From Chitinophaga pinensis (GTDB taxonomy: Bacteria > Bacteroidota > Bacteroidia > UKL13-3): DNA of 64,000 nucleotides. Numbering within the stretch: the first letter of the stretch is position 1; every line of letters starts with the position of its first letter. The notes beneath the pieces are model-generated. The model searched no databases and was not told the origin of the DNA. It was given only the letters and a program-made list of their open reading frames with translations. This document shows, piece by piece, positions 1 through 64,000 of the stretch. The stretch spans positions 40,501-104,500 of the forward strand of contig CALRNX020000012.1 in assembly GCA_943369665.1 (NCBI GenBank). Reading direction: 5' to 3'. Position numbers and translations under genes: made by a program.

Positions 1-1
1 T

Positions 2-142
2 ATAAACAGACTTCAAGACACCTTTAATTTTAAAGTCAATTGTTCAGGACACGCAGACCTAAATAAGTTACTTGACTTATGCAACTCCTCAATTCCTAAC
101 AAGAAATATAGAAATAAATTTAGACTTTGGCATGACAACTAA
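2..142 (+). CDS. 3' end of an upstream cassette ORF (partial, hypothetical protein)
   Basis: Open frame from the window edge to TAA at 140-142, 13 nt before attC-0. Only 46 codons are visible and they carry no recognisable motif. Confidence 0.3.
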   Translation: MNRLQDTFNFKVNCSGHADLNKLLDLCNSSIPNKKYRNKFRLWHDN

Positions 143-154
143 GAGAAAAACTAC

Positions 155-285
155 TGGTAACACTCCTCTTGCGCTATTGCCGTTAAAGTGCTAAAATGAA
201 ATTTATATTTACGCATAATATTTTATCTTGGTTGACAGATTATCTTACGCAAACGGCAACAGCGCAAGGCGTGGAACCGTTATGC
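155..285 (+). repeat. attC-like site 0 (subfamily B)
   Basis: 131 nt. Starts TGGTAAC and ends GTTATGC. Inner arms CTTGCGCTATTGCCGTT / AACGGCAACAGCGCAAG are complementary with 1 mismatch. Confidence 0.75.
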
Positions 286-337
286 CCAATGTCAAAATCC
301 TTCGTAAAAATAGTACAATTTTTGCTATATTGCAGTA

Positions 338-868
338 GTGAAACGGAAAATAGAAATTGGTCTAGACTTCATTATAGACAAGCTAACTAACTCAATTGAA
401 AACGTTGTGACTGGAGACAGTTTTGCAACCGATGTTTCTATTTTGACTCAACAAGACCTAAAAAACATTACCAAGAAAAATGGATGGCTATTTGACTGGA
501 AGTCAGAATTTAAAAATCCTCTTCGTGACACTTATAAATTAACCATAGTAAATAACTCGACTATTATTCAAGGCTTAATCAGCCTAGAAATTAAACCAGA
601 GCATATTTATATGCATCTTATAGAAAACGCACCGTTCAATAAGGGCAAAGACAAAGTATATGCAGGTGTAGCTGGAAACCTTGTTGCATTTGCTTGTAAA
701 TTATCTTTTCAACGTGGACATCAGGGAAACATATCATTTATATCAAAGACACAATTGATTGAGCACTATCAAAAGACTCTTGGAGCAAGGCATTTTGGTG
801 GACGTTTAATGATCATTGAGACAAAAGATGCACTTCAACTTATTAACAAGTACTTTCAAAATTATTAG
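338..868 (+). CDS. GNAT-fold acetyltransferase-like protein (cassette 1, gene 1)
   Basis: 176-aa ORF with a GTG start. The C-terminal half reads like the GNAT acetyl-CoA motif A region (VYAGVAGNLVAFACKLSFQRGHQG). No signal peptide. Confidence 0.55.
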   Translation: MKRKIEIGLDFIIDKLTNSIENVVTGDSFATDVSILTQQDLKNITKKNGWLFDWKSEFKNPLRDTYKLTIVNNSTIIQGLISLEIKPEHIYMHLIENAPFNKGKDKVYAGVAGNLVAFACKLSFQRGHQGNISFISKTQLIEHYQKTLGARHFGGRLMIIETKDALQLINKYFQNY

Positions 869-870
869 AT

Positions 871-1035
871 ATGAAAAGCAAATTAGTAGAATTAGAGGTT
901 GACTTCATTGGCGGACAAAATGGACTGACAGCTCAAGAAGAAAAAGCATTGAGTGAATACTTCGCTAAAAAGAAACAAATTGCTTTTAAACGGGCAAAGA
1001 CAAAAGTCTCTAAACGCACAAATGTGACAGCTTAG
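871..1035 (+). CDS. Small 54-aa protein with a basic C-terminus (cassette 1, gene 2)
   Basis: ATG lies 2 nt after the stop of the upstream ORF and TAG is at 1033-1035. Translation: MKSKLVELEVDFIGGQNGLTAQEEKALSEYFAKKKQIAFKRAKTKVSKRTNVTA. It is not in the ORF track because it is shorter than 60 aa. Confidence 0.4.
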   Translation: MKSKLVELEVDFIGGQNGLTAQEEKALSEYFAKKKQIAFKRAKTKVSKRTNVTA

Positions 1036-1059
1036 AAACGTCAACAAAGAAAGCACTGG

Positions 1060-1239
1060 GCATAACACACGCCTGCCGCTATTGGCGCTAACTCGCTAAA
1101 TTGTAGTTATCGTTTACGTATTTTACCCATTTTGGCAAGACAAATAAGTGCTTCGTTCCCTTGAGGTTCGCTTTTTGTATGCGTGGCAAACGAAAAGCGA
1201 ACTTTTCTGTATAATTGTTTCGCATAATAAATGTTAGCA
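1060..1239 (+). repeat. attC-like site 1 (atypical, 180 nt)
   Basis: Starts GCATAAC and ends GTTAGCA. The interior differs from the other sites and has its own hairpin (GTTCGCTTTT...AAAAGCGAAC). Both ends show 12/13 complementarity to the neighbouring cassette ends. Confidence 0.55.
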
Positions 1240-1264
1240 CCAATTTTAAAACGACACGACAACA

Positions 1265-1659
1265 ATGAAAAACTGGGACAGGACAGGAAAAATTAAGGCT
1301 ATTATTCTTGGAATTTTAGCATTACCAAATTTACTAATGCCAATCGGTGCAACAGGACAACAAGGACTTGCAATGATTTTAATGCCTTTGATTTTTGGAA
1401 GCATTTCAATTCCTTTAATCGCAAGGTTCAACGCTGGACTTGGACGAGAGATTATAAAACCGACTTGGAATGACAACCCACTTACAATGAAACTTTTCAT
1501 TTTGGCTCATTTTTCTTCCTGACAGTTGGGTTAAGTATGCTTGTTGGGACAGGAATTAAATTTCAAACTCTTAGCTTTTTTGGACTGACAGCAATTTCGT
1601 TCGGACTTGGAATATCGATAGGTATTTGGCTGACACTAAAATGGACAAAATCAAAATAA
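1265..1659 (+). pseudogene. Frameshifted small multi-pass membrane protein (cassette 2)
   Basis: The 85-aa ORF (1265..1522) is hydrophobic. An overlapping frame, open from 1474 to TAA at 1657-1659, continues with two more hydrophobic helices (HFGSFFFLTVGLSMLVGTG...GLGISIGIWLTLKWTKSK). The frames must join between 1474 and 1522 in a T-rich stretch. Confidence 0.45.
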
Positions 1660-1720
1660 TGCTTATGGACTTTTATCGCTTAGTCATTATTACATATTGC
1701 AATGACAGACAAAAAACTGG

Positions 1721-1852
1721 TGCTAACAACACCTACAAGAAATTGGCGGTTCAGTGGTTAAATGAAGCTTTATGCTTCGTATCAAGTTCGTTACTGTCAG
1801 ACAGTTTTCGTCTCCGAAATCGCCAACTTCTTGTAGCTGCAAACCGTTAGGC
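1721..1852 (+). repeat. attC-like site 2 (subfamily A)
   Basis: 132 nt, TGCTAAC ... GTTAGGC. Arms CTACAAGAAATTGGCG / CGCCAACTTCTTGTAG have 1 mismatch. Confidence 0.75.
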
Positions 1853-1877
1853 GCAATTATAATACCCCGACAAACAC

Positions 1878-2921
1878 ATGAGAAAAAAAGAGACTGTCCT
1901 TATAGTACTTTCTATATTTTCATTAGGACTGAATTTATTATTTAGTTCTGGAACGAATCCCTGGCCTGTGATAACATTGTCTTTACTTGCAATGCTTTAT
2001 CTGTTCTTCAGTTTCGCTATTTTGAATAATATTGACCTTAAGAGAATTTTCAAGAAAGAGCCGTATGTAGAAGTAAGCAAAATAAAAATTGCTGGGGCAA
2101 TACTTATTGGACTTGCTCTTTCTTTGACATTAATTGGCATACTCTTTAGATTTAAATATTGGCCAAATTCTTCATTTATTTTAGAAACTGGTCTTGGTGG
2201 ATTATTGCTTGTGACAATCATAGGATTCATTAAATATCCGAGGACAGAATCTGACTATTTTATAAACATCTTTAGACGGATTGTTATTGTTGGTGGACTT
2301 GGTTTACTCTTTATGGTTGTACCTCAGAATACTTGGGTTGCGATTAAATATCGAAATCATCCCCAATGTTCAGACGCATTAAAAAAATTATTAGTCAACC
2401 CTTATAAGACAGAGCTTTGGGACGATTTAGAGTCTGAAAGAAAAAGCATGGAATACACGTGTACTCAAGAAAACATTTCTACGACAAGGAAAATTGAAAA
2501 TGGCGATACTATTCGATGTTCGATTTTATATGACAACCCAAGTATTGTTCACATAAAACAATTTAATTCCAATAAACTTATAGAACAGCAGTTTATAATT
2601 GATCCACATGGAGACACGACATTTGATCCTCAACTGTTTTATTGTAACGATTATAGCCGACTCTTTGCTTTTCTACCTTTACTATCTCATTGGAAAAAGG
2701 ACTTTGTTTATAAGGACGCTAATCTTCTTCTTTATCATTATGAGACCAATCCTAATGTTCCCTTTGACACTGTCTTTTATGGACAAATTCGTAACGAGAG
2801 TATAATATCACTTGAGAAAAGAGATACACATAACCTCATAAGTAGAATACATACTAAAGACAATGAAACAGGTATTTCAGAAGTTTACTTCTCCAGAATC
2901 AGTGACCCGACCGTAAAATAA
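1878..2921 (+). CDS. Hypothetical membrane protein: N-terminal multi-TM region plus a ~190-aa soluble C-terminal domain (cassette 3)
   Basis: 347-aa ORF with about five hydrophobic helices in the first 160 aa. The stop lies 5 nt before attC-3. Confidence 0.7.
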   Translation: MRKKETVLIVLSIFSLGLNLLFSSGTNPWPVITLSLLAMLYLFFSFAILNNIDLKRIFKKEPYVEVSKIKIAGAILIGLALSLTLIGILFRFKYWPNSSFILETGLGGLLLVTIIGFIKYPRTESDYFINIFRRIVIVGGLGLLFMVVPQNTWVAIKYRNHPQCSDALKKLLVNPYKTELWDDLESERKSMEYTCTQENISTTRKIENGDTIRCSILYDNPSIVHIKQFNSNKLIEQQFIIDPHGDTTFDPQLFYCNDYSRLFAFLPLLSHWKKDFVYKDANLLLYHYETNPNVPFDTVFYGQIRNESIISLEKRDTHNLISRIHTKDNETGISEVYFSRISDPTVK

Positions 2922-2925
2922 CTAG

Positions 2926-3057
2926 GCATAACAGCAGTCTTGCGCCATTGCCGTTATCATCTTAAATTCAAGCTTTCGTTTCGCATTTATTTTTTATCTT
3001 GGTTGACAGATTTTCGTTCCGTAATCGGCAACTGCGCAAGGCCGTGGAACGTTATGC
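2926..3057 (+). repeat. attC-like site 3 (subfamily B)
   Basis: 132 nt. Layout: GCATAAC-agcagt-CTTGCGCCATTGCCG ... CGGCAACTGCGCAAG-gccgtggaac-GTTATGC. The R boxes are perfect, there is an unpaired spacer, and the L boxes carry a bulge. Confidence 0.8.
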
Positions 3058-3068
3058 CCAATTATAAA

Positions 3069-3686
3069 ATGACACGTAGGACACTTATATGCTTGACTAT
3101 TTTACTTTCTGCTTGCGGACAGAAAAAGCCATCCGAAAATAGTGTTTTGACAAGCAATCAAATTAAAGTTTCGGCTGACAGTTTAGCCACACATTCAGAC
3201 AAAAATGTAATTGAACATGTACGCACACCCTATTTCGTTGGTGACATCAATAATGACAACAAAGCGGATAGCGCTTATGTTATTTACGAGCGTAGTGTAA
3301 AAGCCGACAGCACAATAGAAATAGAATGTGTTAATAAAAATTGTGAGGTCACTATCAAGTTTACTGGCAATATTCCAGACCTTGTCATTGACCAATCTTT
3401 AGGCATTTACATTCAAAAGACAGAAGACTTAAATAATGACAAAGCCAATGAAATAATATTATTTTCAGAATGGTTTGAAGGTTATTGGTATCGCGTTTAT
3501 GTGTGGACTTTTAATAATGGAAAGTGGAACGAGATTGCAAGAACAAAAGCATTTCTATCCGAAGACAAAGACTACGAAAACAGAATTGTTAAAACCAAAT
3601 CGCAATTTTATTTAGAGGGTGACGGTTGGGACGACAGTAAGGGTGGAGTGACCGAAAGAAGTATTAAAATAAGGATAGAAAAATAA
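3069..3686 (+). CDS. Lipoprotein with FG-GAP/VCBS-like Asp-rich motifs (cassette 4)
   Basis: MTRRTLICLTILLSAC lipobox. Motifs DINNDNKAD and DLNNDKANE. The ORF-track start at 2940 lies inside attC-3, so I chose the ATG at 3069 (an in-frame ATG at 3054 is also possible). Confidence 0.7.
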   Translation: MTRRTLICLTILLSACGQKKPSENSVLTSNQIKVSADSLATHSDKNVIEHVRTPYFVGDINNDNKADSAYVIYERSVKADSTIEIECVNKNCEVTIKFTGNIPDLVIDQSLGIYIQKTEDLNNDKANEIILFSEWFEGYWYRVYVWTFNNGKWNEIARTKAFLSEDKDYENRIVKTKSQFYLEGDGWDDSKGGVTERSIKIRIEK

Positions 3687-3690
3687 CTGG

Positions 3691-3823
3691 GCATAACAGC
3701 ACCTTGCCAAAAGCGGGGCGAAAGTGCGAATATGAACAGTAAAGCATTTAATAAACATTAGTGGTAGCTTGACAGGTTGGTGCTTCGAAAGCCCCGCCTT
3801 CGGCAAGCTTCAGAACGTTATAT
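3691..3823 (+). repeat. attC-like site 4 (subfamily A, divergent interior)
   Basis: 133 nt, GCATAAC ... GTTATAT. Arms CTTGCCAAAAGCGGGGC / GCCCCGCCTTCGGCAAG have 2 mismatches. Confidence 0.75.
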
Positions 3824-3851
3824 GCAAGCATACACAAAACCACAAAAAAAG

Positions 3852-5165
3852 ATGACCTATAAACTAAAATCAATTTGCATTGCAATTCTCATTAGTTGCT
3901 CATTGCAAATAAAAGGGCAGAACGTAGTCTGGACAGATGTTGATAATTTTTGGGCTGCATACGACAAAATTATTCAGACCAAAGACTCTGTTACGCAGTA
4001 TAAGCTACTTGAAGATTTATATTTTTCTAAAGCAACGGAAGGCTTGATTGCTATGAGGCAAGCAAGGAACTATACTGCAAAGGACTATTTAGATGCTATT
4101 AATAATTACCCGAAATTTTGGAATTCTATTCGAAAAAGCACATTAAGAGCTAATGAGTTTTCAAAAGAATTAAACACTGGAATTGAGAAATTACGTCAAA
4201 TATATCCAGAACTAAATCCAGTTAAAATATACTTTACCATTGGAGCAATGAGAAGTAACGGAACAACTTTAGACAGTCTTGTTCTCATAGGTGCTGAGTT
4301 GGCGATGACAGATAAAAATACCGTATCTGATGAACTTTTACCCGATAATTTTAGAATTGGGAGGCGGAAATATTTTGACAGTAACCCAATTAATACTTTG
4401 GTTTTGCTTAATATTCACGAGTATGTTCATACACAACAAAAACCTTGGGTAGATAACTTACTTTCTTATGTGATCAGAGAGGGTGTTGCTGAATACGTTT
4501 CTGTAAAAGCAATGAATGTTCCTTCGGCTGCACCTGCAATTGAATTTGGGAAGAAAAATAACGAAAAAGTAAGGGCAAAATTTGAGCAAGAAATGTTTTA
4601 TATTAACAATCAGAGTAATTGGCTTTGGAGTGACTCTCCAAATGAATTTGGGGTTAGAGATTTAGGATATTATATCGGCTACCAAATGTGTGAGAATTAT
4701 TATAACCAAGCAGAAAACAAATCTTTAGCCATCAAAAAAATGATAGAATTGGATTATACCAACGAGGCTGAAATAGAAGACTTTGTGGCAAAATCTAATT
4801 TTTTCTCAAAGCCACTCAACGAACTCTACCAAGACTTTGAAAAGAAACGTCCGAAGGTTGTTGGCATAACGCAATTTAAAAACAAAAGCAAGAAAGTTAA
4901 TTCCAATATCAAAGAAATAACTATTGAATTTTCAGAGCCTTTAAACGGACACAACACTGGAGTTGATTTTGGAGAATTAGGGCAAAGTGCTTTTCCTAAA
5001 AATGATGGAACAAAAAGATATTGGTCAAACGGTAATAAGGCTTGGACCATTACAGTAGACTTAGAACCTAACAAAAAGTATCAACTGCTGATTACCAATA
5101 ATTTTAGAACTCAAAACGGAATGCCTTTGAAACCCTACTTAATTGAGTTTCAAACTGGAAAATAA
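3852..5165 (+). CDS. Secreted putative Zn-dependent peptidase (HExxH) with a C-terminal Ig-like domain (cassette 5)
   Basis: Signal peptide MTYKLKSICIAILISCSLQIKGQ. HEYVH is at nt 4415-4429. The C-terminal ~100 aa look like a beta-sandwich (ITIEFSEPLN...). The ORF-track start at 3777 lies inside attC-4. Confidence 0.65.
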   Translation: MTYKLKSICIAILISCSLQIKGQNVVWTDVDNFWAAYDKIIQTKDSVTQYKLLEDLYFSKATEGLIAMRQARNYTAKDYLDAINNYPKFWNSIRKSTLRANEFSKELNTGIEKLRQIYPELNPVKIYFTIGAMRSNGTTLDSLVLIGAELAMTDKNTVSDELLPDNFRIGRRKYFDSNPINTLVLLNIHEYVHTQQKPWVDNLLSYVIREGVAEYVSVKAMNVPSAAPAIEFGKKNNEKVRAKFEQEMFYINNQSNWLWSDSPNEFGVRDLGYYIGYQMCENYYNQAENKSLAIKKMIELDYTNEAEIEDFVAKSNFFSKPLNELYQDFEKKRPKVVGITQFKNKSKKVNSNIKEITIEFSEPLNGHNTGVDFGELGQSAFPKNDGTKRYWSNGNKAWTITVDLEPNKKYQLLITNNFRTQNGMPLKPYLIEFQTGK

Positions 5166-5175
5166 AAATGCCTGC

Positions 5176-5306
5176 ACATAACACGGGTTTGGCAAAAGTG
5201 GCGGTTCAGTGCTCCGCAGACAGATTTGTGGTAGCCGAAAGTTCAGTTCTCAGATTCAACATTTATGGAGAAAATCGCCACTTTTGCCAAGCCCGAAACG
5301 TTAGCG
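5176..5306 (+). repeat. attC-like site 5 (subfamily A, divergent interior)
   Basis: 131 nt, ACATAAC ... GTTAGCG. Arms GGGTTTGGCAAAAGTGGCG / CGCCACTTTTGCCAAGCCC have 1 mismatch. Confidence 0.75.
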
Positions 5307-5384
5307 CCAATTTTTAATTAACCACATTGATTTAAATACAAATTCTATTCAAGACAATTTTAAAACAAATAAATTTCTACCAAA

Positions 5385-5780
5385 ATGTTAAACCAAATTA
5401 AGATCACCATACTCATAATTAGTGCGACTTTGATAATGAGTTGTAAACATTCAAAACCTAAAACCCCGGATTTTATTGAGACAAAGAAGCTTGAACAAGA
5501 ATTTGGTACATTAATTCAGGCAGACAACATAAACATAAATGGAAGTGAGAATGACGAAAACTCCGTGCTTGAAATAAATATTATAAATGGCAAAAGTCTT
5601 TCAACAATTGAAGACGAACAAAGAGCTCTTGCCCATTCATTAGCGAGAATTGTGAAAGTCAACCTTAAGGATTCAAATCAGTTCGATACCTATATGGTAA
5701 AGTTCGGGAAGAAGTCTGAAGGAGAAAGCTTAGCAATTGAGACTTATACCCGATTCGACTTTAAACTGAACGAACTGTAG
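5385..5780 (+). CDS. Small lipoprotein, hypothetical (cassette 6)
   Basis: 131 aa with the lipobox LIMSC. Confidence 0.65.
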   Translation: MLNQIKITILIISATLIMSCKHSKPKTPDFIETKKLEQEFGTLIQADNININGSENDENSVLEINIINGKSLSTIEDEQRALAHSLARIVKVNLKDSNQFDTYMVKFGKKSEGESLAIETYTRFDFKLNEL

Positions 5781-5813
5781 CAAATAGAAAACTCATCAAG
5801 AAAGTAAAACTGT

Positions 5814-5945
5814 TGCTGACAGTGGCCTTGAACCATTACCGTTAACTTACTAAAATTCAATATTTCGTTTCGCATTTGTTTTATCTTAGCAGGACAATTT
5901 AACGTTACGTATACGGCAACAGCGCAAGGTCGCAATCCGTTATGG
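5814..5945 (+). repeat. attC-like site 6 (subfamily B, decayed)
   Basis: 132 nt. The inverse core reads TGCTGAC (GAC, not AAC) and the core is GTTATGG. The left L arm CTTGAACCATTACCGTT is only partly complementary to ACGGCAACAGCGCAAG. Confidence 0.55.
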
Positions 5946-5986
5946 ACAATTTTAATGACCAAAAGTTCAACAAATAAAAAAGACAG

Positions 5987-6487
5987 ATGATAAAAAAGGC
6001 ATTATTTCTTCTTACAATAATTTTTAGTTTAAATGTTTCTGGACAAAACAACGGAAAAGTGGTTATGACGTCATTTATCCCAAAGTCAAAAGCCTACGAC
6101 ATTTATTATCCGAAAGGTTTTTATTTGAAAGAAGACAATGAAGGAATTGTTACAATCAATGACTCAACTTCAAAACTAAATATTTCAATCAGTTCATATT
6201 CCATTAACAAAGGAATGAATGACAAAAAATTAATTGAGCAGCTTAATGGTTTCGTGAAAAGTTACTATAAGAAAGAAATAAAAGAGGAAGATTGGAATAG
6301 TTATAAAACGAAATTTGAGATTTTGGTAGAGTCTAAATTTTCTGTCGACCAAACAAATTGGGTTTGGTATGGTATTGTAGACAAACAAAGATTAGTTACA
6401 ATTTCGGTTAACAAGGAAAATGTCATCGAAAAAGAGGAGCTAAATCTTGTTCAATATATGATTAACAATTTAATAATTAATGAATAG
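5987..6487 (+). CDS. Secreted hypothetical protein (cassette 7)
   Basis: 166 aa with signal peptide MIKKALFLLTIIFSLNVSGQ. Confidence 0.65.
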   Translation: MIKKALFLLTIIFSLNVSGQNNGKVVMTSFIPKSKAYDIYYPKGFYLKEDNEGIVTINDSTSKLNISISSYSINKGMNDKKLIEQLNGFVKSYYKKEIKEEDWNSYKTKFEILVESKFSVDQTNWVWYGIVDKQRLVTISVNKENVIEKEELNLVQYMINNLIINE

Positions 6488-6516
6488 GTTTGTCAGAAAT
6501 GATAATAAAAAACTAC

Positions 6517-6647
6517 ATATAACGGGTGCTTGGCAAAAAGCGGTTTCAGTGCTTAAATGAAGCTTTGTGCTTCGTATCAAGTTCAGTGCTGGCAGACAGT
6601 TTAGTGCTTCGGAATCCGCTTCTTCGCCAAGCGCCCAAACGTTATAG
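6517..6647 (+). repeat. attC-like site 7 (subfamily A)
   Basis: 131 nt, ATATAAC ... GTTATAG. Arms GGGTGCTTGGCAAAAAGCGG / CCGCTTCTTCGCCAAGCGCCC pair with bulges. Confidence 0.8.
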
Positions 6648-6667
6648 GCAACCAAAATGCCTACACT

Positions 6668-7264
6668 ATGAAATCAAAAACATATAAATTAATCGGAGCG
6701 ATTTGTATAACCGCAATTACACTGACTATGATTCATTTTTCAACGGGGCTTTTTACTCGATATAATTTTATAACAGCAAGACTCGACATAATGAACAAAA
6801 ATTATCGAATTGTTCATTATGGAGAGAGAAAGGTTACCGATAAAATTGCCGAGGAAATTAGCCCTGAATTTGGTTTTAAATATGAAGGCACGAATTGCAG
6901 CGTGACTACTCCACTTATTAATGGCATTGACAGCTATAACAAAATTATGACACGACAATTGGATAAAGTATACGGATCGGACTGGTTCTTTGACTTTGAA
7001 GACCGAACAGACTCCCTATTCCGAGAATCGAGAGTCGACACTATAAGACAAATTATCTCATCACAAGAAGATTATAAAGAGCTAGAAAAGGTGTTCGACA
7101 AGTTATATCATGGGACAAGGAAACTAACAGTTTGGGTTTTAATTCATGAAGACAATGGAGATAACGTTCGTGTGTGTGAAAGATTTGGAGACACCGCAAT
7201 TCGGGTTTTTGACTATTACCATGTTGACCCTTATTCATTAAAAGTATCTACTGTCCGTTATTGA
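6668..7264 (+). CDS. N-terminally membrane-anchored hypothetical protein (cassette 8)
   Basis: 198 aa with a single N-terminal hydrophobic helix (LIGAICITAITLTMIHF). Confidence 0.65.
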   Translation: MKSKTYKLIGAICITAITLTMIHFSTGLFTRYNFITARLDIMNKNYRIVHYGERKVTDKIAEEISPEFGFKYEGTNCSVTTPLINGIDSYNKIMTRQLDKVYGSDWFFDFEDRTDSLFRESRVDTIRQIISSQEDYKELEKVFDKLYHGTRKLTVWVLIHEDNGDNVRVCERFGDTAIRVFDYYHVDPYSLKVSTVRY

Positions 7265-7292
7265 GACACTGTCGACTCAGAAAATCGGCTGC

Positions 7293-7425
7293 CTATAACA
7301 GCAATCTTGCGCAATTGCCGTTATTATCCTTAAATACAGTATTTCGTTTCGCTTTTATTTTTTATCTTGGTAGACAGATTTTCGTTCCGTAATCGGCAAC
7401 TGCGCAAGGTTGCGGAACGTTAGCG
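7293..7425 (+). repeat. attC-like site 8 (subfamily B)
   Basis: 133 nt, CTATAAC ... GTTAGCG. Arms CTTGCGCAATTGCCGTT / AATCGGCAACTGCGCAAG. Confidence 0.8.
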
Positions 7426-7444
7426 GTCAGCTTAAAAAACGACA

Positions 7445-8029
7445 ATGAAACAAATAATCTACATATTGACAATTTTAATATTAACAGCTTGCGGACAAAC
7501 CAACACTGAACAGAATTCTAATATAAGTATAGAAACTAAGGCTGAACAAGTTTTGGACACAACCTATTCAGACAATAAACAAACTGATAAAAAAGCCACG
7601 ACAGACGAAAAAGAGACCGAGGAGTATAGAAAACAATCTTTAAGTGGATTTGAAAAAGCAACATTATATAAATTGACCGATACAATTACGGCAGACTTTA
7701 ACGGAGACGGATTTTTAGACAAAGCGATTTATAAAAAAGAAATCGAAACATCGGGAATAATCATCATACACGGAAAGACAAATGAGCGAGTAAAAATTGG
7801 TTTTGGAAAACAGTTTGCACATTTGACAGAATTCAATTGGGTTGACTATTGGGGACTTGTTGAAGACAAAGAAACAAGTGAAACAACGTTTACAGAAGAC
7901 GGAGACGTTTTGGACAGTAAAACAGTTAAGCTCAAAAATCCTTCAATAGCTTTGGGTAAAGACGAAGTTGGTGGCGGACTAATAACATACAGAAATGGAG
8001 AATATGAATGGATACACCAAACTTGTTGA
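7445..8029 (+). CDS. Lipoprotein with an FG-GAP/VCBS-like motif (cassette 9)
   Basis: Lipobox ILTAC and motif DFNGDGFLD. 194 aa. Confidence 0.7.
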   Translation: MKQIIYILTILILTACGQTNTEQNSNISIETKAEQVLDTTYSDNKQTDKKATTDEKETEEYRKQSLSGFEKATLYKLTDTITADFNGDGFLDKAIYKKEIETSGIIIIHGKTNERVKIGFGKQFAHLTEFNWVDYWGLVEDKETSETTFTEDGDVLDSKTVKLKNPSIALGKDEVGGGLITYRNGEYEWIHQTC

Positions 8030-8044
8030 CAAAGAAAGCCGAAC

Positions 8045-8176
8045 CGCTAACAGGCGTTTGGCAAAAAAGCGGTTTCAGTGCTTAAATGAAGCTTTGTGCT
8101 TCGTATCAAGTTCAGTGCTGGCTGACTGTTTAGTGCTTCGAAATCCGCTTCTTCGCAAAGCGGCAAACCCTTATAG
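8045..8176 (+). repeat. attC-like site 9 (subfamily A, mutated core)
   Basis: 132 nt, CGCTAAC ... CTTATAG. The first core base is C instead of G. The interior is near-identical to sites 7 and 10. Confidence 0.7.
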
Positions 8177-8204
8177 GTAAGCGTAAAAGACGACACAACG
8201 ACAA

Positions 8205-8729
8205 ATGAACATTGACTTTGACAACATATTTCAACACGTAATTCCAATGGACGACTTTGGACGAAAATGGCGTTTTACGGAAGAGAAGTTTGACGTACTA
8301 CCCGACCAACATCTTGACCTGCTAAAACCGTTAGACAAAGAAGCTGCAAAATTCTTGTGGGACTATATCGCAAAGACAAATTTGCACAACGACATCCCTT
8401 TTAAAAAAGACTTCTTTCGGACTATTGACAAAGCAAAAATTTTAGATGGTAACGAAAAAGAAATTAAAAAGTGGCTTTACCATCGTGGACTTCCTTTTGA
8501 CAAGCCCGTTTTTCTATCTTGGGACGAGACAGACGCAATGATTGTTCCTTGGAAACTTTTAATAAAATACTTCGACAGCTTTTATTATGGTTCATCGGAC
8601 GACCTAACTGTAATAGACCAAAGTTTAAACTGGGCGTTAGTATTTTATCACGAGGACGAAATTTATTTTGGAACTAATAAGGACTTTAAACCAAACGAAA
8701 CATTTGCAGAAGTTAACTTTATTTGGTAA
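8205..8729 (+). CDS. Cytoplasmic hypothetical protein (cassette 10)
   Basis: 174 aa with no signal peptide and an acidic, aromatic-rich composition. No motif I can name. Confidence 0.65.
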   Translation: MNIDFDNIFQHVIPMDDFGRKWRFTEEKFDVLPDQHLDLLKPLDKEAAKFLWDYIAKTNLHNDIPFKKDFFRTIDKAKILDGNEKEIKKWLYHRGLPFDKPVFLSWDETDAMIVPWKLLIKYFDSFYYGSSDDLTVIDQSLNWALVFYHEDEIYFGTNKDFKPNETFAEVNFIW

Positions 8730-8753
8730 CAACATAGTTTACAGAACGCCTAC

Positions 8754-8877
8754 CTATAACAGGCGTTTGGCAAAAAAGCGGGCTCAGTGCTTAAATGAGG
8801 CTTTGTGCTTCGTATCAAGTTCAGTGCTGGTTGACAGTTTTGTGCTTCGAAATCCGTCAAGCGCCAAGATGTTATGA
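8754..8877 (+). repeat. attC-like site 10 (subfamily A, shortened right arm)
   Basis: 124 nt, CTATAAC ... GTTATGA. It shares the conserved interior CAGTGCTTAAATGA.GCTTTGTGCTTCGTATCAAGTTCAGTGCTGG. Confidence 0.75.
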
Positions 8878-8896
8878 CTAATCCTAAAGACAATAA

Positions 8897-9502
8897 ATGA
8901 CAATTAAGCTTTTCCACCTATTTATTTTTGTTACGTTCATTTTCAGCTGTGACAATGACAGTGCTATTAAACAAAAAAGGCAGCCCTCAAATGATACAGT
9001 ATCATCCGTTACTTTGGATGAGGAAAACGAATCGCACTTTGAAGAAAACGACTGTGTTTTTGATACTAGTACATATAAATTTACAACAGAAGCGCTAAAA
9101 AAATATCGCGACAACATCAAATTCGCTTGGGACAACAAAGACAACAGTGCGACAACCATACTTGATAATGGTGACACCTTAAATATAAGTATTGGTGGTT
9201 GTAATCACTTTGGGTACTCCGCGACATTGTATTCTTCAATTCATTTCGACAACACAAAAGAGCTTATCAAAAAAGCACATTGGCTTGCGAAGACTTTTTT
9301 TGATAATGGATTTGATACTAAATATGATGAGTGCATCAGAAAAGGACAATATGAGCCTAGTTATAATCACGACACGATTAACATTAAATCCTTTGACATA
9401 ATTGATCGAGACACGTCAGAAACAAATTTGATATATGAAGGCTTCACATTTTTCAGAACAGGCGACAGGACAAAAATAGTAATCAGTGGTTACATCAACT
9501 GA
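8897..9502 (+). CDS. Lipoprotein, hypothetical (last cassette)
   Basis: 201 aa with the lipobox FIFSC. No attC-like site follows it. Confidence 0.65.
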   Translation: MTIKLFHLFIFVTFIFSCDNDSAIKQKRQPSNDTVSSVTLDEENESHFEENDCVFDTSTYKFTTEALKKYRDNIKFAWDNKDNSATTILDNGDTLNISIGGCNHFGYSATLYSSIHFDNTKELIKKAHWLAKTFFDNGFDTKYDECIRKGQYEPSYNHDTINIKSFDIIDRDTSETNLIYEGFTFFRTGDRTKIVISGYIN

Positions 9503-9564
9503 AAGAGGTACTACGCTAGCGGTTTTGCCGCAATTCGTCACGGGCTCTTGGGAAGGTTAACTCC

Positions 9565-10689
9565 CTAAACAAACAAATCACTCGCAATCCCATCGGCCAT
9601 AATCCTAGCATGTCTTGTGAGTTTGTAAAAATGGCCGTTTTGTTCGATCAAACCTTCCTGCATTTTTTGTTGCAATCCGGTAGTAATTGTTTTGGCAAAT
9701 GGAGCGCCAAACTCTTTTTCAAACCATTGCAGGTCCAATCCCCAAATGGTACGGAGGCTTGTCATGATGTATTCGTTGATCCTGTTTTCAATGGTCAGTT
9801 CTTCAACTTCCGAAACAAGAGTTCCGCTTTCAATTCCTTTTAAGTAAAGATTGTTGTTGGCCATATTCCAGCTCCGTGTTTGTTTGTTAAACGAATGAGC
9901 CGATGGCCCGACACCCAGGTATATTTTGTTTTTCCAGTAGTTGGTATTGTGCACCGCGTATTGGCCATTGCGTGCAAAATTGGAAATCTCGTATTGCTCA
10001 AATCTATTTGCTTCCAATGTGTTTACCAGCATTTCAAATTGTTCACCGGCTTGTTCTTCACTTGGAGCAATGACTTTGTGTTTTTTGATCAACGTATCCA
10101 AAGCTGTTTTAGGCTCTACCGTTAAACAATACGAAGAAATATGGTTGAGGTTTAAGTCCAAAGCCGTTTGCAAATTGGCTTGCCATTTTTCATTGGTTAA
10201 GGTAGGCGAACCATAGATCAGGTCAATCGTAATATTAGGGAATCCTGCATCCTGAACAAGCTTGATCACATGAAACGCTTCGCTTGCAGTATGCGCCCTG
10301 TTCATCCATTTGAGTTCTTCATCAAAAAAAGACTGAACACCAATACTGAAACGGTTGACAGGCGATTGTTTGAGTTCCATAATTTTTGAGGGGATCAGGT
10401 CATCAGGATTGGCTTCCAACGTAATTTCTGCAGTTGGTGATACCTTAAAGTGTTTGTATAACGCTTCAAACAATTGACCAAGTTGTTGTTCCGTTAACAA
10501 CGAGGGTGTTCCTCCTCCAATATAAATCGACTCAATTGTTTCGTTAAGCACATATTGTTTGCGGGTGATCAGTTCGTTCACAATGGCGTTCACCATTTCC
10601 TGTTTGTACGAAAGCTGGGTGCTGAAATGAAAATTGCAATAATAACATGCCTGTTTACAAAAAGGAATATGAATGTAAATACCTGCCAT
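9565..10689 (-). CDS. hemW: Radical SAM heme chaperone HemW (HemN-like, oxygen-independent coproporphyrinogen oxidase family)
   Basis: The N-terminus IHIPFCKQACYYCNFH carries the CxxxCxxC radical SAM motif. Length is 374 aa. Confidence 0.85.
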   Translation of the reverse strand: MAGIYIHIPFCKQACYYCNFHFSTQLSYKQEMVNAIVNELITRKQYVLNETIESIYIGGGTPSLLTEQQLGQLFEALYKHFKVSPTAEITLEANPDDLIPSKIMELKQSPVNRFSIGVQSFFDEELKWMNRAHTASEAFHVIKLVQDAGFPNITIDLIYGSPTLTNEKWQANLQTALDLNLNHISSYCLTVEPKTALDTLIKKHKVIAPSEEQAGEQFEMLVNTLEANRFEQYEISNFARNGQYAVHNTNYWKNKIYLGVGPSAHSFNKQTRSWNMANNNLYLKGIESGTLVSEVEELTIENRINEYIMTSLRTIWGLDLQWFEKEFGAPFAKTITTGLQQKMQEGLIEQNGHFYKLTRHARIMADGIASDLFV

Positions 10690-10722
10690 GTATATAGTTT
10701 GCCTGAATTATGATTAATTTGT

Positions 10723-12522
10723 ATGGTGCGAAAGTATTTTAAATTAATTGTTTTACTGCTACTTGTTGGGCAATTGTATGCCCAGCAACGTCCGATATAC
10801 TTGCACGTGAACTGGCCGGTGTCCAAAGAAGGAGCATTCGTTCAAAAGAATGTAAGCTATCAATCGTTTTGTGCCGACAGTGCTTTTTTGAATGCCGAGT
10901 TGTCTAAAATTTTGCTGGGTTGTTATAAATTATCTTTTGTTCAGGCACAGTTTACCTCTTTTCAGTCAATAGGGGATTCGATTATTGCCACCCTTGCATT
11001 GGGGAATGCATACAAGTGGATCGGTATCCGTGCAGGCAACGCTTCCGAAGATATTTTAAGTGGAGCAGGTTTTCGCAATGCCCAGTTCAACAACAAGCCT
11101 TTTAACCCGGATCAATTTTCCAAACGCGTTGAACGTTTATTGCAATACCTGGAAAACAATGGTTACCCGTTTGCCGAGGTCCGTTTGGATTCTGTGCAGG
11201 CCGATTCAATGTTTGTTTCCGCATCGTTAAACCTTACGTTAAACAACCTCATTGTTTTCGACACCCTTGATATAATCGGGGATGCCAAGATCAAAAAATG
11301 GTATTTGTACAAATATCTCGGACTAAAACCTGGAAGCAATTACAATGAGTCTTCCATTAAACAAGCCAATAGTCGCCTGAGCCAGTTACCCTTTTTAAAA
11401 ACAACCGGTGGTGCACGGGTATATTTTTTTGGAAACAAAGCAATGCCGATCCTCTCGTTGGATAACCGCAAATCGAGCAGTATTGATGGGGTAGTGGGCT
11501 TTGCACCCAATACGGTTCAAAACCCGGGAGCCAGTGAAAAGTTGCTGATCACGGGTGAAGCCAATCTTAAACTGCAGAATTTATTTGGAAGCGGAAAAAG
11601 CTTCGAATTGAACTATCGAAGTTTTTTGGGAAACTCTCAGGATTTAAAGATCAAGTTTATGTATCCCTACATTTTTAGGTCCAATATTGCATTCGATTAT
11701 GAGCTCAATTTGTTAAAACAAGATACCACCTACCTGGATATCCGGAATGAGATCGGCTTTCAATACCGTTTTGTGGGCAATGATTATTTTAAAGTGTATT
11801 ACAGCATTCAAAACACTTCTTTGATCACCATTGATACCAATGCAATTAAAGCAACCCGCAAGCTCCCGGCAGCGTCCGATATTACCAATAATACTTACGG
11901 TGCGGCTTTTCGCATCCAGCGCTTCGATTATTTTTTTAACCCCCGTAAAGGGTATACCGTAGATATGAATATGGGTTTTGGTGTGAAAGTGATCAACCGC
12001 AATCCTACCATTGAGGCCTTGCGCATATTGGATGTGAGTGGCGAAACATACGGCATTTACGATTCCATTCAATTAAGCTATTTCCAAACGCGTTTTCAGG
12101 GAATGGCCGAATATTATATTCCATTGTTTCAACGGGCAACAGTCAGGTTGCAGGCAATGGGCGGACATATAGCCTCCGAAAATTTATTTGTGAACGAGTT
12201 GTTCAGAATTGGTGGAATAAGAACCTTGAAAGGATTTGATGAACAGTCTATATTCGCGAGCTCCTACGCAATTGGTAATTTGGAGTTGAGGTATTTGTTA
12301 CAGGAAAATTCCAATGTACTTTTGTTTTGGAACGGGGCCTATTACCGCAATATGGTTTATAATCCGGTTGTAACGGATAAGCCATTCGGGTTTGGGGCAG
12401 GATTTAATTTTGAAACCAATACAGGAGTGTTTTCAATTTTTTATGCTGTGGGAAAAGAAAAAAATAACCCTGTGAATTTTAACCGGGCAAAAGTGCATTT
12501 TGGGTTTGTAAATTATTTTTAA
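10723..12522 (+). CDS. BamA/TamA (Omp85) family outer-membrane protein
   Basis: Signal peptide, a POTRA-like N-terminal part, and a C-terminal beta-barrel with alternating aromatic pattern ending HFGFVNYF. Confidence 0.65.
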   Translation: MVRKYFKLIVLLLLVGQLYAQQRPIYLHVNWPVSKEGAFVQKNVSYQSFCADSAFLNAELSKILLGCYKLSFVQAQFTSFQSIGDSIIATLALGNAYKWIGIRAGNASEDILSGAGFRNAQFNNKPFNPDQFSKRVERLLQYLENNGYPFAEVRLDSVQADSMFVSASLNLTLNNLIVFDTLDIIGDAKIKKWYLYKYLGLKPGSNYNESSIKQANSRLSQLPFLKTTGGARVYFFGNKAMPILSLDNRKSSSIDGVVGFAPNTVQNPGASEKLLITGEANLKLQNLFGSGKSFELNYRSFLGNSQDLKIKFMYPYIFRSNIAFDYELNLLKQDTTYLDIRNEIGFQYRFVGNDYFKVYYSIQNTSLITIDTNAIKATRKLPAASDITNNTYGAAFRIQRFDYFFNPRKGYTVDMNMGFGVKVINRNPTIEALRILDVSGETYGIYDSIQLSYFQTRFQGMAEYYIPLFQRATVRLQAMGGHIASENLFVNELFRIGGIRTLKGFDEQSIFASSYAIGNLELRYLLQENSNVLLFWNGAYYRNMVYNPVVTDKPFGFGAGFNFETNTGVFSIFYAVGKEKNNPVNFNRAKVHFGFVNYF

Positions 12523-12526
12523 GCAA

Positions 12527-13501
12527 TTGAAAAAAGGACTTTTATTCTTATGTGTATGGTTTGGAATATTGGGGATTCAAGCCCAAAATACTTCCACTGT
12601 AAACATGCAGCTGCCCGATAGTTTTTCATTTGCAGTGGATAGCAATGCCGTTGCCGATTCGTTGGCTGCTGATAGTTTGTACAGGCCTTATTTTCGCTCC
12701 AAAACATTTGGTTTGTTGGATAGCTTAAGGGGAGATTCCTCGCTGCGGGCCATCGTTAAGCCTTATCAGTTTATCACTTCTTCTTTTGTAACCAAAAGTC
12801 AGCATCGCAGGAATTTACCTACCGTCAAAGAAATAAAGGTAAGGGAACAAGCAAACGCACCCTGGAAGTTTTGGGTCATTATTTTCATCTTTGCTTATAT
12901 CGCTTTTGTACGCATCATCAATCCGAATAATTTCAGGGTGTTCATGTTATCCGTCTTTAACTTAAAGTTAAGTGATAAAATTTGGGAAGAGCAGCGTTCT
13001 GTTTTTGGGGTCGTTATTCTGCAGTTGTTTGCGATTTACCTTTTTATTGCCGCCATTTTTATCAATAACCAGTTAGAAGTCCGAAACATCCTGTTTGTAT
13101 CGGGCTATTTTGTACAGTTTGTATGTGTGTTTGCCGTGCTTATGGCAATCTATTTGTTCAAATTCCTGCTGCATACCTTGCTGGGATTATTGCTCAAAAT
13201 GAAAAAACTCGGGATCGGTTTTGTGTCCAATACCATCTCTATTAATAATTTTTTATCGCTCGTTATTTTCCCCCTGATCATATTTACGGTGTACTATCAT
13301 AATGCCTTATGGAGTTCAGTATTAGCACAAACCGTAGTTGCAGTATTTTTTATCAGTATTATTTACAGGGTTATCCGCATCACATTATTGAGTAACCGAT
13401 TCTTTAGTTTTCCTAGAATCTATTTATTTATTTATCTTTGTGCCCTGGAAGTTATGCCCTGGCTTGTAATTGTTAACTACTTAAAGAATCTTACAATTTG
13501 A
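12527..13501 (+). CDS. DUF4271-like multi-pass membrane protein
   Basis: TTG start and a signal peptide followed by about 6 TM helices. Its position immediately upstream of hemD is typical of Bacteroidota. Confidence 0.6.
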   Translation: MKKGLLFLCVWFGILGIQAQNTSTVNMQLPDSFSFAVDSNAVADSLAADSLYRPYFRSKTFGLLDSLRGDSSLRAIVKPYQFITSSFVTKSQHRRNLPTVKEIKVREQANAPWKFWVIIFIFAYIAFVRIINPNNFRVFMLSVFNLKLSDKIWEEQRSVFGVVILQLFAIYLFIAAIFINNQLEVRNILFVSGYFVQFVCVFAVLMAIYLFKFLLHTLLGLLLKMKKLGIGFVSNTISINNFLSLVIFPLIIFTVYYHNALWSSVLAQTVVAVFFISIIYRVIRITLLSNRFFSFPRIYLFIYLCALEVMPWLVIVNYLKNLTI

Positions 13502-14259
13502 AAAACGCTAAAATCAAAAGTATACTTATCTCACAACCTAAGCCAGAGAGTGATAAATCTCCCTATTTTGATCTTGCTAAAAAATATAGTTTAAAGGTTG
13601 ATTTCAGACCTTTTATAACTGTGTCCCCCGTTTTTTACAAAGAGTTTAAAGCACAAAAAGTAAACCTGCTCGACTTCACTGCCATTATATTGAACTCGCG
13701 TAATTCGGTAGATCATTTTTTTCGGTTGTGCACCGAAATGAAAATTGAGATGCCTCCCGAAACAAAGTATTTTTGTGTAAACGATAGTATTGCTAATTAC
13801 CTGGCAAAATATATCCAGGTTCGTAAACGCAAAGTGTTTACAGGAAAAGCCACTGAAGTAGAGTTGCTCAATGTGATCAAAAATCATCCGCTCGAAAAAT
13901 ACCTGTTCCCATGCAGCGATTGGCGTAAGCCCGATATTGAGAAGTTTATGAAGAAAAATAAATTTCACTTTAAAGAGGCGCTTATTTATAAAATAGTTTC
14001 ATCAGATCTGTCAGATCTGACACATGTTAACTACGATATCATTGTATTTTTTAGTCCGGCCGATATTCGTTCATTGTTCGAAAATTTCCCCGAATTCAAA
14101 CAGAACAACACACTCATCGCATCCTTCGGTGCCACTACATCCAAAGCGATAACAGAAGCCAAACTCACCGTAAACATTTCGGCACCGTCTGCTCAGTACC
14201 CGTCAATGAGCATGGCCCTCGATAAATTTATCGAAGCTCGTCACAAAGAAAAAAAGTAG
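13498..14259 (+). CDS. hemD: Uroporphyrinogen-III synthase family protein
   Basis: 253 aa. The N-terminus IKSILISQPKPESDKSPYFDLAKKY is typical of the Bacteroidota HemD-like family. It overlaps the upstream gene by 4 nt. Confidence 0.65.
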   Translation: MKNAKIKSILISQPKPESDKSPYFDLAKKYSLKVDFRPFITVSPVFYKEFKAQKVNLLDFTAIILNSRNSVDHFFRLCTEMKIEMPPETKYFCVNDSIANYLAKYIQVRKRKVFTGKATEVELLNVIKNHPLEKYLFPCSDWRKPDIEKFMKKNKFHFKEALIYKIVSSDLSDLTHVNYDIIVFFSPADIRSLFENFPEFKQNNTLIASFGATTSKAITEAKLTVNISAPSAQYPSMSMALDKFIEARHKEKK

Positions 14260-14352
14260 CATCTAAGACATTTTCATGTCCTTTTTATTTTTGTTAAGCA
14301 AAATTTTAGTTGTATAATTGTTAAAACAATTGTTTTTTGTAGACCGAAATAC

Positions 14353-15327
14353 ATGAAAAAACTACTACTATTTTTGGCCCTTGTTAATCTTTCTGTTTGC
14401 CTCCGCGCACAACAGGATGCACAATACACTCAATTTTTTATGAATAAGCTTACGTTTAATCCTGGTTATGCCGGGAGCGAAGAGCGTATTTGTGCAACGG
14501 GGTTATACCGTTCGCAGTGGATTGGATTTGGAAGCAATGATGCAGGACTTTCTCCTACAACAATTGTTTTTAATATTCATTCGCCATTGGGTAAGGAGCA
14601 AAGATTTGGTGTAGGATTAAATGTAAAGAGAGATCAGTCCGGTTTCGAAGAGGTAATTAATCCGGTAGCTTCTATTTCTTACCGTTATCCTTTGAAAAAT
14701 GGACATACACTTGCCGCAGGATTAGGTGTTGGGTTCATGCAAAAATCACTTGCCGGAGATAAACTAAAACCTTTAGAAGCCAATGATCCTAAAATTCCGA
14801 ATGTGGCAGTTACAGGAAGTGCGTTGGATGTGGACTTTGGTTTGTATTACACCATGCCGAATATCTGGGTTCTAAATGATGCCTATGCAGGATTGTCGGC
14901 AACACATCTTACACAAGGAGATGTTGAGTATTCGTGGGCTGGTTATACCGTAAATAACCCAATGGCGATGCACTTTTATTTTATGACAGGTGCATCATAC
15001 TCCATAAGCCCCAACTTAGCAGTTGAACCTAATATTTTGGTAAAGTCTGATATTGCCAAAACATCAGCAGATTTTAATGCGATGGTGGTGTATAACCAAA
15101 GAATTAAAGGAGGATTGACATATCGTACTGCAGATGCTGTTTCAATTTTGGGTGGCTATCAGTTCTCTAACTTTTATGTGGGCTATTCATACGATTTAAC
15201 CACTAGCAATATTATCAGCTATAGTAGCGGTTCACATGAAATTGTGGTAAGGTATTGTTTCAAACCTAAGTTTAAGGTGAAAGACCCTAAACCGGTGAAT
15301 CCGAGGTTAACACCAAGATTTTTGTAA
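14353..15327 (+). CDS. porP: PorP/SprF family T9SS outer-membrane protein
   Basis: N-terminus AQQDAQYTQFFMNKLTFNPGYAG. About 320 aa of beta-barrel, located upstream of gldK. Confidence 0.85.
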   Translation: MKKLLLFLALVNLSVCLRAQQDAQYTQFFMNKLTFNPGYAGSEERICATGLYRSQWIGFGSNDAGLSPTTIVFNIHSPLGKEQRFGVGLNVKRDQSGFEEVINPVASISYRYPLKNGHTLAAGLGVGFMQKSLAGDKLKPLEANDPKIPNVAVTGSALDVDFGLYYTMPNIWVLNDAYAGLSATHLTQGDVEYSWAGYTVNNPMAMHFYFMTGASYSISPNLAVEPNILVKSDIAKTSADFNAMVVYNQRIKGGLTYRTADAVSILGGYQFSNFYVGYSYDLTTSNIISYSSGSHEIVVRYCFKPKFKVKDPKPVNPRLTPRFL

Positions 15328-15378
15328 CAATAATTAAGCAGCAGGCTCCGTTAATAAGACAGCTATTTTATTTAGGAC

Positions 15379-15408
15379 TTGCGTATTTTAAAAGATTTTA
15401 TAGATTTG
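15379..15408 (+). promoter_or_regulatory. Candidate Bacteroidetes sigma-A promoter for gldKLMN
   Basis: TTG at 15379-15381, a 19-nt spacer, then TAGATTTG (TAnnTTTG) at 15401-15408, 31 nt before the gldK ATG. Confidence 0.35.
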
Positions 15409-15438
15409 CATTACTTAATCTAAGTATACCGTAACAAA

Positions 15439-16725
15439 ATGAAAACAATTCGTTTGATTTTATTCTTCTTAGTGGCGAGCGCTATCGTTGCATGTTCTAG
15501 TGGTGATAGAGGAGAGCTTACAGGCACACAAGGACGTCCGCAATGGTTTCACCCACAACCGTTCGGTACTGTTTATGTTCCAACTGGATCAATCCATATT
15601 GGTGCCAATGAGCAAGATATCCCAATGGCGCAAATCAGTCCCAACAAACAAGTATCCATTGTAGCATTTTACATGGATGAGACTGAAATAACCAATAACG
15701 AATACCGTCAGTTTGTTGATAATGTATTGGACTCAATGGTGCGTGAGCGTTTAGGAGAGCAAAATCCTGATATCTATTGGTATGTTGACGAAGAATCAGG
15801 TGAACACTTTTTGAACTATCAAGCTAAAATTAGTCCGGAAGATGTTGCCAGCAATGATGCAATCAAAGAACTTTACTACAACCAGGAAGAAACGTATTAC
15901 CGCACCAAACAGATCGATGTTCGTAAGTTGATCTATCGTTACGAAAATATAGATACCCGTTCGGCTGCGCGTTTACACCAAAAAGATGGTTATAAAGTAA
16001 ATCGTTCAAAATATAAATCAATCGAAGAGGTTGCGATCTATCCGGATACATTGGTATTTATGAGAGACTTCACGTATTCTTATAACGAGCCAATGACTCA
16101 GGTATACTTCTGGCATCCAAAATATGATGACTATCCTTTGGTAGGAATCAATTGGAACCAGGCAAAAGCTTTCTGTAAATGGAGAACAACCTACCTGAAT
16201 ACATTCTATTCGGAAATGGATGAGGCTACTGTAACCGATTTCCGTTTGCCAACCGAATATGAGTGGGAATATGCTGCACGTGGCGGTAGAGATCAAAGTA
16301 TGTACCCTTGGGGCGGTCCTTATGTTAAAAATGCAAAAGGTTGCTCATTGGCTAACTTCAAACCAATGCGTGGTGATTACATGCAAGATGGTGGTTTGTA
16401 TCCTGTAAGAGTTTCTTCTTATTTCCCTAACGATTTCGGATTGTATGATATGTCTGGAAACGTTGCTGAGTGGACTATTTCTGCTTACTCTGAATCTGCT
16501 AACTTGTTTACACACGATTTAAATCCTGACTACCAATATGACGCTAAGGCAGATGAGCCTGAAACATTAAAGCGTAAAACAACACGTGGTGGATCATGGA
16601 AAGACATTGCACATTTTATCAACTGCGGAAGCAGAACCTACGAGTACCAAGATAGTGCAAATGCTTACACCGGATTCCGTTGTGTAATGAGTTATATCGG
16701 TCGCTCAAGTAGAGACAAACAATAA
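15439..16725 (+). CDS. gldK: Gliding motility/T9SS lipoprotein GldK (FGE-sulfatase fold)
   Basis: Lipobox IVAC and SUMF1-like motifs (RGGSWKD, GFRCV). Gene order is gldK-L-M-N. Confidence 0.92.
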   Translation: MKTIRLILFFLVASAIVACSSGDRGELTGTQGRPQWFHPQPFGTVYVPTGSIHIGANEQDIPMAQISPNKQVSIVAFYMDETEITNNEYRQFVDNVLDSMVRERLGEQNPDIYWYVDEESGEHFLNYQAKISPEDVASNDAIKELYYNQEETYYRTKQIDVRKLIYRYENIDTRSAARLHQKDGYKVNRSKYKSIEEVAIYPDTLVFMRDFTYSYNEPMTQVYFWHPKYDDYPLVGINWNQAKAFCKWRTTYLNTFYSEMDEATVTDFRLPTEYEWEYAARGGRDQSMYPWGGPYVKNAKGCSLANFKPMRGDYMQDGGLYPVRVSSYFPNDFGLYDMSGNVAEWTISAYSESANLFTHDLNPDYQYDAKADEPETLKRKTTRGGSWKDIAHFINCGSRTYEYQDSANAYTGFRCVMSYIGRSSRDKQ

Positions 16726-16802
16726 AATCAATTGTCCTTTGGGCAGTTTTACATCATACTTCAATTTAACTAACAACAAACATTTAAAAATCTAACATTA
16801 AG

Positions 16803-17609
16803 ATGAAACAGAGCATTTTTGAAAGCAAAGGATTTAAAAACTTTATGGCAAAAGTTTATGGTATTGGCGCAGCAGTCGTAATTCTTGGAGCACTTTTCAA
16901 GATTAAGCACTGGCCAGGAGCCGATCCGATGTTGATTTTAGGTATGGGTACAGAGGTAATCATCTTTGTTATTTCTGCTTTCGAGCCACCCCACAAAGAA
17001 TACGATTGGTCATTGGTATACCCTGAATTTGCTGGTATTGAATCAGAATCATCTAACAAAAAAAATAAAGCTTCAGGAACTGTTTCTCAACAATTGGATA
17101 AAATGTTGGAAGAAGCTAAAGTTGGTCCTGAGTTGATCGGTAGTTTAGGTTCTGGTTTAAAATCACTAAGCGAAAATGTAGGTAACCTTAAAGATCTTTC
17201 TTCTGCTGCAGTAGCTACAGACGAGTATACTAAGAATGTACAAGTTGCTTCTAAATCTGTTTCAGGCTTAAATAGCTCATACAGCCAAGCTGTAGAAGCA
17301 ATGCAAGGAATGGTAAGTGCATCTGAAGGTTCAAAAGAATATGGTATTCAGGTTGAAAAAATGACCAAGAACTTAGCGTCATTGAACTCAGTTTATGAGT
17401 TGGAAATTGCTGAATCAAACAATCACTTAAAATCAATCAACGAGTTTGTTGGTAATTTATCTAAAGTGGTAAACAGCCTTGCTGATTCACAAAAAGAAGC
17501 TGATAATTTCAAAAACGAAATCGGTAAATTATCAGGTAACCTTACTGCATTAAACAATGTGTATGGTAATATGCTTGCTGCTATGAACGTAAACCGTGCA
17601 AGCAACTAA
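16803..17609 (+). CDS. gldL: Gliding motility/T9SS protein GldL
   Basis: Two N-terminal TM helices (FKIKHWPGADPMLILGMGTE) and a coiled-coil C-terminus. Position is consistent with the operon. Confidence 0.9.
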   Translation: MKQSIFESKGFKNFMAKVYGIGAAVVILGALFKIKHWPGADPMLILGMGTEVIIFVISAFEPPHKEYDWSLVYPEFAGIESESSNKKNKASGTVSQQLDKMLEEAKVGPELIGSLGSGLKSLSENVGNLKDLSSAAVATDEYTKNVQVASKSVSGLNSSYSQAVEAMQGMVSASEGSKEYGIQVEKMTKNLASLNSVYELEIAESNNHLKSINEFVGNLSKVVNSLADSQKEADNFKNEIGKLSGNLTALNNVYGNMLAAMNVNRASN

Positions 17610-17667
17610 GCAAACACGACATTAGTTTACATTTTTTTAACAACTCAAATATTAAAAGAAATATAAA

Positions 17668-19221
17668 ATGGCAGGAGGAAATATAAGTCCAAGGCAGAAG
17701 ATGATTAACATGATGTATCTCGTGTTAACAGCTATGCTTGCTTTGAACGTATCGGCTGAGATCTTAAAAGCATTCCACATGGTGGAAGTGAGTATGGATA
17801 AAGCGGGTGTGAATATTGATGAAAAAAACAAAGCAACACTCAAAGGGATTGAGATGTACAATCAAAAGAACCCTGGTGATGCAGTAGGAGCAGAAATTTA
17901 CAAAAAATCTGTTGAGGCTGCAAAAATTGCTGATGAAGGTTCTAAGTATGTTACGGAATTAAAAGAATTGCTGATTGCACAAGCAGATGGCCGTAAAGAA
18001 GGAATACCTGAAGAGGAATTGATGAGAGCAGATAATATCGAAATGCATGCTAACTATTTAATTGTAAAAGATGGCGGAGCAAACGGTGAAGCTTTACGTA
18101 AAAAAATAAATGAAACCCGCGATAAACTAATCGGTTTATTACCAAAAGATAAACAAGGTTTGGTAAAAAGTGACTTGAATACTGAAACAGAAAAAGGTTC
18201 AACTCAAACATGGCAATCAGAAATGTTTGAACATACGCCTTTAGCTGCGGTAGTTGCATTATTATCAAAAACCGTTAATGATATTAAAAACACAGAATCA
18301 CAAGTGTTGGATATTTTGAAAGCAGGTTTAACAGATGATATCGTGATCGTAGAAAACTTTGAAGCCAAAGTAATTCCGAATAACGGAACCTATATTACCT
18401 TGGGTAGCGAGTATTCTGCTGATATCTTCTTGGCAGCATCTACCCGTCAGGAAGCTGATATCAAAGTAGGTGGTGCAACTGTAAAAGTTGAAAATGGCGT
18501 TGGTAAATATACTGTTAACCCTTCTCGTGAAGGCGAGATTGAATACAGTGGTGTGATCACAACCAAGCGTTCAAACGGTAAAATTGAGACATATCCATTT
18601 AAATCAAGCTTTACAGCCTTAAAACCATTAGCGGTAATTTCGGCTACCAAAATGAATGTTGTATACATTGGTTTGGATAACCCGATCTCTGTTTCAGTTC
18701 CCGGATATTCAGCTAATCAGGTACAAGTAAGTTGTGGCCCCGGAGGAACTTTATCAAAAGGTCCGCAAGCTGGAACCTATTTGTTGAGGGTTACTGGAAG
18801 CAGCAGAGAAGTAGAAATATCAGCTTCGGTTAAAGACAGCAAAGGAGTAACTAAGAAAATGGGTATTCAAAATTACAGGGTACGTCCAATTCCTAAACCA
18901 ACTCCAATGTTAGGTTCTATTGAATCGAGTGGTCCGGTTTCTGCAGGTGTTGTAAAATCAGCAGGATTTGTATTTACAACCTTAAAAGATTTCGCATTCG
19001 AAGGTGTTAAGTTTACGCCAACAGAATACTATATCGTTTATCAACCGAAAAAGGGAGATGCAAGAGCAGAAAAAGGTACAGGTTCGGCAATTACTCCGGC
19101 AATCCGTTCTATATTAAATAATGTGAGAACAGGTGATCGTATTACCTTGGCACAAATTAAAGCTGTTGGTCCTGCCGGTCCGGTAATTATACCTTCAGCA
19201 TTAGCTATTGAAGTTAAGTAA
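17668..19221 (+). CDS. gldM: Gliding motility/T9SS protein GldM
   Basis: N-terminus SPRQKMINMMYLVLTAMLALNVS, 517 aa. Position is consistent with the operon. Confidence 0.9.
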   Translation: MAGGNISPRQKMINMMYLVLTAMLALNVSAEILKAFHMVEVSMDKAGVNIDEKNKATLKGIEMYNQKNPGDAVGAEIYKKSVEAAKIADEGSKYVTELKELLIAQADGRKEGIPEEELMRADNIEMHANYLIVKDGGANGEALRKKINETRDKLIGLLPKDKQGLVKSDLNTETEKGSTQTWQSEMFEHTPLAAVVALLSKTVNDIKNTESQVLDILKAGLTDDIVIVENFEAKVIPNNGTYITLGSEYSADIFLAASTRQEADIKVGGATVKVENGVGKYTVNPSREGEIEYSGVITTKRSNGKIETYPFKSSFTALKPLAVISATKMNVVYIGLDNPISVSVPGYSANQVQVSCGPGGTLSKGPQAGTYLLRVTGSSREVEISASVKDSKGVTKKMGIQNYRVRPIPKPTPMLGSIESSGPVSAGVVKSAGFVFTTLKDFAFEGVKFTPTEYYIVYQPKKGDARAEKGTGSAITPAIRSILNNVRTGDRITLAQIKAVGPAGPVIIPSALAIEVK

Positions 19222-19228
19222 TCATTAT

Positions 19229-20080
19229 ATGAAAAAATTAATTTTAACCATCATCACTTCGTTAAGTTTACTGGGTGCTATACAAGCTCAGGGAGTTTAT
19301 GATGATTTTATTTACACACGTCAGGCGGTTCAGGAGCGTAAAGTGATACCTTGGCCTTATCTGCGCGAGGCAGATGTTTTTTGGGCAAAACGTATTACTC
19401 GGGTAATTGATGTACGTGAAAAACAAAACCAATGTATGCAATGGCCTAAAAATCCATTGAGCTTGGTATTGTACAATGCCGTAAGAGATGGAAAATTAAT
19501 TCCGTATAATGATGATTCACTCAGATCCGTAATGACAGTTGAAGAATTTCTTGCAAGAGGTTCCGATACAGATTACGTTGAAACAGCAATTGACCCTGAA
19601 GATCCTACATTAACCCGTATGGATACAATTGCCACTCCTTTCCGTCCTGAAGAAAAGATCAAAAAATACAGGGTATTGGAAGATTGGATCTTCGACAAAA
19701 AGGAATCGAGAATGTATGTACGTATCATTGCAATTGCTCCTCAATATAGCCCTAAAGTGGCAGGTATCGAATTGGGTGAACAAGATTTGTGTGTGTTGAA
19801 ATATCATAAATCGCCTGATGATGCAGATCAAAATGATTTGCGCGAAATCATGGTAGGAATGGAAGTATTTAACCGCCAAAATGATGCTGCCCGATTAACC
19901 TTTGATGATTGGTTTGAACAGCGATTGTTTAGCAGTTATATTATCAAGGAGTCTAATCAATACGATAATAAGATCAAAGAATACGAAGAATTTAAAGACA
20001 ATAAAGTCGCAGCCATGTTAGAGTCAGAAAGAATTAAAAATACACTTTTTGAAATGGAACATGATGTTTGGGAATACTAA
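19229..20080 (+). CDS. gldN: Gliding motility/T9SS protein GldN
   Basis: Signal peptide MKKLILTIITSLSLLGAIQAQG from the ATG at 19229 (the ORF-track TTG at 19208 overlaps gldM). It is the last gene of gldKLMN. Confidence 0.9.
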   Translation: MKKLILTIITSLSLLGAIQAQGVYDDFIYTRQAVQERKVIPWPYLREADVFWAKRITRVIDVREKQNQCMQWPKNPLSLVLYNAVRDGKLIPYNDDSLRSVMTVEEFLARGSDTDYVETAIDPEDPTLTRMDTIATPFRPEEKIKKYRVLEDWIFDKKESRMYVRIIAIAPQYSPKVAGIELGEQDLCVLKYHKSPDDADQNDLREIMVGMEVFNRQNDAARLTFDDWFEQRLFSSYIIKESNQYDNKIKEYEEFKDNKVAAMLESERIKNTLFEMEHDVWEY

Positions 20081-20096
20081 GTCTGATCATGAACTT

Positions 20097-20138
20097 AAAA
20101 GCCCCGCCCCGCATATTGCGAAGGCGGGGCTTTTTTTG
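20097..20138 (+). terminator. Rho-independent terminator after gldN
   Basis: GCCCCGCC (20101-20108) pairs with GGCGGGGC (20123-20130), followed by TTTTTTT. Confidence 0.85.
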
Positions 20139-20347
20139 TATTGATAGGTTGTGGCAGGTTTTATTGTCATATGTTTTTATCTAACAACCAATGCTGATGG
20201 ATGTCGGTATACTGTAATATAATAACGGTTGATGTTTTAGATGGTATGGCCAAATAACAATTAAAGCACTTTGTTGGCCAACTTAACCGGCCAATTTCAT
20301 TAGCCGGATCAACACAAAATGGCATAAATATATATTTGGCAAAAGTA

Positions 20348-20377
20348 TTGACGCATTGCCGGCAAATATTATTTTTG
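20348..20377 (+). promoter_or_regulatory. Candidate Bacteroidetes sigma-A promoter for clpPX
   Basis: TTG at 20348-20350, a 19-nt spacer, then TATTTTTG at 20370-20377, 20 nt before the clpP ATG. Confidence 0.35.
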
Positions 20378-20396
20378 ACCTAAACACAAACACGAT

Positions 20397-21086
20397 ATGA
20401 TAGACGGAAAAGAATTTAGAAAATATGCTGTGAAACATCACGGAATAAGCAGCATGAAAGTAGATACTTATATTGAAAGTACTGTGCAGGATATGACCCG
20501 CACAGTGATCGAAGAGCGACCGATGAATTTTAGAGAGATTGACGTATTCTCGCGGTTAATGGCCGACAGGATTATCTTTCTTGGAATGCCGATTGATGAT
20601 TACGTAGCGAATATTATTCAGGCGCAACTTTTGTTTTTGGATTCACAGGACGCTCGCAGAGATATTCAAATGTATATTAATTCTCCGGGAGGTTCGGTAT
20701 ATGCCGGCTTAGGTATTTATGATACCATGCAATGGGTAAATCCGGATGTAGCGACTATTTGTACAGGATTGGCAGCATCAATGGGTGCCGTATTATTATG
20801 TGCAGGTGCTGCGGGAAAACGTACAGCATTGCGCCATGCACGAGTGATGATCCATCAACCATTGGGTGGAGCGCAAGGACAAGCTTCGGATATCGAAATT
20901 ACAGCTCGTGAAATTCAAAAATTGAAAAGCGAATTGTATACAATTATCTCTTCGCACTCTGGTCAGTCGTTTGAGAAAGTGCAAGCAGACAGTGACAGGG
21001 ATTATTGGATGATTGCACAAGAAGCAAAAGAATACGGAATGATTGATGACGTATTGATTAAAAATAAACCGACAGACAAAAAATAA
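20397..21086 (+). CDS. clpP: ATP-dependent Clp protease proteolytic subunit
   Basis: [18 protein letters not shown] and MIHQPLGG motifs, plus the Bacteroidota-type N-terminal extension. Confidence 0.95.
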
Positions 21087-22330
21087 TGGCAAAAGGGGTG
21101 AAGGACGATAAGTGTTCGTTTTGTGGCAGAAGTAAAGACGAAACGGAATTTCTCATATCAGGGATCAGTGGATATATATGCGACCAATGCGTGGATCAGG
21201 CATTCAAATTGGTACATGAAGATTTGCGCAAAGAAAAGGATACACTCATTCCTTCTTCGGAAATAAATGTGCTGAAACCTGCCGAAATTAAAAGCCATTT
21301 GGATGAATACGTCATAGGACAGGACGAGGCGAAAAAGGTTTTGGCAGTGGCGGTTTACAATCATTTTAAACGTATTCGCTTTAAGGATACCGTGAATGAT
21401 GTAGAGTTGGAAAAGTCAAATATTTTGATGGTGGGAGAAACAGGAACCGGAAAAACACTTTTGGCTAAGACACTTGCCAAAATATTAAAGGTTCCGTTTT
21501 GTATTGCCGATGCCACTGTATTAACAGAAGCCGGATATGTGGGAGAAGACGTGGAAAGTATTTTGTCTCGCTTACTGCAGGCTGCAGATTATAATGTAGC
21601 GGCAGCTGAACGCGGAATTGTGTATGTGGATGAAATTGATAAAATAAGCCGCAAAAGCGATAATCCAAGTATCACCCGTGATGTGAGTGGAGAAGGGGTG
21701 CAACAAGCATTGCTCAAAATATTGGAAGGAACCGTTGCAAGTGTGCCGCCACAAGGAGGCCGCAAGCATCCCGAACAAAAAATGGTACAGATCAATACCG
21801 AAAATATATTGTTTATCTGCGGAGGAGCATTTGAAGGAATCGATAAAATGATCGCCCGCAGGTTGCAAACTCAAGCAATCGGATTTAATTCAGCCGGTTT
21901 GGATATTGATACTTCTGATGAGGCAAATTATTTGCAGTATGTTTCACCGGCAGATTTGCGCACCTATGGTTTGATTCCCGAAATAATTGGTCGTATGCCT
22001 GTATTGTGTCATTTGAATCCGTTGGACAAAGATGCATTGCGGAATATCCTCACCGAACCTAAAAATGCATTGATCAAACAGTATATCAAATTATTCGATT
22101 TAGAAGGCATAAAGCTGACCATTGATGACGAAGTGATTGATTTAATTGTAGACAAAGCTTTTGAATTTAAACTCGGAGCCCGCGGATTGCGTAGCATTTG
22201 TGAGGCTGTTATGATGGATTATATGTATGATATGCCCTCACAGGAAGAGGTAAAACAATTGCATGTAACATTAAATGAAGCAAATATTCGTATTGAACAA
22301 TTGCGATTGAAGAGTTTGAAGGCAGCTTAG
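21086..22330 (+). CDS. clpX: ATP-dependent Clp protease ATP-binding subunit ClpX
   Basis: Zinc-finger CSFCGR...CDQC, Walker A GETGTGKT and Walker B VYVDEIDK. Confidence 0.95.
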
Positions 22331-22352
22331 GTTTCAGCCAAAATAATTTACC

Positions 22353-22383
22353 AAAACGCATACATTCGTGTATGCGTTTTTTT
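22353..22383 (+). terminator. Rho-independent terminator after clpX
   Basis: Perfect 12-bp stem AAAACGCATACA / TGTATGCGTTTT with loop TTCG and a T-run. The 3' arm contains the ATG at 22372 of the next gene. Confidence 0.75.
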
Positions 22384-23754
22384 ATTGTCTTTTTCGCGCT
22401 AAATGTATTGTGTGCCCATGCCCAGGTAACCGTTCAAATCACCTCGTTGCCGGGCACTACACCACCCAATCCTGTTTTGTTCATTGCAGGATCGTTTAAT
22501 CAGTGGAATCCGGCCGATTCTGCTTTTATGTTTACCAAAGCAGGCCCCAATTATGAAGTTGTATTACCACCCCAAAATGGAGTCGTGAAGTTTAAAGTAA
22601 CAAGGGGTAGCTGGCAAACTTGTGAAGGCACTGTCAATGGTGGACAAATAGCAGATCGAAGTTTTACGTATACACAAGGTTTGATAATGCCGATCCAAAT
22701 TGCAGGATGGGAGGCAACCCCGAGTACCGCCTCCACGGCATTGCCAAATGTGAAAGTAGTGAGTGATGTTTTTTTTATTCCACAGCTCAATCGAACGCGT
22801 AAGGTTTCAATTTATTTGCCCAACAATTATGATAGCAATTCAACGGAAAGATATCCTGTATTGTATATGCACGATGGACAAAATCTGTTTGATGAGGCAT
22901 CTTCTTTTTCAGGCGAATGGGGAGTAGATGAAACGCTAAGTGCCAGGGAAAAATCCGGTCGTAAATCTTGTATCGTTGTAGCCATTGACAATGGAGGTGT
23001 GAGTAGGTTGGAGGAATATGCTGCTTTTGCAAATCCTCAATATGGCGGTGGTCGGGGTGAACCGTATGTTTCGTTTTTGGTAAACACCCTGAAGCCTTTT
23101 ATTGATTCGGCATACCGGACCTTGCCGCAACGAGATTTTACGGCTATTGCCGGCAGTTCGATGGGAGGTTTGATCTCCATGTATGCTGCCATTGCGTACC
23201 CGGAAGTGTATAGCAAAGTCGGACTGTTTTCGCCTTCTTTTTGGTTTAGCGATTCATTGTTTACATATGTGGCATCGAAACCTAAAACGGCAGACACCCG
23301 ATTTTACATTGTTGCCGGAATAAATGAAAGTGAAACGATGGTGAGGTACATCGACAGCATGATCGTATTGCTTAATGCAAATGGGCATTCAAATGCGCAT
23401 ATCCTTAAATCTTTGAAAGCAGATGGTGCGCATCGCGAATGGTTTTGGAAACGCGAGTTTGGTCCATGTTATGATTGGCTTTTCAGTGATTGGAATACGG
23501 GGTTACGTTCACAAAAGGTTAATACAGAAAGTGATATTATGATTTACCCGAATCCGGCAAAGGATTCTTTTTCCATCACTCCGGGTGATGCCATATCCAT
23601 TCAATTGATCGATAAAAAGGGGAAAGTATTGCATACATGGAATCATGTAAAGGCAAATACTCCCGTGTCTATCAATAAGTATAAGGCCGGACACTATATA
23701 TTGAAAATACGAACACAACATACAAGCACCCAAACAAAATTTGTTATTGAGTAA
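22372..23754 (+). CDS. Secreted esterase-family alpha/beta hydrolase with an N-terminal beta-sandwich (CBM-like) domain and a T9SS C-terminal sorting domain
   Basis: Signal peptide and the nucleophile elbow GSSMGG. The C-terminus IYPNPAKDSFSI...KFVIE is typical of a type A T9SS CTD. Confidence 0.7.
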   Translation: MRFFIVFFALNVLCAHAQVTVQITSLPGTTPPNPVLFIAGSFNQWNPADSAFMFTKAGPNYEVVLPPQNGVVKFKVTRGSWQTCEGTVNGGQIADRSFTYTQGLIMPIQIAGWEATPSTASTALPNVKVVSDVFFIPQLNRTRKVSIYLPNNYDSNSTERYPVLYMHDGQNLFDEASSFSGEWGVDETLSAREKSGRKSCIVVAIDNGGVSRLEEYAAFANPQYGGGRGEPYVSFLVNTLKPFIDSAYRTLPQRDFTAIAGSSMGGLISMYAAIAYPEVYSKVGLFSPSFWFSDSLFTYVASKPKTADTRFYIVAGINESETMVRYIDSMIVLLNANGHSNAHILKSLKADGAHREWFWKREFGPCYDWLFSDWNTGLRSQKVNTESDIMIYPNPAKDSFSITPGDAISIQLIDKKGKVLHTWNHVKANTPVSINKYKAGHYILKIRTQHTSTQTKFVIE

Positions 23755-23832
23755 AGGTTGCGCTGTAACTAACTTTTCCACCTTTTTAGCACAGTGAGTA
23801 TTTGTTGCGCAAATTCATATAATTTGCATGCT

Positions 23833-25242
23833 ATGAGCACAACACTCAATAACAAAAAGATAATTAATGCCTGGTCCATGTATGATTGGGCGAATTCGGT
23901 GTTTTCCCTCACTATTGCTACGGCCATATTTCCCCCTTATTATGAGGCAATGAGTAAACAAGCGGCCATATCATTTGGCAGTGATATTCGCGGTCCTTAT
24001 TATATTGATTTTTTTGGGCATAAAATTTTAAACAGTGCCTTGTATTCATATGCATTATCATTAGGATTCTTATTGGTAACAATTTTAAGTCCGCTGCTTT
24101 CGGGTATAGCCGATGCGCGGGGCAATAAAAAATTCTTTCTTAAATTATTCTGTTATATTGGAGCAGTAGCCTGCATGTTATTGTATTTTTTTACAGCATC
24201 CAATTTGTTGTTCGGGCTCCTGTTATTTGTTATTGGTTTGGTGGGGTTTGGCGGCAGTATTGTGTATTACAATGCATTTTTACCCGAAATAACTACCGAA
24301 GATCAGTTTGATAAAGTAAGTGCGAAGGGTTTTTCAATGGGGTATATTGGAAGTGTATTATTACTTATCATCGATTTAATCTTAATCATGAAACCTGAAT
24401 GGTTTTTTCCGGTAGAAACCAAGGTGAACGAAATATTAGCGGCCAACAGTGGGATTTCGCTCGAAGAAGCGACCAAAGAAGCTAAAAGTTATTACGAAGG
24501 GATCGCCAGCAGGTTATCTTTTGTGTCGGTAGGATTATGGTGGGCAGGTTGGGCACAAATACCTTTTAAATATTTACCAGAGACGAAAAATTTAAATGAT
24601 AAGATCAAGAATCCTTTTTCGAAAGGATTTGAAGAGTTGCGCAAAGTATTAAATGAAGTAAGAACCTATAACAGCCATAACCATATTAAACGTTACTTGT
24701 GGGGATTCTTTTTCACCAGCATGGGGTTGCAAACCGTAATGTATGTGGCTACCATTTTTGGGTCACAGGAGTTGCATTTGCAAACTGCGGAACTCATCGT
24801 TACGGTATTGATCATTCAATTGATCGCCATATTGGGCGCCTGGTTATTTGCAAAAGTGTCTGCCAGGATCGGGAATATCTACACATTGTTGATCATGATT
24901 GGAATATGGATAGGCATATGCGCCTACGCTTTTAATATAGGAACGGCCCAGGAGTTTTATGGATTAGCTGTCGTTGTGGGTTTTGTGATGGGAGGGATTC
25001 AATCGATGTTTCGGTCAACCTACGCTAAAATTATTCCAAATGAAACCCATAACCATGCATCTTACTTTAGTTTTTACGATGTATCTGAAAAGTTAGCCAT
25101 TGTAATAGGCACCTTTAGTTATGGTTTTTTGTTGCAGCTTACCGGAAATATGCGTGCTTCCATTTTAGCTTTAGCAATATATTTTATTATCGGATTGTTT
25201 TTTATTGCCCGAATTAAAAACTTCAAAACCCTAAATCCTTAA
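23833..25242 (+). CDS. MFS transporter, UMF1/Atg22-like family
   Basis: NAWSMYDWANSVF N-terminal motif and about 12 TM helices. The start was moved to the ATG at 23833. Confidence 0.75.
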   Translation: MSTTLNNKKIINAWSMYDWANSVFSLTIATAIFPPYYEAMSKQAAISFGSDIRGPYYIDFFGHKILNSALYSYALSLGFLLVTILSPLLSGIADARGNKKFFLKLFCYIGAVACMLLYFFTASNLLFGLLLFVIGLVGFGGSIVYYNAFLPEITTEDQFDKVSAKGFSMGYIGSVLLLIIDLILIMKPEWFFPVETKVNEILAANSGISLEEATKEAKSYYEGIASRLSFVSVGLWWAGWAQIPFKYLPETKNLNDKIKNPFSKGFEELRKVLNEVRTYNSHNHIKRYLWGFFFTSMGLQTVMYVATIFGSQELHLQTAELIVTVLIIQLIAILGAWLFAKVSARIGNIYTLLIMIGIWIGICAYAFNIGTAQEFYGLAVVVGFVMGGIQSMFRSTYAKIIPNETHNHASYFSFYDVSEKLAIVIGTFSYGFLLQLTGNMRASILALAIYFIIGLFFIARIKNFKTLNP

Positions 25243-25961
25243 TGAAAGTAGATTTATTTATTCCGTGTTTTATCGATCAGTTGAGGCCTGAAACAGCTTT
25301 TAACATGATAAAGGTTTTGGAGAAAGCAGGTTGCCAGGTTAATTATAATGTGGAGCAAACATGTTGCGGACAGGCCGCTTTTAATGCGGGACATTGGAAC
25401 GATGCCCGCGAAGTTGCCGAAAAGTTTTTGAGGGAATTTGATCACAACCGTAACTTGGTTTGTCCTGCAGGTTCATGTGTTGGTATGATGCGCAACTCTT
25501 ACGATCTGTTGTTTCAAAATTCATCTTATCATAATAAATTTAAACAGCTTCAAAAGAAAGCATTTGAGTTAAGTGAATTTTTGGTGGATATCATGAAGCA
25601 AACAGAATTTGGCTCCGTATTGTTTGGTAAGGCCACTTATCACGATTCATGCAGTGCGTTAAGAGAATGCAGGATTAAATCCCAACCCCGAGAACTGTTA
25701 AAAAATGTACAGGGATTGGAACTGATTGAAATGCAGGATTGCGAAACCTGTTGTGGATTTGGTGGAACATTTGCTGTTAAAAATGAACCTATTTCGGTGA
25801 GTTTGGCCGAACAAAAAATCGAAAACATTTTGGCAACCGGAGCAGAATATGTTATCTCCACCGATTATTCCTGCTTGCTGCAATTGGATAGTGTTATCAA
25901 AAAAAGAGAATTACCGATCAAATCACTTCATATAGCCGATGTGCTTGCTGCAGGCTTGTAA
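25242..25961 (+). CDS. (Fe-S)-binding CCG-domain protein, LutA/GlcF-like
   Basis: Two cysteine-rich CCG motifs (EQTCCGQ, CETCCGFGG). 239 aa. Confidence 0.8.
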   Translation: MKVDLFIPCFIDQLRPETAFNMIKVLEKAGCQVNYNVEQTCCGQAAFNAGHWNDAREVAEKFLREFDHNRNLVCPAGSCVGMMRNSYDLLFQNSSYHNKFKQLQKKAFELSEFLVDIMKQTEFGSVLFGKATYHDSCSALRECRIKSQPRELLKNVQGLELIEMQDCETCCGFGGTFAVKNEPISVSLAEQKIENILATGAEYVISTDYSCLLQLDSVIKKRELPIKSLHIADVLAAGL

Positions 25962-26117
25962 GAAGTAGGTAATCCAAAAATTTCGGGAGAAAGCAGGCAT
26001 TAGGTAAAACAATTCTGGTGGTTTCAGCTACGCTCAATCACCGGAAAGGTATATAAATGTAATTTACGTAATCTGCGGCTATAATATGGTTCGCGACAAT
26101 TAAACTAATTTCAACAA

Positions 26118-27188
26118 ATGAATTTTTCGAGAGAACAACTGCACACGTTTACACAAGCCGTTTTTGAACATTGTGGAATGAATGCTGCAGATGCAAAACT
26201 GAGTGCAGATGTATTGGTAGCGGCCGACATGCGTGGGATTGATTCGCATGGTGTGGCACGTTTGAGCGGATATGTGCGTTTGCAACAAGCCGGTCGTGCC
26301 AATATGAATCCTGATTGGAAAATTATCCACCAAACACCTTCAACTGCAACGATCGATGCGGATGGTGGATTGGGATTGGCCGTTGCCCCCAAAGCGATGG
26401 ATATTGCTATTGAAAAAGCCAAACAAGTTGGAACAGGATGGGTAGCAATTCAACATTCAAATCATTTTGGAATTGCTGCATACCATGCCATGAAAGCGCT
26501 GGAGCACGATATGATCGGTATTGTTATGACCAATGCAAGTCCATTGGTTGCACCCACGCATTCAAAAGAAAGAATGCTGGGAACCAATCCTATTTGTTAT
26601 GCTTTTCCGGCTGGCAAACATCTTCCCATTGTTGTGGATTTGGCAACATCTACTGCAGCAAACGGGAAATTGGAAATTGCACAACGTGCCAATAAAAAGA
26701 TTCCCAAAGGTTGGATCATTGATAAGCAGGGAAGCGATACGGACGATCCGAATGCACTAAAAGAAGGTGGGATTTTATTGCCTTTGGGAAGTGGCGATAC
26801 AAAAGCCGGACATAAAGGATTTGGATTAAGTGCCATTGTCGATTTAATGTGCGGAGTATTGAGCGGAGCAAATTATGGTCCATGGGTTCCTCCCTTTGTG
26901 GCATTTTTGGATCCGGTAAAAAATCAACCGGGTAAGGGAATTGGACATTTTGTGGGTGCCATGCGGGTCGATGCTTTCAGACCGGCCGATGCTTTTAAGC
27001 ACAATATCGACAATTGGATAGAGCGTTTTAAAGCAGCTATACCGATTGATGAACAGTATCCTGTAATTATTCCGGGTGAACCGGAATTTGCTAATGCCAA
27101 AGAAAGGGCTGTAAGTGGAATTCCATTAAATGATCAGGTGGTAACAGACTTGAAAAATCTGGGAGAAAAATTGGGAATAACACTGTAA
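26118..27188 (+). CDS. Ldh-family (malate/L-lactate dehydrogenase type 2) oxidoreductase
   Basis: MRGIDSHGVARL and HSNHFG motifs. 356 aa. Confidence 0.8.
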   Translation: MNFSREQLHTFTQAVFEHCGMNAADAKLSADVLVAADMRGIDSHGVARLSGYVRLQQAGRANMNPDWKIIHQTPSTATIDADGGLGLAVAPKAMDIAIEKAKQVGTGWVAIQHSNHFGIAAYHAMKALEHDMIGIVMTNASPLVAPTHSKERMLGTNPICYAFPAGKHLPIVVDLATSTAANGKLEIAQRANKKIPKGWIIDKQGSDTDDPNALKEGGILLPLGSGDTKAGHKGFGLSAIVDLMCGVLSGANYGPWVPPFVAFLDPVKNQPGKGIGHFVGAMRVDAFRPADAFKHNIDNWIERFKAAIPIDEQYPVIIPGEPEFANAKERAVSGIPLNDQVVTDLKNLGEKLGITL

Positions 27189-27192
27189 AAAG

Positions 27193-27762
27193 ATGCTTCA
27201 AAAAAAAATAATCCTCGCATCCAAATCGCCACGTAGACAAGAACTCATCAAAGGTCTTGAATTACCTTTTGAGGTAAGAACATATGAAGTGGAAGAGTCT
27301 TTTCCGGATGACCTGCAGGCACAGGCTATTCCGGTATACCTGGCTGAAAAAAAAGCATTGGCTTATCCAGATATAATCAACGAGAATGAAATCTTATTAA
27401 CCGCAGATACCATTGTATGGGTAAACGATCACGTGCTTAACAAACCGGAAAGTGAGCAGGAGGCATACCAAATGCTGTCGGAAATTTGTGGTACTGCTCA
27501 TACCGTGTATACCGGAGTGTGTTTGCGCACGCCCAACAATATGATCTCGTTTTATGATAGCAGCGAAGTGTTCATCAAGAAGCTCACGGATGAAGAAATC
27601 TGGCATTATATAAAAGAGTACAAGCCGTTTGACAGGGCGGGCAGCTATGGAATACAGGATTGGTTTGGTTATGTGGCCGTTCAAAAAATCAATGGGTGTT
27701 TTTACAATGTAATGGGATTACCCTTGAGTAAATTGTATGATGAATTGAAAAAAATAAATTAG
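27193..27762 (+). CDS. maf: Maf-like nucleoside triphosphate pyrophosphatase
   Basis: ILASKSPRRQELI N-terminus and the AGSYGIQ motif. Confidence 0.9.
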   Translation: MLQKKIILASKSPRRQELIKGLELPFEVRTYEVEESFPDDLQAQAIPVYLAEKKALAYPDIINENEILLTADTIVWVNDHVLNKPESEQEAYQMLSEICGTAHTVYTGVCLRTPNNMISFYDSSEVFIKKLTDEEIWHYIKEYKPFDRAGSYGIQDWFGYVAVQKINGCFYNVMGLPLSKLYDELKKIN

Positions 27763-27782
27763 ATGGAATCTCCCTTAACCTT

Positions 27783-29171
27783 ATGAAGAAAATAGCACTA
27801 TTTACCTTGTTGTTATCTGCAGGTGTCAGTTTAACGGCACAAACAGTTATTTGTGGACGAATTACAAACCCCAAAGACAATATTGTTAAATTGAATTATG
27901 GGGATGGAAGTAAAACATTATCGGCTCAATTAGGTAAAGATGGCTCCTTTAACATAAGGAATAACGAAGGTCTTTCCGGAAGGTTTGACCTTGAGCATGG
28001 GGGTGAGACCACGGCAATGTTTTTGTATCCTTCGGACAGTTTGTATATAACATTGGATACTAAAATGTTTGACGAAACAATTGTGTATAAAGGACGTGGA
28101 GCGGATATCAATAATTTTTTGGCTAAGCAGTATTTGCATTTCGAAAATTCAATCGGTTCAGAAACGTTTATGCAAACCTATTACCGCAAAATTGCATTTA
28201 GTGATGCACAAACATTTAGTGCGTATGCCGACAGTTTAACACAGGTGAAACTGAACTACCTCGATCAATTCAAATCGACATTGCCTGTTGCTTTTTACGA
28301 CTACCAGTATGCCGAAATTGTGTTTGACTATGCAACAGACAAAGCTGATTATCCTACCCTGCATTGTTATGTGAGGGGGATACAGGATTCGACCGTAAAA
28401 GTGGAGCCGGGTTATTATGAATTTTACAACCAACTGAATATTGATAACGAGCATTATTTAGCCTCATATGATTTTGTGACCTATTTGGGATATTATGTGC
28501 GATACAAGGCCAAACAGAATTTTGGTCGGGACAGTATTTCATATCTGGATCAATTGGTAAGTGCCCGGTTTTTATTAAAAGGAAAAGTAAAAGAAAGAGC
28601 CATTAGTGAAATGATATTACAATTAATGGACTTTGGTACTGCCGATGAAGTAAAGCAGATGTATGCGCTAAGCGCTGTGGATATTACGAATCCTGATCTG
28701 AAGCAAAAGATAGATGCGAAGTATGCGCTTGTTTCGTCATTATTACCCGGGAATCCGGCACCGTTGTTTTCGCTCAAAACGAAAGAAGGTAAGACGGTGA
28801 ATCTTTCCGATTTTAAAGGGAAGGTGGTGTATCTGGATTTTTGGGCAAGCTGGTGTGGACCCTGTATGATGGAAATGCCCCATGCAAAAATATTGCAGGA
28901 TTCATTTGCCAATAAGGAAGTGGTTTTTTTGTATGTAAGTATTGATGAAGACGAAAAGGCCTGGCAAAAAACAATGGCAGCTAAAAAGATGAAAGGAGTG
29001 CATGTACTTGCCAAAGGTTTTGACCATGAGGTTCCGAAGAAGTATGGTGTAAATGGAATTCCCAGCTATTACCTCATAAGCAGGGAAGGTAAGATCATTG
29101 ATAATCATCCGTCACGTCCAAGCGACCCGGGTATTTATAAAGAAATTGAGGATGCGTTAAAGCTCAACTAA
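27783..29171 (+). CDS. TlpA-family thiol:disulfide oxidoreductase with a long N-terminal domain
   Basis: Signal peptide. The C-terminal thioredoxin fold carries FWASWCGPC. Confidence 0.8.
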   Translation: MKKIALFTLLLSAGVSLTAQTVICGRITNPKDNIVKLNYGDGSKTLSAQLGKDGSFNIRNNEGLSGRFDLEHGGETTAMFLYPSDSLYITLDTKMFDETIVYKGRGADINNFLAKQYLHFENSIGSETFMQTYYRKIAFSDAQTFSAYADSLTQVKLNYLDQFKSTLPVAFYDYQYAEIVFDYATDKADYPTLHCYVRGIQDSTVKVEPGYYEFYNQLNIDNEHYLASYDFVTYLGYYVRYKAKQNFGRDSISYLDQLVSARFLLKGKVKERAISEMILQLMDFGTADEVKQMYALSAVDITNPDLKQKIDAKYALVSSLLPGNPAPLFSLKTKEGKTVNLSDFKGKVVYLDFWASWCGPCMMEMPHAKILQDSFANKEVVFLYVSIDEDEKAWQKTMAAKKMKGVHVLAKGFDHEVPKKYGVNGIPSYYLISREGKIIDNHPSRPSDPGIYKEIEDALKLN

Positions 29172-30072
29172 ACAATATTCCTTCTTTGAGTGAATAATGT
29201 GAAGCAATGAGCCGGTCAAAATCAAACCGTTTGATGACCACATCCATTAAGATGGTTGCCACCACGATCATTTCTACCCTGAAATCAGCCATGCCATGAA
29301 GTTTGGCTCTATCATTGGTGTTTCGTGTGATGATGGTTTCGTAAAAGGATAAAAAAGCTTCTAATGGAATTTCATCTGCATGATCCCATGCATTACCTAA
29401 GGGTATTTGGAGATCCTTTTTTAATACTTCCACAAGTGTTTCAAACGAACCGGCAGAACCAACCAGAATGGATGTTGGAAATTGCTGCAAGGCGTCACGC
29501 AGCTCTTTCATGTTGTGAACCAAATACGATTGCAAAGTGATCAGTTCTTCATCACTGATTGGATCGGTTTTGTGAAAACGTTCAATTAAACGGGCCGCAC
29601 CAATTGGGTAGCTTTTTTTCCAGAATATCCGGTCTTTTTTGCCGATAATAAATTCAACACTTCCGCCTCCAATATCCATCACCAGAATATTTGCATCGGG
29701 CAATTCAAAAGAATGTTTGATACCATTGTAAATCAGTTCAGCTTCCTGTTCTCCTGTTATCAATTCAATTTGTATCTGATGCAATTGTTGAGCTTGTTCA
29801 ATAAAATCGGTTCCGTTACTTGCATCCCGTAAAGCTGAAGTAGCATAAGCCTTTACTTGTCCTATTCCATGCTCATTCAATGCATCACGAAAAGATGCTA
29901 ATGCGTCCAATCCACGTTGGAAAGCTTGGGGAGCGATCAGTCGCTGATTAATGCCTCCTTCCCCAAGTTTTACAGGGATTTGATTTTTATATACTTCGAT
30001 CACTTTACCATTGCTCACCTCGGCAATCAGTAAGTGAAAGGTATTTGTTCCGAGATCAATTATGGCTTTCAT
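29164..30072 (-). CDS. Ppx/GppA family phosphatase
   Basis: N-terminus IDLGTNTFHLLIAEV and motif DIGGGSVEF. Confidence 0.85.
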   Translation of the reverse strand: MKAIIDLGTNTFHLLIAEVSNGKVIEVYKNQIPVKLGEGGINQRLIAPQAFQRGLDALASFRDALNEHGIGQVKAYATSALRDASNGTDFIEQAQQLHQIQIELITGEQEAELIYNGIKHSFELPDANILVMDIGGGSVEFIIGKKDRIFWKKSYPIGAARLIERFHKTDPISDEELITLQSYLVHNMKELRDALQQFPTSILVGSAGSFETLVEVLKKDLQIPLGNAWDHADEIPLEAFLSFYETIITRNTNDRAKLHGMADFRVEMIVVATILMDVVIKRFDFDRLIASHYSLKEGILFS

Positions 30073-30363
30073 GTTTTATAAAGTTATGTAATTTAAGCTA
30101 AAAATTTGGTTTCTATTGTAAAGCCTTGTGCTGCCCTGTCTTTTGTTGACACTCTCCCTAGCCCTTTCTTGATGAGAGGGAATTTCGAGGGGGATTGGTC
30201 TTCGCAGAACCCCATCTGGTGGTTTCGTCTGATAGCTATCCTACTCGATCAACCATCCCGAGTTCCACATTTAACACAAAGCCCTATGCCACAAAAACAG
30301 TTACCGTATCAACCTCCCGAAACTTCGGGACAACTTTATCTACCAATCAACTATATTCGCGTT

Positions 30364-30738
30364 ATGAAAACGATCTTATTCATAGCTATTGGCGGGGCAC
30401 TTGGGGCTTTGCTGCGGTATGTTTTTGGGTTGGTGTTCAAACCCGAATACCATGCGGCATTTCCAATTCATACGTTTTTGGTGAATACGATAGGTTGCTT
30501 ATTTATTGGCATTGTATTTTCGTATATCGTGGTGAGCGGGCGACACGAAGGATTGCAATTTTTTATTATTACAGGTGTTTTGGGAGGCTTTACCACATTT
30601 TCGAGTTATACAATGGAAACAGTATACCTCTTTCAGAATGGTGAAGCATTTCGGGGTTGTTTATATGTATTATTAAGCAATGCAAGCGGAATTGGTTCGG
30701 CTTGGTTGGGATATAGTTTGGTAAAATGGATCGTATAA
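30364..30738 (+). CDS. crcB: Fluoride ion channel CrcB
   Basis: 124 aa starting at the ATG at 30364. Motifs GGALGALLRY and GVLGGFTTFS. The longer ORF-track version (30106) has a non-protein-like N-terminus. Confidence 0.9.
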   Translation: MKTILFIAIGGALGALLRYVFGLVFKPEYHAAFPIHTFLVNTIGCLFIGIVFSYIVVSGRHEGLQFFIITGVLGGFTTFSSYTMETVYLFQNGEAFRGCLYVLLSNASGIGSAWLGYSLVKWIV

Positions 30739-31679
30739 TTGAAGGTGTTGTTGTAAAATCAACTGGTAGTTGGTATAGTGTTCGTCTTCACCAAAAGGAA
30801 GGGGATTTTAATGCTGAAAAATACATTCAATGCCGCCTGAAAGGAAAGTTTAGAATGGATGGTATTAAACATACCAATCCGGTTGCGGTAGGTGATGTGG
30901 TGACCATCGAAATGGAAAGCGGCAGGGAAGAGGCAGTGATCACTAAAATACACGAACGCAAAAACTATATTATCCGTAAGGCAAGCAATCTGAGCAAGCA
31001 AACACATATCCTGGCTTCCAATCTGGATCAGGCAATTGTGGTGGCATCGCTTGTACAACCTGCCACCTCATTGGGGTTTATTGATCGTTTTTTAGCAACT
31101 GCCGAAGCGTATCATGTGCCGGCTGTTATTGTGATTAACAAAGCAGATCTGTATACAGAAGCGTTCCAAGAAATCTTAAATGATACGATCGGAATCTATA
31201 CCAAGATTGGATATAAAGTATTGTTGTGTTCGGCTACTGAACAAACACAGATCAGTGAATTGAAGGACTTGCTGAAAGATAAAACAACGTTGGTAATGGG
31301 ACACTCCGGTGTTGGGAAATCTACCTTGCTCAATGCGGTTGAGCCCAATTTACAATTAAAAACGGGAGAGATCTCCAACTATTCAAACAAAGGAAAACAC
31401 ACAACCACATTTGCCGAAATGTTTGAACTTTCCTTTGGCGGAAATATTATTGATACACCCGGAATTAAAGAATTGGGTGTGGTGGATTTTGACAAACGTT
31501 TGGTGTCGCATTATTTTAAAGAAATGAAAGCCTTTGTCGGGCAATGTAAGTTTAACGATTGCCAACATGTAAATGAGCCGGGATGTATGGTGTTAAAAGC
31601 GGTACAAGAGGGTGAGATCAGGTCGGAGCGATATGCCAGTTATATCAGTATTTTAAACAACGAAGATATTTATCAATAA
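30726..31679 (+). CDS. rsgA: Ribosome small-subunit-dependent GTPase A
   Basis: Circularly permuted GTPase: NKADL, then GHSGVGKSTL, with a C-terminal zinc knuckle CKFNDCQHVNEPGC. Confidence 0.92.
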   Translation: MDRIIEGVVVKSTGSWYSVRLHQKEGDFNAEKYIQCRLKGKFRMDGIKHTNPVAVGDVVTIEMESGREEAVITKIHERKNYIIRKASNLSKQTHILASNLDQAIVVASLVQPATSLGFIDRFLATAEAYHVPAVIVINKADLYTEAFQEILNDTIGIYTKIGYKVLLCSATEQTQISELKDLLKDKTTLVMGHSGVGKSTLLNAVEPNLQLKTGEISNYSNKGKHTTTFAEMFELSFGGNIIDTPGIKELGVVDFDKRLVSHYFKEMKAFVGQCKFNDCQHVNEPGCMVLKAVQEGEIRSERYASYISILNNEDIYQ

Positions 31680-32131
31680 TGCGTGCGGTGATTCAACGGG
31701 TGAGCGAAGCAAGTGTGACCATTGATGGCAGGCAACACAGTGCGATCCAAACCGGCTTGCTTATTTTGCTGGGCATTGAAGATGCCGATACCAGCGAAGA
31801 TCTTGAATGGTTAAGTGCTAAAATAACCAACCTGAGAATTTTTAACGATGAAGCTGGAGTGATGAATGTTTCGGCAAAAGAAACCAATGCTGATGTTTTA
31901 TTGGTGAGCCAGTTCACCTTATTTGCTTCTACTAAAAAAGGCAATCGGCCATCTTATATCAAAGCAGCCCGACCTGAAGTTGCCATTCCGCTTTACGAAC
32001 AAATGATCCATCAATTGCAAATAGATCTGGGCAAACACATTCAAACAGGAGTTTTTGGAGCGGATATGAAGGTGGCACTGGTGAATGATGGTCCCGTTAC
32101 GATTCTGATGGATTCGAAGAATAAAGATTAA
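31679..32131 (+). CDS. dtd: D-aminoacyl-tRNA deacylase
   Basis: MRAVIQRV N-terminus, SQFTL and NDGPVT motifs. 150 aa. Confidence 0.92.
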   Translation: MRAVIQRVSEASVTIDGRQHSAIQTGLLILLGIEDADTSEDLEWLSAKITNLRIFNDEAGVMNVSAKETNADVLLVSQFTLFASTKKGNRPSYIKAARPEVAIPLYEQMIHQLQIDLGKHIQTGVFGADMKVALVNDGPVTILMDSKNKD

Positions 32132-33045
32132 TACTCCCAAAGATCGTGTTCCACTTCAAATAATTTATACTTAATTCTTTCTGATTCTAATAGAGCATTT
32201 ACTTTATTGTCTTTAAATTCTTCAAACTCCTTTATTTTATTATCATATTGGTTAGACTCTTTGATAATATATGAACTAAAAAGCCTTTGTTCAAACCAAT
32301 CATCATAAGTTATTTTAATATCGTTAAGTCGATTAAAAATTTCTTGATTGACTAATATTTCTCTCAGATCGAATAAGTCATTATCCAGAGTAGATCGATG
32401 ATATTTTAATACACATAAATCTTGTTCACCCAATTCGATACCTGCTACTTTAGGATTATACTGTGGGGCAATGGCAATAATGCGCACATACATTCTCGAT
32501 TCCTTTTTGTCGAAGATCCAATCTTCCAATACCCTGTATTTTTTGATCTTTTCTTCAGGACGGAAAGGAGTGGCAATCGTATCCATACGGGTATTTGTAG
32601 CATCTTCAGGGTCAATTGCTGTTTCAACGTAATCTGTGTCAGAACCTTTTGCAAGAAATTCTTCAACTGTCATTACGGATCTGAGAGAATCATCATTATA
32701 CGGAATTAATTTTCCATCTCTTACGGCATTGTACAATACCAAACTTAGTGGATTTTTTGGCCATTGCATACACTGATTTTGTTTCTCTCTTACATCAATA
32801 ATTCTTGTGATTCGTTTAGCATAAAAAACATCGGACTCTCTCAAATATTCCCAATCAATGACCTTTCTTTCTCGATGAATATTACCTTCCCATATTTGAG
32901 TAGTGCCAATAGTATCTGCTGCAATCCTTAAAGAATCTCTGATGTGTTGCAAAGAATCCCTATTAATCGGCATCGAATTTTGAGCAAATATCGATGCAGG
33001 CAAAAGGAGCATGATAGTATAGATTAACGCAGAAATATTATGCAT
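32128..33045 (-). CDS. gldN: Second GldN-family protein (gldN/gldO-type paralog)
   Basis: 305 aa. The central ~145 aa are almost identical to GldN at 19229..20080, and the termini are similar but diverged. It has its own signal peptide. Confidence 0.88.
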   Translation of the reverse strand: MHNISALIYTIMLLLPASIFAQNSMPINRDSLQHIRDSLRIAADTIGTTQIWEGNIHRERKVIDWEYLRESDVFYAKRITRIIDVREKQNQCMQWPKNPLSLVLYNAVRDGKLIPYNDDSLRSVMTVEEFLAKGSDTDYVETAIDPEDATNTRMDTIATPFRPEEKIKKYRVLEDWIFDKKESRMYVRIIAIAPQYNPKVAGIELGEQDLCVLKYHRSTLDNDLFDLREILVNQEIFNRLNDIKITYDDWFEQRLFSSYIIKESNQYDNKIKEFEEFKDNKVNALLESERIKYKLFEVEHDLWEY

Positions 33046-33163
33046 TGAGATTTATAGGCAATAACAAAAAGAAACGAGTTTTAGTCGTTTTTAGTATTTA
33101 AACTATATTGTTTATCCGGTTGATTTTTGTGGAGTTAAAATGAGATTACATGCTGGTGATAAA

Positions 33164-33196
33164 CAAAAAAAAAGCCAAGAGTAAACTCCTGGCTTC
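33164..33196 (-). terminator. Rho-independent terminator after tig
   Basis: Read on the minus strand: AGCCAGGAG-loop-CTCTTGGCT followed by a T9 run. Confidence 0.7.
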
Positions 33197-33217
33197 TTAA
33201 ATATATTTCACAAAATC

Positions 33218-34603
33218 TTAGTGATTGTGTTGGTGGTGTTTTTCGTTGTGCTCAGCCACAATTTTGAAAAACTCTTCCGATGAAACTTCTTGTGTTGCCA
33301 CGCTTACTTTCGATTTTAATACTTCACGTACTTTTTGCGAAACAGCAAGGTTGATCATTTTCGAACGGTAGTCTTCTTTTTGCAAGCTTGGTCCCACAAT
33401 GCTTTCCAATAACTCATCGTTTAAGCCTGAGTTTCCGTAAGCACCAAACATGCTACGTGTATAGTTTAAGGCTGCAGCTTTAATATCTGCTTCTTCTACT
33501 TTTACACCTGCAGTGCTTAATACTTTTTCTTCAAACAAATGATTGCGTAAATATTGTGCTTCGTGCTCATAGTTATGGTCTACATTTTCTGCAGTAAACT
33601 TATCAGCATGTCTATCCATTAACCAACGTTTCAAGAAAGCATCCGGCAATACAATATTTTGTTTTGCAACCAATGTGTCGGTTAGCTCGTGCTCAAACAA
33701 ATGATCTGCTTGTCCACCAAAGTATGCTTGCAATTCAGTTTTTAACCGCTCTTTTAATTCTTCAATGGTATTAACGCTTCCGTCTGTATAGGCTTTGTCA
33801 AACAATTCTTTGTTGATCTCTGCCAAACCATTGCGTTTAATTTCGTTGATCACCAATTTGAAGTTTTTGCTGATATCACCAACGGTTAATTTGTTGATGT
33901 TCAAAGCATGCGAAATTTCTGATTCATTGTTATCGAACAAATCAAAAATGTTTACATCTACTTCTTTGCCTTTAGCTGCGCCCAACAATTCATTTTTAAT
34001 AGCCTCATTTTTGATGGTTGAGATCAAAACAGGCACTGAATCATTGTTTACACCACCTTCAATCACGTTTCCGTCATCATCAAGTTCGCTCATTTTGGTG
34101 TAAATAATATCTTTATCGGTAACAACTTCTTCTTCGGTTAATGTACCAAAACGTCTTTGCATACGTTCCACTTCATCATCGATCATCGCATCAGTGATCA
34201 CAACTTCGTAACGGGTGAACACATCCTTATCAGACACGTTCAGGTCAAACTCAGGAGCCAACCCGATATCAAATTTGAAAGTATAATCAGCAGTTTTGTT
34301 TAGCTCGTCAATTTTGCTATCATCCGTAAGTACTGGCTGACCAAGGATATTTAATTTTTGAGAATCGATGTATTCGAACAATCCTTTTGAAGCAGCTGCG
34401 TTAACAGCTTCCAATAATACGCTGGTTCCAAACATTTTTTCGATCATTGATTTTGGAGCAGCACCCGGGCGGAAACCGGGAATATTTGATTTTTTTTGGT
34501 AAGCTTTAAGCTTTTGGTCAATCTCTGGAGCGTAATCAGCACTTGAAATGTTTACAGCGATTGTAGCATTCAATGCATCCTTTTTTTCAATTGTTACGTT
34601 CAT
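33218..34603 (-). CDS. tig: Trigger factor
   Basis: N-terminal ribosome-binding region with GFRPGAAP. 461 aa with a His-rich tail. Confidence 0.9.
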   Translation of the reverse strand: MNVTIEKKDALNATIAVNISSADYAPEIDQKLKAYQKKSNIPGFRPGAAPKSMIEKMFGTSVLLEAVNAAASKGLFEYIDSQKLNILGQPVLTDDSKIDELNKTADYTFKFDIGLAPEFDLNVSDKDVFTRYEVVITDAMIDDEVERMQRRFGTLTEEEVVTDKDIIYTKMSELDDDGNVIEGGVNNDSVPVLISTIKNEAIKNELLGAAKGKEVDVNIFDLFDNNESEISHALNINKLTVGDISKNFKLVINEIKRNGLAEINKELFDKAYTDGSVNTIEELKERLKTELQAYFGGQADHLFEHELTDTLVAKQNIVLPDAFLKRWLMDRHADKFTAENVDHNYEHEAQYLRNHLFEEKVLSTAGVKVEEADIKAAALNYTRSMFGAYGNSGLNDELLESIVGPSLQKEDYRSKMINLAVSQKVREVLKSKVSVATQEVSSEEFFKIVAEHNEKHHQHNH

Positions 34604-34617
34604 TTGTTCTGTTTTGC

Positions 34618-34654
34618 TTTAAATAAAATAAGACTGACGCGAGCCAGTCTTATT
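34618..34654 (-). terminator. Rho-independent terminator after tRNA-Leu
   Basis: Perfect 10-bp stem AATAAGACTG / CAGTCTTATT with an 8-nt loop, followed on the minus strand by a T-rich tract. Confidence 0.65.
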
Positions 34655-34671
34655 TAGTTGTTTACGTTAAG

Positions 34672-34753
34672 TGCGCATGGAGGGACTCGAACCCCCACGC
34701 CTCTCGGCACCAGATCCTAAGTCTGGCACGGCTACCAATTACGCCACATGCGC
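34672..34753 (-). tRNA. tRNA-Leu (anticodon UAG)
   Basis: On the minus strand the sequence reads GCGCATG...CCAGA-CTTAGGA-TCTGG...long variable arm...GGGGGTTCGAGTCCCTC-CATGCGC-A. It forms a cloverleaf with a 7-bp acceptor stem. CCA is not encoded. Confidence 0.9.
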
Positions 34754-34905
34754 TTAAGGGAGGGCAAATGTATGTCTTTTTTTTAATTTCACAAATAAAG
34801 TAAAAAAGATGTTCAATATCAGTTTGCTAAATTTGAATGAAGCCCGCGTACTGCTTAAATTGAGCTTAAAATAATTACTTTTGTCATAAGGAGAACTCAA
34901 TATAT

Positions 34906-37152
34906 ATGGACGTGCTGACAGACGCAGAACAAGAGAACCAACAGATCGTAAAAGCTTACCGCAGTTTATTAAAAGCCTGTAAAAGACAACTTGAAAAGGG
35001 CGATAAAAAGATCATTCGTGAGGCATTTAATTTAGCATTGGATGCGCATAAAAGCATGCGCAGAAAGTCGGGAGAGCCTTATATTATGCACCCGTTGGCA
35101 GTAGCTCAGATTTGTGCCGAGGAGATTGGGTTGGGAACCACTTCCATTGTATGTGCCTTGTTGCACGATGTAGTGGAAGATACAAATATTACACTTGCCG
35201 ATATTACCCTGCAATTTGGGGGCAAGGTGGCCAAAATTATTGATGGGCTTACCAAAATAGCAGGCGTTTTTGATCAGCAGGATAAATCGATGCAGGCGGA
35301 AAATTTCCGTAAAATGTTGCTTACCTTAAGCGATGATGTGCGGGTGATTTTGATCAAACTGGCCGACAGGCTGCACAATATGCGTACGTTGGATTCGATG
35401 AGTCCGAAATCGCAGTTAAAAATTGCCAGCGAAACCCAATATGTATATGCTCCATTGGCACACCGCCTGGGTTTGTATGCCATTAAAACAGAGCTTGAAG
35501 ATCTGTCGACCAAATATTTAGAGCCTGATAATTACAATTTTGTAAAGGATAAACTCCAGGAGTCGAAACAAGAACGGAACCGGTATATCAAACAATTCAT
35601 TGAACCGATCACGGCTTCATTAACCGAGGCTGGTTTTAAGTTTGAAATAAAAGGGCGGCCCAAATCCATCCATTCTATTTTGAGCAAAATGAAAAAGCAA
35701 AACATCCCTTTTGAGGAGGTGTATGACCTGTTTGCGATTCGCATCATTATAGATACCGAATTTGAACACGAAAAATCGGATTGCTGGAAAACCTATTCAA
35801 TCATCACGGATTTTTACCGCCCCAACCCCGACAGGTTGCGCGATTGGGTTTCGACACCCAAAGGGAATGGATATGAGTCGTTGCATACTACGGTAATGGG
35901 ACCTAAAGGTAAATGGGTAGAGGTGCAAATTCGCACCAGCCGCATGGATGAAATTGCCGAAAAGGGATATGCTGCTCACTGGAAATACAAAGACAAGGAA
36001 GCTGCTGCCCAACAAAATCCCGAAGGCGGATTGGAAGAATGGTTGGCTCGGGTAAGGGAAGTACTGGAAAATCCGGAGTCGAATGCGTTGGACTTTTTGG
36101 ACGATTTTAAACTGAATTTATTTACAGAGGAAATTTTTGTGTTTACACCCAAAGGTGAGTTGCGCAAGCTACCTACCAATGCCACGATCCTGGATTTTGC
36201 CTTTGATGTACACTCAGAGTTGGGTTCAAAATGTATTGGTGGTAAGGTAAATAATAAGCTTGTCCCGATCAATTTTAAACTCACCAATGGAGATCAGGTT
36301 GAAATTTTGTCTTCGACCAAACAAACTCCAAAAGAAGAATGGCTTTCGTTTGTGGTTACGGCCAAGGCCAAGTCGAAGATCAGGGATTGGTTTAAGCATG
36401 AAAAACTGCGTGCATCGGCAATGGGTAAAGAAATCATTGAGCGCAAGTTTACCCAACATAAAATACCTTTTACCAGCGAGGCCCTAACGGATATCATGTA
36501 TTATTTCAAGCTTCCCACTATTGCTGAATTGTATTATCGGGTTGCCAATGACAAAATAGATAAGAAGGAGCTTGATATTGAAAAAATACTTGAAAAGGTA
36601 AAGCAACAAAAACTCGATCATGCGGTGGAAGCCCGCGCGGCAAGAGCCAATTCGAGTTCGAAACCTAATCCAAACCTTGCCTCCGATGCAGTGGTATTAG
36701 GCGATGATATTGATATGCCCTATTCTTTTGCCAAATGTTGTAACCCTATTCCGGGCGATGATATTTTTGGGTTTGTTACAGTAGGAGAGGGTGTAAAAAT
36801 TCACCGCACCAATTGCCCGAATGCCATTGGATTGATGAGCAATTACGGGTATCGCATTTTACGGTCACGTTGGGCAAATACCGAAAGCAAAACCAGGGCC
36901 TTTATTACCAATATTAAATTGAATGGAATTGATAGCGTGGGTATTGTGAGTACCATTACGGATATTATCTCAAAACAACTTCAAATAAACATGCATTCTA
37001 TTCAGGTAGGTTCAAAGGATGGGATGTTTGAAGGTTCTATTGAATTGGAGGTGTTCGATACCAACCAACTTGATGAATTAATGAATAAAATAAAAGCGGC
37101 AAGTCCATTGATTAAAGTGAGCAGGGAAGATTCGCAAATCATGAGGCAGTAA
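34906..37152 (+). CDS. relA: Bifunctional (p)ppGpp synthetase/hydrolase (RelA/SpoT homolog)
   Basis: HD hydrolase motif (HPLAVA...LLHDVVEDT), synthetase domain, and TGS and ACT-like C-terminal domains. 748 aa. Confidence 0.92.
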   Translation: MDVLTDAEQENQQIVKAYRSLLKACKRQLEKGDKKIIREAFNLALDAHKSMRRKSGEPYIMHPLAVAQICAEEIGLGTTSIVCALLHDVVEDTNITLADITLQFGGKVAKIIDGLTKIAGVFDQQDKSMQAENFRKMLLTLSDDVRVILIKLADRLHNMRTLDSMSPKSQLKIASETQYVYAPLAHRLGLYAIKTELEDLSTKYLEPDNYNFVKDKLQESKQERNRYIKQFIEPITASLTEAGFKFEIKGRPKSIHSILSKMKKQNIPFEEVYDLFAIRIIIDTEFEHEKSDCWKTYSIITDFYRPNPDRLRDWVSTPKGNGYESLHTTVMGPKGKWVEVQIRTSRMDEIAEKGYAAHWKYKDKEAAAQQNPEGGLEEWLARVREVLENPESNALDFLDDFKLNLFTEEIFVFTPKGELRKLPTNATILDFAFDVHSELGSKCIGGKVNNKLVPINFKLTNGDQVEILSSTKQTPKEEWLSFVVTAKAKSKIRDWFKHEKLRASAMGKEIIERKFTQHKIPFTSEALTDIMYYFKLPTIAELYYRVANDKIDKKELDIEKILEKVKQQKLDHAVEARAARANSSSKPNPNLASDAVVLGDDIDMPYSFAKCCNPIPGDDIFGFVTVGEGVKIHRTNCPNAIGLMSNYGYRILRSRWANTESKTRAFITNIKLNGIDSVGIVSTITDIISKQLQINMHSIQVGSKDGMFEGSIELEVFDTNQLDELMNKIKAASPLIKVSREDSQIMRQ

Positions 37153-37282
37153 TTAGGTATCATCCTCCTGCCGGATGAGGGGTTTAAAAGCCTTGTTATG
37201 ATGCACTTCTCGCAAACTTTTCCCCAATTTTTTTATCCTATCATTAAAATCTTAATTTGCACCAAAATTATCTGATTAGCTC

Positions 37283-37768
37283 ATGCCAACCAATCAAGTT
37301 TCACATGCTGTAAAAGAGGAAGTTAAAACCCTTTTTATCCAGTTTTTAGAACAAAAGCAGCAGCGTAAAACACCTGAGCGTTTTGCTATTTTGGATGAAA
37401 TTTACAGCAGCAAGGAGCATTTTGATGTTGAAACATTATATGTTCACATGAAAAATCGTAATTACAGGGTGAGCCGCGCTACTGTGTACAATACGTTGGA
37501 TCTACTTTTAGATGCGGGTTTGGTTGCTAAGCACCAGTTCGGGAAAAATCTGGCTTTGTATGAGCGCTCTTATGGTTTCAGGCAACATGATCATTTGATT
37601 TGCAATGTTTGCAGCAATATCATGGAGTTTTGCGACCCTCGTATCCAGCAAATTAAAAATACAATGGGGGAGTTGCTCAAATTTGATGTAACCGGCCATT
37701 CGCTTCATTTGATGGGTAACCCCAAAAGGGATGCAAATGGTATGTGTTTGACATGTGGTAAGAAGTAG
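37283..37768 (+). CDS. fur: Fur-family transcriptional regulator
   Basis: Winged-helix N-terminus, HDHLIC, and CxxC pairs (CNVC, CLTC). The rel-fur-purA order is conserved. Confidence 0.85.
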
Positions 37769-37870
37769 GCAAGGGGTAGTAGGCAGTAGGCAAAACCATA
37801 GACAATAAAACGGTGGATCATGGACTCAATTAACTGTGGTCTTCTTCAGAAAAATATAAAACAATAACAA

Positions 37871-39133
37871 ATGATAGACGTAGTATTAGGATTACAGTGG
37901 GGTGATGAAGGAAAAGGAAAAATTGTGGATGTATTGACACCACAATATGATGTGGTTGCCAGGTTTCAGGGTGGACCAAATGCGGGGCACTCGTTGGAGT
38001 TTAACGGGCAAAAACATGTATTAAATACAATTCCTTCAGGTATTTTTCATGAGCATTGCATTAATATTATCGGCAATGGTGTGGTGATTGATCCTGTGAC
38101 CCTCAAAAAAGAGATTGAGAAAGTTGCGGCCTCTGGAGGAAACCCGAAAAAGAACTTATTTATTTCGCAAAAAGCGCATTTGATCTTGCCTACACACAGG
38201 TTGGTAGATGCGGCCAGCGAAGCGCACAAAGGGGAACATAAAATTGGCTCTACTTTACGCGGAATCAGTCCTACGTACCAGGATAAGATAGGCAGAAGCG
38301 GTTTGCGTATTGGCGATATTTTGTCTCCTAATTTCAGGCAAAAATACAATACGGCAGTTGCTAACCACAAGGAGCTACTCGACAGGTTTAATTTTGAGTA
38401 TAACCTAGCCGACCATGAGCCTGCATTTTTTGAGGCGGTTGAGTTTTTAAAACAATTCCCGATCATCAATTCGGAATATGTCATTAATGATTTGATGAGC
38501 AAAGGAAAAAAAGTAATTGGAGAAGGAGCCCAGGGAACATTATTGGATATCGATTTCGGATCCTATCCTTTTGTTACGTCATCCAATACCATTACCGGAG
38601 GTGTTTGTAACGGTTTAGGCGTACCACCTCAAAAAGTAAATAAGGTATTTGGTATTTTTAAAGCATATGCAACACGTGTAGGAAGCGGACCGTTTCCAAC
38701 AGAGCAGGATAATGAAATCGGAGAGAAACTTCGTCAATTAGGGTTCGAATTTGGCGCGACAACAGGCCGGAAACGCAGAACAGGTTGGTTGGATTTGCCA
38801 ACACTTAAGTACGCGATCATGTTAAATGGGGTTACCGATCTGATTTGTACCAAAAGTGATGTGTTGAGTGGATTTGAAGAAGTACTGGTATGCGATGAAT
38901 ATGATATTGAAGGTAAGTTAACCAACGAAATTCCATTTAATGTTGCAGATGCCGTGATCAACCCGCAATACAAGTCGTTTAAAGGATGGGCAGAAGATTT
39001 AACCGGCATCCGCCAGTATAATGATCTTCCTCAAAACTTTAAAACCTATATGGATTATGTTCAGGGGCAAATCGGTACTAAATTGAGCATGATTTCTATC
39101 GGACCCGATAGGGAGCAAACTATCTTTATGTAA
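37871..39133 (+). CDS. purA: Adenylosuccinate synthase
   Basis: N-terminus GLQWGDEGKGKIVD and motif GTTGRKRR. Confidence 0.95.
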   Translation: MIDVVLGLQWGDEGKGKIVDVLTPQYDVVARFQGGPNAGHSLEFNGQKHVLNTIPSGIFHEHCINIIGNGVVIDPVTLKKEIEKVAASGGNPKKNLFISQKAHLILPTHRLVDAASEAHKGEHKIGSTLRGISPTYQDKIGRSGLRIGDILSPNFRQKYNTAVANHKELLDRFNFEYNLADHEPAFFEAVEFLKQFPIINSEYVINDLMSKGKKVIGEGAQGTLLDIDFGSYPFVTSSNTITGGVCNGLGVPPQKVNKVFGIFKAYATRVGSGPFPTEQDNEIGEKLRQLGFEFGATTGRKRRTGWLDLPTLKYAIMLNGVTDLICTKSDVLSGFEEVLVCDEYDIEGKLTNEIPFNVADAVINPQYKSFKGWAEDLTGIRQYNDLPQNFKTYMDYVQGQIGTKLSMISIGPDREQTIFM

Positions 39134-39156
39134 TAGGATTCTGATATTTTTTGATG

Positions 39157-39190
39157 AAAACCTCACTGGTAAAACGGTGAGGTTTTTTTA
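39157..39190 (+). terminator. Rho-independent terminator after purA, possibly bidirectional with the convergent giant gene
   Basis: AACCTCAC-loop-GTGAGGTT flanked by an A-run upstream and T7 downstream. Confidence 0.8.
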
Positions 39191-39287
39191 TTTGAGGAAA
39201 GTGCTCAATACTTAGGATACCTATAAAAAAGAAGGACTTCCCGATTGCTCAGAAAGTCCATTCTCTATTTTCATACCCCTATGAAAT

Positions 39288-42200
39288 TTAATCTTTAAGA
39301 ATTTTTACTACACGTGTTTCGTTGTTCAAAATTACTTTAACAAAGAAAAGCCCTTTTTTCAAATTTTCAAGCATGTCCAGGGTAATATTATTTAAACCCT
39401 CGGATATGCTATATTGATGGCTTAAAATTACTTTGCCTTGCATATCAATGAGCGTAATGGTTGCCATTTCTGTAACATCAGATGGGATAATAAGGTGGAT
39501 ATTATCATTAAATGGATTAGGGTAAACCACTACTTGTTCAAGTTTGGTACTTAATGCCTTATTGAAATCAACTTTTACCACCTGTGAGGTTGCAGATGAG
39601 CCATCTATATCCACCGAGATCATACGGTAGTATATCGTTGATGCATTATTCATGTCAAGTTGCGCATCCAAATGAGTGAGTTGGTATTCGGTAAGCGTTG
39701 CGCTGTTGCCTTTTGCTTTTACAGTACCAATTTGCTTAAATGATTTTCCATCAGCTGATGCCTGAATGATAAATTTATGGGCATTTATTTCTGATGCGGT
39801 TGACCAGTAAACGATCACGTTCTTTGAGCTGCGTTGTGCAATGAACTTGGTGAGTGTAACAGGAACGGGACTGGCTAAATTTTCATCAGCACCCATATAT
39901 GGCCGCACTGAATTTCTTGCTTCCCCATCAAAGTCGGTAGTATAATTAAGCACCGGTGTTCCCCCGAGATCAAAGTCTCCAATTGAAGCCCCACTCAGAT
40001 GCAAATCGGCAGCAGCAGTATTGCTAAAGTTTACGTTTTTGCTGATCGAGTTTGCGTCACCAAGTGATAATGTTTTCCATGATGCCAGATCACCGGTTGT
40101 TGTTCCCCATAAGGTTAAGTTTGCCGGGTTTACACTATAGAAATTGTTGTAGTCATTGATCGAACTGATCCATGATGAATCCGGGCGTGTTCCTTCGTTC
40201 CCGATTGCATAATGCAAGCCAGGTGACGATACCGTATTTATGAATAAATTATTCTGCATCACAATTGGCTGGTAAGATTGGGTTATCAAACTATTTTCTC
40301 CACGGTGGAAAGCAAATGATGAAACAGGTTGTCCACTTGTATTGCCAATATGTATGGAGTTATAGAAATAGAAATGAACATTTCCATTAGCACCAGTTAC
40401 CATAACACCATTCAGCTGCACGGAATCAGATGGGTTGTTGGTAAGCGAAATCATATTGTTATGGATTGCAGTTGCCGAATCTAAGAAGCGCATATATAAT
40501 CCGTTAGCTGTACCGCGTATGGTATTTCCACTGGCAAGAGAATGGTTTTTGATATTATAGATGATGTTATGATGGATACTTCCAGGGAAATTGGATGCTG
40601 TGACACCAGAAACGTTTGTTGCAGCAGTAGTGTTGGTTCCCGTTATTTCATAGATGGTATTATAGCCAACTTCACTTGTTGGGCCATATCCTCCAGCAGG
40701 GAAACAATAAATACCCTGTGCCACAATACTTCCTCCTGTATAAGCAGCCGCAGTCGAATTAGAGCTTAAATTGGATATTCTATTGTGTAAAATATGACAA
40801 GACGGATATGGAGATCCTGAAGAAAAACTTATTCCCCTGATAACCGCTCCGGTTGCAATATTTGAATTGGTCATGTTGGCAACCCTGTTATGCTCAATGG
40901 TTACAAGTGTATTCACTAGTGCATTGGTATTACTGATACCAACGATTGCTGCCGTACCGGCATTGGTGATACTATTTGCATTAACAGAGTCTCCAATCAA
41001 ATTGTAGTTCACGAGGGCATTTCCGCGGGTAACCACAATCCCTGTAACAGCTCCGCCTCCCGTATTTGTTTTTGTAAAGTTGCGAACAATGTTCCGAGAA
41101 ACGGTTGAAACCGAAAGAGAATCGAATGATGCTGAAATACCAATAAATGCGGTTGTTCCATTATGAACCCACGGTGTTCCTCCCGCATTGATCGTTGTAC
41201 CCCCAATGGTATTATGCGTAATGGTATTGTAATTAGACGCTGCAGCAAATAAAATTGCAGTTTGTGCAGTTGTAGGGATCGTAGCGGAGTTATAATAAAT
41301 ATTGTTGTTGCCGATATACCAGTTTCCACCATTTCCCGTTGCACTTATATTGATCGCACTGGTTGTAAAATTGAATATTTCATTGCTGTCAATTTTGTTG
41401 TAATGATTTGAAGCAGCAGCATTTCCACTACTGTAGATCGCATTAGCAGGAATTCCGGCTGCGGTTGACAGGTCGCGGATTTTATTACTGATAATTGTAT
41501 TGCTATCATTACCCAAAGCTTTGGTTGTCGACCCAATAAGAATGGTGCCACTTGTAGACACTGTATTTGCACTTTCAATTGTCAAATTCCTCAAGGTATT
41601 GTATCGGGCATCGTTGGTAAAGCTAATGGCAGGACCAGTTGTAGCTGTTGTACGGGTATTCCGTATGGTCCATTCACTAGTTGTGCCTCCGTCTGGTCTG
41701 CCATCAAACATTAAATTGTCAACACCATCAAAAGCAATAAGTGCACCTGCACTACCTGCATCTCCTGCGGTTACACGTGCTGTAACCGATGCAGCCGGAC
41801 GAATGGTTACTTTCCATGGTGTTCCATTGGTCATAATTTGGTTGAAATAAATAGGGAATACTTCTCCTACTGTTCCATCATAATCACTTTGTAATTCAAA
41901 CAGTACATCACTAACAAGTTCTGAATTGTTGAGCAAATTGGCTACAACCGTTAAGCTGGTATATGTACCTGTTGCACCTATGGTAAAATTACCACCTAGA
42001 GGGGCTAGTGTAGGTGTTAATGGATTGTTTATGTCTTCATCGGCTCCCATGTACGGATACACAGATGCCCGGGCTTCTCCATCAATATCGGTAGGAATGC
42101 TGCCAATATAACGTCCTGCAAAACTATTGTTGCCAATTGTTGGTGATGTTAAATGAAGATCGGTAGAGGAAACAAAGGCTACGGAAGAGTTTATAGATGA

Positions 42201-45200
42201 CAAATCCTGAAGTGAAGCAGTTTTCCAAGCTGCAAAATCTCTTGCCGTGCCGTTCCATTCACCAACCGTAGATGCATTGGTACTGTACAAATCATTGTAA
42301 TTTGCCTGCCACGAACCTCCGGTACTTCCTATTGCATAGTTCTCAACACTGCCTGTACGAATATTGTTAAAGATATTATTTTTAACAGTAGTGACTGAAG
42401 TTCTTAATTTTCGGAAGCCGTAAGATTTTACATCGGGGCTTGCACCTGCATAATTACCTTCAATGGAAACCGAATTGTGAAGCACATTGACTGTTCCGGA
42501 AGTTGAGTCCATAATACCAACCACTCTGGCATTTGATGAAATAAGCGTACCTAAACTTACCATATTATTGGCAATTGTCCAGTTTGCCCCTGCAAATAAA
42601 TTAATACCAATTACCAATGCATCTGTATTAGAACTCGTATTTAAGAAATCGTATACTTTGTTGCGGGCGATTATACCTGAACCGGTTGTACTACCCACAT
42701 TGATTCCATTGCATCGGGTAGGAGATACTCCCGATGGTCCTCCATCAGATGATAAATTTGAAATGGTATTGTCTACAATTTGCTGGTTGGTATTGGCACT
42801 GCTGGTATAGATACCTTGAACAGCCGAGGTGTTGCTGGATACCGTTACTGTAGCAACAGAAAGTTTATGAATAGTATTATTTCGAATAACTATTGCATCG
42901 GTTGTGTTCGATCCTGTGTGAGAAATACCTCGATGACCAACCGCATTGGTTGTACCTGTAGAGGTAATATTGGCAATGGTGTTGTTATATATTGTTGCTA
43001 TGGGAGTACTGGTGATGGTAATGCTCAGATGTGTACCAAGCAATGCACTCGTGATGCTATTGCTAGTTGTTAAATGACCAATGGTGTTACCGTTAATACT
43101 CACTCTTCCGCCTGTTACTTCAATTCCTGCATATGTTCCCGTGGCGGTTCCGGTGAGTGCTATATTTTGAATGGTATTGTTTTTTATAAAAGTCGAGTCC
43201 TGAGTTCCTACTGCACACACAATTCCTCTCCATGCAATTCCTCCGCTATTTGTCCATGCTGATCCTCCTGCATTTGCAGCAGTTCCTCCGATTGCATTTC
43301 CGATAATCTGATTGGTATTTCCGGCCGAAAGTAAACGGATAGCTGTTTGCGCTGTAGCTGCGGCAGCGGTCATGTAAAATTGATTGTTGTTAATGTTCCA
43401 TCCATTGCCATTCCCAGTTGCAGTAACATGTACGCCACTGGCAGACCAGTTGAATATTTGATTATCAAGAATGTCAATGCCATGGTTGGTTGCTTCATCT
43501 GTTCCATTTGAAAAAATGGCATTAGCCGGCATACCTATGCTATCTGATCGGTCTCTGATGATATTGTATCGAATGATATTAGAATCGTTTCCAAGCGTAC
43601 CTGTTGTGGTTGAAAAGAGGATCGTTCCACTTGTAGCAACAGCATTTGCACTTTGGATATTCAAATACTCGAGTATGTTGTGTTGGGCTTCATTGATAAA
43701 ACGAATTGTTGGTGTAAATGTTCCATCAGCTCTTTTGTTACGAATCGTCCACTTAATATTCGTCATATCGCCTGATCCTCCAGGTCGTCCATCAAAATAA
43801 ATATGATGTGTTGCATTCAAATCGATCAATGGCATATCAGCATTCGGTATCCCGGCAGTCGTTAGCATACTGGATACATTACCTTCCGGACGAATGATTA
43901 CTTTGATAGAAGAATCGGAGCGGCTAATATTATCGAATGATAGCGGGAAAGATTCTCCGGTTGTTCCATCGTAATCGGCAAGCAATTCCACTGTAACATC
44001 ACTTGTGAAGTGATTTTGTTTCAGATATGCAAGTGCATCGGTTATTTTTTGGTAATTACCACTTGCTCCAACAGTAATTGTTCCCCCTGCTATGATAGGA
44101 AGGATACGATACAACTGAATCGTTCCGCTAATTGGAAAAGCACCGGCCAATAAATCAACACTGTCGGGAGTGTTTGCAAAAGAAATACCACTGCTGGCAC
44201 CAACGTTTGTATTTTCCGAAAAGTCTTGGGCTACAATGAAATATTGGATACTGTCTCCTCCCGATACAGCTCCTCCCAATAGTAGATTATAGTCGATTGT
44301 AAAGTTAAAAGGGCTCGTAGTGTTTGATGCTTCCACCCATTTCCATCCGTTATCTCCGGAAGTATTTCCGACATACGCATTATCGTCAGTTGTTTTTTTG
44401 TAATACAAACGAGGCTTGTGTGCAGAGGTGTCAATTCCGGATACATCTGTAATACTTGCAAATCCTATTAATGTAGGACTTGTAGTTGAAACGGTATTTA
44501 ACAGTGGAGTAAAGGAAACAGTTGGGTTAACCATATCCACAACTTTTTCATAAGCACCTATTGTTGGGTTGGTAGCATCACGCAGTGTATCAATAATGTC
44601 ATTTGTAATTCCCGAGATTGGAGTCCCTGCTCCCTCAGCTGGTGAGGTTGGTAATGGAATCAGTAATGATGAACTGTTAAATAAAGGATTAGTACCCACA
44701 CTTTGCTGGTCGAATGCTCCACCATTGGCGAGTTTCCAGTCGGCTAATGTTATTGCATTTGTATTATAGTATCCAACCCCCACAGTTCCACTTGCATTCA
44801 TGTATAATAAGTTATTGTTGGAAGTGATACTAGAAGAGGCCGTTCCAAACCTCAAACAATTTTTGGTGCCACTTCCTCCTCTTGTAATGCTTACGATATT
44901 ATTTTTTATGATAACATTAGATGCTTCGGTTAGTTGGTAAATTCCGTATGTTGTTCCAGCTGTTGCATCCGGATAACTTAAGTCAATTGTGTTGTAATAG
45001 TAATGTACACCATCAGAACCACTGCTGTAGATACCATAGATAGTTCCTGTTAAGCTGTTGAAGTTATAAATAAGATTATTGGACACTATATTCTCAAATC
45101 CAACGGGAGCATCATTTGCTGAGCTATATATTCCATAAGCAGTACCCGATTGTGTGGTAGCCGAATTGTGTGTATCATGAATCTTGTTTTTTGAAACGTT

Positions 45201-48200
45201 AATACGTTTGTTCAATGTTCCTAATTCAATACCTTCAAAGGTAGTGACAGCAACCCTGGTGGCCCGTGTTATATCATTTCTTTCAATGAGGCAGCTATCC
45301 ATATTGGTATATTCAATGCCTATTGAATAAAAATCGCGAATGGTGCTGTTAATTATATTATTATTTTGAGTGTTTAATCCATTTCCATTAATTACTGCAC
45401 CATAGTATCCGCCAATAAGGGTACAACCTGTCACCGTAAGATTTGATGCATTGTTTCCTGCTAAATTTACATCTGTAGATGAAGCCGAAGCTACAATACA
45501 CGCACCATTATCTACTGTTGTAGTTGTACTTGCAGAAAGGTCAATTACACAATCAACAATTGAGTCGTAATCGGCTTCATTTGTAAGGTTGATTCCCCAA
45601 TCAAAGTCTGCAGCTAAGCCTCTAATATAGATGTTACGAAGTATAATATAATCGGCACCATCAAGTTTGATAATATGGCGTGCGGATGTATTTGGGGTAA
45701 ATTGAAGTGTATCGCCATGTCCATTAAATGTAATCGTGTTAATTAATGAACTTCCGGCAACTTGAGGAATAACAAGCTGTTCAACGTAAGGGCCGTTTCC
45801 AGGTACAACATCAAATACTACAGGGCCAAGTATACCACATGAAAGAGCATTTACAGCTGATGTAAATGAATTGAAATTAGAGCTACCCGTTGGCAAAGAT
45901 GCATCAATGGTATAACTTCCGGCTGCAAGTGCTGCACATAACGATTGGCTTGCTGTATCATTTTCCTGTGTTCCATCGGCTATTCCATTTACGGACTTAA
46001 TATATGCTCTAAGGTTTACAGGGCCTGATAAATTGTATTGTGCCGTAAAACTTAATTGTTGACTTGAAAGAGTAGCTATTGATAAGCCAGAAAATACTTC
46101 TGAAACAGGAGTTACTCCATCTGTATATTCTATTTCAAGATCAGTAATAACTATCGAAGATGAATTGTTTTTTATATTTACGGTTATAGTTTGATTCCCA
46201 GCTGCTACAGGTTGTTGGGGAGCTATCCATAAGAGTTCACCATCAATTGGAGGGGGAGTATATTCAATTGCTCCTAAATCGGGAGTGTTGTTTGGACGGA
46301 CAATTCCTGAAAAATCTGTAAACACACCTACACTATCACCATAGTCATTTAAAGAAAACGCCTTTGGTGTATAATTGTTGATAAGCGGGTCAGTAAAATT
46401 AGGATTCTTGGTCAAACTTTGTTGGTCATAAGCACTTGAATTCACTAATTTCCAATCGGCAAGTGTAGTCTGTCCTGAGTTGAAATACCCAATACCATTT
46501 GTTCCTGCCGGAGCATTCATGTAAAGATCATTTTTGTTGGATATAATTGCAGAGGTTATGGTAGCGAAATACAAGCAATATTTAACACCGGTACCTCCAC
46601 GTGTTATCGAGATAATATTATTCCGAAAATCAATATTGGTTGCAGCGGTAGTTTGAAAAAAACCTCTTGTTATACCTGCAGTAGCCGCAGCATAATCAAG
46701 TGAAATGGTATTGTGATAATAATAAGCACCATCAGATCCGGAATTATACAAAGCATAGATAGTTCCCGATCCGCTGTTAAAGTTATAGATAATATTATTG
46801 GTTATGCGGTTTTCAAATCCTACAGGCGCATCGTTTGCAGAAGAGAAAATACCATAAGCGGATCCTGTTATCACAGATGCAGCATCATGGGTATTATGTA
46901 TTCTATTTGCATTTATTCTTGATTGCTTATTTCCGGCTCCCAGCTCTATACCTTCAAAGGTTGTAACCGTTGTTCGGTTGGCACGATGAATATTGTTGTT
47001 TTCAACAGTTGTCGAGTCATTATAAGTTAGTTCTACACCTATGGAGTAAAAATCCCGGATAATATTATTCGAAATAGTATTGTGCATCGAATAGTTGGAT
47101 ACATTACCATTGATAATAACTGTTTGAAAACCCCCAATTAATTCACAGTTTTTTACAGTAAGATAATTAGTGTTGTTCCCTCCTAGATTAATGTCTGTTG
47201 TTGAGGCAGAAGCCGCTATACAGGCTGCATTATCAGCAGCGGTGGCGGTGTTTAACGAAAGGTCTACCGTACAGTTTAATATGGAATCATAATCAGCGCC
47301 ATTTGTTAAGTGAATTCCCCAATCAAAATCAAGGGCTAATCCTACAATATTTAAATTTTTGATCGTTACATAGTCGGCTCCATCAAGTTTAAGAATATGT
47401 CGGTTAGCGGCAGTGGGTGTATGTTGTATGGTCTGATTGTTTCCATTGAAGGTGAAAGTATTTATGCTTGATAATCCAAGTATTTCAGGAATAACAAGTG
47501 CTCCTGTGTATGGACCTGTTCCTGTTGTAATTTCAATTGTAACCGGTCCGGTTAAGCAACCAGTATTAAGTGTTGTTTGCAAAGATGCCAATGTTTGGAA
47601 ATTAGTAGGGCTATTGGCAGTGGTGGAGTTTAATGTATATGAAGAACCATTAAGTTCAACCCCAATTTCATATGCGTTGGCTGCAGGTGGTGTCGTAACA
47701 CTATTTACGTCAGATGCAACGACTCCTGCTGGTAATGAACGAATATTTACATTTACAGCACCGCTATCTTGTGCTATAACATAATAAAAGATGGAATCTC
47801 CTGTGCTTATGCCCCCCATATCACTTGATAAAACAGGAAAGTTCCAGGTTCCATTTGTAGTTGTGCCGCTTATCAATGTGCCGGGTTGTGATACCCAAAT
47901 GCCTACGCTGCTTTTACGGTAATATATCCTGGGAACCAATGCTCCTGCCAAGTATACCCCGGTTTGGTCATTAATGGTTGCAGTGAGCATTCTATCGGAA
48001 GTTGAGCAGGTTTTACTCAAATTGGTGTAGCTAATGGAAGGTGCTGTAAAATCAAGTCCAACGCCATCAAATTCGTCTGCTCCCATATCCGGAATTGACC
48101 CACCTCCATTTACAGAACCTACAGGTCCCGGACGAATATCTCCGTCAAAATCATACATTACGTTTGCAAGTATTAATGCATTCGACTCCATTGAGTTTGG

Positions 48201-50594
48201 AGTGGTACCAATGTTTAAATGCAAATTCATCGAACTGTCTACATAATGAACAGGAACAGCCGTAAAACTGTGCACATCACAATTCGATATTGTTTTCCAA
48301 TCTGCAAAAGTTTTTTCAACACTTCCCCATGAACCAACTGTCGATGCAGTTATGGCATTCAATGTATTATAGTCAGAAGCATTTAACCCCCAACCGGTGG
48401 CACTAGGTGTTGTGGCCCCGTAATTATTGTTAATAGCAAAATGTTTTCCCGTTCCTCCGCTTCTGTTATTGGTAAAGATATTATTGAGAACAATCATTGG
48501 AACAGTTGTTGCCGATGTGCCAAAATCAGTTCGAGCTAAAGCAAATGAGGGCTGGGCTCCGGAAGTAACTATACCCTCGATGGTAACCGTGTTATGATAA
48601 ATACTGTCAATAGGGTCGGGTGTGGCACCATGTTGGGCCCATATTCCAATAAATGCAATGTTTCCGGTTTCTCCTGCACCAAGAGAGATCATGTTATTGT
48701 AAATATTAATTGGTGACGAAGCAACTCCGGAACGAATAAAAATTCCACTTGCTGTACCTGGCGTTGTTGCACTTGTAGAAGTGCTGGCATTTCTTATCTT
48801 ATAAATCTGATTACCGTGAACTCTTGGGTTACCATTAGCTACAATTACGATTCCTGCTGCATCTGTGGCCGCTGTACTTGCATTGGTAATGGCAATATCA
48901 TGAATGATATTACCAACAGCCTGCCCGCCCTGTCCGCTTCCAAACAATATTCCCACTGCGCCTAATTGTCCGCTTGTTTCAGCCGTAAGCCCGGTATTGG
49001 TGGTAAGGTTGTATATATTGTTCGTATCGATTTTAATAAGGGTAGATCCCGCAGAAATAGATGTTGCAATACCTCTTACATAGCAGGTAGTACCCGATCC
49101 AATGGAAGTAAGGTTACGAATAGTATTGTGTGAATAAACCGCTATGGTTGATGATGAAGCGGCTGAGATTCCTGCACACAAAGAGCTTCCGGTTGTTAAG
49201 CCTGAAGTACCTGCACGCATATTATCTGCAGTTGCATTTCCAAAAGTATTGTATTGAATAGAAATGGATGCAGCGACAGCAGATACGGTAACACCAAATA
49301 TACCGCCAGCAACGGCAGCGGTGCTACCTGATGAAGTTAAGGCACCAACATAATTGTTATGTATTTGAATGGTACCAGTAGTTGCACTGTTAATACCTAC
49401 AATAGCTCCCTGGGTTGAAGTAGGAGTTGCTGTTATAGCTCCGGTTCCTGTGGTTGCCCCAATGGTATTGCCGTATATGGTTCCAATATTTGCGTTTCCG
49501 GCCTTTACACTGATCCCACATAAAATTCCGTTCCCGGTTGAGGCTCCGCTCGATGTTGCTAAACTAATTGCTGTAATGGTATTGAACTGTACCGAGGTTG
49601 CTACGGCAGTACCAACAGAAAGTTCAATAGCGATAAGTCTTGTGGCTACCGTGCTGGTCATTGTGTATGTTCCCGTTCCGGCTGCCGAATTATATCCAAT
49701 AGTATTGGAATCCACACGATGTCCATTGCCACTTGTAATAGAAATGATTTGATGAGTGTTTGCCGTAGTGTAAGTACGTGTTGCTGTTTGGTAAAATCTA
49801 TTACGTGAAATTGCCCAGTCTGTGTTCCCGGCACCTGCTAGTACTCCATTGGTAATGAGTGTTGCGCTAAAGAAATTACTGATATTATTTTGCGTAATAA
49901 AGTTACCACTATTTTCAATTCCTGCTGTGGCTGTTCCAATACTTGCAATTGCATTTGCAGGAAACGTTGCACCTGCTCCTTCCAAGGTACAACCCATAAT
50001 CAGGTTATTATCATTTCCGGTGGTTGTTCCTGTTGAAAATAAAATTGTGCCCACTGTAACGGCAGTGGATGCTCCTCTCACTGTGGTGTTTTTGAGTTGA
50101 TTGCTGCACGCATCGTTTATGAAACGAATGGTGCTTACACCAGCAGCTCCGGTATTTGTATTTTCAATGATGAGGGCGTTTCCTCCTGAATTTAATCCAT
50201 CAATGATCACATTATCGGCACCATTAAGATCAATGAGCGCGGCAGCAAGACTACCTGAAATGGTACGTGATGCCCCACCAGATGGGCTTATGCTGATGCC
50301 TGTATAACTTGCAGCACCGCTGCCGCTGGCATTTAATACTGCAGATGCACTTTCTGTAGTGTTTCCTGTTATTGCTATTATAATATTTCCGGTATGCGCT
50401 CCGCTGTTTATACTGTCAAAAGCTAGTTTGAGAGTACCATACGAAGCAGCGGGGGTACCGCCTGTTGAGGTAATGTTTACCTGGGCTTTTCCCCATAATG
50501 TAGTGAGTAAAAATAACATCAAAAACCCTGCATGTTTAGTCAGAGATGTTAGTTTGTTCAAGGCAAAAAAAGGAAGTGGTGTAAATCTTTTCAT
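39288..50594 (-). CDS. Giant (3,768 aa) modular parallel beta-helix repeat surface protein with a T9SS C-terminal sorting domain
   Basis: Signal peptide ending GKAQV. Hundreds of PbH1-like turns (N.I.NN.I...GI). Five modules each close with a [FL]A.WK ... D..G..R ... (D)(M/L/I)GA.E segment. The C-terminus YPNPFNDNIHLII...VKILKD matches a type A T9SS CTD. Confidence 0.85.
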   Translation of the reverse strand: MKRFTPLPFFALNKLTSLTKHAGFLMLFLLTTLWGKAQVNITSTGGTPAASYGTLKLAFDSINSGAHTGNIIIAITGNTTESASAVLNASGSGAASYTGISISPSGGASRTISGSLAAALIDLNGADNVIIDGLNSGGNALIIENTNTGAAGVSTIRFINDACSNQLKNTTVRGASTAVTVGTILFSTGTTTGNDNNLIMGCTLEGAGATFPANAIASIGTATAGIENSGNFITQNNISNFFSATLITNGVLAGAGNTDWAISRNRFYQTATRTYTTANTHQIISITSGNGHRVDSNTIGYNSAAGTGTYTMTSTVATRLIAIELSVGTAVATSVQFNTITAISLATSSGASTGNGILCGISVKAGNANIGTIYGNTIGATTGTGAITATPTSTQGAIVGINSATTGTIQIHNNYVGALTSSGSTAAVAGGIFGVTVSAVAASISIQYNTFGNATADNMRAGTSGLTTGSSLCAGISAASSSTIAVYSHNTIRNLTSIGSGTTCYVRGIATSISAGSTLIKIDTNNIYNLTTNTGLTAETSGQLGAVGILFGSGQGGQAVGNIIHDIAITNASTAATDAAGIVIVANGNPRVHGNQIYKIRNASTSTSATTPGTASGIFIRSGVASSPINIYNNMISLGAGETGNIAFIGIWAQHGATPDPIDSIYHNTVTIEGIVTSGAQPSFALARTDFGTSATTVPMIVLNNIFTNNRSGGTGKHFAINNNYGATTPSATGWGLNASDYNTLNAITASTVGSWGSVEKTFADWKTISNCDVHSFTAVPVHYVDSSMNLHLNIGTTPNSMESNALILANVMYDFDGDIRPGPVGSVNGGGSIPDMGADEFDGVGLDFTAPSISYTNLSKTCSTSDRMLTATINDQTGVYLAGALVPRIYYRKSSVGIWVSQPGTLISGTTTNGTWNFPVLSSDMGGISTGDSIFYYVIAQDSGAVNVNIRSLPAGVVASDVNSVTTPPAANAYEIGVELNGSSYTLNSTTANSPTNFQTLASLQTTLNTGCLTGPVTIEITTGTGPYTGALVIPEILGLSSINTFTFNGNNQTIQHTPTAANRHILKLDGADYVTIKNLNIVGLALDFDWGIHLTNGADYDSILNCTVDLSLNTATAADNAACIAASASTTDINLGGNNTNYLTVKNCELIGGFQTVIINGNVSNYSMHNTISNNIIRDFYSIGVELTYNDSTTVENNNIHRANRTTVTTFEGIELGAGNKQSRINANRIHNTHDAASVITGSAYGIFSSANDAPVGFENRITNNIIYNFNSGSGTIYALYNSGSDGAYYYHNTISLDYAAATAGITRGFFQTTAATNIDFRNNIISITRGGTGVKYCLYFATITSAIISNKNDLYMNAPAGTNGIGYFNSGQTTLADWKLVNSSAYDQQSLTKNPNFTDPLINNYTPKAFSLNDYGDSVGVFTDFSGIVRPNNTPDLGAIEYTPPPIDGELLWIAPQQPVAAGNQTITVNIKNNSSSIVITDLEIEYTDGVTPVSEVFSGLSIATLSSQQLSFTAQYNLSGPVNLRAYIKSVNGIADGTQENDTASQSLCAALAAGSYTIDASLPTGSSNFNSFTSAVNALSCGILGPVVFDVVPGNGPYVEQLVIPQVAGSSLINTITFNGHGDTLQFTPNTSARHIIKLDGADYIILRNIYIRGLAADFDWGINLTNEADYDSIVDCVIDLSASTTTTVDNGACIVASASSTDVNLAGNNASNLTVTGCTLIGGYYGAVINGNGLNTQNNNIINSTIRDFYSIGIEYTNMDSCLIERNDITRATRVAVTTFEGIELGTLNKRINVSKNKIHDTHNSATTQSGTAYGIYSSANDAPVGFENIVSNNLIYNFNSLTGTIYGIYSSGSDGVHYYYNTIDLSYPDATAGTTYGIYQLTEASNVIIKNNIVSITRGGSGTKNCLRFGTASSSITSNNNLLYMNASGTVGVGYYNTNAITLADWKLANGGAFDQQSVGTNPLFNSSSLLIPLPTSPAEGAGTPISGITNDIIDTLRDATNPTIGAYEKVVDMVNPTVSFTPLLNTVSTTSPTLIGFASITDVSGIDTSAHKPRLYYKKTTDDNAYVGNTSGDNGWKWVEASNTTSPFNFTIDYNLLLGGAVSGGDSIQYFIVAQDFSENTNVGASSGISFANTPDSVDLLAGAFPISGTIQLYRILPIIAGGTITVGASGNYQKITDALAYLKQNHFTSDVTVELLADYDGTTGESFPLSFDNISRSDSSIKVIIRPEGNVSSMLTTAGIPNADMPLIDLNATHHIYFDGRPGGSGDMTNIKWTIRNKRADGTFTPTIRFINEAQHNILEYLNIQSANAVATSGTILFSTTTGTLGNDSNIIRYNIIRDRSDSIGMPANAIFSNGTDEATNHGIDILDNQIFNWSASGVHVTATGNGNGWNINNNQFYMTAAAATAQTAIRLLSAGNTNQIIGNAIGGTAANAGGSAWTNSGGIAWRGIVCAVGTQDSTFIKNNTIQNIALTGTATGTYAGIEVTGGRVSINGNTIGHLTTSNSITSALLGTHLSITITSTPIATIYNNTIANITSTGTTNAVGHRGISHTGSNTTDAIVIRNNTIHKLSVATVTVSSNTSAVQGIYTSSANTNQQIVDNTISNLSSDGGPSGVSPTRCNGINVGSTTGSGIIARNKVYDFLNTSSNTDALVIGINLFAGANWTIANNMVSLGTLISSNARVVGIMDSTSGTVNVLHNSVSIEGNYAGASPDVKSYGFRKLRTSVTTVKNNIFNNIRTGSVENYAIGSTGGSWQANYNDLYSTNASTVGEWNGTARDFAAWKTASLQDLSSINSSVAFVSSTDLHLTSPTIGNNSFAGRYIGSIPTDIDGEARASVYPYMGADEDINNPLTPTLAPLGGNFTIGATGTYTSLTVVANLLNNSELVSDVLFELQSDYDGTVGEVFPIYFNQIMTNGTPWKVTIRPAASVTARVTAGDAGSAGALIAFDGVDNLMFDGRPDGGTTSEWTIRNTRTTATTGPAISFTNDARYNTLRNLTIESANTVSTSGTILIGSTTKALGNDSNTIISNKIRDLSTAAGIPANAIYSSGNAAASNHYNKIDSNEIFNFTTSAINISATGNGGNWYIGNNNIYYNSATIPTTAQTAILFAAASNYNTITHNTIGGTTINAGGTPWVHNGTTAFIGISASFDSLSVSTVSRNIVRNFTKTNTGGGAVTGIVVTRGNALVNYNLIGDSVNANSITNAGTAAIVGISNTNALVNTLVTIEHNRVANMTNSNIATGAVIRGISFSSGSPYPSCHILHNRISNLSSNSTAAAYTGGSIVAQGIYCFPAGGYGPTSEVGYNTIYEITGTNTTAATNVSGVTASNFPGSIHHNIIYNIKNHSLASGNTIRGTANGLYMRFLDSATAIHNNMISLTNNPSDSVQLNGVMVTGANGNVHFYFYNSIHIGNTSGQPVSSFAFHRGENSLITQSYQPIVMQNNLFINTVSSPGLHYAIGNEGTRPDSSWISSINDYNNFYSVNPANLTLWGTTTGDLASWKTLSLGDANSISKNVNFSNTAAADLHLSGASIGDFDLGGTPVLNYTTDFDGEARNSVRPYMGADENLASPVPVTLTKFIAQRSSKNVIVYWSTASEINAHKFIIQASADGKSFKQIGTVKAKGNSATLTEYQLTHLDAQLDMNNASTIYYRMISVDIDGSSATSQVVKVDFNKALSTKLEQVVVYPNPFNDNIHLIIPSDVTEMATITLIDMQGKVILSHQYSISEGLNNITLDMLENLKKGLFFVKVILNNETRVVKILKD

Positions 50595-50744
50595 AATTCG
50601 ATTTTTATTGATAAAACTATATTACCAAATAGATTCTACAATCGAACGGAAAGGACTTTGAAAAGCGGCTGTAATATACCGAAAGCGTAAAAATGAATAC
50701 TGAATGTGAATGGGTTTAATTGAGATTAAAGACAGGTTGTTCGA

Positions 50745-51491
50745 TTAGCCCTTAAGCCATTTTTTGAATTCACCGGAGCGGTCAATGCTTACGATCATTT
50801 CGTCTTTAGAAGGAGGGACCATTTCAATTTTAACCCGTCCACGTGTTTCGTTCTCCATTTTTGCAATAGCGTCTAGTTGGATAATGTACTGGCGATTGAT
50901 ACGGAAAAATAGTTTGCTGTTAAGCTTTTTCTCCATCTGGTCCAGGGTGGCATCGAATTGATATTGTTTGTTGTCTTTTGTGACAATGATCACGGTTTTA
51001 TTGCTGGTAAAAACATAGGCAATTTGGTTTGCCGTTAGCGTTATCAGTTGTGAGCCGTGGTTTATTAAAAAGCGTTGTTGATAGTTGTTTTCCGGAGGGA
51101 TCAACTCACTGTATTCCGGGTTATTTCTCAGATCGGTTTGTTGCAGGGAATAAAGTTTATGAATAGCCTGGTTTAATTCATCTGCATCAATTGGTTTAAG
51201 CAAATAAGATATGCTGTTTACCGAGAAGGCTTTTATCGCAAAGTTATCATATGCCGTGCAAAAAATAATTGGTGTAACAATATGCAATTGTTCAAATATG
51301 GCAAAGCTTATTCCGTCATTCAAATGTACATCCATTAAGATGAGGTCCACCGGATGGTTTTTTAGCCACTCAACAGTGCTGGTCACAGAATCCGTTCTTC
51401 CTATTACCTTAATATTGGGGTGATAAGTATTGAGCAGGTATATTAGATGATCTGCTGCGAATGTTTCATCTTCAACGATTAAACAGTTCAT
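50745..51491 (-). CDS. LytTR-family two-component response regulator
   Basis: Receiver domain (LIVEDE...DLILMDVHL) plus a LytTR DNA-binding domain (FFRINRQYIIQLDAI). Confidence 0.9.
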   Translation of the reverse strand: MNCLIVEDETFAADHLIYLLNTYHPNIKVIGRTDSVTSTVEWLKNHPVDLILMDVHLNDGISFAIFEQLHIVTPIIFCTAYDNFAIKAFSVNSISYLLKPIDADELNQAIHKLYSLQQTDLRNNPEYSELIPPENNYQQRFLINHGSQLITLTANQIAYVFTSNKTVIIVTKDNKQYQFDATLDQMEKKLNSKLFFRINRQYIIQLDAIAKMENETRGRVKIEMVPPSKDEMIVSIDRSGEFKKWLKG

Positions 51492-53335
51492 GCTAATTTA
51501 GATTGGGTTAGTGTTGGAATAATGGCAATATAGTTTTCTCCTTCAATTTTAAATTGAGGAGCAATGGTTGATACATATTGATAACGTTCAAGGATGCTCT
51601 GTTGGCCTAGTCCGGTACTTGGAGCTGGTGTTTCACGCGGCTGAATATTATTAGTCACTTTAAGGGCATTGCCAGTGTAAGAGATATTTATATACAAGGG
51701 TTTGGCTGCAGATATAAAGTTGTGCTTAATGGCATTTTCAACCAAGAGTTGCAGTGCAAAGGGTGGTATCATATCATCCAGATATTGTGGTGCGATTTGT
51801 ATGGATAATTGAATGGCATCACCAAATCGCATCTTTTTCAGGTATACAAAATTATCCAGCACCTGCAACTCTTCTTGTATACTCACCAGGTTATCATTAC
51901 CGTGTTCCATAATGCTGCGGTATAACTTCGAGAATTTGGAAACAAATTCTAAAGCGGTTTTGGGTTCTTTGATGATCAGAGCCGAAAGGGTGCTTAAGCT
52001 ATTAAATAAAAAGTGAGGGTTTATTTTCGATTTCAGTGTCTCGTAACGCGCTACCACGTTTTCTTTCAGGAGCTCTTTGTTGTATTCGGCCAGTATAATA
52101 TTTTTGGCTTCAATCTCTTTTCGTTGCCACTCAATATGATTGTTTTTAATGTTCAGCAGTTTATTGCTTTTCTGTTTTCTAATGACGCTTCTTATCGATA
52201 TAAAGGCAATAACACTAATCAACAAAAAAGCTACGATCAGTGCATTTCGAATAATTGCTTCGCGTCTTTCTTTTTCCTGGATAATTATTTTTTCCTGGTT
52301 AAGAGCTTTGATCTGTTCTTCTTTTTTTTCAAGGTCGAAGCGTGCCTGCATTTCACTTAACGCTTTGTTTTCTTCGGCATTGTAAATGGAGTCATTAAGT
52401 GAAACATAATGTTTGTTATACTCCAAGGCTAATTTGTAATTCTTAACCAATTCGTAATGTTTGGAAAGGTATCGGTAGATATTGAGTTCAAGTGGGCGTG
52501 TTTTTTCCTGTTGTGCCAATGATAAAGCTCTAAGTAAATTAAACTCCCCTTTTTCCGGTTGATTGAGTTCGGAGAAAATTTTTCCAATGGCGTAGTAAAT
52601 TTGTGCCAGGTGAAATGTGTTTTGGGAGCGCTTTACGATGGGTAATGCTTTGTAATAATAAGATAAAGCTATATCCCACTTTTTTAAGTCAAAGTAGGCC
52701 TCCCCTAAATTCATAAGCGCTATCGTAATATTATTGGTGTCACCAAATTTATTGGCATTGGTAAGTCCCATGGTGTAATACTTGATACACGCATCCAATT
52801 GCTTGCTGTACATTTTCAGGTTTCCCAAATTCACATAACTACTACTTGCTTCTTTTTGCATATTGTTTTGCAATTTCAGCTCGAGGGATTTGAGATAATA
52901 ACTTTCCGATTTTGAATAGTTTTTTAAATGAGAATGGACAGCTCCAATATTGTTATACGCAAATGCAATTCCTTTTATGTATCCCAGTTTTTCAAAAATT
53001 TTGATGGATAAGAAATGATAATAAAGCGCTTTGCGGTAATCACCGAATCCATTGTACAATATTCCCATCAGATCGGCAGAAGTGGCTACACCCATCTGGT
53101 AATGAATGCCGGTAGATAACGCATGTGCTTCCTGAGCATACTGAAGTGCTTTGTTAGCGTCTGTATTTCTGAATTTTTTGGCCAGCTGCAAATTGGTATT
53201 TACCCGGTCAGTATCATGGATCTGCTGAGTCAACACATGCTGCAAACTATCAATGGTATTAACTTGTTTGGTTATACCAGTGAGTGAACAAAAAAGAAAT
53301 AAAAAAATGAATGGTACTCTCAACAATAGGTTCAA
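51488..53335 (-). CDS. TPR-repeat sensor histidine kinase, LytS/YehU type
   Basis: Signal peptide, about 300 aa of TPR-like repeats, a coiled coil, one TM helix, and the H-box NPHFLFNSL. It overlaps the regulator gene by 4 nt. Confidence 0.85.
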   Translation of the reverse strand: MNLLLRVPFIFLFLFCSLTGITKQVNTIDSLQHVLTQQIHDTDRVNTNLQLAKKFRNTDANKALQYAQEAHALSTGIHYQMGVATSADLMGILYNGFGDYRKALYYHFLSIKIFEKLGYIKGIAFAYNNIGAVHSHLKNYSKSESYYLKSLELKLQNNMQKEASSSYVNLGNLKMYSKQLDACIKYYTMGLTNANKFGDTNNITIALMNLGEAYFDLKKWDIALSYYYKALPIVKRSQNTFHLAQIYYAIGKIFSELNQPEKGEFNLLRALSLAQQEKTRPLELNIYRYLSKHYELVKNYKLALEYNKHYVSLNDSIYNAEENKALSEMQARFDLEKKEEQIKALNQEKIIIQEKERREAIIRNALIVAFLLISVIAFISIRSVIRKQKSNKLLNIKNNHIEWQRKEIEAKNIILAEYNKELLKENVVARYETLKSKINPHFLFNSLSTLSALIIKEPKTALEFVSKFSKLYRSIMEHGNDNLVSIQEELQVLDNFVYLKKMRFGDAIQLSIQIAPQYLDDMIPPFALQLLVENAIKHNFISAAKPLYINISYTGNALKVTNNIQPRETPAPSTGLGQQSILERYQYVSTIAPQFKIEGENYIAIIPTLTQSKLA

Positions 53336-53358
53336 TATAGTTATATCAAAGTTAATAA

Positions 53359-54309
53359 CTAATTGTCATCAAAACTATTAGGGGTCGTGTCTTCAAATTT
53401 GTCTAGTAATGGCTCACCCAAAACGGATAACATCTGGTGTATTTCCATTACTTTTTGCGGTTTATGTTGTTTTTCATAAGCCACAACAAGGTTGCGCAGT
53501 ACACGTTTAATGATATCAATATTGCTGCACGCTTCAAAGAACTCCAGACGGGGTTCTATTTGAATTTGTTTTAAAAACTGCTCGAGATTGGCTTTGCTAA
53601 AAACAGATCCATTGTTAAAAGCATTTATGTAAAAAAGAATTTTTCCCTTTTGAGAAGTTGGCCTTAACGTTTGATTGAACGCATCGCTGATATCGATCTG
53701 GGTTGGTTCATCTTTATAACCGAGCACAAAATGTTGTGGTAAATTGATACCGTAAACAGGAATATTGAGGCGTTGGGCAACCAACATATACACTACGGCC
53801 AGCATAATCGGGTTGCCCTGTTTGCTTTCCAAAACACTATTGATAAAAGAGTTTGAAGGGTCGTGGTACTGATCTGTATTGCCTTTAAATCCGTGTACAT
53901 TGTACAATACGTGATTCATGATCCGAATTTTTTCGTATGCACTGTAATCGTATTTCAATTCCAACCAAATATCCAATCTTATCCGGTCAATTTCATTGAT
54001 GATGGATTGTTTGGTTAATTCGGGATAACGGTATTTGGCAATAATATAAAGGCCATCAAGCAGATCCTGGTGTTCACTTTTGCTCCATTCCCGCAGCGAT
54101 TCCAATTCGGACTCGAACTGGATTTTATGGATAATATTTTCTACTTTTTGCTGGTGCTCGGGATTGTTGAGGCTATCCCATTCGTTTTCCAGAATAGTAA
54201 CTACATCCACTCCCAATGAAAGGAGTTTGTTTTCTACATGCTCTACAATTTCTGCATCATCATCGTCCAGTAGAGCAATTAAGGATACAACTTCTTTGTC
54301 GCTTAGCAT
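53359..54309 (-). CDS. SirB1-like / transglutaminase-like family protein
   Basis: 316 aa. General resemblance to the SirB1 N-terminal and transglutaminase-like fold family, with no catalytic motif verified. Confidence 0.45.
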   Translation of the reverse strand: MLSDKEVVSLIALLDDDDAEIVEHVENKLLSLGVDVVTILENEWDSLNNPEHQQKVENIIHKIQFESELESLREWSKSEHQDLLDGLYIIAKYRYPELTKQSIINEIDRIRLDIWLELKYDYSAYEKIRIMNHVLYNVHGFKGNTDQYHDPSNSFINSVLESKQGNPIMLAVVYMLVAQRLNIPVYGINLPQHFVLGYKDEPTQIDISDAFNQTLRPTSQKGKILFYINAFNNGSVFSKANLEQFLKQIQIEPRLEFFEACSNIDIIKRVLRNLVVAYEKQHKPQKVMEIHQMLSVLGEPLLDKFEDTTPNSFDDN

Positions 54310-54324
54310 ATAGCAAAGGTATCG

Positions 54325-56904
54325 TTATTTTTTGATAGCTTTTTTAGCGGCTGGCTTTTTTGTTGCAACTTTTTTAGCGGCAGTTTTTTTAGCTGCGGCC
54401 TTTTTAGGCGCTGCTTTCTTAAATGCATTTGGCTCTTCTATCTCGATCATCTTTTTTACCTCATCAATGGAAATAGAAGCAAGTTCTTCGTTGGTGTATT
54501 TTTCTCCGTCTTTTTTCTTGGCCAGCTTGATCATTTTTTTACCAAACCTGATAAAGGCGCCCCATCTTCCGTTTTCCAACGCTATTTTTTCTTCAGGCCA
54601 TTGTTGAATGAAACGATTGGCCTCTTTGTCCATTTTTTTCTCGATAAGCTCATTCATTTGCGGTTGAGTGAGGGTATCAAAATCATATGCACGTGGTATA
54701 TTGATAAAAAGATTATTCCATTTGATAAAGGGTCCAAAACGGCCTTTACCTTTTGTAATCGGCAGGTTTTGATAGCTTCCAACGGGAGCTTCGGCAGTTT
54801 GTTTGGCGCTAATAACTTCAATGGCTTTATCCAGGCTTACTTCCATCAATTCCTCACCCTTTGGTAAGGAAATAAATTCCTCTCCCCATTTTACATACGG
54901 TCCGAAACGGCCAACATTGATCGATACTTCTTTGTTTTGGTACTCACCTAGTGTACGAGGGAGTTTAAACAATTCTAATGCTTCTTCCAGTGTAATCGAT
55001 TCAATACGCTGGCTCTGCAATAATTTTCCATACTGAGGTTTTGGCGCTTCGTCATCGGCAGGGTTTTCTCCAAGCTGAACAAATGGTCCGAAACGGCCAA
55101 CCTTTGCATATACATTTTTACCGGTTACCGGATCCACCCCAAGTGTACGTTCGCCACTCTGACGTTCGGCAGTTTCAGTTGTTTTTAAAACTTCTTTGTG
55201 AAAAGGGGTATAAAATGTTTCGATCATTTTATTCCATTTCAATAAGCCTTTTGCAATTTCATCAAACTCTTTTTCTACCGATGCGGTAAAATTATAATTC
55301 ATGATATTTTCGAAATGTTTGCTCAAAAAATCGGTAACGATCATTCCAATATCGCTGGGGAACAATTTTGATTTTTCACTCGCAAATTTCTCTGATTTAA
55401 CTTCACGCTTAATATCATTCTTAAGCAAGGTAAGTGAGGTGAAATGACGTTCTTTTCCCTCCCTGTCTTCTTTCAACACATAACCACGTTTTTGTATGGT
55501 ACTGATGGTTGGCGCGTAAGTAGACGGGCGACCAATACCTAACTCCTCCAGTTTTTTTACCAGGCTTGCCTCTGTATATCGTGGTGCCGGGCGGGTAAAT
55601 TTTTCGATCGCATCTATCTGGATCAGGTTCAGGTTTTCGCCCACTTTTAATGGAGGTAACATTTTGCTGTTATCATCATCTCCTTCATCATCGGTGCTTT
55701 CCATGTATACCTTTAAGAAACCATCAAATTTTAATACTTCACCGGTTGCGATCAAATTAACCCCGTTGGTCGAAATGCCAACAGTAGCAACAGTACGTTC
55801 TATTTGAGCTTTGCTCATTTGTGAAGCAATCGCACGCTTCCAGATAAGGTCGTATAATCTTTTTTCCTGCGGAGTTCCGTCTACATTTTGGTTTTCAAAA
55901 TAGGTTGGACGAATGGCCTCATGCGCTTCCTGGGCACTGTCATTTTTAGTAGTATACCTGCGGGGATTCGAATATTGCTTTCCGTAATTATTGGTAATGG
56001 CTTGCTGTGCATTGGCAATTGCTATTTCCGATAAGTTTACCGAGTCGGTACGCATATAGGTTATCAGTCCATGCTCGTACAATTTTTGCGCAATGCTCAT
56101 GGTTGTCGAAACAGAATAACCTAGTTTTCTGCTTGCTTCCTGTTGCAATGTAGAGGTCGTAAAAGGTGCTGCAGGAGATTTTTCGGCAGGTTTCGTTTCT
56201 AAATTTAGTATTGTATAGTTTGCATTTTTGCAGCTTTCCAAAAATGCCTGGGCTTCTTTTTCGGTATCAAAACGTTTACCAAGTTCGGCTTCCATTTGTT
56301 TGCCGCCAACATTAAATAGCGCAGTAACTTTAAATGCCGAGGTATACGCAAAGCTGTTTATCTCCCGTTCGCGTTCCACAATTAAACGAACAGCAACCGA
56401 TTGAACACGTCCGGCCGAAAGATTACCCTTTACTTTTTTCCAAAGCACAGGTGAAAGTTCAAACCCTACTAATCTGTCGAGCACCCGTCTGGCTTGTTGA
56501 GCATCCACTAAATGCTTGTCTATTTTGCGTGGATTTTCAATTGCCTTTAAGATGGCAGGCTTTGTGATTTCATGAAAAACAATGCGTTTTGTTTTTGCTT
56601 CGTCTAACTTTAATACTTCAGATAAATGCCAGGAAATAGCTTCTCCCTCACGGTCCTCATCGGAAGCTAACCAGATCATATCGGCATCTTTGGATAATTT
56701 TTTGAGTTCAGCAACCACGGCTTTTTTATCAGCCGATACTTCGTATATGGGATTAAAATTATTGTTTACCTGGATCGCCTCATCGCCTTTTGCCAAATCC
56801 CGGATATGGCCATAACACGAGCGCACGGTATAGTCCTTACCTAAAAATTTTTCGATGGTTTTTGCCTTTGCAGGCGACTCTACTATTACTAAATTTTTCG
56901 TCAT
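54325..56904 (-). CDS. topA: DNA topoisomerase I
   Basis: TOPRIM N-terminus LVIVESPAKAKTI, active-site region YMRTDS, and a Lys/Ala-rich C-terminal tail. 859 aa. Confidence 0.95.
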   Translation of the reverse strand: MTKNLVIVESPAKAKTIEKFLGKDYTVRSCYGHIRDLAKGDEAIQVNNNFNPIYEVSADKKAVVAELKKLSKDADMIWLASDEDREGEAISWHLSEVLKLDEAKTKRIVFHEITKPAILKAIENPRKIDKHLVDAQQARRVLDRLVGFELSPVLWKKVKGNLSAGRVQSVAVRLIVEREREINSFAYTSAFKVTALFNVGGKQMEAELGKRFDTEKEAQAFLESCKNANYTILNLETKPAEKSPAAPFTTSTLQQEASRKLGYSVSTTMSIAQKLYEHGLITYMRTDSVNLSEIAIANAQQAITNNYGKQYSNPRRYTTKNDSAQEAHEAIRPTYFENQNVDGTPQEKRLYDLIWKRAIASQMSKAQIERTVATVGISTNGVNLIATGEVLKFDGFLKVYMESTDDEGDDDNSKMLPPLKVGENLNLIQIDAIEKFTRPAPRYTEASLVKKLEELGIGRPSTYAPTISTIQKRGYVLKEDREGKERHFTSLTLLKNDIKREVKSEKFASEKSKLFPSDIGMIVTDFLSKHFENIMNYNFTASVEKEFDEIAKGLLKWNKMIETFYTPFHKEVLKTTETAERQSGERTLGVDPVTGKNVYAKVGRFGPFVQLGENPADDEAPKPQYGKLLQSQRIESITLEEALELFKLPRTLGEYQNKEVSINVGRFGPYVKWGEEFISLPKGEELMEVSLDKAIEVISAKQTAEAPVGSYQNLPITKGKGRFGPFIKWNNLFINIPRAYDFDTLTQPQMNELIEKKMDKEANRFIQQWPEEKIALENGRWGAFIRFGKKMIKLAKKKDGEKYTNEELASISIDEVKKMIEIEEPNAFKKAAPKKAAAKKTAAKKVATKKPAAKKAIKK

Positions 56905-57149
56905 GCTCTTCTTCGTATTTTAGGTTGATTCAATAATTAAGGCTCTCAGTAAAGGAGGTTTGGCTGGATGAGTATGTTACATTAAAATGCAATTAAAACT
57001 CATCCTGTTTTCTCTATTACTTTGGTTACTTGATCAACTCAAATAACCTAAGTGCTTAATTACTAAATAGGGTGCGATAATAGTTTTTTTATACTGCAAA
57101 GTATATTTTTTATGCACCCAACTAAGATTTCAAAGGTGAGCCGAAAAAA

Positions 57150-59000
57150 TTAATTTACCAACATTTTATGGCTAAAGCTTCCTTCATCGCTTTTAAAATC
57201 AATGAAATACATACCCGGGGCGATTCCGTTTTTAGATATTTTAAATTGATGATCACCACCCAATAATGTTCCGTTTTGGATTTCGGAGATCAATTTGCCA
57301 CTGATATCACGAACGGTAATTTGAACGGCAGCAGCAGATTTTAGATTAAACTTTAAAGTGCCGTCTGCGGTCATTGGATTCGGGAATAATTCAAACTGGA
57401 GATTGGTTTTTGCTTCTTCCTTGATGGCAGTTGCACCATCCGTGATGGTGAATTTGTCGATGTATACATTGTTGCCACGTCTGTTTACAAACTCAAATCT
57501 AAAGCGGGCATTGGTATATTTGGTTGAACTAATATTGATGGAAACCTTGCGCCATTCACTTTGGAGAACAGGTATAAATTCACTTGTGGTAGTTGTTCCT
57601 GTCGACAATAAATCGCCTCTTCCTGCAAAAATGCGGGTTTCGTTCATTCCAAAATCACCTGATAAAAATAAGATCAATGAATCATTACTTGCAGTGGAAC
57701 GTTGGGCGTATGCATAATAAAATTCAACAAAAGGAGAAGGTACAGGTGTTAAATCTATTTCGGGTGATTGGATTCCATCTCTGGCATTTAGCAACCCGGT
57801 ACTATTGGAAAAATTTTGCATATAAGCGCAGGTATTTCCCGAATATCCCATGGTACTATTCATTTTCCATCCATTGGTAGGATTGTTAAAATTGTTGATT
57901 TTCCAGCCGTCATTGGTGAATACATTTTCAGGGAAATCAGTTCCGTATGGTGCTTTAATTGCGGATGTTGGAACAGCCAGGTAGTTTCCGGTTAAAGGGT
58001 CAATACCTGCATATGTTACATTATTGGTTCCATTGCCAAAAATAGTATTGCGGTATAAAGGAAGCATGCTGTAAATTCTTGCTTTTTGCCCGGCAGTATA
58101 GGTGTTTAAACAGCTTCCGTCTGAGTAATCCATATAGTTGCGTACCATATCGTTCAGATCCGGAACATCATTGGTGCAACTGTTTTTGCCTACCGCACAT
58201 CCCGAACTTGATTCGGCAACAGGAGGGGTATCACACACTTGATCTCCTTGAGAAGCGCAATTGCTCGAAGTACCGCCTTCACACCCGTCCTGGAACGTAT
58301 GGTATAATCCCAGCCAATGCCCGATTTCGTGGGTAAGTGTTCTTCCTCCCTGTGTAATTTGCCCTGTTCCTATGATACCGATCTGGTCTGAGCGGATCAT
58401 AACGCCATCGGTAGTAGGTTTCGAACTTTGTGTCCATGGAAATTGTGCATAACCCAAAATTGTTCCCGAAACCTGTCCGGAGTTAATGGATTTAACAACC
58501 CAAATGTTTAAGTATTTTGCACTGTTCCAGTAGCTTAGTGCTTTTGCTGCATCGTCAGCATTGTCAGTTTTGGTACTTTGCACCCTAATAATACCATCGC
58601 TTTTGTTTCCATTAGGATCATATTGTGCCAGGCGGAATTCAATTTGCATATCGGAAGCAACGCCTTCAGTACTAAAACCGGCAGTCCCTTCTTTTCTTCT
58701 AAAGTCTTCATTCAGGATCCGGATCTGGTCCATGATCTGTGCTTGTGAAATATTTTCCAATCCATTGTTATGAATGATATGAAATACGACAGGAATGTAA
58801 ACGATACCATTTGCCTTTTTGCTAAGAGACTGAACACTGGTGCGGATCATTTCGTTCGCTTTTTGCTCTGCTACTTTTAACTCAGGATTTTGTTTGGCTT
58901 GATAAGCATATAGCTCATCGGTAGCACATGGAATTACGTGTTGACTAAAACCCGGGGTGCTAAGTGCAATGCATACGACTGCGAAGATTTTTTTGAACAT
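57150..59000 (-). CDS. Secreted M43 (pappalysin/ulilysin-like) zinc metalloprotease with a T9SS C-terminal sorting domain
   Basis: HEIGHWLGLYHTF zinc motif and a signal peptide. C-terminus LFPNPMTADGTL...HKMLVN. Confidence 0.85.
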   Translation of the reverse strand: MFKKIFAVVCIALSTPGFSQHVIPCATDELYAYQAKQNPELKVAEQKANEMIRTSVQSLSKKANGIVYIPVVFHIIHNNGLENISQAQIMDQIRILNEDFRRKEGTAGFSTEGVASDMQIEFRLAQYDPNGNKSDGIIRVQSTKTDNADDAAKALSYWNSAKYLNIWVVKSINSGQVSGTILGYAQFPWTQSSKPTTDGVMIRSDQIGIIGTGQITQGGRTLTHEIGHWLGLYHTFQDGCEGGTSSNCASQGDQVCDTPPVAESSSGCAVGKNSCTNDVPDLNDMVRNYMDYSDGSCLNTYTAGQKARIYSMLPLYRNTIFGNGTNNVTYAGIDPLTGNYLAVPTSAIKAPYGTDFPENVFTNDGWKINNFNNPTNGWKMNSTMGYSGNTCAYMQNFSNSTGLLNARDGIQSPEIDLTPVPSPFVEFYYAYAQRSTASNDSLILFLSGDFGMNETRIFAGRGDLLSTGTTTTSEFIPVLQSEWRKVSINISSTKYTNARFRFEFVNRRGNNVYIDKFTITDGATAIKEEAKTNLQFELFPNPMTADGTLKFNLKSAAAVQITVRDISGKLISEIQNGTLLGGDHQFKISKNGIAPGMYFIDFKSDEGSFSHKMLVN

Positions 59001-59237
59001 ACTTTGTTGACTATAAATTTATTGCTTGTTTTTCGGAACAAGCGAATCACAAATAAAAGAAATAATACTATGGGCTTAGATGACTTAACTCATGCAAAGG
59101 GTTGCGTGCCTTGTTGCTGTTGCATTCAGTATTGTTGGGTTATAGGTGAATGAAGAAATTGTTGCGGTGAAATTGGAGAGTAGAAGTTGGATGCTAGAAG
59201 GAAGAAGATGGAATGAATCCATTTGTAACAGTTTTCG

Positions 59238-60314
59238 TTAATGATAAACTTTTGCACGGAGCAAGAAATCAACCAATACCAGCGCAGCCATTGCTTCTAC
59301 TATTGGTACCGCGCGTGGCAACACACATGGGTCATGTCTGCCGGTTGCAGCCAGCGAAATGGTTTCACTTTGTGTATTAACAGTTGTTTGTTGTTTGGCA
59401 ATGGTACTCACCGGTTTAAAAGCACACCTGAAATAAATATCGGCACCATTGGAAATACCACCTTGTATCCCACCTGAATGATTGGTGGTTGTTTTTATTT
59501 GACCATTTGTTGACACAAAAGCATCATTTTGTTGGCTGCCTTTTTCGGCAATTCCCTCAAATCCGCTTCCCACATCAAATCCCTTACAGGCATTTATGCT
59601 CAGCATGGCTTTGGCCAGATCGGCATGAAGTTTATCAAAAACAGGTTCTCCCAAACCAACAGGTGTTCCTTTTATCACACACGTAATGGTTCCGCCAACG
59701 CTATCACCTTCTTGTTTTGTTTGTTCAATTAAAGCGATCATCTGTGTTGCGGTTGTTTCATCGGGACAACGTACGATACTTTTTTCTGTGAGCGATAGAT
59801 CAAGCTCGGTATAAGGTTTTTCAACCTTGATAGTGGCTACTTGCGAAACGTAGGCCTGAATGGAAATGCCATATTGTGTCAGGATCATTTTGGCAAATGC
59901 ACCTGCAATGACCCTCGAAATGGTTTCGCGTGCGGATGCACGGCCACTGCCTCTGTGATCACGAATCCCATATTTTTGCTGGTAAGTATAATCAGCGTGC
60001 GATGGGCGATACACTTCTTTCAATGCATCATAATCATTGGAGCGTTGGTCATTGTTACGCACCAAAACAGTAATGGGCGCTCCGGTGGTTTTACCTTCAA
60101 AAATTCCCGAAACAATTTCAATTGTTTCGTCTTCTTTGCGATCAGTGGTAATAGCCGACTGTCCCGGTTTTCTTCTGTTGAGCTCGTGTTGGATAAAATC
60201 AAGGTCAACAATCAAATTGGGCAAACAACCGTCAATCACCACGCCCAATGCCGCTCCATGACTTTCGCCAAATGAGGTTATTGTAAATAGTTTGCCAAAA
60301 GAATTGCCTGCCAT
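59238..60314 (-). CDS. aroC: Chorismate synthase
   Basis: Starts at [20 protein letters not shown] (ATG at 60314). The 21 extra codons of the ORF-track version are not conserved-looking. Confidence 0.93.
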
Positions 60315-60360
60315 AATTTGAATTCGAATAACGGGAATAAATATTGAAACACAAGTTCCA

Positions 60361-61770
60361 TTACTGTTGAATAACAAACCCGATTTGTCTCAGATCTTCC
60401 CAAAAATGAGGATATGATTTTTCAACAACTTCAGGATGTTCAATGATAAGATCATCAAATACCAAAGCCAGGGGAGCGAATGCCATTGCCATGCGGTGGT
60501 CGGAGTAGGTTTGAATATTTGTTGTCTGCTGGTTGCTGTTTACCGTTTGTTTAGGGTTAATTGCTAAGGTGTTTTCTGTTGCAGTTATATCAAATCCCAG
60601 TTTTGAAAGTTCTTTTTCAATTGCTGCTAGTCGGTTACTTTCTTTGATAACTAAATTTTGCAATCCGGTAAGAATGATATCAGCATTCTGGGCAGCGGCT
60701 GTTGAAGCTAAAGTAGGAGTGAGGTCGGGAAAATGAGTTAAGTTTAATGTTTGGGGTTTGATGTTTGATGTTTTTGGTTCGATAAATTCTTGGCTATCGG
60801 ATGTTAACTGTGGATTATGGTCTATGGACTGCGGACTCTTCTTAATCACAATTCCGTCATCAACCACAATTGTCTCCACTCCAAACTGTTTCATGTATTC
60901 AGCAATAACCCGATCGCCTTGTAAACTGTTGAGAGATAAATGCGGGAGGGTAATTTCGGCATCTTTGCTCAATGCAACTAATTCGTACCAATAACTTGCA
61001 GCGCTCCAGTCGGACTCAATGATGATATGTGGTTTGTGATCAAGGGTTTGAGCAGTTGGAGATTGGAAGTTTGTGGTTTGTGGTTTGTGGTTTGTGGTTT
61101 GAGGTTCGTAACGTAAGCGAGTATGGCTGTGCAGATGGTTATGGTGAGCCAACTGCCGACTTTTTCTAACGATAATCTTATAATCAACTATTACGATTTC
61201 AATCCCAAAGATTCGCATCATTTCTGCCGTCATTTCAATATACGGTTGTGATGTCACCTCGCCTGTCAATTCAATCGTTAAGTCTGTTTTGCAAAGGGGA
61301 GCGATCATCATCATGGCACTTACAAATTGACTGCTGGCCGATGCTGAAAGTTGAATGGATCCCCCGTTGAGTTCTTTTCCTTTAATGTTTATTGGTGGAA
61401 AACCAGCTTCTTTTAAATAGGTAATATCGGCTCCTAATTGTTTGAGTGAATCAACCAGTTCTGAAACAGGACGCTTTTCCATTCGTTCATCACACAAAAG
61501 TGTAACATCACAATTTGGTTTAGCGGCAAAATATGCTGTTAAGAACCTCATACAGGTCCCCGCATTTTTTACATTCATCGTGCCGTTCCCTTGTTGCAGT
61601 GCCTCCTGCATGATATGTGTATCGTCAGCAGTCGATAGATTTTGGATATTTAGATCACTATGAAGCACATGCTTTAAAACAAGTGCACGGTTGCTGATGC
61701 TTTTGGACGCAGGAAGTTCAATCGTTCCTTTTATAATTTTGGTGGGATGCGAAAGCTTGATAAAGCTCAT
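60361..61770 (-). CDS. aroA: 3-phosphoshikimate 1-carboxyvinyltransferase (EPSP synthase) carrying two in-frame low-complexity insertions
   Basis: [19 protein letters not shown] and [10 protein letters not shown] motifs. At 469 aa it is about 40-60 aa longer than usual. Confidence 0.9.
60735..60842 (-). repeat. In-frame repeat insertion 2 inside aroA
   Basis: Encodes [35 protein letters not shown]. The + strand carries GTTTGGG GTTTGAT GTTTGAT GTTTTTG (60749-60776). It is homologous to insertion 1. Confidence 0.6.
61027..61163 (-). repeat. In-frame repeat insertion 1 inside aroA
   Basis: Encodes [45 protein letters not shown]. The + strand carries (GTTTGTG)x4 plus GTTTGAG at 61069-61103. Confidence 0.6.
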
Positions 61771-62828
61771 AAACTATCGTAATAGTTGAGTGCTGCAGCT
61801 ATTTGCGATTCACTGCAAACATGATTGATACTACCTTTCCCTATTTTTTTGAGTAGGGTAAAATTGATCGCATCATCGCTGTCATTTTTTTTATCCTGGC
61901 GCATGAGGTCAATTAGCTCCGGAGATAAAATACTGCGCAACGAATATTTCGGGAAATAACTTGTAATGAATCCCGCAATTGTATAAAGTTCCTTTTGGCT
62001 CAGATCGAGTTGCGATTTAGATAAATACGCTTCACAGATCATTCCAATTGCCACAGCTTCTCCATGTTTGAGCGGATGTTTGTCTTTTTTGAGCGAGTAT
62101 GCTTCAAGTGCATGACCAATGGTATGCCCGAAATTCAATATTTTTCTGAACGACTGTTCTGTTGGATCTTTTTTTACAACTTCCAATTTTATTTTAATGG
62201 ATCCATTGATAAGGGAAGTGATTTTTGAACGATCATCTAATCCCGTTTTGGTAATTTTTTCCCAATACGATTTGTCCAGAATCAGGCCATGTTTGATCAT
62301 TTCGGCATATCCATTAACCCATTCTTCGTTGGGAAGAGTGTTTAACATATCAGGGTTAATATAGATGGCACGGGGTTGACTGATGGTTCCAATTACATTT
62401 TTCACCCCATTAAAATCAATTGCCGTTTTTCCACCAATGCCCGAATCCACCATTGCAAGCAAGGTTGTTGGAATATTGATAAAATCAATTCCCCTTTTAA
62501 AGGTTGAAGCACAAAATCCGCCAATATCACCTACCACACCACCACCTAAGTTGATTAATACTGCATTGCGATCGGCATTGTGTTGTTGCAGTTCGTTCCA
62601 GATATATTGAGCCGTTTCAATTGTTTTATATTGTTCTCCGTTTTGAATCTTAATTATCTTAATATCGAACAAATATTTGGAGAGTGCAGGCAGGCAATGT
62701 TTTTGAGTTTGGCTATCCACCAATACAAAAACTTTTGAATAGGAATGCTCAATGAGGTTTTCGAGCAAAAGCTCAAATACATCATTACCGATAAATATGC
62801 TGAAATCTTTTAAGTAGTATTCCTTCAA
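61767..62828 (-). CDS. aroB: 3-dehydroquinate synthase
   Basis: GGGVVGDIGGF nucleotide-binding motif and HTIGHALE metal site. It overlaps aroA by 4 nt. Confidence 0.92.
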   Translation of the reverse strand: MKEYYLKDFSIFIGNDVFELLLENLIEHSYSKVFVLVDSQTQKHCLPALSKYLFDIKIIKIQNGEQYKTIETAQYIWNELQQHNADRNAVLINLGGGVVGDIGGFCASTFKRGIDFINIPTTLLAMVDSGIGGKTAIDFNGVKNVIGTISQPRAIYINPDMLNTLPNEEWVNGYAEMIKHGLILDKSYWEKITKTGLDDRSKITSLINGSIKIKLEVVKKDPTEQSFRKILNFGHTIGHALEAYSLKKDKHPLKHGEAVAIGMICEAYLSKSQLDLSQKELYTIAGFITSYFPKYSLRSILSPELIDLMRQDKKNDSDDAINFTLLKKIGKGSINHVCSESQIAAALNYYDSL

Positions 62829-62890
62829 AATTTTATTTTTGCGCCAGCAAATTTGGAGTTTTTAAGCGAATTTCAATAAATACATTTTAT

Positions 62891-64000
62891 ATGCCACAAG
62901 CAGAACAAGCACAACAAGCTACTAATCTGAGTTTTGACAACACAGAAATTGCCTTTCGTTCGAAGTCTAACCGCGATTTGCAGCGTTCGTATCTGCTTTT
63001 TAAGGCCATTGGCTACAACTGGCTGGTTAAAATGGGACCTCCATTGGTAGAGTTTGCTTTCCGTATCAAAGTTCCGATTAAAGGGTTAATCAAAAATACT
63101 GTTTTCAAACAGTTTTGTGGTGGGGAGAGCATGAATGAATGTGACGCCACAATGCAACATTTGTATGAGTTCGGTATCGGTTCCATCCTTGATTATAGTG
63201 TGGAAGGAAAAGAAGCAGAGTCCGAGTTTGAACACACTACTGAAGAAACAATTTTAACTGTGCTGAAAGCTGCCGATAACAAGCAAATTCCATTTTGCGT
63301 GTTTAAGGTTACCGGTTTGGCAAGATTTGACCTGTTGGCAAAAGTAAATGCAAAGGAGCCTCTGATCTCTGCCGAACAATTAGAGTTTGATAAAGTAAAA
63401 GAGCGGGTTGAGCGTATTTGTCGGAAAGCATACGATCTTAAAGTGCGCATTTTTATTGATGCGGAAGAATCGTGGATACAAGATACAATTGATGGATTGG
63501 CGAGGGAAATGATGTTGAAGTTCAACAAAGATGTTGCAACAGTTTACAATACGGTTCAGCTATATCGCCACGACCGGCTAGCATTTTTAAAACACAGCTA
63601 TGAGGATGCACTGAAACATAATTACCAGTTGGGAATAAAACTGGTACGTGGAGCGTATATGGAGAAAGAGGCTGCCCGCGCCATTGAAAAGGGGTATACC
63701 AATCCGATACAACCGGATAAACAAAGCAGCGATAATGATTACAATGAAGCATTAAGGTTTTGTGTAGAACGTATTGACCGGCTCAATATTTGTGCAGGAA
63801 CGCACAATGAAAACAGCAGCATGTTGCTGGTGCAGTTAATGCAGCAAAAAAATATCAGGCCAAACGACAACCGTATTTATTTTTCCCAACTCTTCGGAAT
63901 GAGCGATCACATTAGTTTTAACCTTTCGAGTGCCGGTTATAATGTTGCAAAGTATTTACCTTATGGTCCTGTTCATTCTGTAATGCCCTATTTGTTCAGG
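62891..64000 (+). CDS. Proline dehydrogenase (3'-truncated by the window end)
   Basis: Open frame from the ATG at 62891 to the window end (370 codons; absent from the ORF track because no stop is reached). Motifs DAEESW, VRGAYM and QLFGMSD are typical of the PutA-type PRODH barrel. Confidence 0.8.
   Translation, partial: MPQAEQAQQATNLSFDNTEIAFRSKSNRDLQRSYLLFKAIGYNWLVKMGPPLVEFAFRIKVPIKGLIKNTVFKQFCGGESMNECDATMQHLYEFGIGSILDYSVEGKEAESEFEHTTEETILTVLKAADNKQIPFCVFKVTGLARFDLLAKVNAKEPLISAEQLEFDKVKERVERICRKAYDLKVRIFIDAEESWIQDTIDGLAREMMLKFNKDVATVYNTVQLYRHDRLAFLKHSYEDALKHNYQLGIKLVRGAYMEKEAARAIEKGYTNPIQPDKQSSDNDYNEALRFCVERIDRLNICAGTHNENSSMLLVQLMQQKNIRPNDNRIYFSQLFGMSDHISFNLSSAGYNVAKYLPYGPVHSVMPYLFR

Follow-up and report, generated by a model that had tools for sequence, protein, structure and literature searches.

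The first 9,502 nt of the window (the whole 64-kb stretch of Bacteroidota DNA analysed here) hold a run of short ORF units interleaved with imperfect palindromes, all on the + strand. Eleven palindromes, hereafter sites, were located. With both terminal 7-mers (nnnTAAC on the left, GTTAnnn on the right) included in full, nine measure 131-133 nt; the remaining two are 124 and 180 nt long. Every site lies 3' of a + strand ORF, with one site per ORF unit, at ~4-61 nt from the preceding stop and 11-78 nt from the next start. Measured anew, the coordinates agree with a previous sequence-only reading of the locus in the number, lengths, strand and placement of the palindromes. R1, a covariance model trained on ten window sites, retrieved only its ten source sites from the 64-kb window, all on the + strand, and no further copies were found in the other 54 kb (9000-64000). 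Eight of the 11 sites are intact and three (sites 2, 7 and 11) are decayed. As judged from the sequence, the window start cuts a cassette, and the array extends leftwards past position 1.

The truncated unit at the left edge is the 3' end of a cassette ORF (1..142; 46 codons, frame 2). Site 1 (155..285; 131 nt, R1 127 bits), an attC-like sequence of subfamily A (CTTGCGCnATTGCCG...CGGCAACnGCGCAAG), begins 12 nt past its stop and has fold z-scores of -3.2 (+ strand) and -4.7 (- strand). The next cassette (338..1035) carries two ORFs without a family match (338-868, 176 aa; 871-1035, 54 aa), and both genes have also been called on a Logan contig. Site 2 (1060..1239; 180 nt) is homologous to the family in its 5' half; its 3' arm is disrupted, a second sequence resembling a left box (ATTGGCGCTAAC) lies at 1079-1090, and R1 gives it 18 bits when filters are off. 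It precedes a membrane-protein ORF that is apparently frameshifted (1265..1659; 1265-1522 plus 1537-1659), which is followed by the subfamily B-like site 3 (1721..1852; 132 nt, 126 bits, - strand fold z-score -4.9). A 347-aa multi-pass membrane protein without a family match is encoded at 1878..2921; an identical copy of this ORF is present on Logan contig L001. Site 4 (2926..3057; 132 nt, subfamily A, 120 bits), the example chosen in the sequence-only reading, contains two detected inverted repeats (I20 and I21). Next come an ORF of 205 aa with a lipoprotein-type signal (…LLSAC; 3069..3686), site 5 (3691..3823; 133 nt, subfamily B-like, 113 bits), and a 437-aa ORF (3852..5165) with a signal peptide, a GldB_lipo/DUF2268-like region (Pfam PF25594, E = 1.2e-8) and an Ig-like domain.

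Site 6 (5176..5306; 131 nt, subfamily B, 94 bits) has a near-perfect 23-bp stem, corresponding to inverted repeat I2, and a fold z-score of -5.2. Downstream of the next ORF (5385..5780; 131 aa, lipoprotein-type signal), site 7 (5814..5945; 132 nt, subfamily A) still scores 107 bits by sequence; its left box reads TGCTGAC (TGAC for TAAC), its stem has four mismatches and it forms no stable hairpin (fold z-score +1.4). An ORF with a signal peptide (5987..6487; 166 aa) leads to site 8 (6517..6647; 131 nt, subfamily B, 135 bits), which is 92% identical to site 10, and one with an N-terminal membrane anchor (6668..7264; 198 aa) leads to site 9 (7293..7425; 133 nt, subfamily A, 127 bits), which shares 90% identity with site 4 over 94 nt. 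After a further ORF with a lipoprotein-type signal (7445..8029; 194 aa), site 10 (8045..8176; 132 nt, subfamily B, 135 bits) ends in a right box reading CTTATAG, with G replaced by C at the crossover base. The following ORF (8205..8729; 174 aa) lacks a signal peptide and matches DUF2947 (Pfam PF11163, E = 2e-6). Site 11 (8754..8877; 124 nt, subfamily B, 114 bits) has, by alignment, an 8-nt deletion in its 3' arm, and folds no better than shuffled sequences. Eight of the 12 ORFs encode exported or membrane proteins.

The last unit (8897..9502), a 201-aa ORF with a lipoprotein-type signal and no Pfam match, had been described as lacking a site, and an unfiltered model search over 9300-9800 found no site remnant 3' of it. 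It is either a cassette that has lost its site or the first gene outside the array. The right boundary is set by a convergent hemN-like radical SAM gene on the - strand (9565..10689; PF04055, PF06969). The ordinary chromosomal genes of this flank (hemN, hemD, PorP/SprF, gldL, gldM and gldN) bear out the chromosomal setting, and the earlier proposal of an integron-type array in a Bacteroidota chromosome is supported. The three decayed sites and the frameshifted ORF suggest that the distal end is old and partly fossilised; with decay in three of 11 sites and no site after the last unit, the array may no longer be active.

The sites belong to a conserved structural family. R1 retrieved about 100 further copies from other genomes, scoring up to 142 bits; arrays of the same site family occur in about 30 Bacteroidota genomes, and one subfamily-A pattern was found at 37 loci, mostly in Bacteroidota, with arrays of same-strand sites. 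RNAalifold detected compensatory changes at 16 of 19 pairs among the ten window sites, and across 99 family members double changes were observed at all 19 stem pairs, with 91.5% of cells paired versus 64.5% after shuffling and 28-46% when the partner was slid. The R and L boxes and core-like ends described in the sequence-only reading are present; its "unpaired spacer", by contrast, is mostly a covarying helix of 5-6 bp, and the L box, instead of a single bulged base, shows a mismatch or wobble at its centre. The sole constant asymmetry lies beside the R box, where 1 nt (A) in the 5' arm faces 4-5 nt (RRAAC) in the 3' arm. The extrahelical-base and spacer layout of canonical attC sites is absent, and differences between strands in wobble pairs and energy are weak and mixed. 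The ~68-nt terminal part is not variable: its sequence is conserved.

Two observations place the cassette boundaries in the right-hand GTTA. Among 63 pairs of neighbouring sites, left boxes matched the complement of the preceding right box at 6.0 of 8 variable positions, compared with 2.96 of 8 for their own right boxes and 2.75 of 8 for random pairs. In addition, the complete genome of Bacteroidetes bacterium UKL13-3 (CP012155.1) contains one cassette twice, at 100% identity: as the first cassette past a recombinase gene (L016) and internally in a second array (L013). Identity runs from GTTATAAG to ...GAACGTTA, with both boundaries in GTTA. As had been supposed, the units are genuine cassettes whose crossover falls in the right-hand GTTA; the array, its conserved fold, the cassette boundaries and the end-complementarity rule are demonstrated. 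Two loci from different genomes (L005 and L030) have an ORF module in common and different site bodies, which a simple cassette model does not predict.

Where an array head is visible in relatives, a tyrosine recombinase gene precedes the first unit on its left and is read in the same direction as the cassettes, not divergently. Such heads were reached through the sites (L016, L027, L038 and L040), in the complete genome of Flavobacterium sp. N2270 (L041; recombinase followed by at least 11 sites) and through the protein (L045, L051 and L052). In three loci (L044, L045 and L046), the recombinase and upstream genes are identical, with identity up to ...GGACATATAAACAAGTTA; contigs whose recombinase genes are identical cease to match precisely at ...ATAAACAAG↓TTA. 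Beyond this point, the cargo consists of RND efflux and P-type ATPase genes, a helicase with methylases, or Zorya-like genes. Sequence comparison thus demonstrates the recombinase association and the attI crossover in relatives, where the anticipated recombinase and insertion site left of the first unit are both seen. In the window, neither phmmer nor tblastn found a recombinase; the array continues past the left edge, so neither this gene nor attI is included, and from its position in relatives the recombinase is expected left of position 1. As none is visible in the window, the tie between this array and the recombinase family is site homology.

The additional (I2) domain is thought to define integron integrases and to be required by them. 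A tyrosine recombinase with this IntI-specific domain had been anticipated; the recombinase is there in relatives, with its catalytic residues, and the domain is not. TIGR02249 aligned only over model positions 4-179 and 237-315, with 164-208 bits against a cut-off of 265, and residues 200-243 of VchIntIA (2A3V) have no counterpart. Independently of these two comparisons, an alignment with IntI1, whose sequence as used is approximate (it also served for the ORF searches), showed a gap of ~40 residues opposite IntI1 213-252. The stretch between 256 and 271 is non-helical in the AlphaFold model. The recombinases heading arrays of the same site family are thereby shown to lack I2. At the N-terminus, they carry an extra conserved domain of ~65 aa. 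The best sequence matches were archaeal XerA (PDB 4A8E, E = 3.6e-43) and 5HXY, and NF040815 scored 177-227 bits (cut-off 220), while the C-terminal tail SPFDDL and the TIGR02249 scores are IntI-like. By sequence, the protein is related to both IntI and XerA, and is placed between IntI and archaeal XerA. The gene is common, is ~65-70% conserved across genera and bears the JGI name XerD.

We interpret positions 1-9502, with a probability of roughly 0.8, as the distal portion, comprising at least 12 units, of a chromosomal cassette array on an integron-like recombination platform that is widespread in Bacteroidota. A cassette would comprise TTAnnnn..., its ORF or ORFs, ...nnnnTAAC, a ~115-nt site body and a final G. 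On excision as a circle, its ends would pair into an ~11-bp R box closing the base of a long hairpin, which has a stem of 21-22 bp and the conserved terminal part. The dedicated tyrosine recombinase would cut out and re-insert cassettes by crossover in the right-hand G↓TTA, with entry at an attI-type site (…TATAAAC(A/T)AG↓TTA) directly downstream of its gene. Recombination probably takes place on a single-stranded, folded form of the site, cleaved at TAA↓C on the bottom (window minus) strand. Judging from site homology, the same recombinase family may serve the window genome's array, whose promoterless cassettes would be mostly silent cargo.

Much of this organisation recalls sedentary chromosomal integrons, such as the Vibrio cholerae superintegron: a long one-strand array of short, promoterless, mostly unknown ORFs, each followed by a long imperfect palindrome similar to the others (VCR attC sites measure ~125-133 nt), conserved AAC/GTT boxes, a G↓TT crossover, a left box that complements the 5' end of its own cassette, insertion at an attI adjoining the recombinase gene (here seen in relatives) and defence systems among the cargo of relatives. 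In contrast to those integrons, the recombinase lacks I2, has the additional domain at its N-terminus and is encoded on the cassette strand; the site arm that faces the AAC triplet has no extrahelical bases; the terminal structure is sequence-conserved across genera; and the host phylum is Bacteroidota. An integrase gene on the cassette strand is also found in the "reverse-orientation" integrons of Spirochaetota and others, but their integrases are reported to contain the IntI-specific domain (PMC9668308).

A canonical sedentary integron, with a true I2-bearing IntI, attI and Pc just left of the window and with the Xer-like recombinases not moving cassettes, would account for the architecture, boxes, crossover and first-position insertion; the left flank is out of view, and reviews count Bacteroidota among the phyla with integrons. 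However, the I2-less recombinase lies directly upstream of the crossover in every visible head, no IntI-type ORF was found among ~45 loci, and IntegronFinder surveys reported Bacteroidetes with only In0 and, later, one complete integron, in Salinibacter; we consider this reading very unlikely. Only slightly less improbable is that the recombinase is the host dimer resolvase or a close paralogue, with cassettes hijacking a dif-like site, as in IMEX elements, CTX hairpins or pdif modules. Its XerA affinity, lack of I2, XerD name and conservation across genera fit this proposal, and CTX phage provides evidence that folded single strands are usable substrates for Xer enzymes: in its integration, the I2-less XerCD acts on a single-stranded hairpin folded to mimic a duplex core site, and replication resolves the single strand exchange (PMC7790495), a precedent that makes I2-less hairpin recombination plausible. 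Nevertheless, CTX enters chromosomal dif as a phage genome via the host resolvase, with no ORF-plus-site array, dedicated recombinase or attI; XerA, although it and NF040815 ("site-specific tyrosine recombinase/integron integrase") share with the recombinase a two-domain core without I2, serves to resolve chromosome dimers at dif and has neither the N-terminal extension nor a known cassette array; and Acinetobacter pdif modules, likewise discrete gene modules between Xer-type sites, use plasmid-borne duplex sites of 28 bp that alternate in orientation, whereas here there is one directly oriented 131-133-nt hairpin per ORF. Moreover, the recombinase gene has no conserved neighbourhood across lineages, with a variable region always directly downstream, and its tail and TIGR02249 scores are IntI-like.

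A fossil array, equivalent to a CALIN, in which cassettes were assembled by the same mechanism and the recombinase was then lost or separated, leaving an inert accessory block, is possible though unlikely. It would explain the absence of a recombinase within 64 kb, the decayed sites, the frameshifted ORF and the siteless last unit, and relatives also have recombinase-less arrays on long contigs (e.g. L020 and L029). Yet eight sites keep full stems and matching boxes, the window opens inside the array, so that its head may lie out of view, and the recombinase-less UKL13-3 array evidently exchanged a cassette with a platform elsewhere in that genome. Repetitive extragenic palindromes, MITEs, terminators or RNA elements without a mobility role would also be intergenic imperfect palindromes with strong hairpin potential, but such a reading, scarcely credible here, is contradicted by the strict one-strand clustering with one site per ORF, the end complementarity, the cassette duplicate and the attI-side divergence beside an identical recombinase gene; nor do the sites match any Rfam family. 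Given the compensated stem, the complementarity between left and preceding right boxes and the GTTA boundaries of the duplicate, the palindromes are recombination sites.

Searches of the literature found no published description of such a system, which appears, as first suggested, to be essentially unexplored. Because its recombinase lacks I2 and its sites lack the canonical extrahelical-base layout, the platform works like an integron without one defining feature of membership, the I2 domain. Sequence comparison thus points to an integron-style cassette array in Bacteroidota that is headed, in relatives, by a recombinase without the supposedly required I2 domain.

Re-reading of the sequence bore out the eleven plus-strand imperfect palindromes that the sequence-only reading had described between short plus-strand ORFs at positions 1-9502 of the window. 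Numbered from left to right, these attC-like sites lie on the + strand at 155-285, 1060-1239, 1721-1852, 2926-3057, 3691-3823 and 5176-5306 (sites 1-6) and at 5814-5945, 6517-6647, 7293-7425, 8045-8176 and 8754-8877 (sites 7-11). Nine of the eleven are 131-133 nt long, while the remaining two measure 124 and 180 nt. They form tandem co-directional units, in which one or more ORFs are followed by a palindrome, with a single site per ORF unit and a spacing of about 4-61 nt ahead of each site and 11-78 nt behind it. No site follows the final ORF (8897-9502), and an unfiltered model search of 9300-9800 was empty. Likewise, neither direct-repeat analysis nor a covariance model built from ten of the window sites (R1) detected further copies on either strand of positions 9000-64000, and the sites had no match in Rfam. 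Because the window opens within a cassette (a 46-codon ORF tail, 1-142), the array extends leftwards and comprises at least 12 units. Exact-protein matches were fragmented Logan contigs of run ERR9580569 that break within the sites, and an exact DNA search with positions 1-59 returned no match in genome and metagenome contig collections.

Decay is evident in three of the sites: the 3' arm of site 2 is disrupted and this site scores 18 bits with R1, site 7 carries TGAC in place of TAAC together with four stem mismatches and lacks a stable fold, and site 11 has an 8-nt deletion. A cassette ORF encoding a small membrane protein (1265-1659) is apparently frameshifted, being read as 1265-1522 and 1537-1659. 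Given these decayed sites, the frameshifted ORF and the site-less terminal unit, the window array has the appearance of an old, distal array end. Its right flank is ordinary Bacteroidota chromosome, with hemN, a POTRA protein gene, hemD, PorP/SprF, a gldK-like gene, gldL, gldM and gldN, followed farther right by trigger factor, relA/spoT, topoisomerase I and T9SS cargo proteins; the GC content is 0.33-0.38 in the array versus 0.38-0.44 in the flank. This flank also contains a 3768-aa ORF on the minus strand (39288-50594), in which Pfam recognises the C-terminal T9SS sorting domain only, and which encodes a giant protein, either secreted or at the cell surface. Short in-frame 15/30-nt repeats occur in the 3' part of the topoisomerase I gene, encoding its C-terminal portion (54328-54402), and TGGTTTG-type repeats near 61.0 kb (61023-61103).

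Judging from their N-termini, eight of the 12 cassette ORFs encode lipoproteins, signal-peptide proteins or membrane proteins. Pfam gave weak family matches in only two of them (GldB_lipo/DUF2268-like and DUF2947), and the PADLOC defence models produced no convincing match against the cassette ORFs. The Bacteroidota-type promoter box TAnnTTTG was absent upstream of every cassette ORF, near-matches to it (TATCTTGG) being present only inside the sites of one subfamily (A). There, TATCTTGG, which nearly matches the -7 promoter box of Bacteroidota, precedes a TTGACAG/CAGACAG-TTT motif.

The ten alignable sites constitute one family, with 68% mean column identity and two subfamilies, A (CTTGCGCnATTGCCG...CGGCAACnGCGCAAG) and B (TTGGCAAAAnGCGG...). 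Read along the + strand, the consensus 5' arm consists of nnnTAAC, one unpaired A, a variable helix of 5-6 bp and a 15-bp helix carrying a central mismatch or wobble. The terminal part of about 68 nt is kept in sequence (TTGACAG/CAGACAG...TTT, CGnAAT), and the 3' side contains the return strands of both helices, 4-5 unpaired bases (RRAAC) and GTTAnnn. The TTGACAG/CAGACAG-TTT motif occupies a fixed position of the terminal structure in both subfamilies and across genera (e.g. window 3000-3015, 6590-6605 and 8830-8845). Compensatory double changes were observed at 16 of the 19 stem pairs among the window sites and at all 19 among 99 family members. In the latter set, 91.5% of cells were paired; column shuffling lowered this share to 64.5%, and sliding the partner by 1-3 columns to 28-46%. 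Selection on pairing thus maintains the stem of the site.

Canonical attC sites have extrahelical bases near L'', on the arm facing the cleaved AAC, and their central spacer is unpaired and roughly symmetric (PMC5027507). The sites analysed here retain attC-type boxes at the hairpin base, left ...AAC and right GTT... (consensus nnnTAAC ... GTTAnnn), but not the unpaired layout. The spacer that the sequence-only reading had taken as unpaired is mostly paired helix, the bulged base it placed in the L box does not exist as a single conserved bulge, and its terminal structure is conserved in sequence rather than variable. Indicators of the strand used gave a mixed picture: modelled pairs include 88 G.T wobbles on the top strand versus 38 on the bottom strand, and the bottom-strand hairpin is on average 2.2 kcal/mol more stable, as calculated with RNA parameters only. 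Site 2 holds a second left-box-like sequence, ATTGGCGCTAAC (1079-1090), which complements the site 6 right box, GTTAGCGCCAAT (5300-5311), exactly, and the left box of site 7 (TGCTGAC, 5814-5820) poorly fits the start of its own cassette. Both oddities look like the trace of an old rearrangement or of a fused cassette.

A single subfamily-A pattern retrieved 37 loci from the genome collection, nearly all from Bacteroidota MAGs, in addition to UKL13-3 and an Aquirufa genome. R1 detected around 100 sites in this set, invariably in same-strand arrays. REP, BIME or MITE repeats, which would be expected as dispersed copies in both orientations and unrelated to ORF ends, were looked for and ruled out, as all copies form one-strand clusters in the window and in some 35 loci. 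In integrons, the right-box bases beyond the G are part of the following cassette, so that a left box is expected to be complementary to the right box of the site before it and not to that of its own site. Across 63 adjacent site pairs from the window and related loci, left boxes matched the preceding right box at 6.0 of 8 variable positions (at least 6 in 54 of the 63 pairs), compared with 2.96 of 8 for their own right box and 2.75 of 8 for random pairs. Examples in the window are the left box of site 5, GGGCATAAC, against the right box of site 4, GTTATGCCC, and that of site 9, GCTGCCTATAAC, against site 8, GTTATAGGCAAC.

The complete genome of Bacteroidetes bacterium UKL13-3 (CP012155.1) contains one cassette twice, with 100% identity, as the first unit past the recombinase gene in one array (L016) and internally in a second array (L013). 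The identity starts at GTTATAAGTAATGC, takes in the ORF, the left box and the complete site body, and stops at ...GCAGAACGTTA, with both ends in GTTA. These limits define a cassette as TTA...ORF...site body...G and place its crossover within the right-hand GTTA. An inverted arrangement, in which a cassette is a site plus its downstream ORF, the crossover falls in the left box and the recombinase lies on the right, was entertained because the 3' arm of the + strand has extra unpaired bases and some arrays end in a site-less ORF. It was rejected because the duplicate spans an ORF with its downstream site body and because of the position of the recombinase in relatives. Two independent tests, box complementarity and the duplicate, thus identify these units as mobile cassettes. 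Only two shared-cassette pairs between genomes were informative among about 120 cassettes. Two loci from other genomes (L005:3500-4260 and L030:1696-2460) have a common ORF module with 96% identity, from G|TTAGCGG... to ...CCGCTAAC. Past the left box their site bodies differ, one being subfamily A and the other B-like. The L005 copy adjoins an attI-like sequence, and there is no recombinase within this 8-kb locus. The sharing of a module without its site body is not foreseen by the simple model and suggests that exchange can take place at the left box as well.

The sequence-only reading placed intI, attI and Pc to the left of position 1. No tyrosine recombinase of any kind was found within the 64-kb window, where the array is cut by the left edge. 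A phmmer search with IntI1 (query entered by hand) identified tyrosine recombinases in five of the related loci. In four of them (L016, L027, L038 and L040), the array has the recombinase gene at its left-box end and on its own strand. The fifth (L017:5300-7021, also in CP012155.1) encodes a shorter paralogue of 269 aa without the N-terminal domain of the other recombinases, 36% identical to P0090, and is divergent from a single site followed by one ORF. Selection bias was removed by restarting the search from the protein. In the complete genome of Flavobacterium sp. N2270 (CP110005.1, L041), at least 11 R1 sites lie past the recombinase, and a small ORF without a Pfam match precedes each of them. 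Three sites lie downstream of the recombinase in L051 and L052, and one in L045, after a 6-kb helicase cassette; two contigs stop around 200-300 nt past the recombinase gene, as a repeat array would lead one to expect. Recombinase gene and cassettes share one orientation in L016, L027, L038, L040, L041, L045 and L051.

Three contigs (L044, L045 and L046) have an identical recombinase and identical upstream genes. They remain identical up to ...ATAAACAAGTTA / ...GGACATATAAACAAGTTA and then diverge, this point being the attI crossover. An attI beside the recombinase gene, with entry at G|TT, is thus a feature seen in relatives only. The duplicated cassette occupies the first position in L016, which is consistent with entry at attI. 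A motif TATAAAC(A/T)AG|TTA recurs in L041, L051 and L005, and more loosely in L016, L027 and L038; a small palindrome whose centre resembles CCAAATTGG lies ahead of it. Within 10 kb downstream of the recombinase, the cargo past the crossover comprises an RND/CzcA-type efflux system and a P-type ATPase in L044, a DEAD helicase and DNA methylases in L045, and OmpA/ZorA/EH-signature (Zorya-like) genes in L046. As the cargo beside an identical recombinase differs between contigs, the platform also carries large defence and resistance cassettes. A locus of another lineage (L050:3354-5386) encodes AAA_15/AAA_21 ATPases. Despite their different cargo, first post-attI cassettes open with a conserved leader of about 200 nt (…GCCAACGCTTCGGCAAAAT.AAAAGAG.TGCAA…CACATTTG.TTTTGCCCC; L045:10500-10830, L046:11050-11380 and L051:11130-11400), which may be a promoter or a regulatory RNA. 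In L041, about nine tandem copies of GGAGTATGTA(T/C) (11060-11150) directly adjoin the stop codon of the recombinase gene and separate it from the attI region.

In integron biology, the additional domain I2 is taken to define IntI and is described as necessary for its activity (Messier and Roy 2001, as cited in PMC9668308). It is considered the innovation that permitted recombination of folded single-stranded attC via extrahelical bases (PMC7790495; PMC5027507), and recombinases found beside attC sites without it "are not IntI" (PMC4889954, the IntegronFinder paper). The IntI-specific extra domain anticipated by the sequence-only reading is absent from the recombinases that head same-family arrays in relatives, on which all I2 tests were performed, as judged by profile, structure, BLASTP and model comparisons. 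Their best NCBIfam model was NF040815, an XerA-type "tyrosine recombinase/integron integrase" (177-227 bits, cut-off 220). The integron-integrase model TIGR02249 matched only at 4-179 and 237-315, skipping 180-236, with scores of 164-208 bits, under its cut-off of 265. The alignment with XerA (4A8E) was end to end (E = 3.6e-43), and that with VchIntIA (2A3V) was split into two pieces, leaving chain residues 200-243 without a counterpart. BLASTP against IntI1, with the sequence entered by hand, opened a gap of about 40 residues opposite residues 213-252. In an AlphaFold model (mean pLDDT 83), residues 256-271 form a short loop with beta bridges, with no helix at the I2 position. A fold search with this model was not discriminating, as VchIntIA and XerA tied as best matches.

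The model also contains a confident extra N-terminal beta-beta-alpha-beta-beta-alpha domain (residues 1-58), conserved across the recombinase family and without a Pfam match. The family carries the N-terminal signature HxGxKRI...GARWS...WHxPD. Invariant residues, as read from motifs, are compatible with the catalytic R, K, H-x-x-R, H and Y positions, and a C-terminal SPFDDL resembles the SPLDAL of IntI1. The family is large, with thousands of matches at E < 1e-20, the top 120 being 66-80% identical; NCBI names its members "site-specific tyrosine recombinase/integron integrase" and JGI "XerD". Taken together, these comparisons indicate that the array-heading recombinase is not a canonical IntI.

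In canonical integrons, intI is divergent from the cassettes and Pc lies in or near intI. No such divergent arrangement heads the arrays of the relatives, where the recombinase gene is co-oriented with the cassettes, and no promoter was identified. The two defining features that were tested, the additional domain of IntI and the unpaired layout of attC, are both lacking. Xer/dif systems combine a duplex site of about 28 bp, composed of two 11-bp arms and a 6-8-bp centre, with a resolvase that has no I2. The recombinase is Xer-like and I2-less, whereas the sites are hairpins of 131-133 nt, in which no dif-like duplex site, of Xer/dif or pdif type, was recognised. In function, the system is an integron: of the integron-type array that had been proposed for this Bacteroidota chromosome, the mechanism and polarity stand, while the platform appears to be a new variant and not a canonical integron.

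Cleavage would take place at TAA|C on the bottom strand (the minus strand of the window), corresponding to the boundaries seen and to the position cleaved in integrons (PMC5027507). The bottom strand, excised or replicating, would fold, and the strong covariation of two arms that some 70 nt separate supports such a form. The folded R box (about 11 bp in circular form) and the long helix may then present two recombinase binding sites, so that one strand could be exchanged with attI or another site and resolved through replication. Both integrons and XerCD acting at the CTX phage hairpin exchange a single strand, with resolution by replication (PMC7790495). A protein without the reader domain and DNA without its landmarks would make a coherent pairing, and it is tempting to speculate that recognition relies on a replacement mode, for which the conserved N-terminal domain and the conserved motif of the terminal structure are candidates.

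Surveys of Bacteroidetes have reported only In0 elements and one complete integron, in Salinibacter (PMC9024848), and Bacteroidota are named without detail among integron-bearing phyla (PMC8618304; PMC9668308). The supplementary tables of IntegronFinder 2.0 contain nothing on Bacteroidetes, Flavobacterium or CP012155. Our search of the open-access literature yielded no account of cassette arrays with an I2-less recombinase at their head, and an earlier report is possible.

The main significance lies in what the relatives reveal of the recombinase. A full cassette-mobility signature, consisting of end complementarity, a 100% duplicate in first position and identical-recombinase contigs that diverge at G|TTA, is tied here to an I2-less recombinase family and to sites without the canonical extrahelical layout. 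We estimate a probability of about one half that Bacteroidota possess a widespread and active analogue of the integron, in which an I2-less Xer/IntI intermediate captures and shuffles cassettes via long folded sites without extrahelical bases. Bacteroidota are abundant in water, soil and guts. If this reading is true, I2 would be dispensable for cassette-type recombination, and these systems would either preserve a stage of integron evolution that preceded I2 or have solved the same problem independently. Its confirmation would make the proposed Xer-to-IntI transition directly testable with a natural I2-less enzyme in Flavobacterium sp. N2270, a cultured host. Confirmation would further imply that current integron detection overlooks a whole class, and that a large cassette reservoir including defence systems escapes tools requiring intI_Cterm, a hidden mobile pool that comprises exported proteins in the window and, in relatives, efflux, restriction-modification and Zorya-like systems.

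Follow-up and report, generated by a model that had tools for sequence, protein, structure and literature searches.

The first part of the window (the stretch of 64,000 nucleotides analyzed here as a whole) raises the question whether its tandem units are mobile cassettes of the integron type and whether the ends of each unit still record the way in which it was inserted. At positions 1-9560, 11 cassettes oriented in a single direction are separated by 11 attC-type sites, all on the + strand, and a hemW-like gene adjoins the end of the array (Table 1). The layout is that of an integron array, with tandem units in one orientation, in which an ORF is followed by an imperfect palindrome having ...AAC and GTT... 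at its borders. Ten of the 11 sites measure 124-133 nt and one, designated S1, 180 nt. We consider it very probable that this region represents the distal part of an integron-type cassette array in a Bacteroidota chromosome, with the pairing of cassette ends originating from a cut inside GTT.

The array extends past the 5' end of the window, and neither a recombinase nor an attI was found within its 64 kb. Being cut by the window start, the array may have its integrase located upstream; the search for this upstream sequence by contigs carrying window proteins yielded nothing but short assemblies, all of run ERR9580569 and fragmented at the repeats. On the other side, the covariance model (CM) search of the window gave no match beyond 8877, and no complement to the 5' end of the terminal cassette was found anywhere in the window. 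An A-rich motif is conserved among the cassette leaders.

Table 1. Features of the cassette array in window coordinates, with the bases defining each site and the complementarity of each cassette's ends
Feature	Position	Strand	R'' last C; R' G	Details
Upstream cassette (3' part) with attC S0 (155-285)	1-279	+	161; 279	CM R1 match 155-285, 122.6 bits; R'' TGGTAAC ending at 161
Cassette 1 with atypical 180-nt site S1 (1060-1239)	280-1233	+	1066; 1233	ORF 338-868, small ORF 871-1035; 279-291 vs 1054-1066, 12/13
Cassette 2 with attC S2 (1721-1852)	1234-1846	+	1727; 1846	1233-1245 vs 1715-1727, 12/13; CM 123.5 bits
Cassette 3 with attC S3 (2926-3057)	1847-3051	+	2932; 3051	ORF 1878-2921; junction 1846 to 2932, 9/13 (background); CM 117.6 bits
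Cassette 4 with attC S4 (3691-3823)	3052-3817	+	3697; 3817	3051-3063 vs 3685-3697, 12/13 (10/10 over ten bases); CM 112.5 bits
Cassette 5 with attC S5 (5176-5306)	3818-5300	+	5182; 5300	GldB-like lipoprotein ORF 3852-5165 (Pfam GldB_lipo, E = 1.2e-8); junction 3817 to 5182, 11/13 (10/12 over 12 bases); CM 92.5 bits
Cassette 6 with attC S6 (5814-5945)	5301-5939	+	5820; 5939	Junction 5300 to 5820, 9/13; R'' terminates GAC instead of AAC; CM 104.6 bits
Cassette 7 with attC S7 (6517-6647)	5940-6641	+	6523; 6641	Junction 5939 to 6523, 8/13 (background); CM 131.4 bits
Cassette 8 with attC S8 (7293-7425)	6642-7419	+	7299; 7419	6641-6653 vs 7287-7299, 12/13; CM 125.6 bits
Cassette 9 with attC S9 (8045-8176)	7420-8170	+	8051; 8170	7419-7427 vs 8043-8051, 9/9 (10/13 overall); R' CTT in place of GTT; CM 130.3 bits
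Cassette 10 with attC S10 (8754-8877)	8171-8871	+	8760; 8871	DUF2947 ORF 8205-8729 (Pfam); 8170-8182 vs 8748-8760, 11/13; CM 107.9 bits
Terminal cassette without attC	8872-9560	+		ORF 8897-9502; array stops against hemW-like gene
hemW-like neighbor gene	9565-10689	-		Radical_SAM and HemN_C

Complementarity was scored between the 13 bases starting at the core G of one site and the bases ending with AAC in the next site, read as reverse complement, for all 10 junctions between the 11 sites. The mean match amounted to 10.6/13 for the next site, compared with 7.7/13 for the two ends of the same site and 7.25/13 (sd 1.7) for other pairings. With permuted R'' partners, none of 200,000 arrangements reached the observed sum of 106 (null 76 +/- 6). 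The original prediction had stated that cassette ends pair across the cassette while the ends of one and the same site match less well, and had named a permutation test as the check that could refute this; both statements hold, in the window as well as in 106 junctions elsewhere. Removal of the invariant GTT left the excess in place (next site 7.8/10, same site 4.9, other 4.4), and it was found separately within the core (positions 4-7, p = 1.5e-4) and outside of it (positions 8-13, p = 4e-5). When the whole 64-kb window was scanned, the R'' of the next site was the best or joint-best complement in seven of the 10 junctions. Coordinates and counts of the seven end pairs listed originally were all correct on recount; the list was selective, though, omitting three junctions at or near background, namely S2 to S3, S5 to S6, and S6 to S7. 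The lone mismatch in the 12/13 pairs does not fall at random: in each of the 10 junctions, position 11 is A in R' and G in the complement of R''.

A model built from the window sites gave access to 226 sites forming 106 consecutive junctions in about 50 other Bacteroidota genomes, where the next site matched at 9.7/13, the same site at 6.8, and random sites at 6.4 (z = 23). At positions 5-9, a match to the next site is seen in 82-85% of the junctions and one to the same site in 28-50%; at positions 12-15, the next site is matched in 60-74%, with background level reached past position 16. These variable positions, in which the signal sits, show all four base identities. None of the window ORFs recurred in another context among 119 loci, the match being limited to the attC sites. 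The extent of a cassette can be read from one shared by two of the loci (L103 and L089), in which homology runs from GTTAC to GTTA between unrelated flanks and a change of R' from ACAAGC to ACCAGT is accompanied by a compensating change in R''. The left boundaries of four further shared-cassette pairs agree with GTT, although attC similarity makes them less sharp. The variable bases of R' are part of the next cassette, and the cut can be narrowed down no further than GTT(A): variants of the GTT/AAC triplet were too few among the 106 junctions, several of them being model-alignment shifts, to fix the cut within the triplet.

A mechanism transferred from the canonical integron integrase IntI would account for such a pattern. 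Each cassette would be a mobile unit whose free form carries one complete site, an imperfect palindrome with the outer arms R'' (...AAC) and R' (GTT...) paired on the folded bottom strand, which presumably is the strand used. A tyrosine recombinase would exchange strands inside the conserved GTT of R', so that the site is split in the integrated linear form: the cassette keeps R'' through G as its 3' end, and TT with the remainder of the R' arm becomes its 5' end. The R' following any attC of the array would be a chimera, its variable bases belonging to the next cassette and pairing, as a consequence of this origin, with the R'' of the next attC instead of the R'' of the abutting site. We place the exchange within the invariant GTT(A); a position between G and TT would correspond to the crossover in GTTRRRY known from class 1 integron experiments (PMC3518468). 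The original reading as the footprint of a G/TT crossover of circular cassettes is supported by the pairing, the GTT(A) boundary, and the attI junctions described below, while the exact cut and the circular intermediate are the parts that we infer.

The pairing had also been taken to validate the atypical site S1. Both of its outer junctions are valid, but its interior is no canonical attC: S1 was missed by the CM, contains no L' arm, and folds with a z-score of -0.9 only. An internal 12-mer (1081-1092) complements 1233-1244 (11/12) as well as 5300-5311 (12/12), and the top complement in the window to the 5' end of cassette 6 lies at 1080-1092. By eye, the S1 sequence gtttcgcATAATAAAT directly followed by GTTAGC resembles the attI ends of three related loci (L141, L124, and L145). 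The idea of the 3' half of S1 being an attI remnant is not supported, as an nhmmer profile of 27 attI ends gave no match to S1 and blastn with the S1 interior found no attI.

The inner arms L'' and L' of the sites covary in 10 window sites, for which RNAalifold called 17 pairs, 14 of which show compensatory changes; S1 fails in this respect. Joining a cassette's own ends made the fold more stable in 70 of 78 sites (mean gain 6.2 kcal/mol), and in eight of 10 window sites the rejoined ends fold better than the array form. The bottom strand was more stable than the top strand in 65 of the 78 sites (mean -28.5 vs -24.9 kcal/mol). The paired end stem comprises 15 positions, i.e., 9 bp, a conserved non-pair at 10-11, and 4 bp. 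Minimum free energy (MFE) folding predicted a 4-nt bulge, one-sided and located on the R'/L' arm, for 56 of the 78 sites, as well as 1x1 mismatches in the L stem; the canonical pair of single extrahelical bases (such as T-N6-G) did not show up in these predictions. No Rfam family matched the sites at gathering thresholds. This attC family of ~132 nt is present in at least 119 species-representative Bacteroidota genomes and shows 88-95% identity between members from many families and orders of the phylum.

In related genomes, a recombinase gene lies upstream of the cassettes, co-oriented with them and adjoining the first one. In 27 elements, a non-attC palindromic region of the attI type follows about 100 nt past the recombinase stop and ends with ...ATATAAnnAA directly before GTTA, the following bases being complementary to the first attC. 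In six complete elements, the R'' of the first cassette is matched at 11-14/15 by the bases that directly follow the attI G. Flavobacterium sp. GNP001 (GCA_054343775.1), a cultured carrier like F. ovatum (CP160035.1), has recombinase and attI followed by 13 attC, with junctions averaging 12.75/15 and eight of 12 at 14/15. A metagenome search starting from the recombinase, relatives of which form at least 8,000 protein clusters, revealed co-oriented downstream attC for 11 of 15 close relatives; these loci hold 28 attC sites downstream compared with four upstream.

The linked recombinases resemble IntI (VchIntIA, 2A3V) in adjoining attI and array and in scoring higher with the integron integrase model TIGR02249 (188-214 bits, in two pieces, below its curated cut-off of 265 bits) than with the XerC and XerD models (170-190 bits, cut-offs about 330). 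With the XerA model NF040815, the scores of 198-233 bits straddle the cut-off of 220, and the closest structural relatives by sequence are archaeal XerA proteins (4A8E, 5HXY); the genomic context is an array and not a dif site. Unlike IntI, they carry an additional N-terminal domain of ~75 residues, are encoded in the orientation of the cassettes, and have 20 residues in place of the 62-residue segment 181-242 of VchIntIA, in which K209, Y210, W219, P232, H240, and H241 contact extrahelical bases (PMC3053210). The additional domain around patch III, given as an integron-integrase feature by Messier and Roy (2001; as cited in PMC9668308), is absent from the recombinases of the related loci. The IntI-specific domain is held to be essential and to read extrahelical bases. 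Since the linked recombinases score below the integron-integrase threshold and are devoid of the IntI-specific segment, the mechanism outlined above is carried over by analogy.

Could the pairing have another cause? Conserved motifs (GTTA...CCAAT against ATTGG...TAAC) together with picked pairs might mimic specific pairing of neighbors, given that most sites conserve GTT/AAC and CAAT/CTG, that same-site and random pairings already reach about 7/13, and that the three weakest junctions had originally been left out. Yet the permutation retains every motif and still never produced the observed sum, and the signal resides in variable positions and was replicated in the 106 unselected junctions; this explanation was tested and rejected, and we give it practically no weight. 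Pairing at the RNA level, between the 5' leader of a cassette transcript and its post-stop sequence, would serve stability, termination, or translation control instead of mobility. The partners do flank each ORF on the sense strand, the leaders share the A-rich motif, and attC hairpins are described to influence translation of the downstream cassette (PMC4670013). Against this stand the conserved non-pair at position 11, an A facing a C in the sense strand but a T facing a G in the complementary one, the better folding of the antisense (bottom) DNA strand in most sites, the homology of cassette copies ending exactly at GTT on both sides, and the validity of the rule at attI junctions beside the recombinase, leaving a role in RNA highly improbable.

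We regard it as slightly less probable still that a transposase moves the units, which would then be small transposons or MITE-like, with terminal inverted repeats of 13-15 bp. Although they do bear inverted termini (TTA...CCAAT and, at the opposite end, ACTGG...TAA), no transposase was found in or beside them, there are no target-site duplications, and all share one orientation with a structured palindrome of ~132 nt and covarying stem at one end only. Moreover, the arrays are polar, and a tyrosine recombinase and an attI ending in the same GTTA lie upstream of them.

Cassette recombination is the preferred reading, and the likeness to class 1 integron cassettes (Hall/Stokes; 59-base element) extends from the tandem same-orientation ORFs and imperfect palindromes with conserved ...AAC and GTT... 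ends to the boundary inside the R' core, hence the chimeric R' of the array, and to a first cassette abutting an attI that ends in GTTA. In contrast to these, the outer paired arm comprises 15 positions instead of seven, with a fixed non-pair at position 11, the cores are GTTAnnn and not strictly GTTRRRY, and the predicted bottom strand has, adjoining the R box, a 4-nt bulge on one side in place of a two-sided spacer and two single extrahelical bases. Vibrio cholerae repeats are the homogeneous attC sites of a sedentary chromosomal integron. Sedentary integrons (PMC8618304) share with our array the chromosomal location, the many cassettes of unknown function, and attC sites uniform in length (131-133 nt) and very similar within the array; here, however, two or three types of attC sequence are intermingled in one array, and the family spans families and orders of one phylum and not just one genus.

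As such, the pattern is the standard definition of a cassette, which begins with the first T of R' and closes with the G of the following R' (PMC2674596); this definition fits exactly here, and the pattern is not a new insight. Novelty may lie in the system hosting it, an integron-like family found across Bacteroidota, with a recombinase lacking the domain that defines integron integrases. A single complete integron has been reported in Bacteroidetes by IntegronFinder 2.0 (PMC9024848), and Bacteroidota are among the clades earlier found to be without integrons (2024 preprint, 10.1101/2024.07.02.601686). A full-text literature search outside subscription journals yielded neither an account of such arrays in Bacteroidota nor one of an integron integrase that lacks the domain and has a demonstrated array. 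That we are dealing with a widespread Bacteroidota integron lineage, combining an IntI-related recombinase without the IntI domain with near-identical ~132-nt attC sites devoid of canonical extrahelical bases, is a realistic if tentative possibility.

For the window itself, the pairing confirms the units as true integron-type cassettes and provides exact boundaries for their annotation. The domain absent from the partner recombinase is the one used to define and detect integron integrases. If the proposed lineage is real, recombination of cassettes at folded sites would not need the IntI domain, and surveys keyed to this domain would have overlooked a phylum-wide reservoir. Provided that the elements are active, they would constitute a large overlooked gene-exchange system and offer a natural way of testing which features of integrase and attC are indispensable.

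The ORFs at 1-9560 of the window are short, all located on the plus strand and separated by structured repeats. Eleven of these repeats (S0-S10) were located, each starting with an inverse-core-like ...AAC (R'') and ending with GTT... (R'); ten are 124-133 nt long, while S1 comprises 180 nt. A covariance model calculated from the ten matched the same ten only and none elsewhere in the 64-kb window, S1 not being recovered in this search. The inner arms of the ten repeats form 17 base pairs, of which 14 show compensatory changes. A tyrosine recombinase is absent from the 64-kb window and the array runs past its start. At the other end, no complement of the 5' end of the last cassette was present anywhere in the window, and the array abuts a gene beyond which gldL/gldM/porP-type genes follow, indicating a Bacteroidota chromosome.

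Coordinates of features in the window
Feature	Position	Strand	Remark
Site S1	1060-1239		180 nt
12-mer inside S1	1081-1092		ATTGGCGCTAAC
R' stretch complementary to the 12-mer	1233-1244		
Coding-like region of cassette 2	1265-1660	+	ORF stops at 1522; coding-like sequence in another frame to ~1658; possibly a frameshifted pseudogene
5' end of cassette 6	5300-5311		
R'' of S6	5818-5820		ends GAC, departing from the invariant triplet
R' of S9	8170		CTT, departing from the invariant triplet
Last unit	8872-~9560	+	without attC site
Radical-SAM HemN/HemW-like gene	9565-10689	-	abutted by the array
tRNA gene	34672-34753	-	outside the array, unrelated to the cassette pattern
3768-residue ORF	39288-50594	-	outside the array, unrelated to the cassette pattern

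According to the original prediction, the 5' end of each cassette is complementary to the start of its own downstream attC, as the footprint of a G-TT crossover of circular cassettes; all seven pairs quoted for it proved correct on recheck. For a systematic evaluation, each 13-base stretch beginning at the core G of a site was compared with the stretch of equal length that ends AAC at another site, taken in reverse complement. The mean match to the next site (10.6/13, 10 junctions) exceeded those to the same site (7.7/13) and of all other pairings (7.25/13, sd 1.7), and none of 200,000 partner permutations reached the observed total. The excess persists after removal of the invariant GTT. Taken separately, core positions 4-7 (p = 1.5e-4) and positions 8-13, which lie beyond the core (p = 4e-5), both show it. 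Within the whole window, the R'' of the next site was the best or joint-best complement in seven of ten junctions; the junctions 1846->2932, 5300->5820, and 5939->6523, all unlisted in the original prediction, are at or near background.

The same pattern had been taken to validate S1. This applies to its cassette boundaries, which are real given that both outer junctions match in 12/13 positions, but not to its interior, which is no canonical attC: the L'' inner arm has no L' partner, and the fold is no better than that of shuffled sequence (z = -0.9). The 12-mer inside S1 complements the R' of this site in 11/12 positions and the 5' end of cassette 6 in all 12; the R'' belonging to cassette 6 is a poor match to that end. 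A trace of a past rearrangement or fusion is a possible reading of the interior; damage to attC is known to give rise to fused cassettes (PMC4670013). S1 as an attI remnant was tested and not supported.

Outside the window, the central 30 nt of one site type recurred without mismatch in 119 or more species-representative genomes. Bacteroidota make up nearly all of them, with Flavobacterium, Pedobacter, Chitinophaga, Sphingobacterium, Cyclobacterium, Hymenobacter, Runella, Algoriphagus, and Saprospiraceae among those represented. The full attC of ~132 nt, found in many Bacteroidota orders (loci L001-L119), is 88-95% identical to the window sites. A few of these matches come from MAGs assigned to Gracilibacteria, Ignavibacteriaceae, and Hyphomicrobiales, and may be binning errors or transfer. 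A model search of the outside loci yielded 226 sites forming 106 consecutive junctions, with a match of 9.7/13 to the next site, 6.8 to the same site, and 6.4 to random ones (z = 23). At positions 5-9, which show all four bases, 82-85% of these junctions agree with the next site, against 28-50% with the same site. Position 10 matches in 45%, position 11 in 4%, and positions 12-15 in 60-74%, with background level from position 16 onward. The non-pair at position 11 is conserved in 10/10 window junctions and 91/95 elsewhere: R' carries A here and the complement of R'' carries G or C, the top strand having A facing C and the bottom strand T facing G. By this profile, the paired outer arm spans 15 positions, twice as many as the classical 7-bp core, and contains a fixed non-pair.

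In six loci, a tyrosine recombinase gene precedes the array in the same orientation. For five of these, attI is a palindromic region distinct from attC, ending ...TATAnnnAA|GTTA, ~100 nt past the recombinase stop codon; for the sixth, L028, the distance is ~700 nt. In all six, 11-14 of the 15 bases after attI agree with the R'' of the first attC in reverse complement. In the cultured Flavobacterium sp. GNP001 (locus L202), 13 attC sites lie downstream of recombinase and attI, and 8 of 12 junctions match in 14/15 positions with position 11 as sole mismatch. In this strain (L202:11145-12389), the 15 bases after the attI G also recur exactly after the first attC and the junction thereafter is poor (7/15), which suggests a duplicated or truncated first cassette. 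At L122-L146, a conserved tacatttg/tatatttg motif lies right after the recombinase stop codon, pointing into the array; after it comes attI, a palindrome of ~90 nt in which a genome-specific box occurs three times. The motif resembles TAnnTTTG, the -7 promoter element of Bacteroidetes, and could be the cassette promoter.

One cassette shared by L103 and L089 is homologous from GTTAC to GTTA between unrelated flanks; the variable R' bases of the copies differ (ACAAGC vs ACCAGT), with compensating changes in R''. Homologous cassettes (L103:1720-1851 and L089, minus strand; L033 and L112) have the same outer and inner attC stems around an unrelated central segment, which appears exchangeable. With the 5' end of a cassette joined to that cassette's attC, the bottom strand folded at an energy lower by a mean of 6.2 kcal/mol (lowered in 70 of 78 sites), and the bottom strand was more stable than the top in 65/78.

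In integrons, the crossover point in the GTTRRRY core falls between G and TT (PMC3518468), and a cassette is by definition the stretch that opens with the first T of one R' and closes with the G of the following R' (PMC2674596). Since our results match the predictions of the standard integron model, they support the circular-cassette interpretation, which is a rediscovery of the standard cassette definition and thus of an already known pattern. The sequence brackets the exchange to the invariant GTT(A), within which rare variants were too few to narrow it further. We infer a circular form of the cassettes and use of the bottom strand. The window array is of the integron-cassette kind; the array itself is new.

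The attC-linked recombinases scored highest with model NF040815 (XerA/"integron integrase"; 198-233 bits, cut-off 220), while the integron-integrase model TIGR02249 gave 188-214 bits, below its cut-off of 265, with the match split in two. Alignment to VchIntIA (2A3V) skips chain residues 181-242, where only 20 query residues are present. This segment holds the residues contacting the two extrahelical bases (PMC3053210); as the "IntI-specific additional domain", it serves to define integron integrases (PMC9668308). Recombinases without it (L020, L023, L027, L028, L040, L078, L122-L146, and L202) have an extra N-terminal domain of ~75 residues, duplicated in L020, and their genes are co-oriented with the cassettes. 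The predicted folds of 78 sites contained no canonical pair of single bulged bases; a one-sided 4-nt bulge beside the R box was present in 56. An independent metagenome search starting from the recombinase covered 15 close relatives with sufficient sequence downstream; co-oriented attC sites were present in 11, with 28 sites downstream and four upstream in total. In L130 (3428-7346 and 10528-17110), attC sites of one orientation flank the recombinase gene on both sides; two elements may lie in tandem here, or the recombinase may sit inside an array. The family is very large, a cut-off of E <= 1e-30 giving 8,000 or more protein clusters, named "site-specific tyrosine recombinase/integron integrase" or "XerD" in their sources.

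No description of such Bacteroidota arrays was found in the searchable literature outside subscription journals. For Bacteroidetes, IntegronFinder 2.0 recorded a single complete integron (PMC9024848), a 2024 preprint lists Bacteroidota among clades earlier found without integrons (10.1101/2024.07.02.601686), and a tyrosine recombinase survey describes the IntI insertion as "not fully conserved" in an integron-like subgroup (PMC8138268). On the grounds of sequence, we consider it possible, if somewhat doubtful, that these loci represent a phylum-wide Bacteroidota integron lineage, which would work without the IntI domain.
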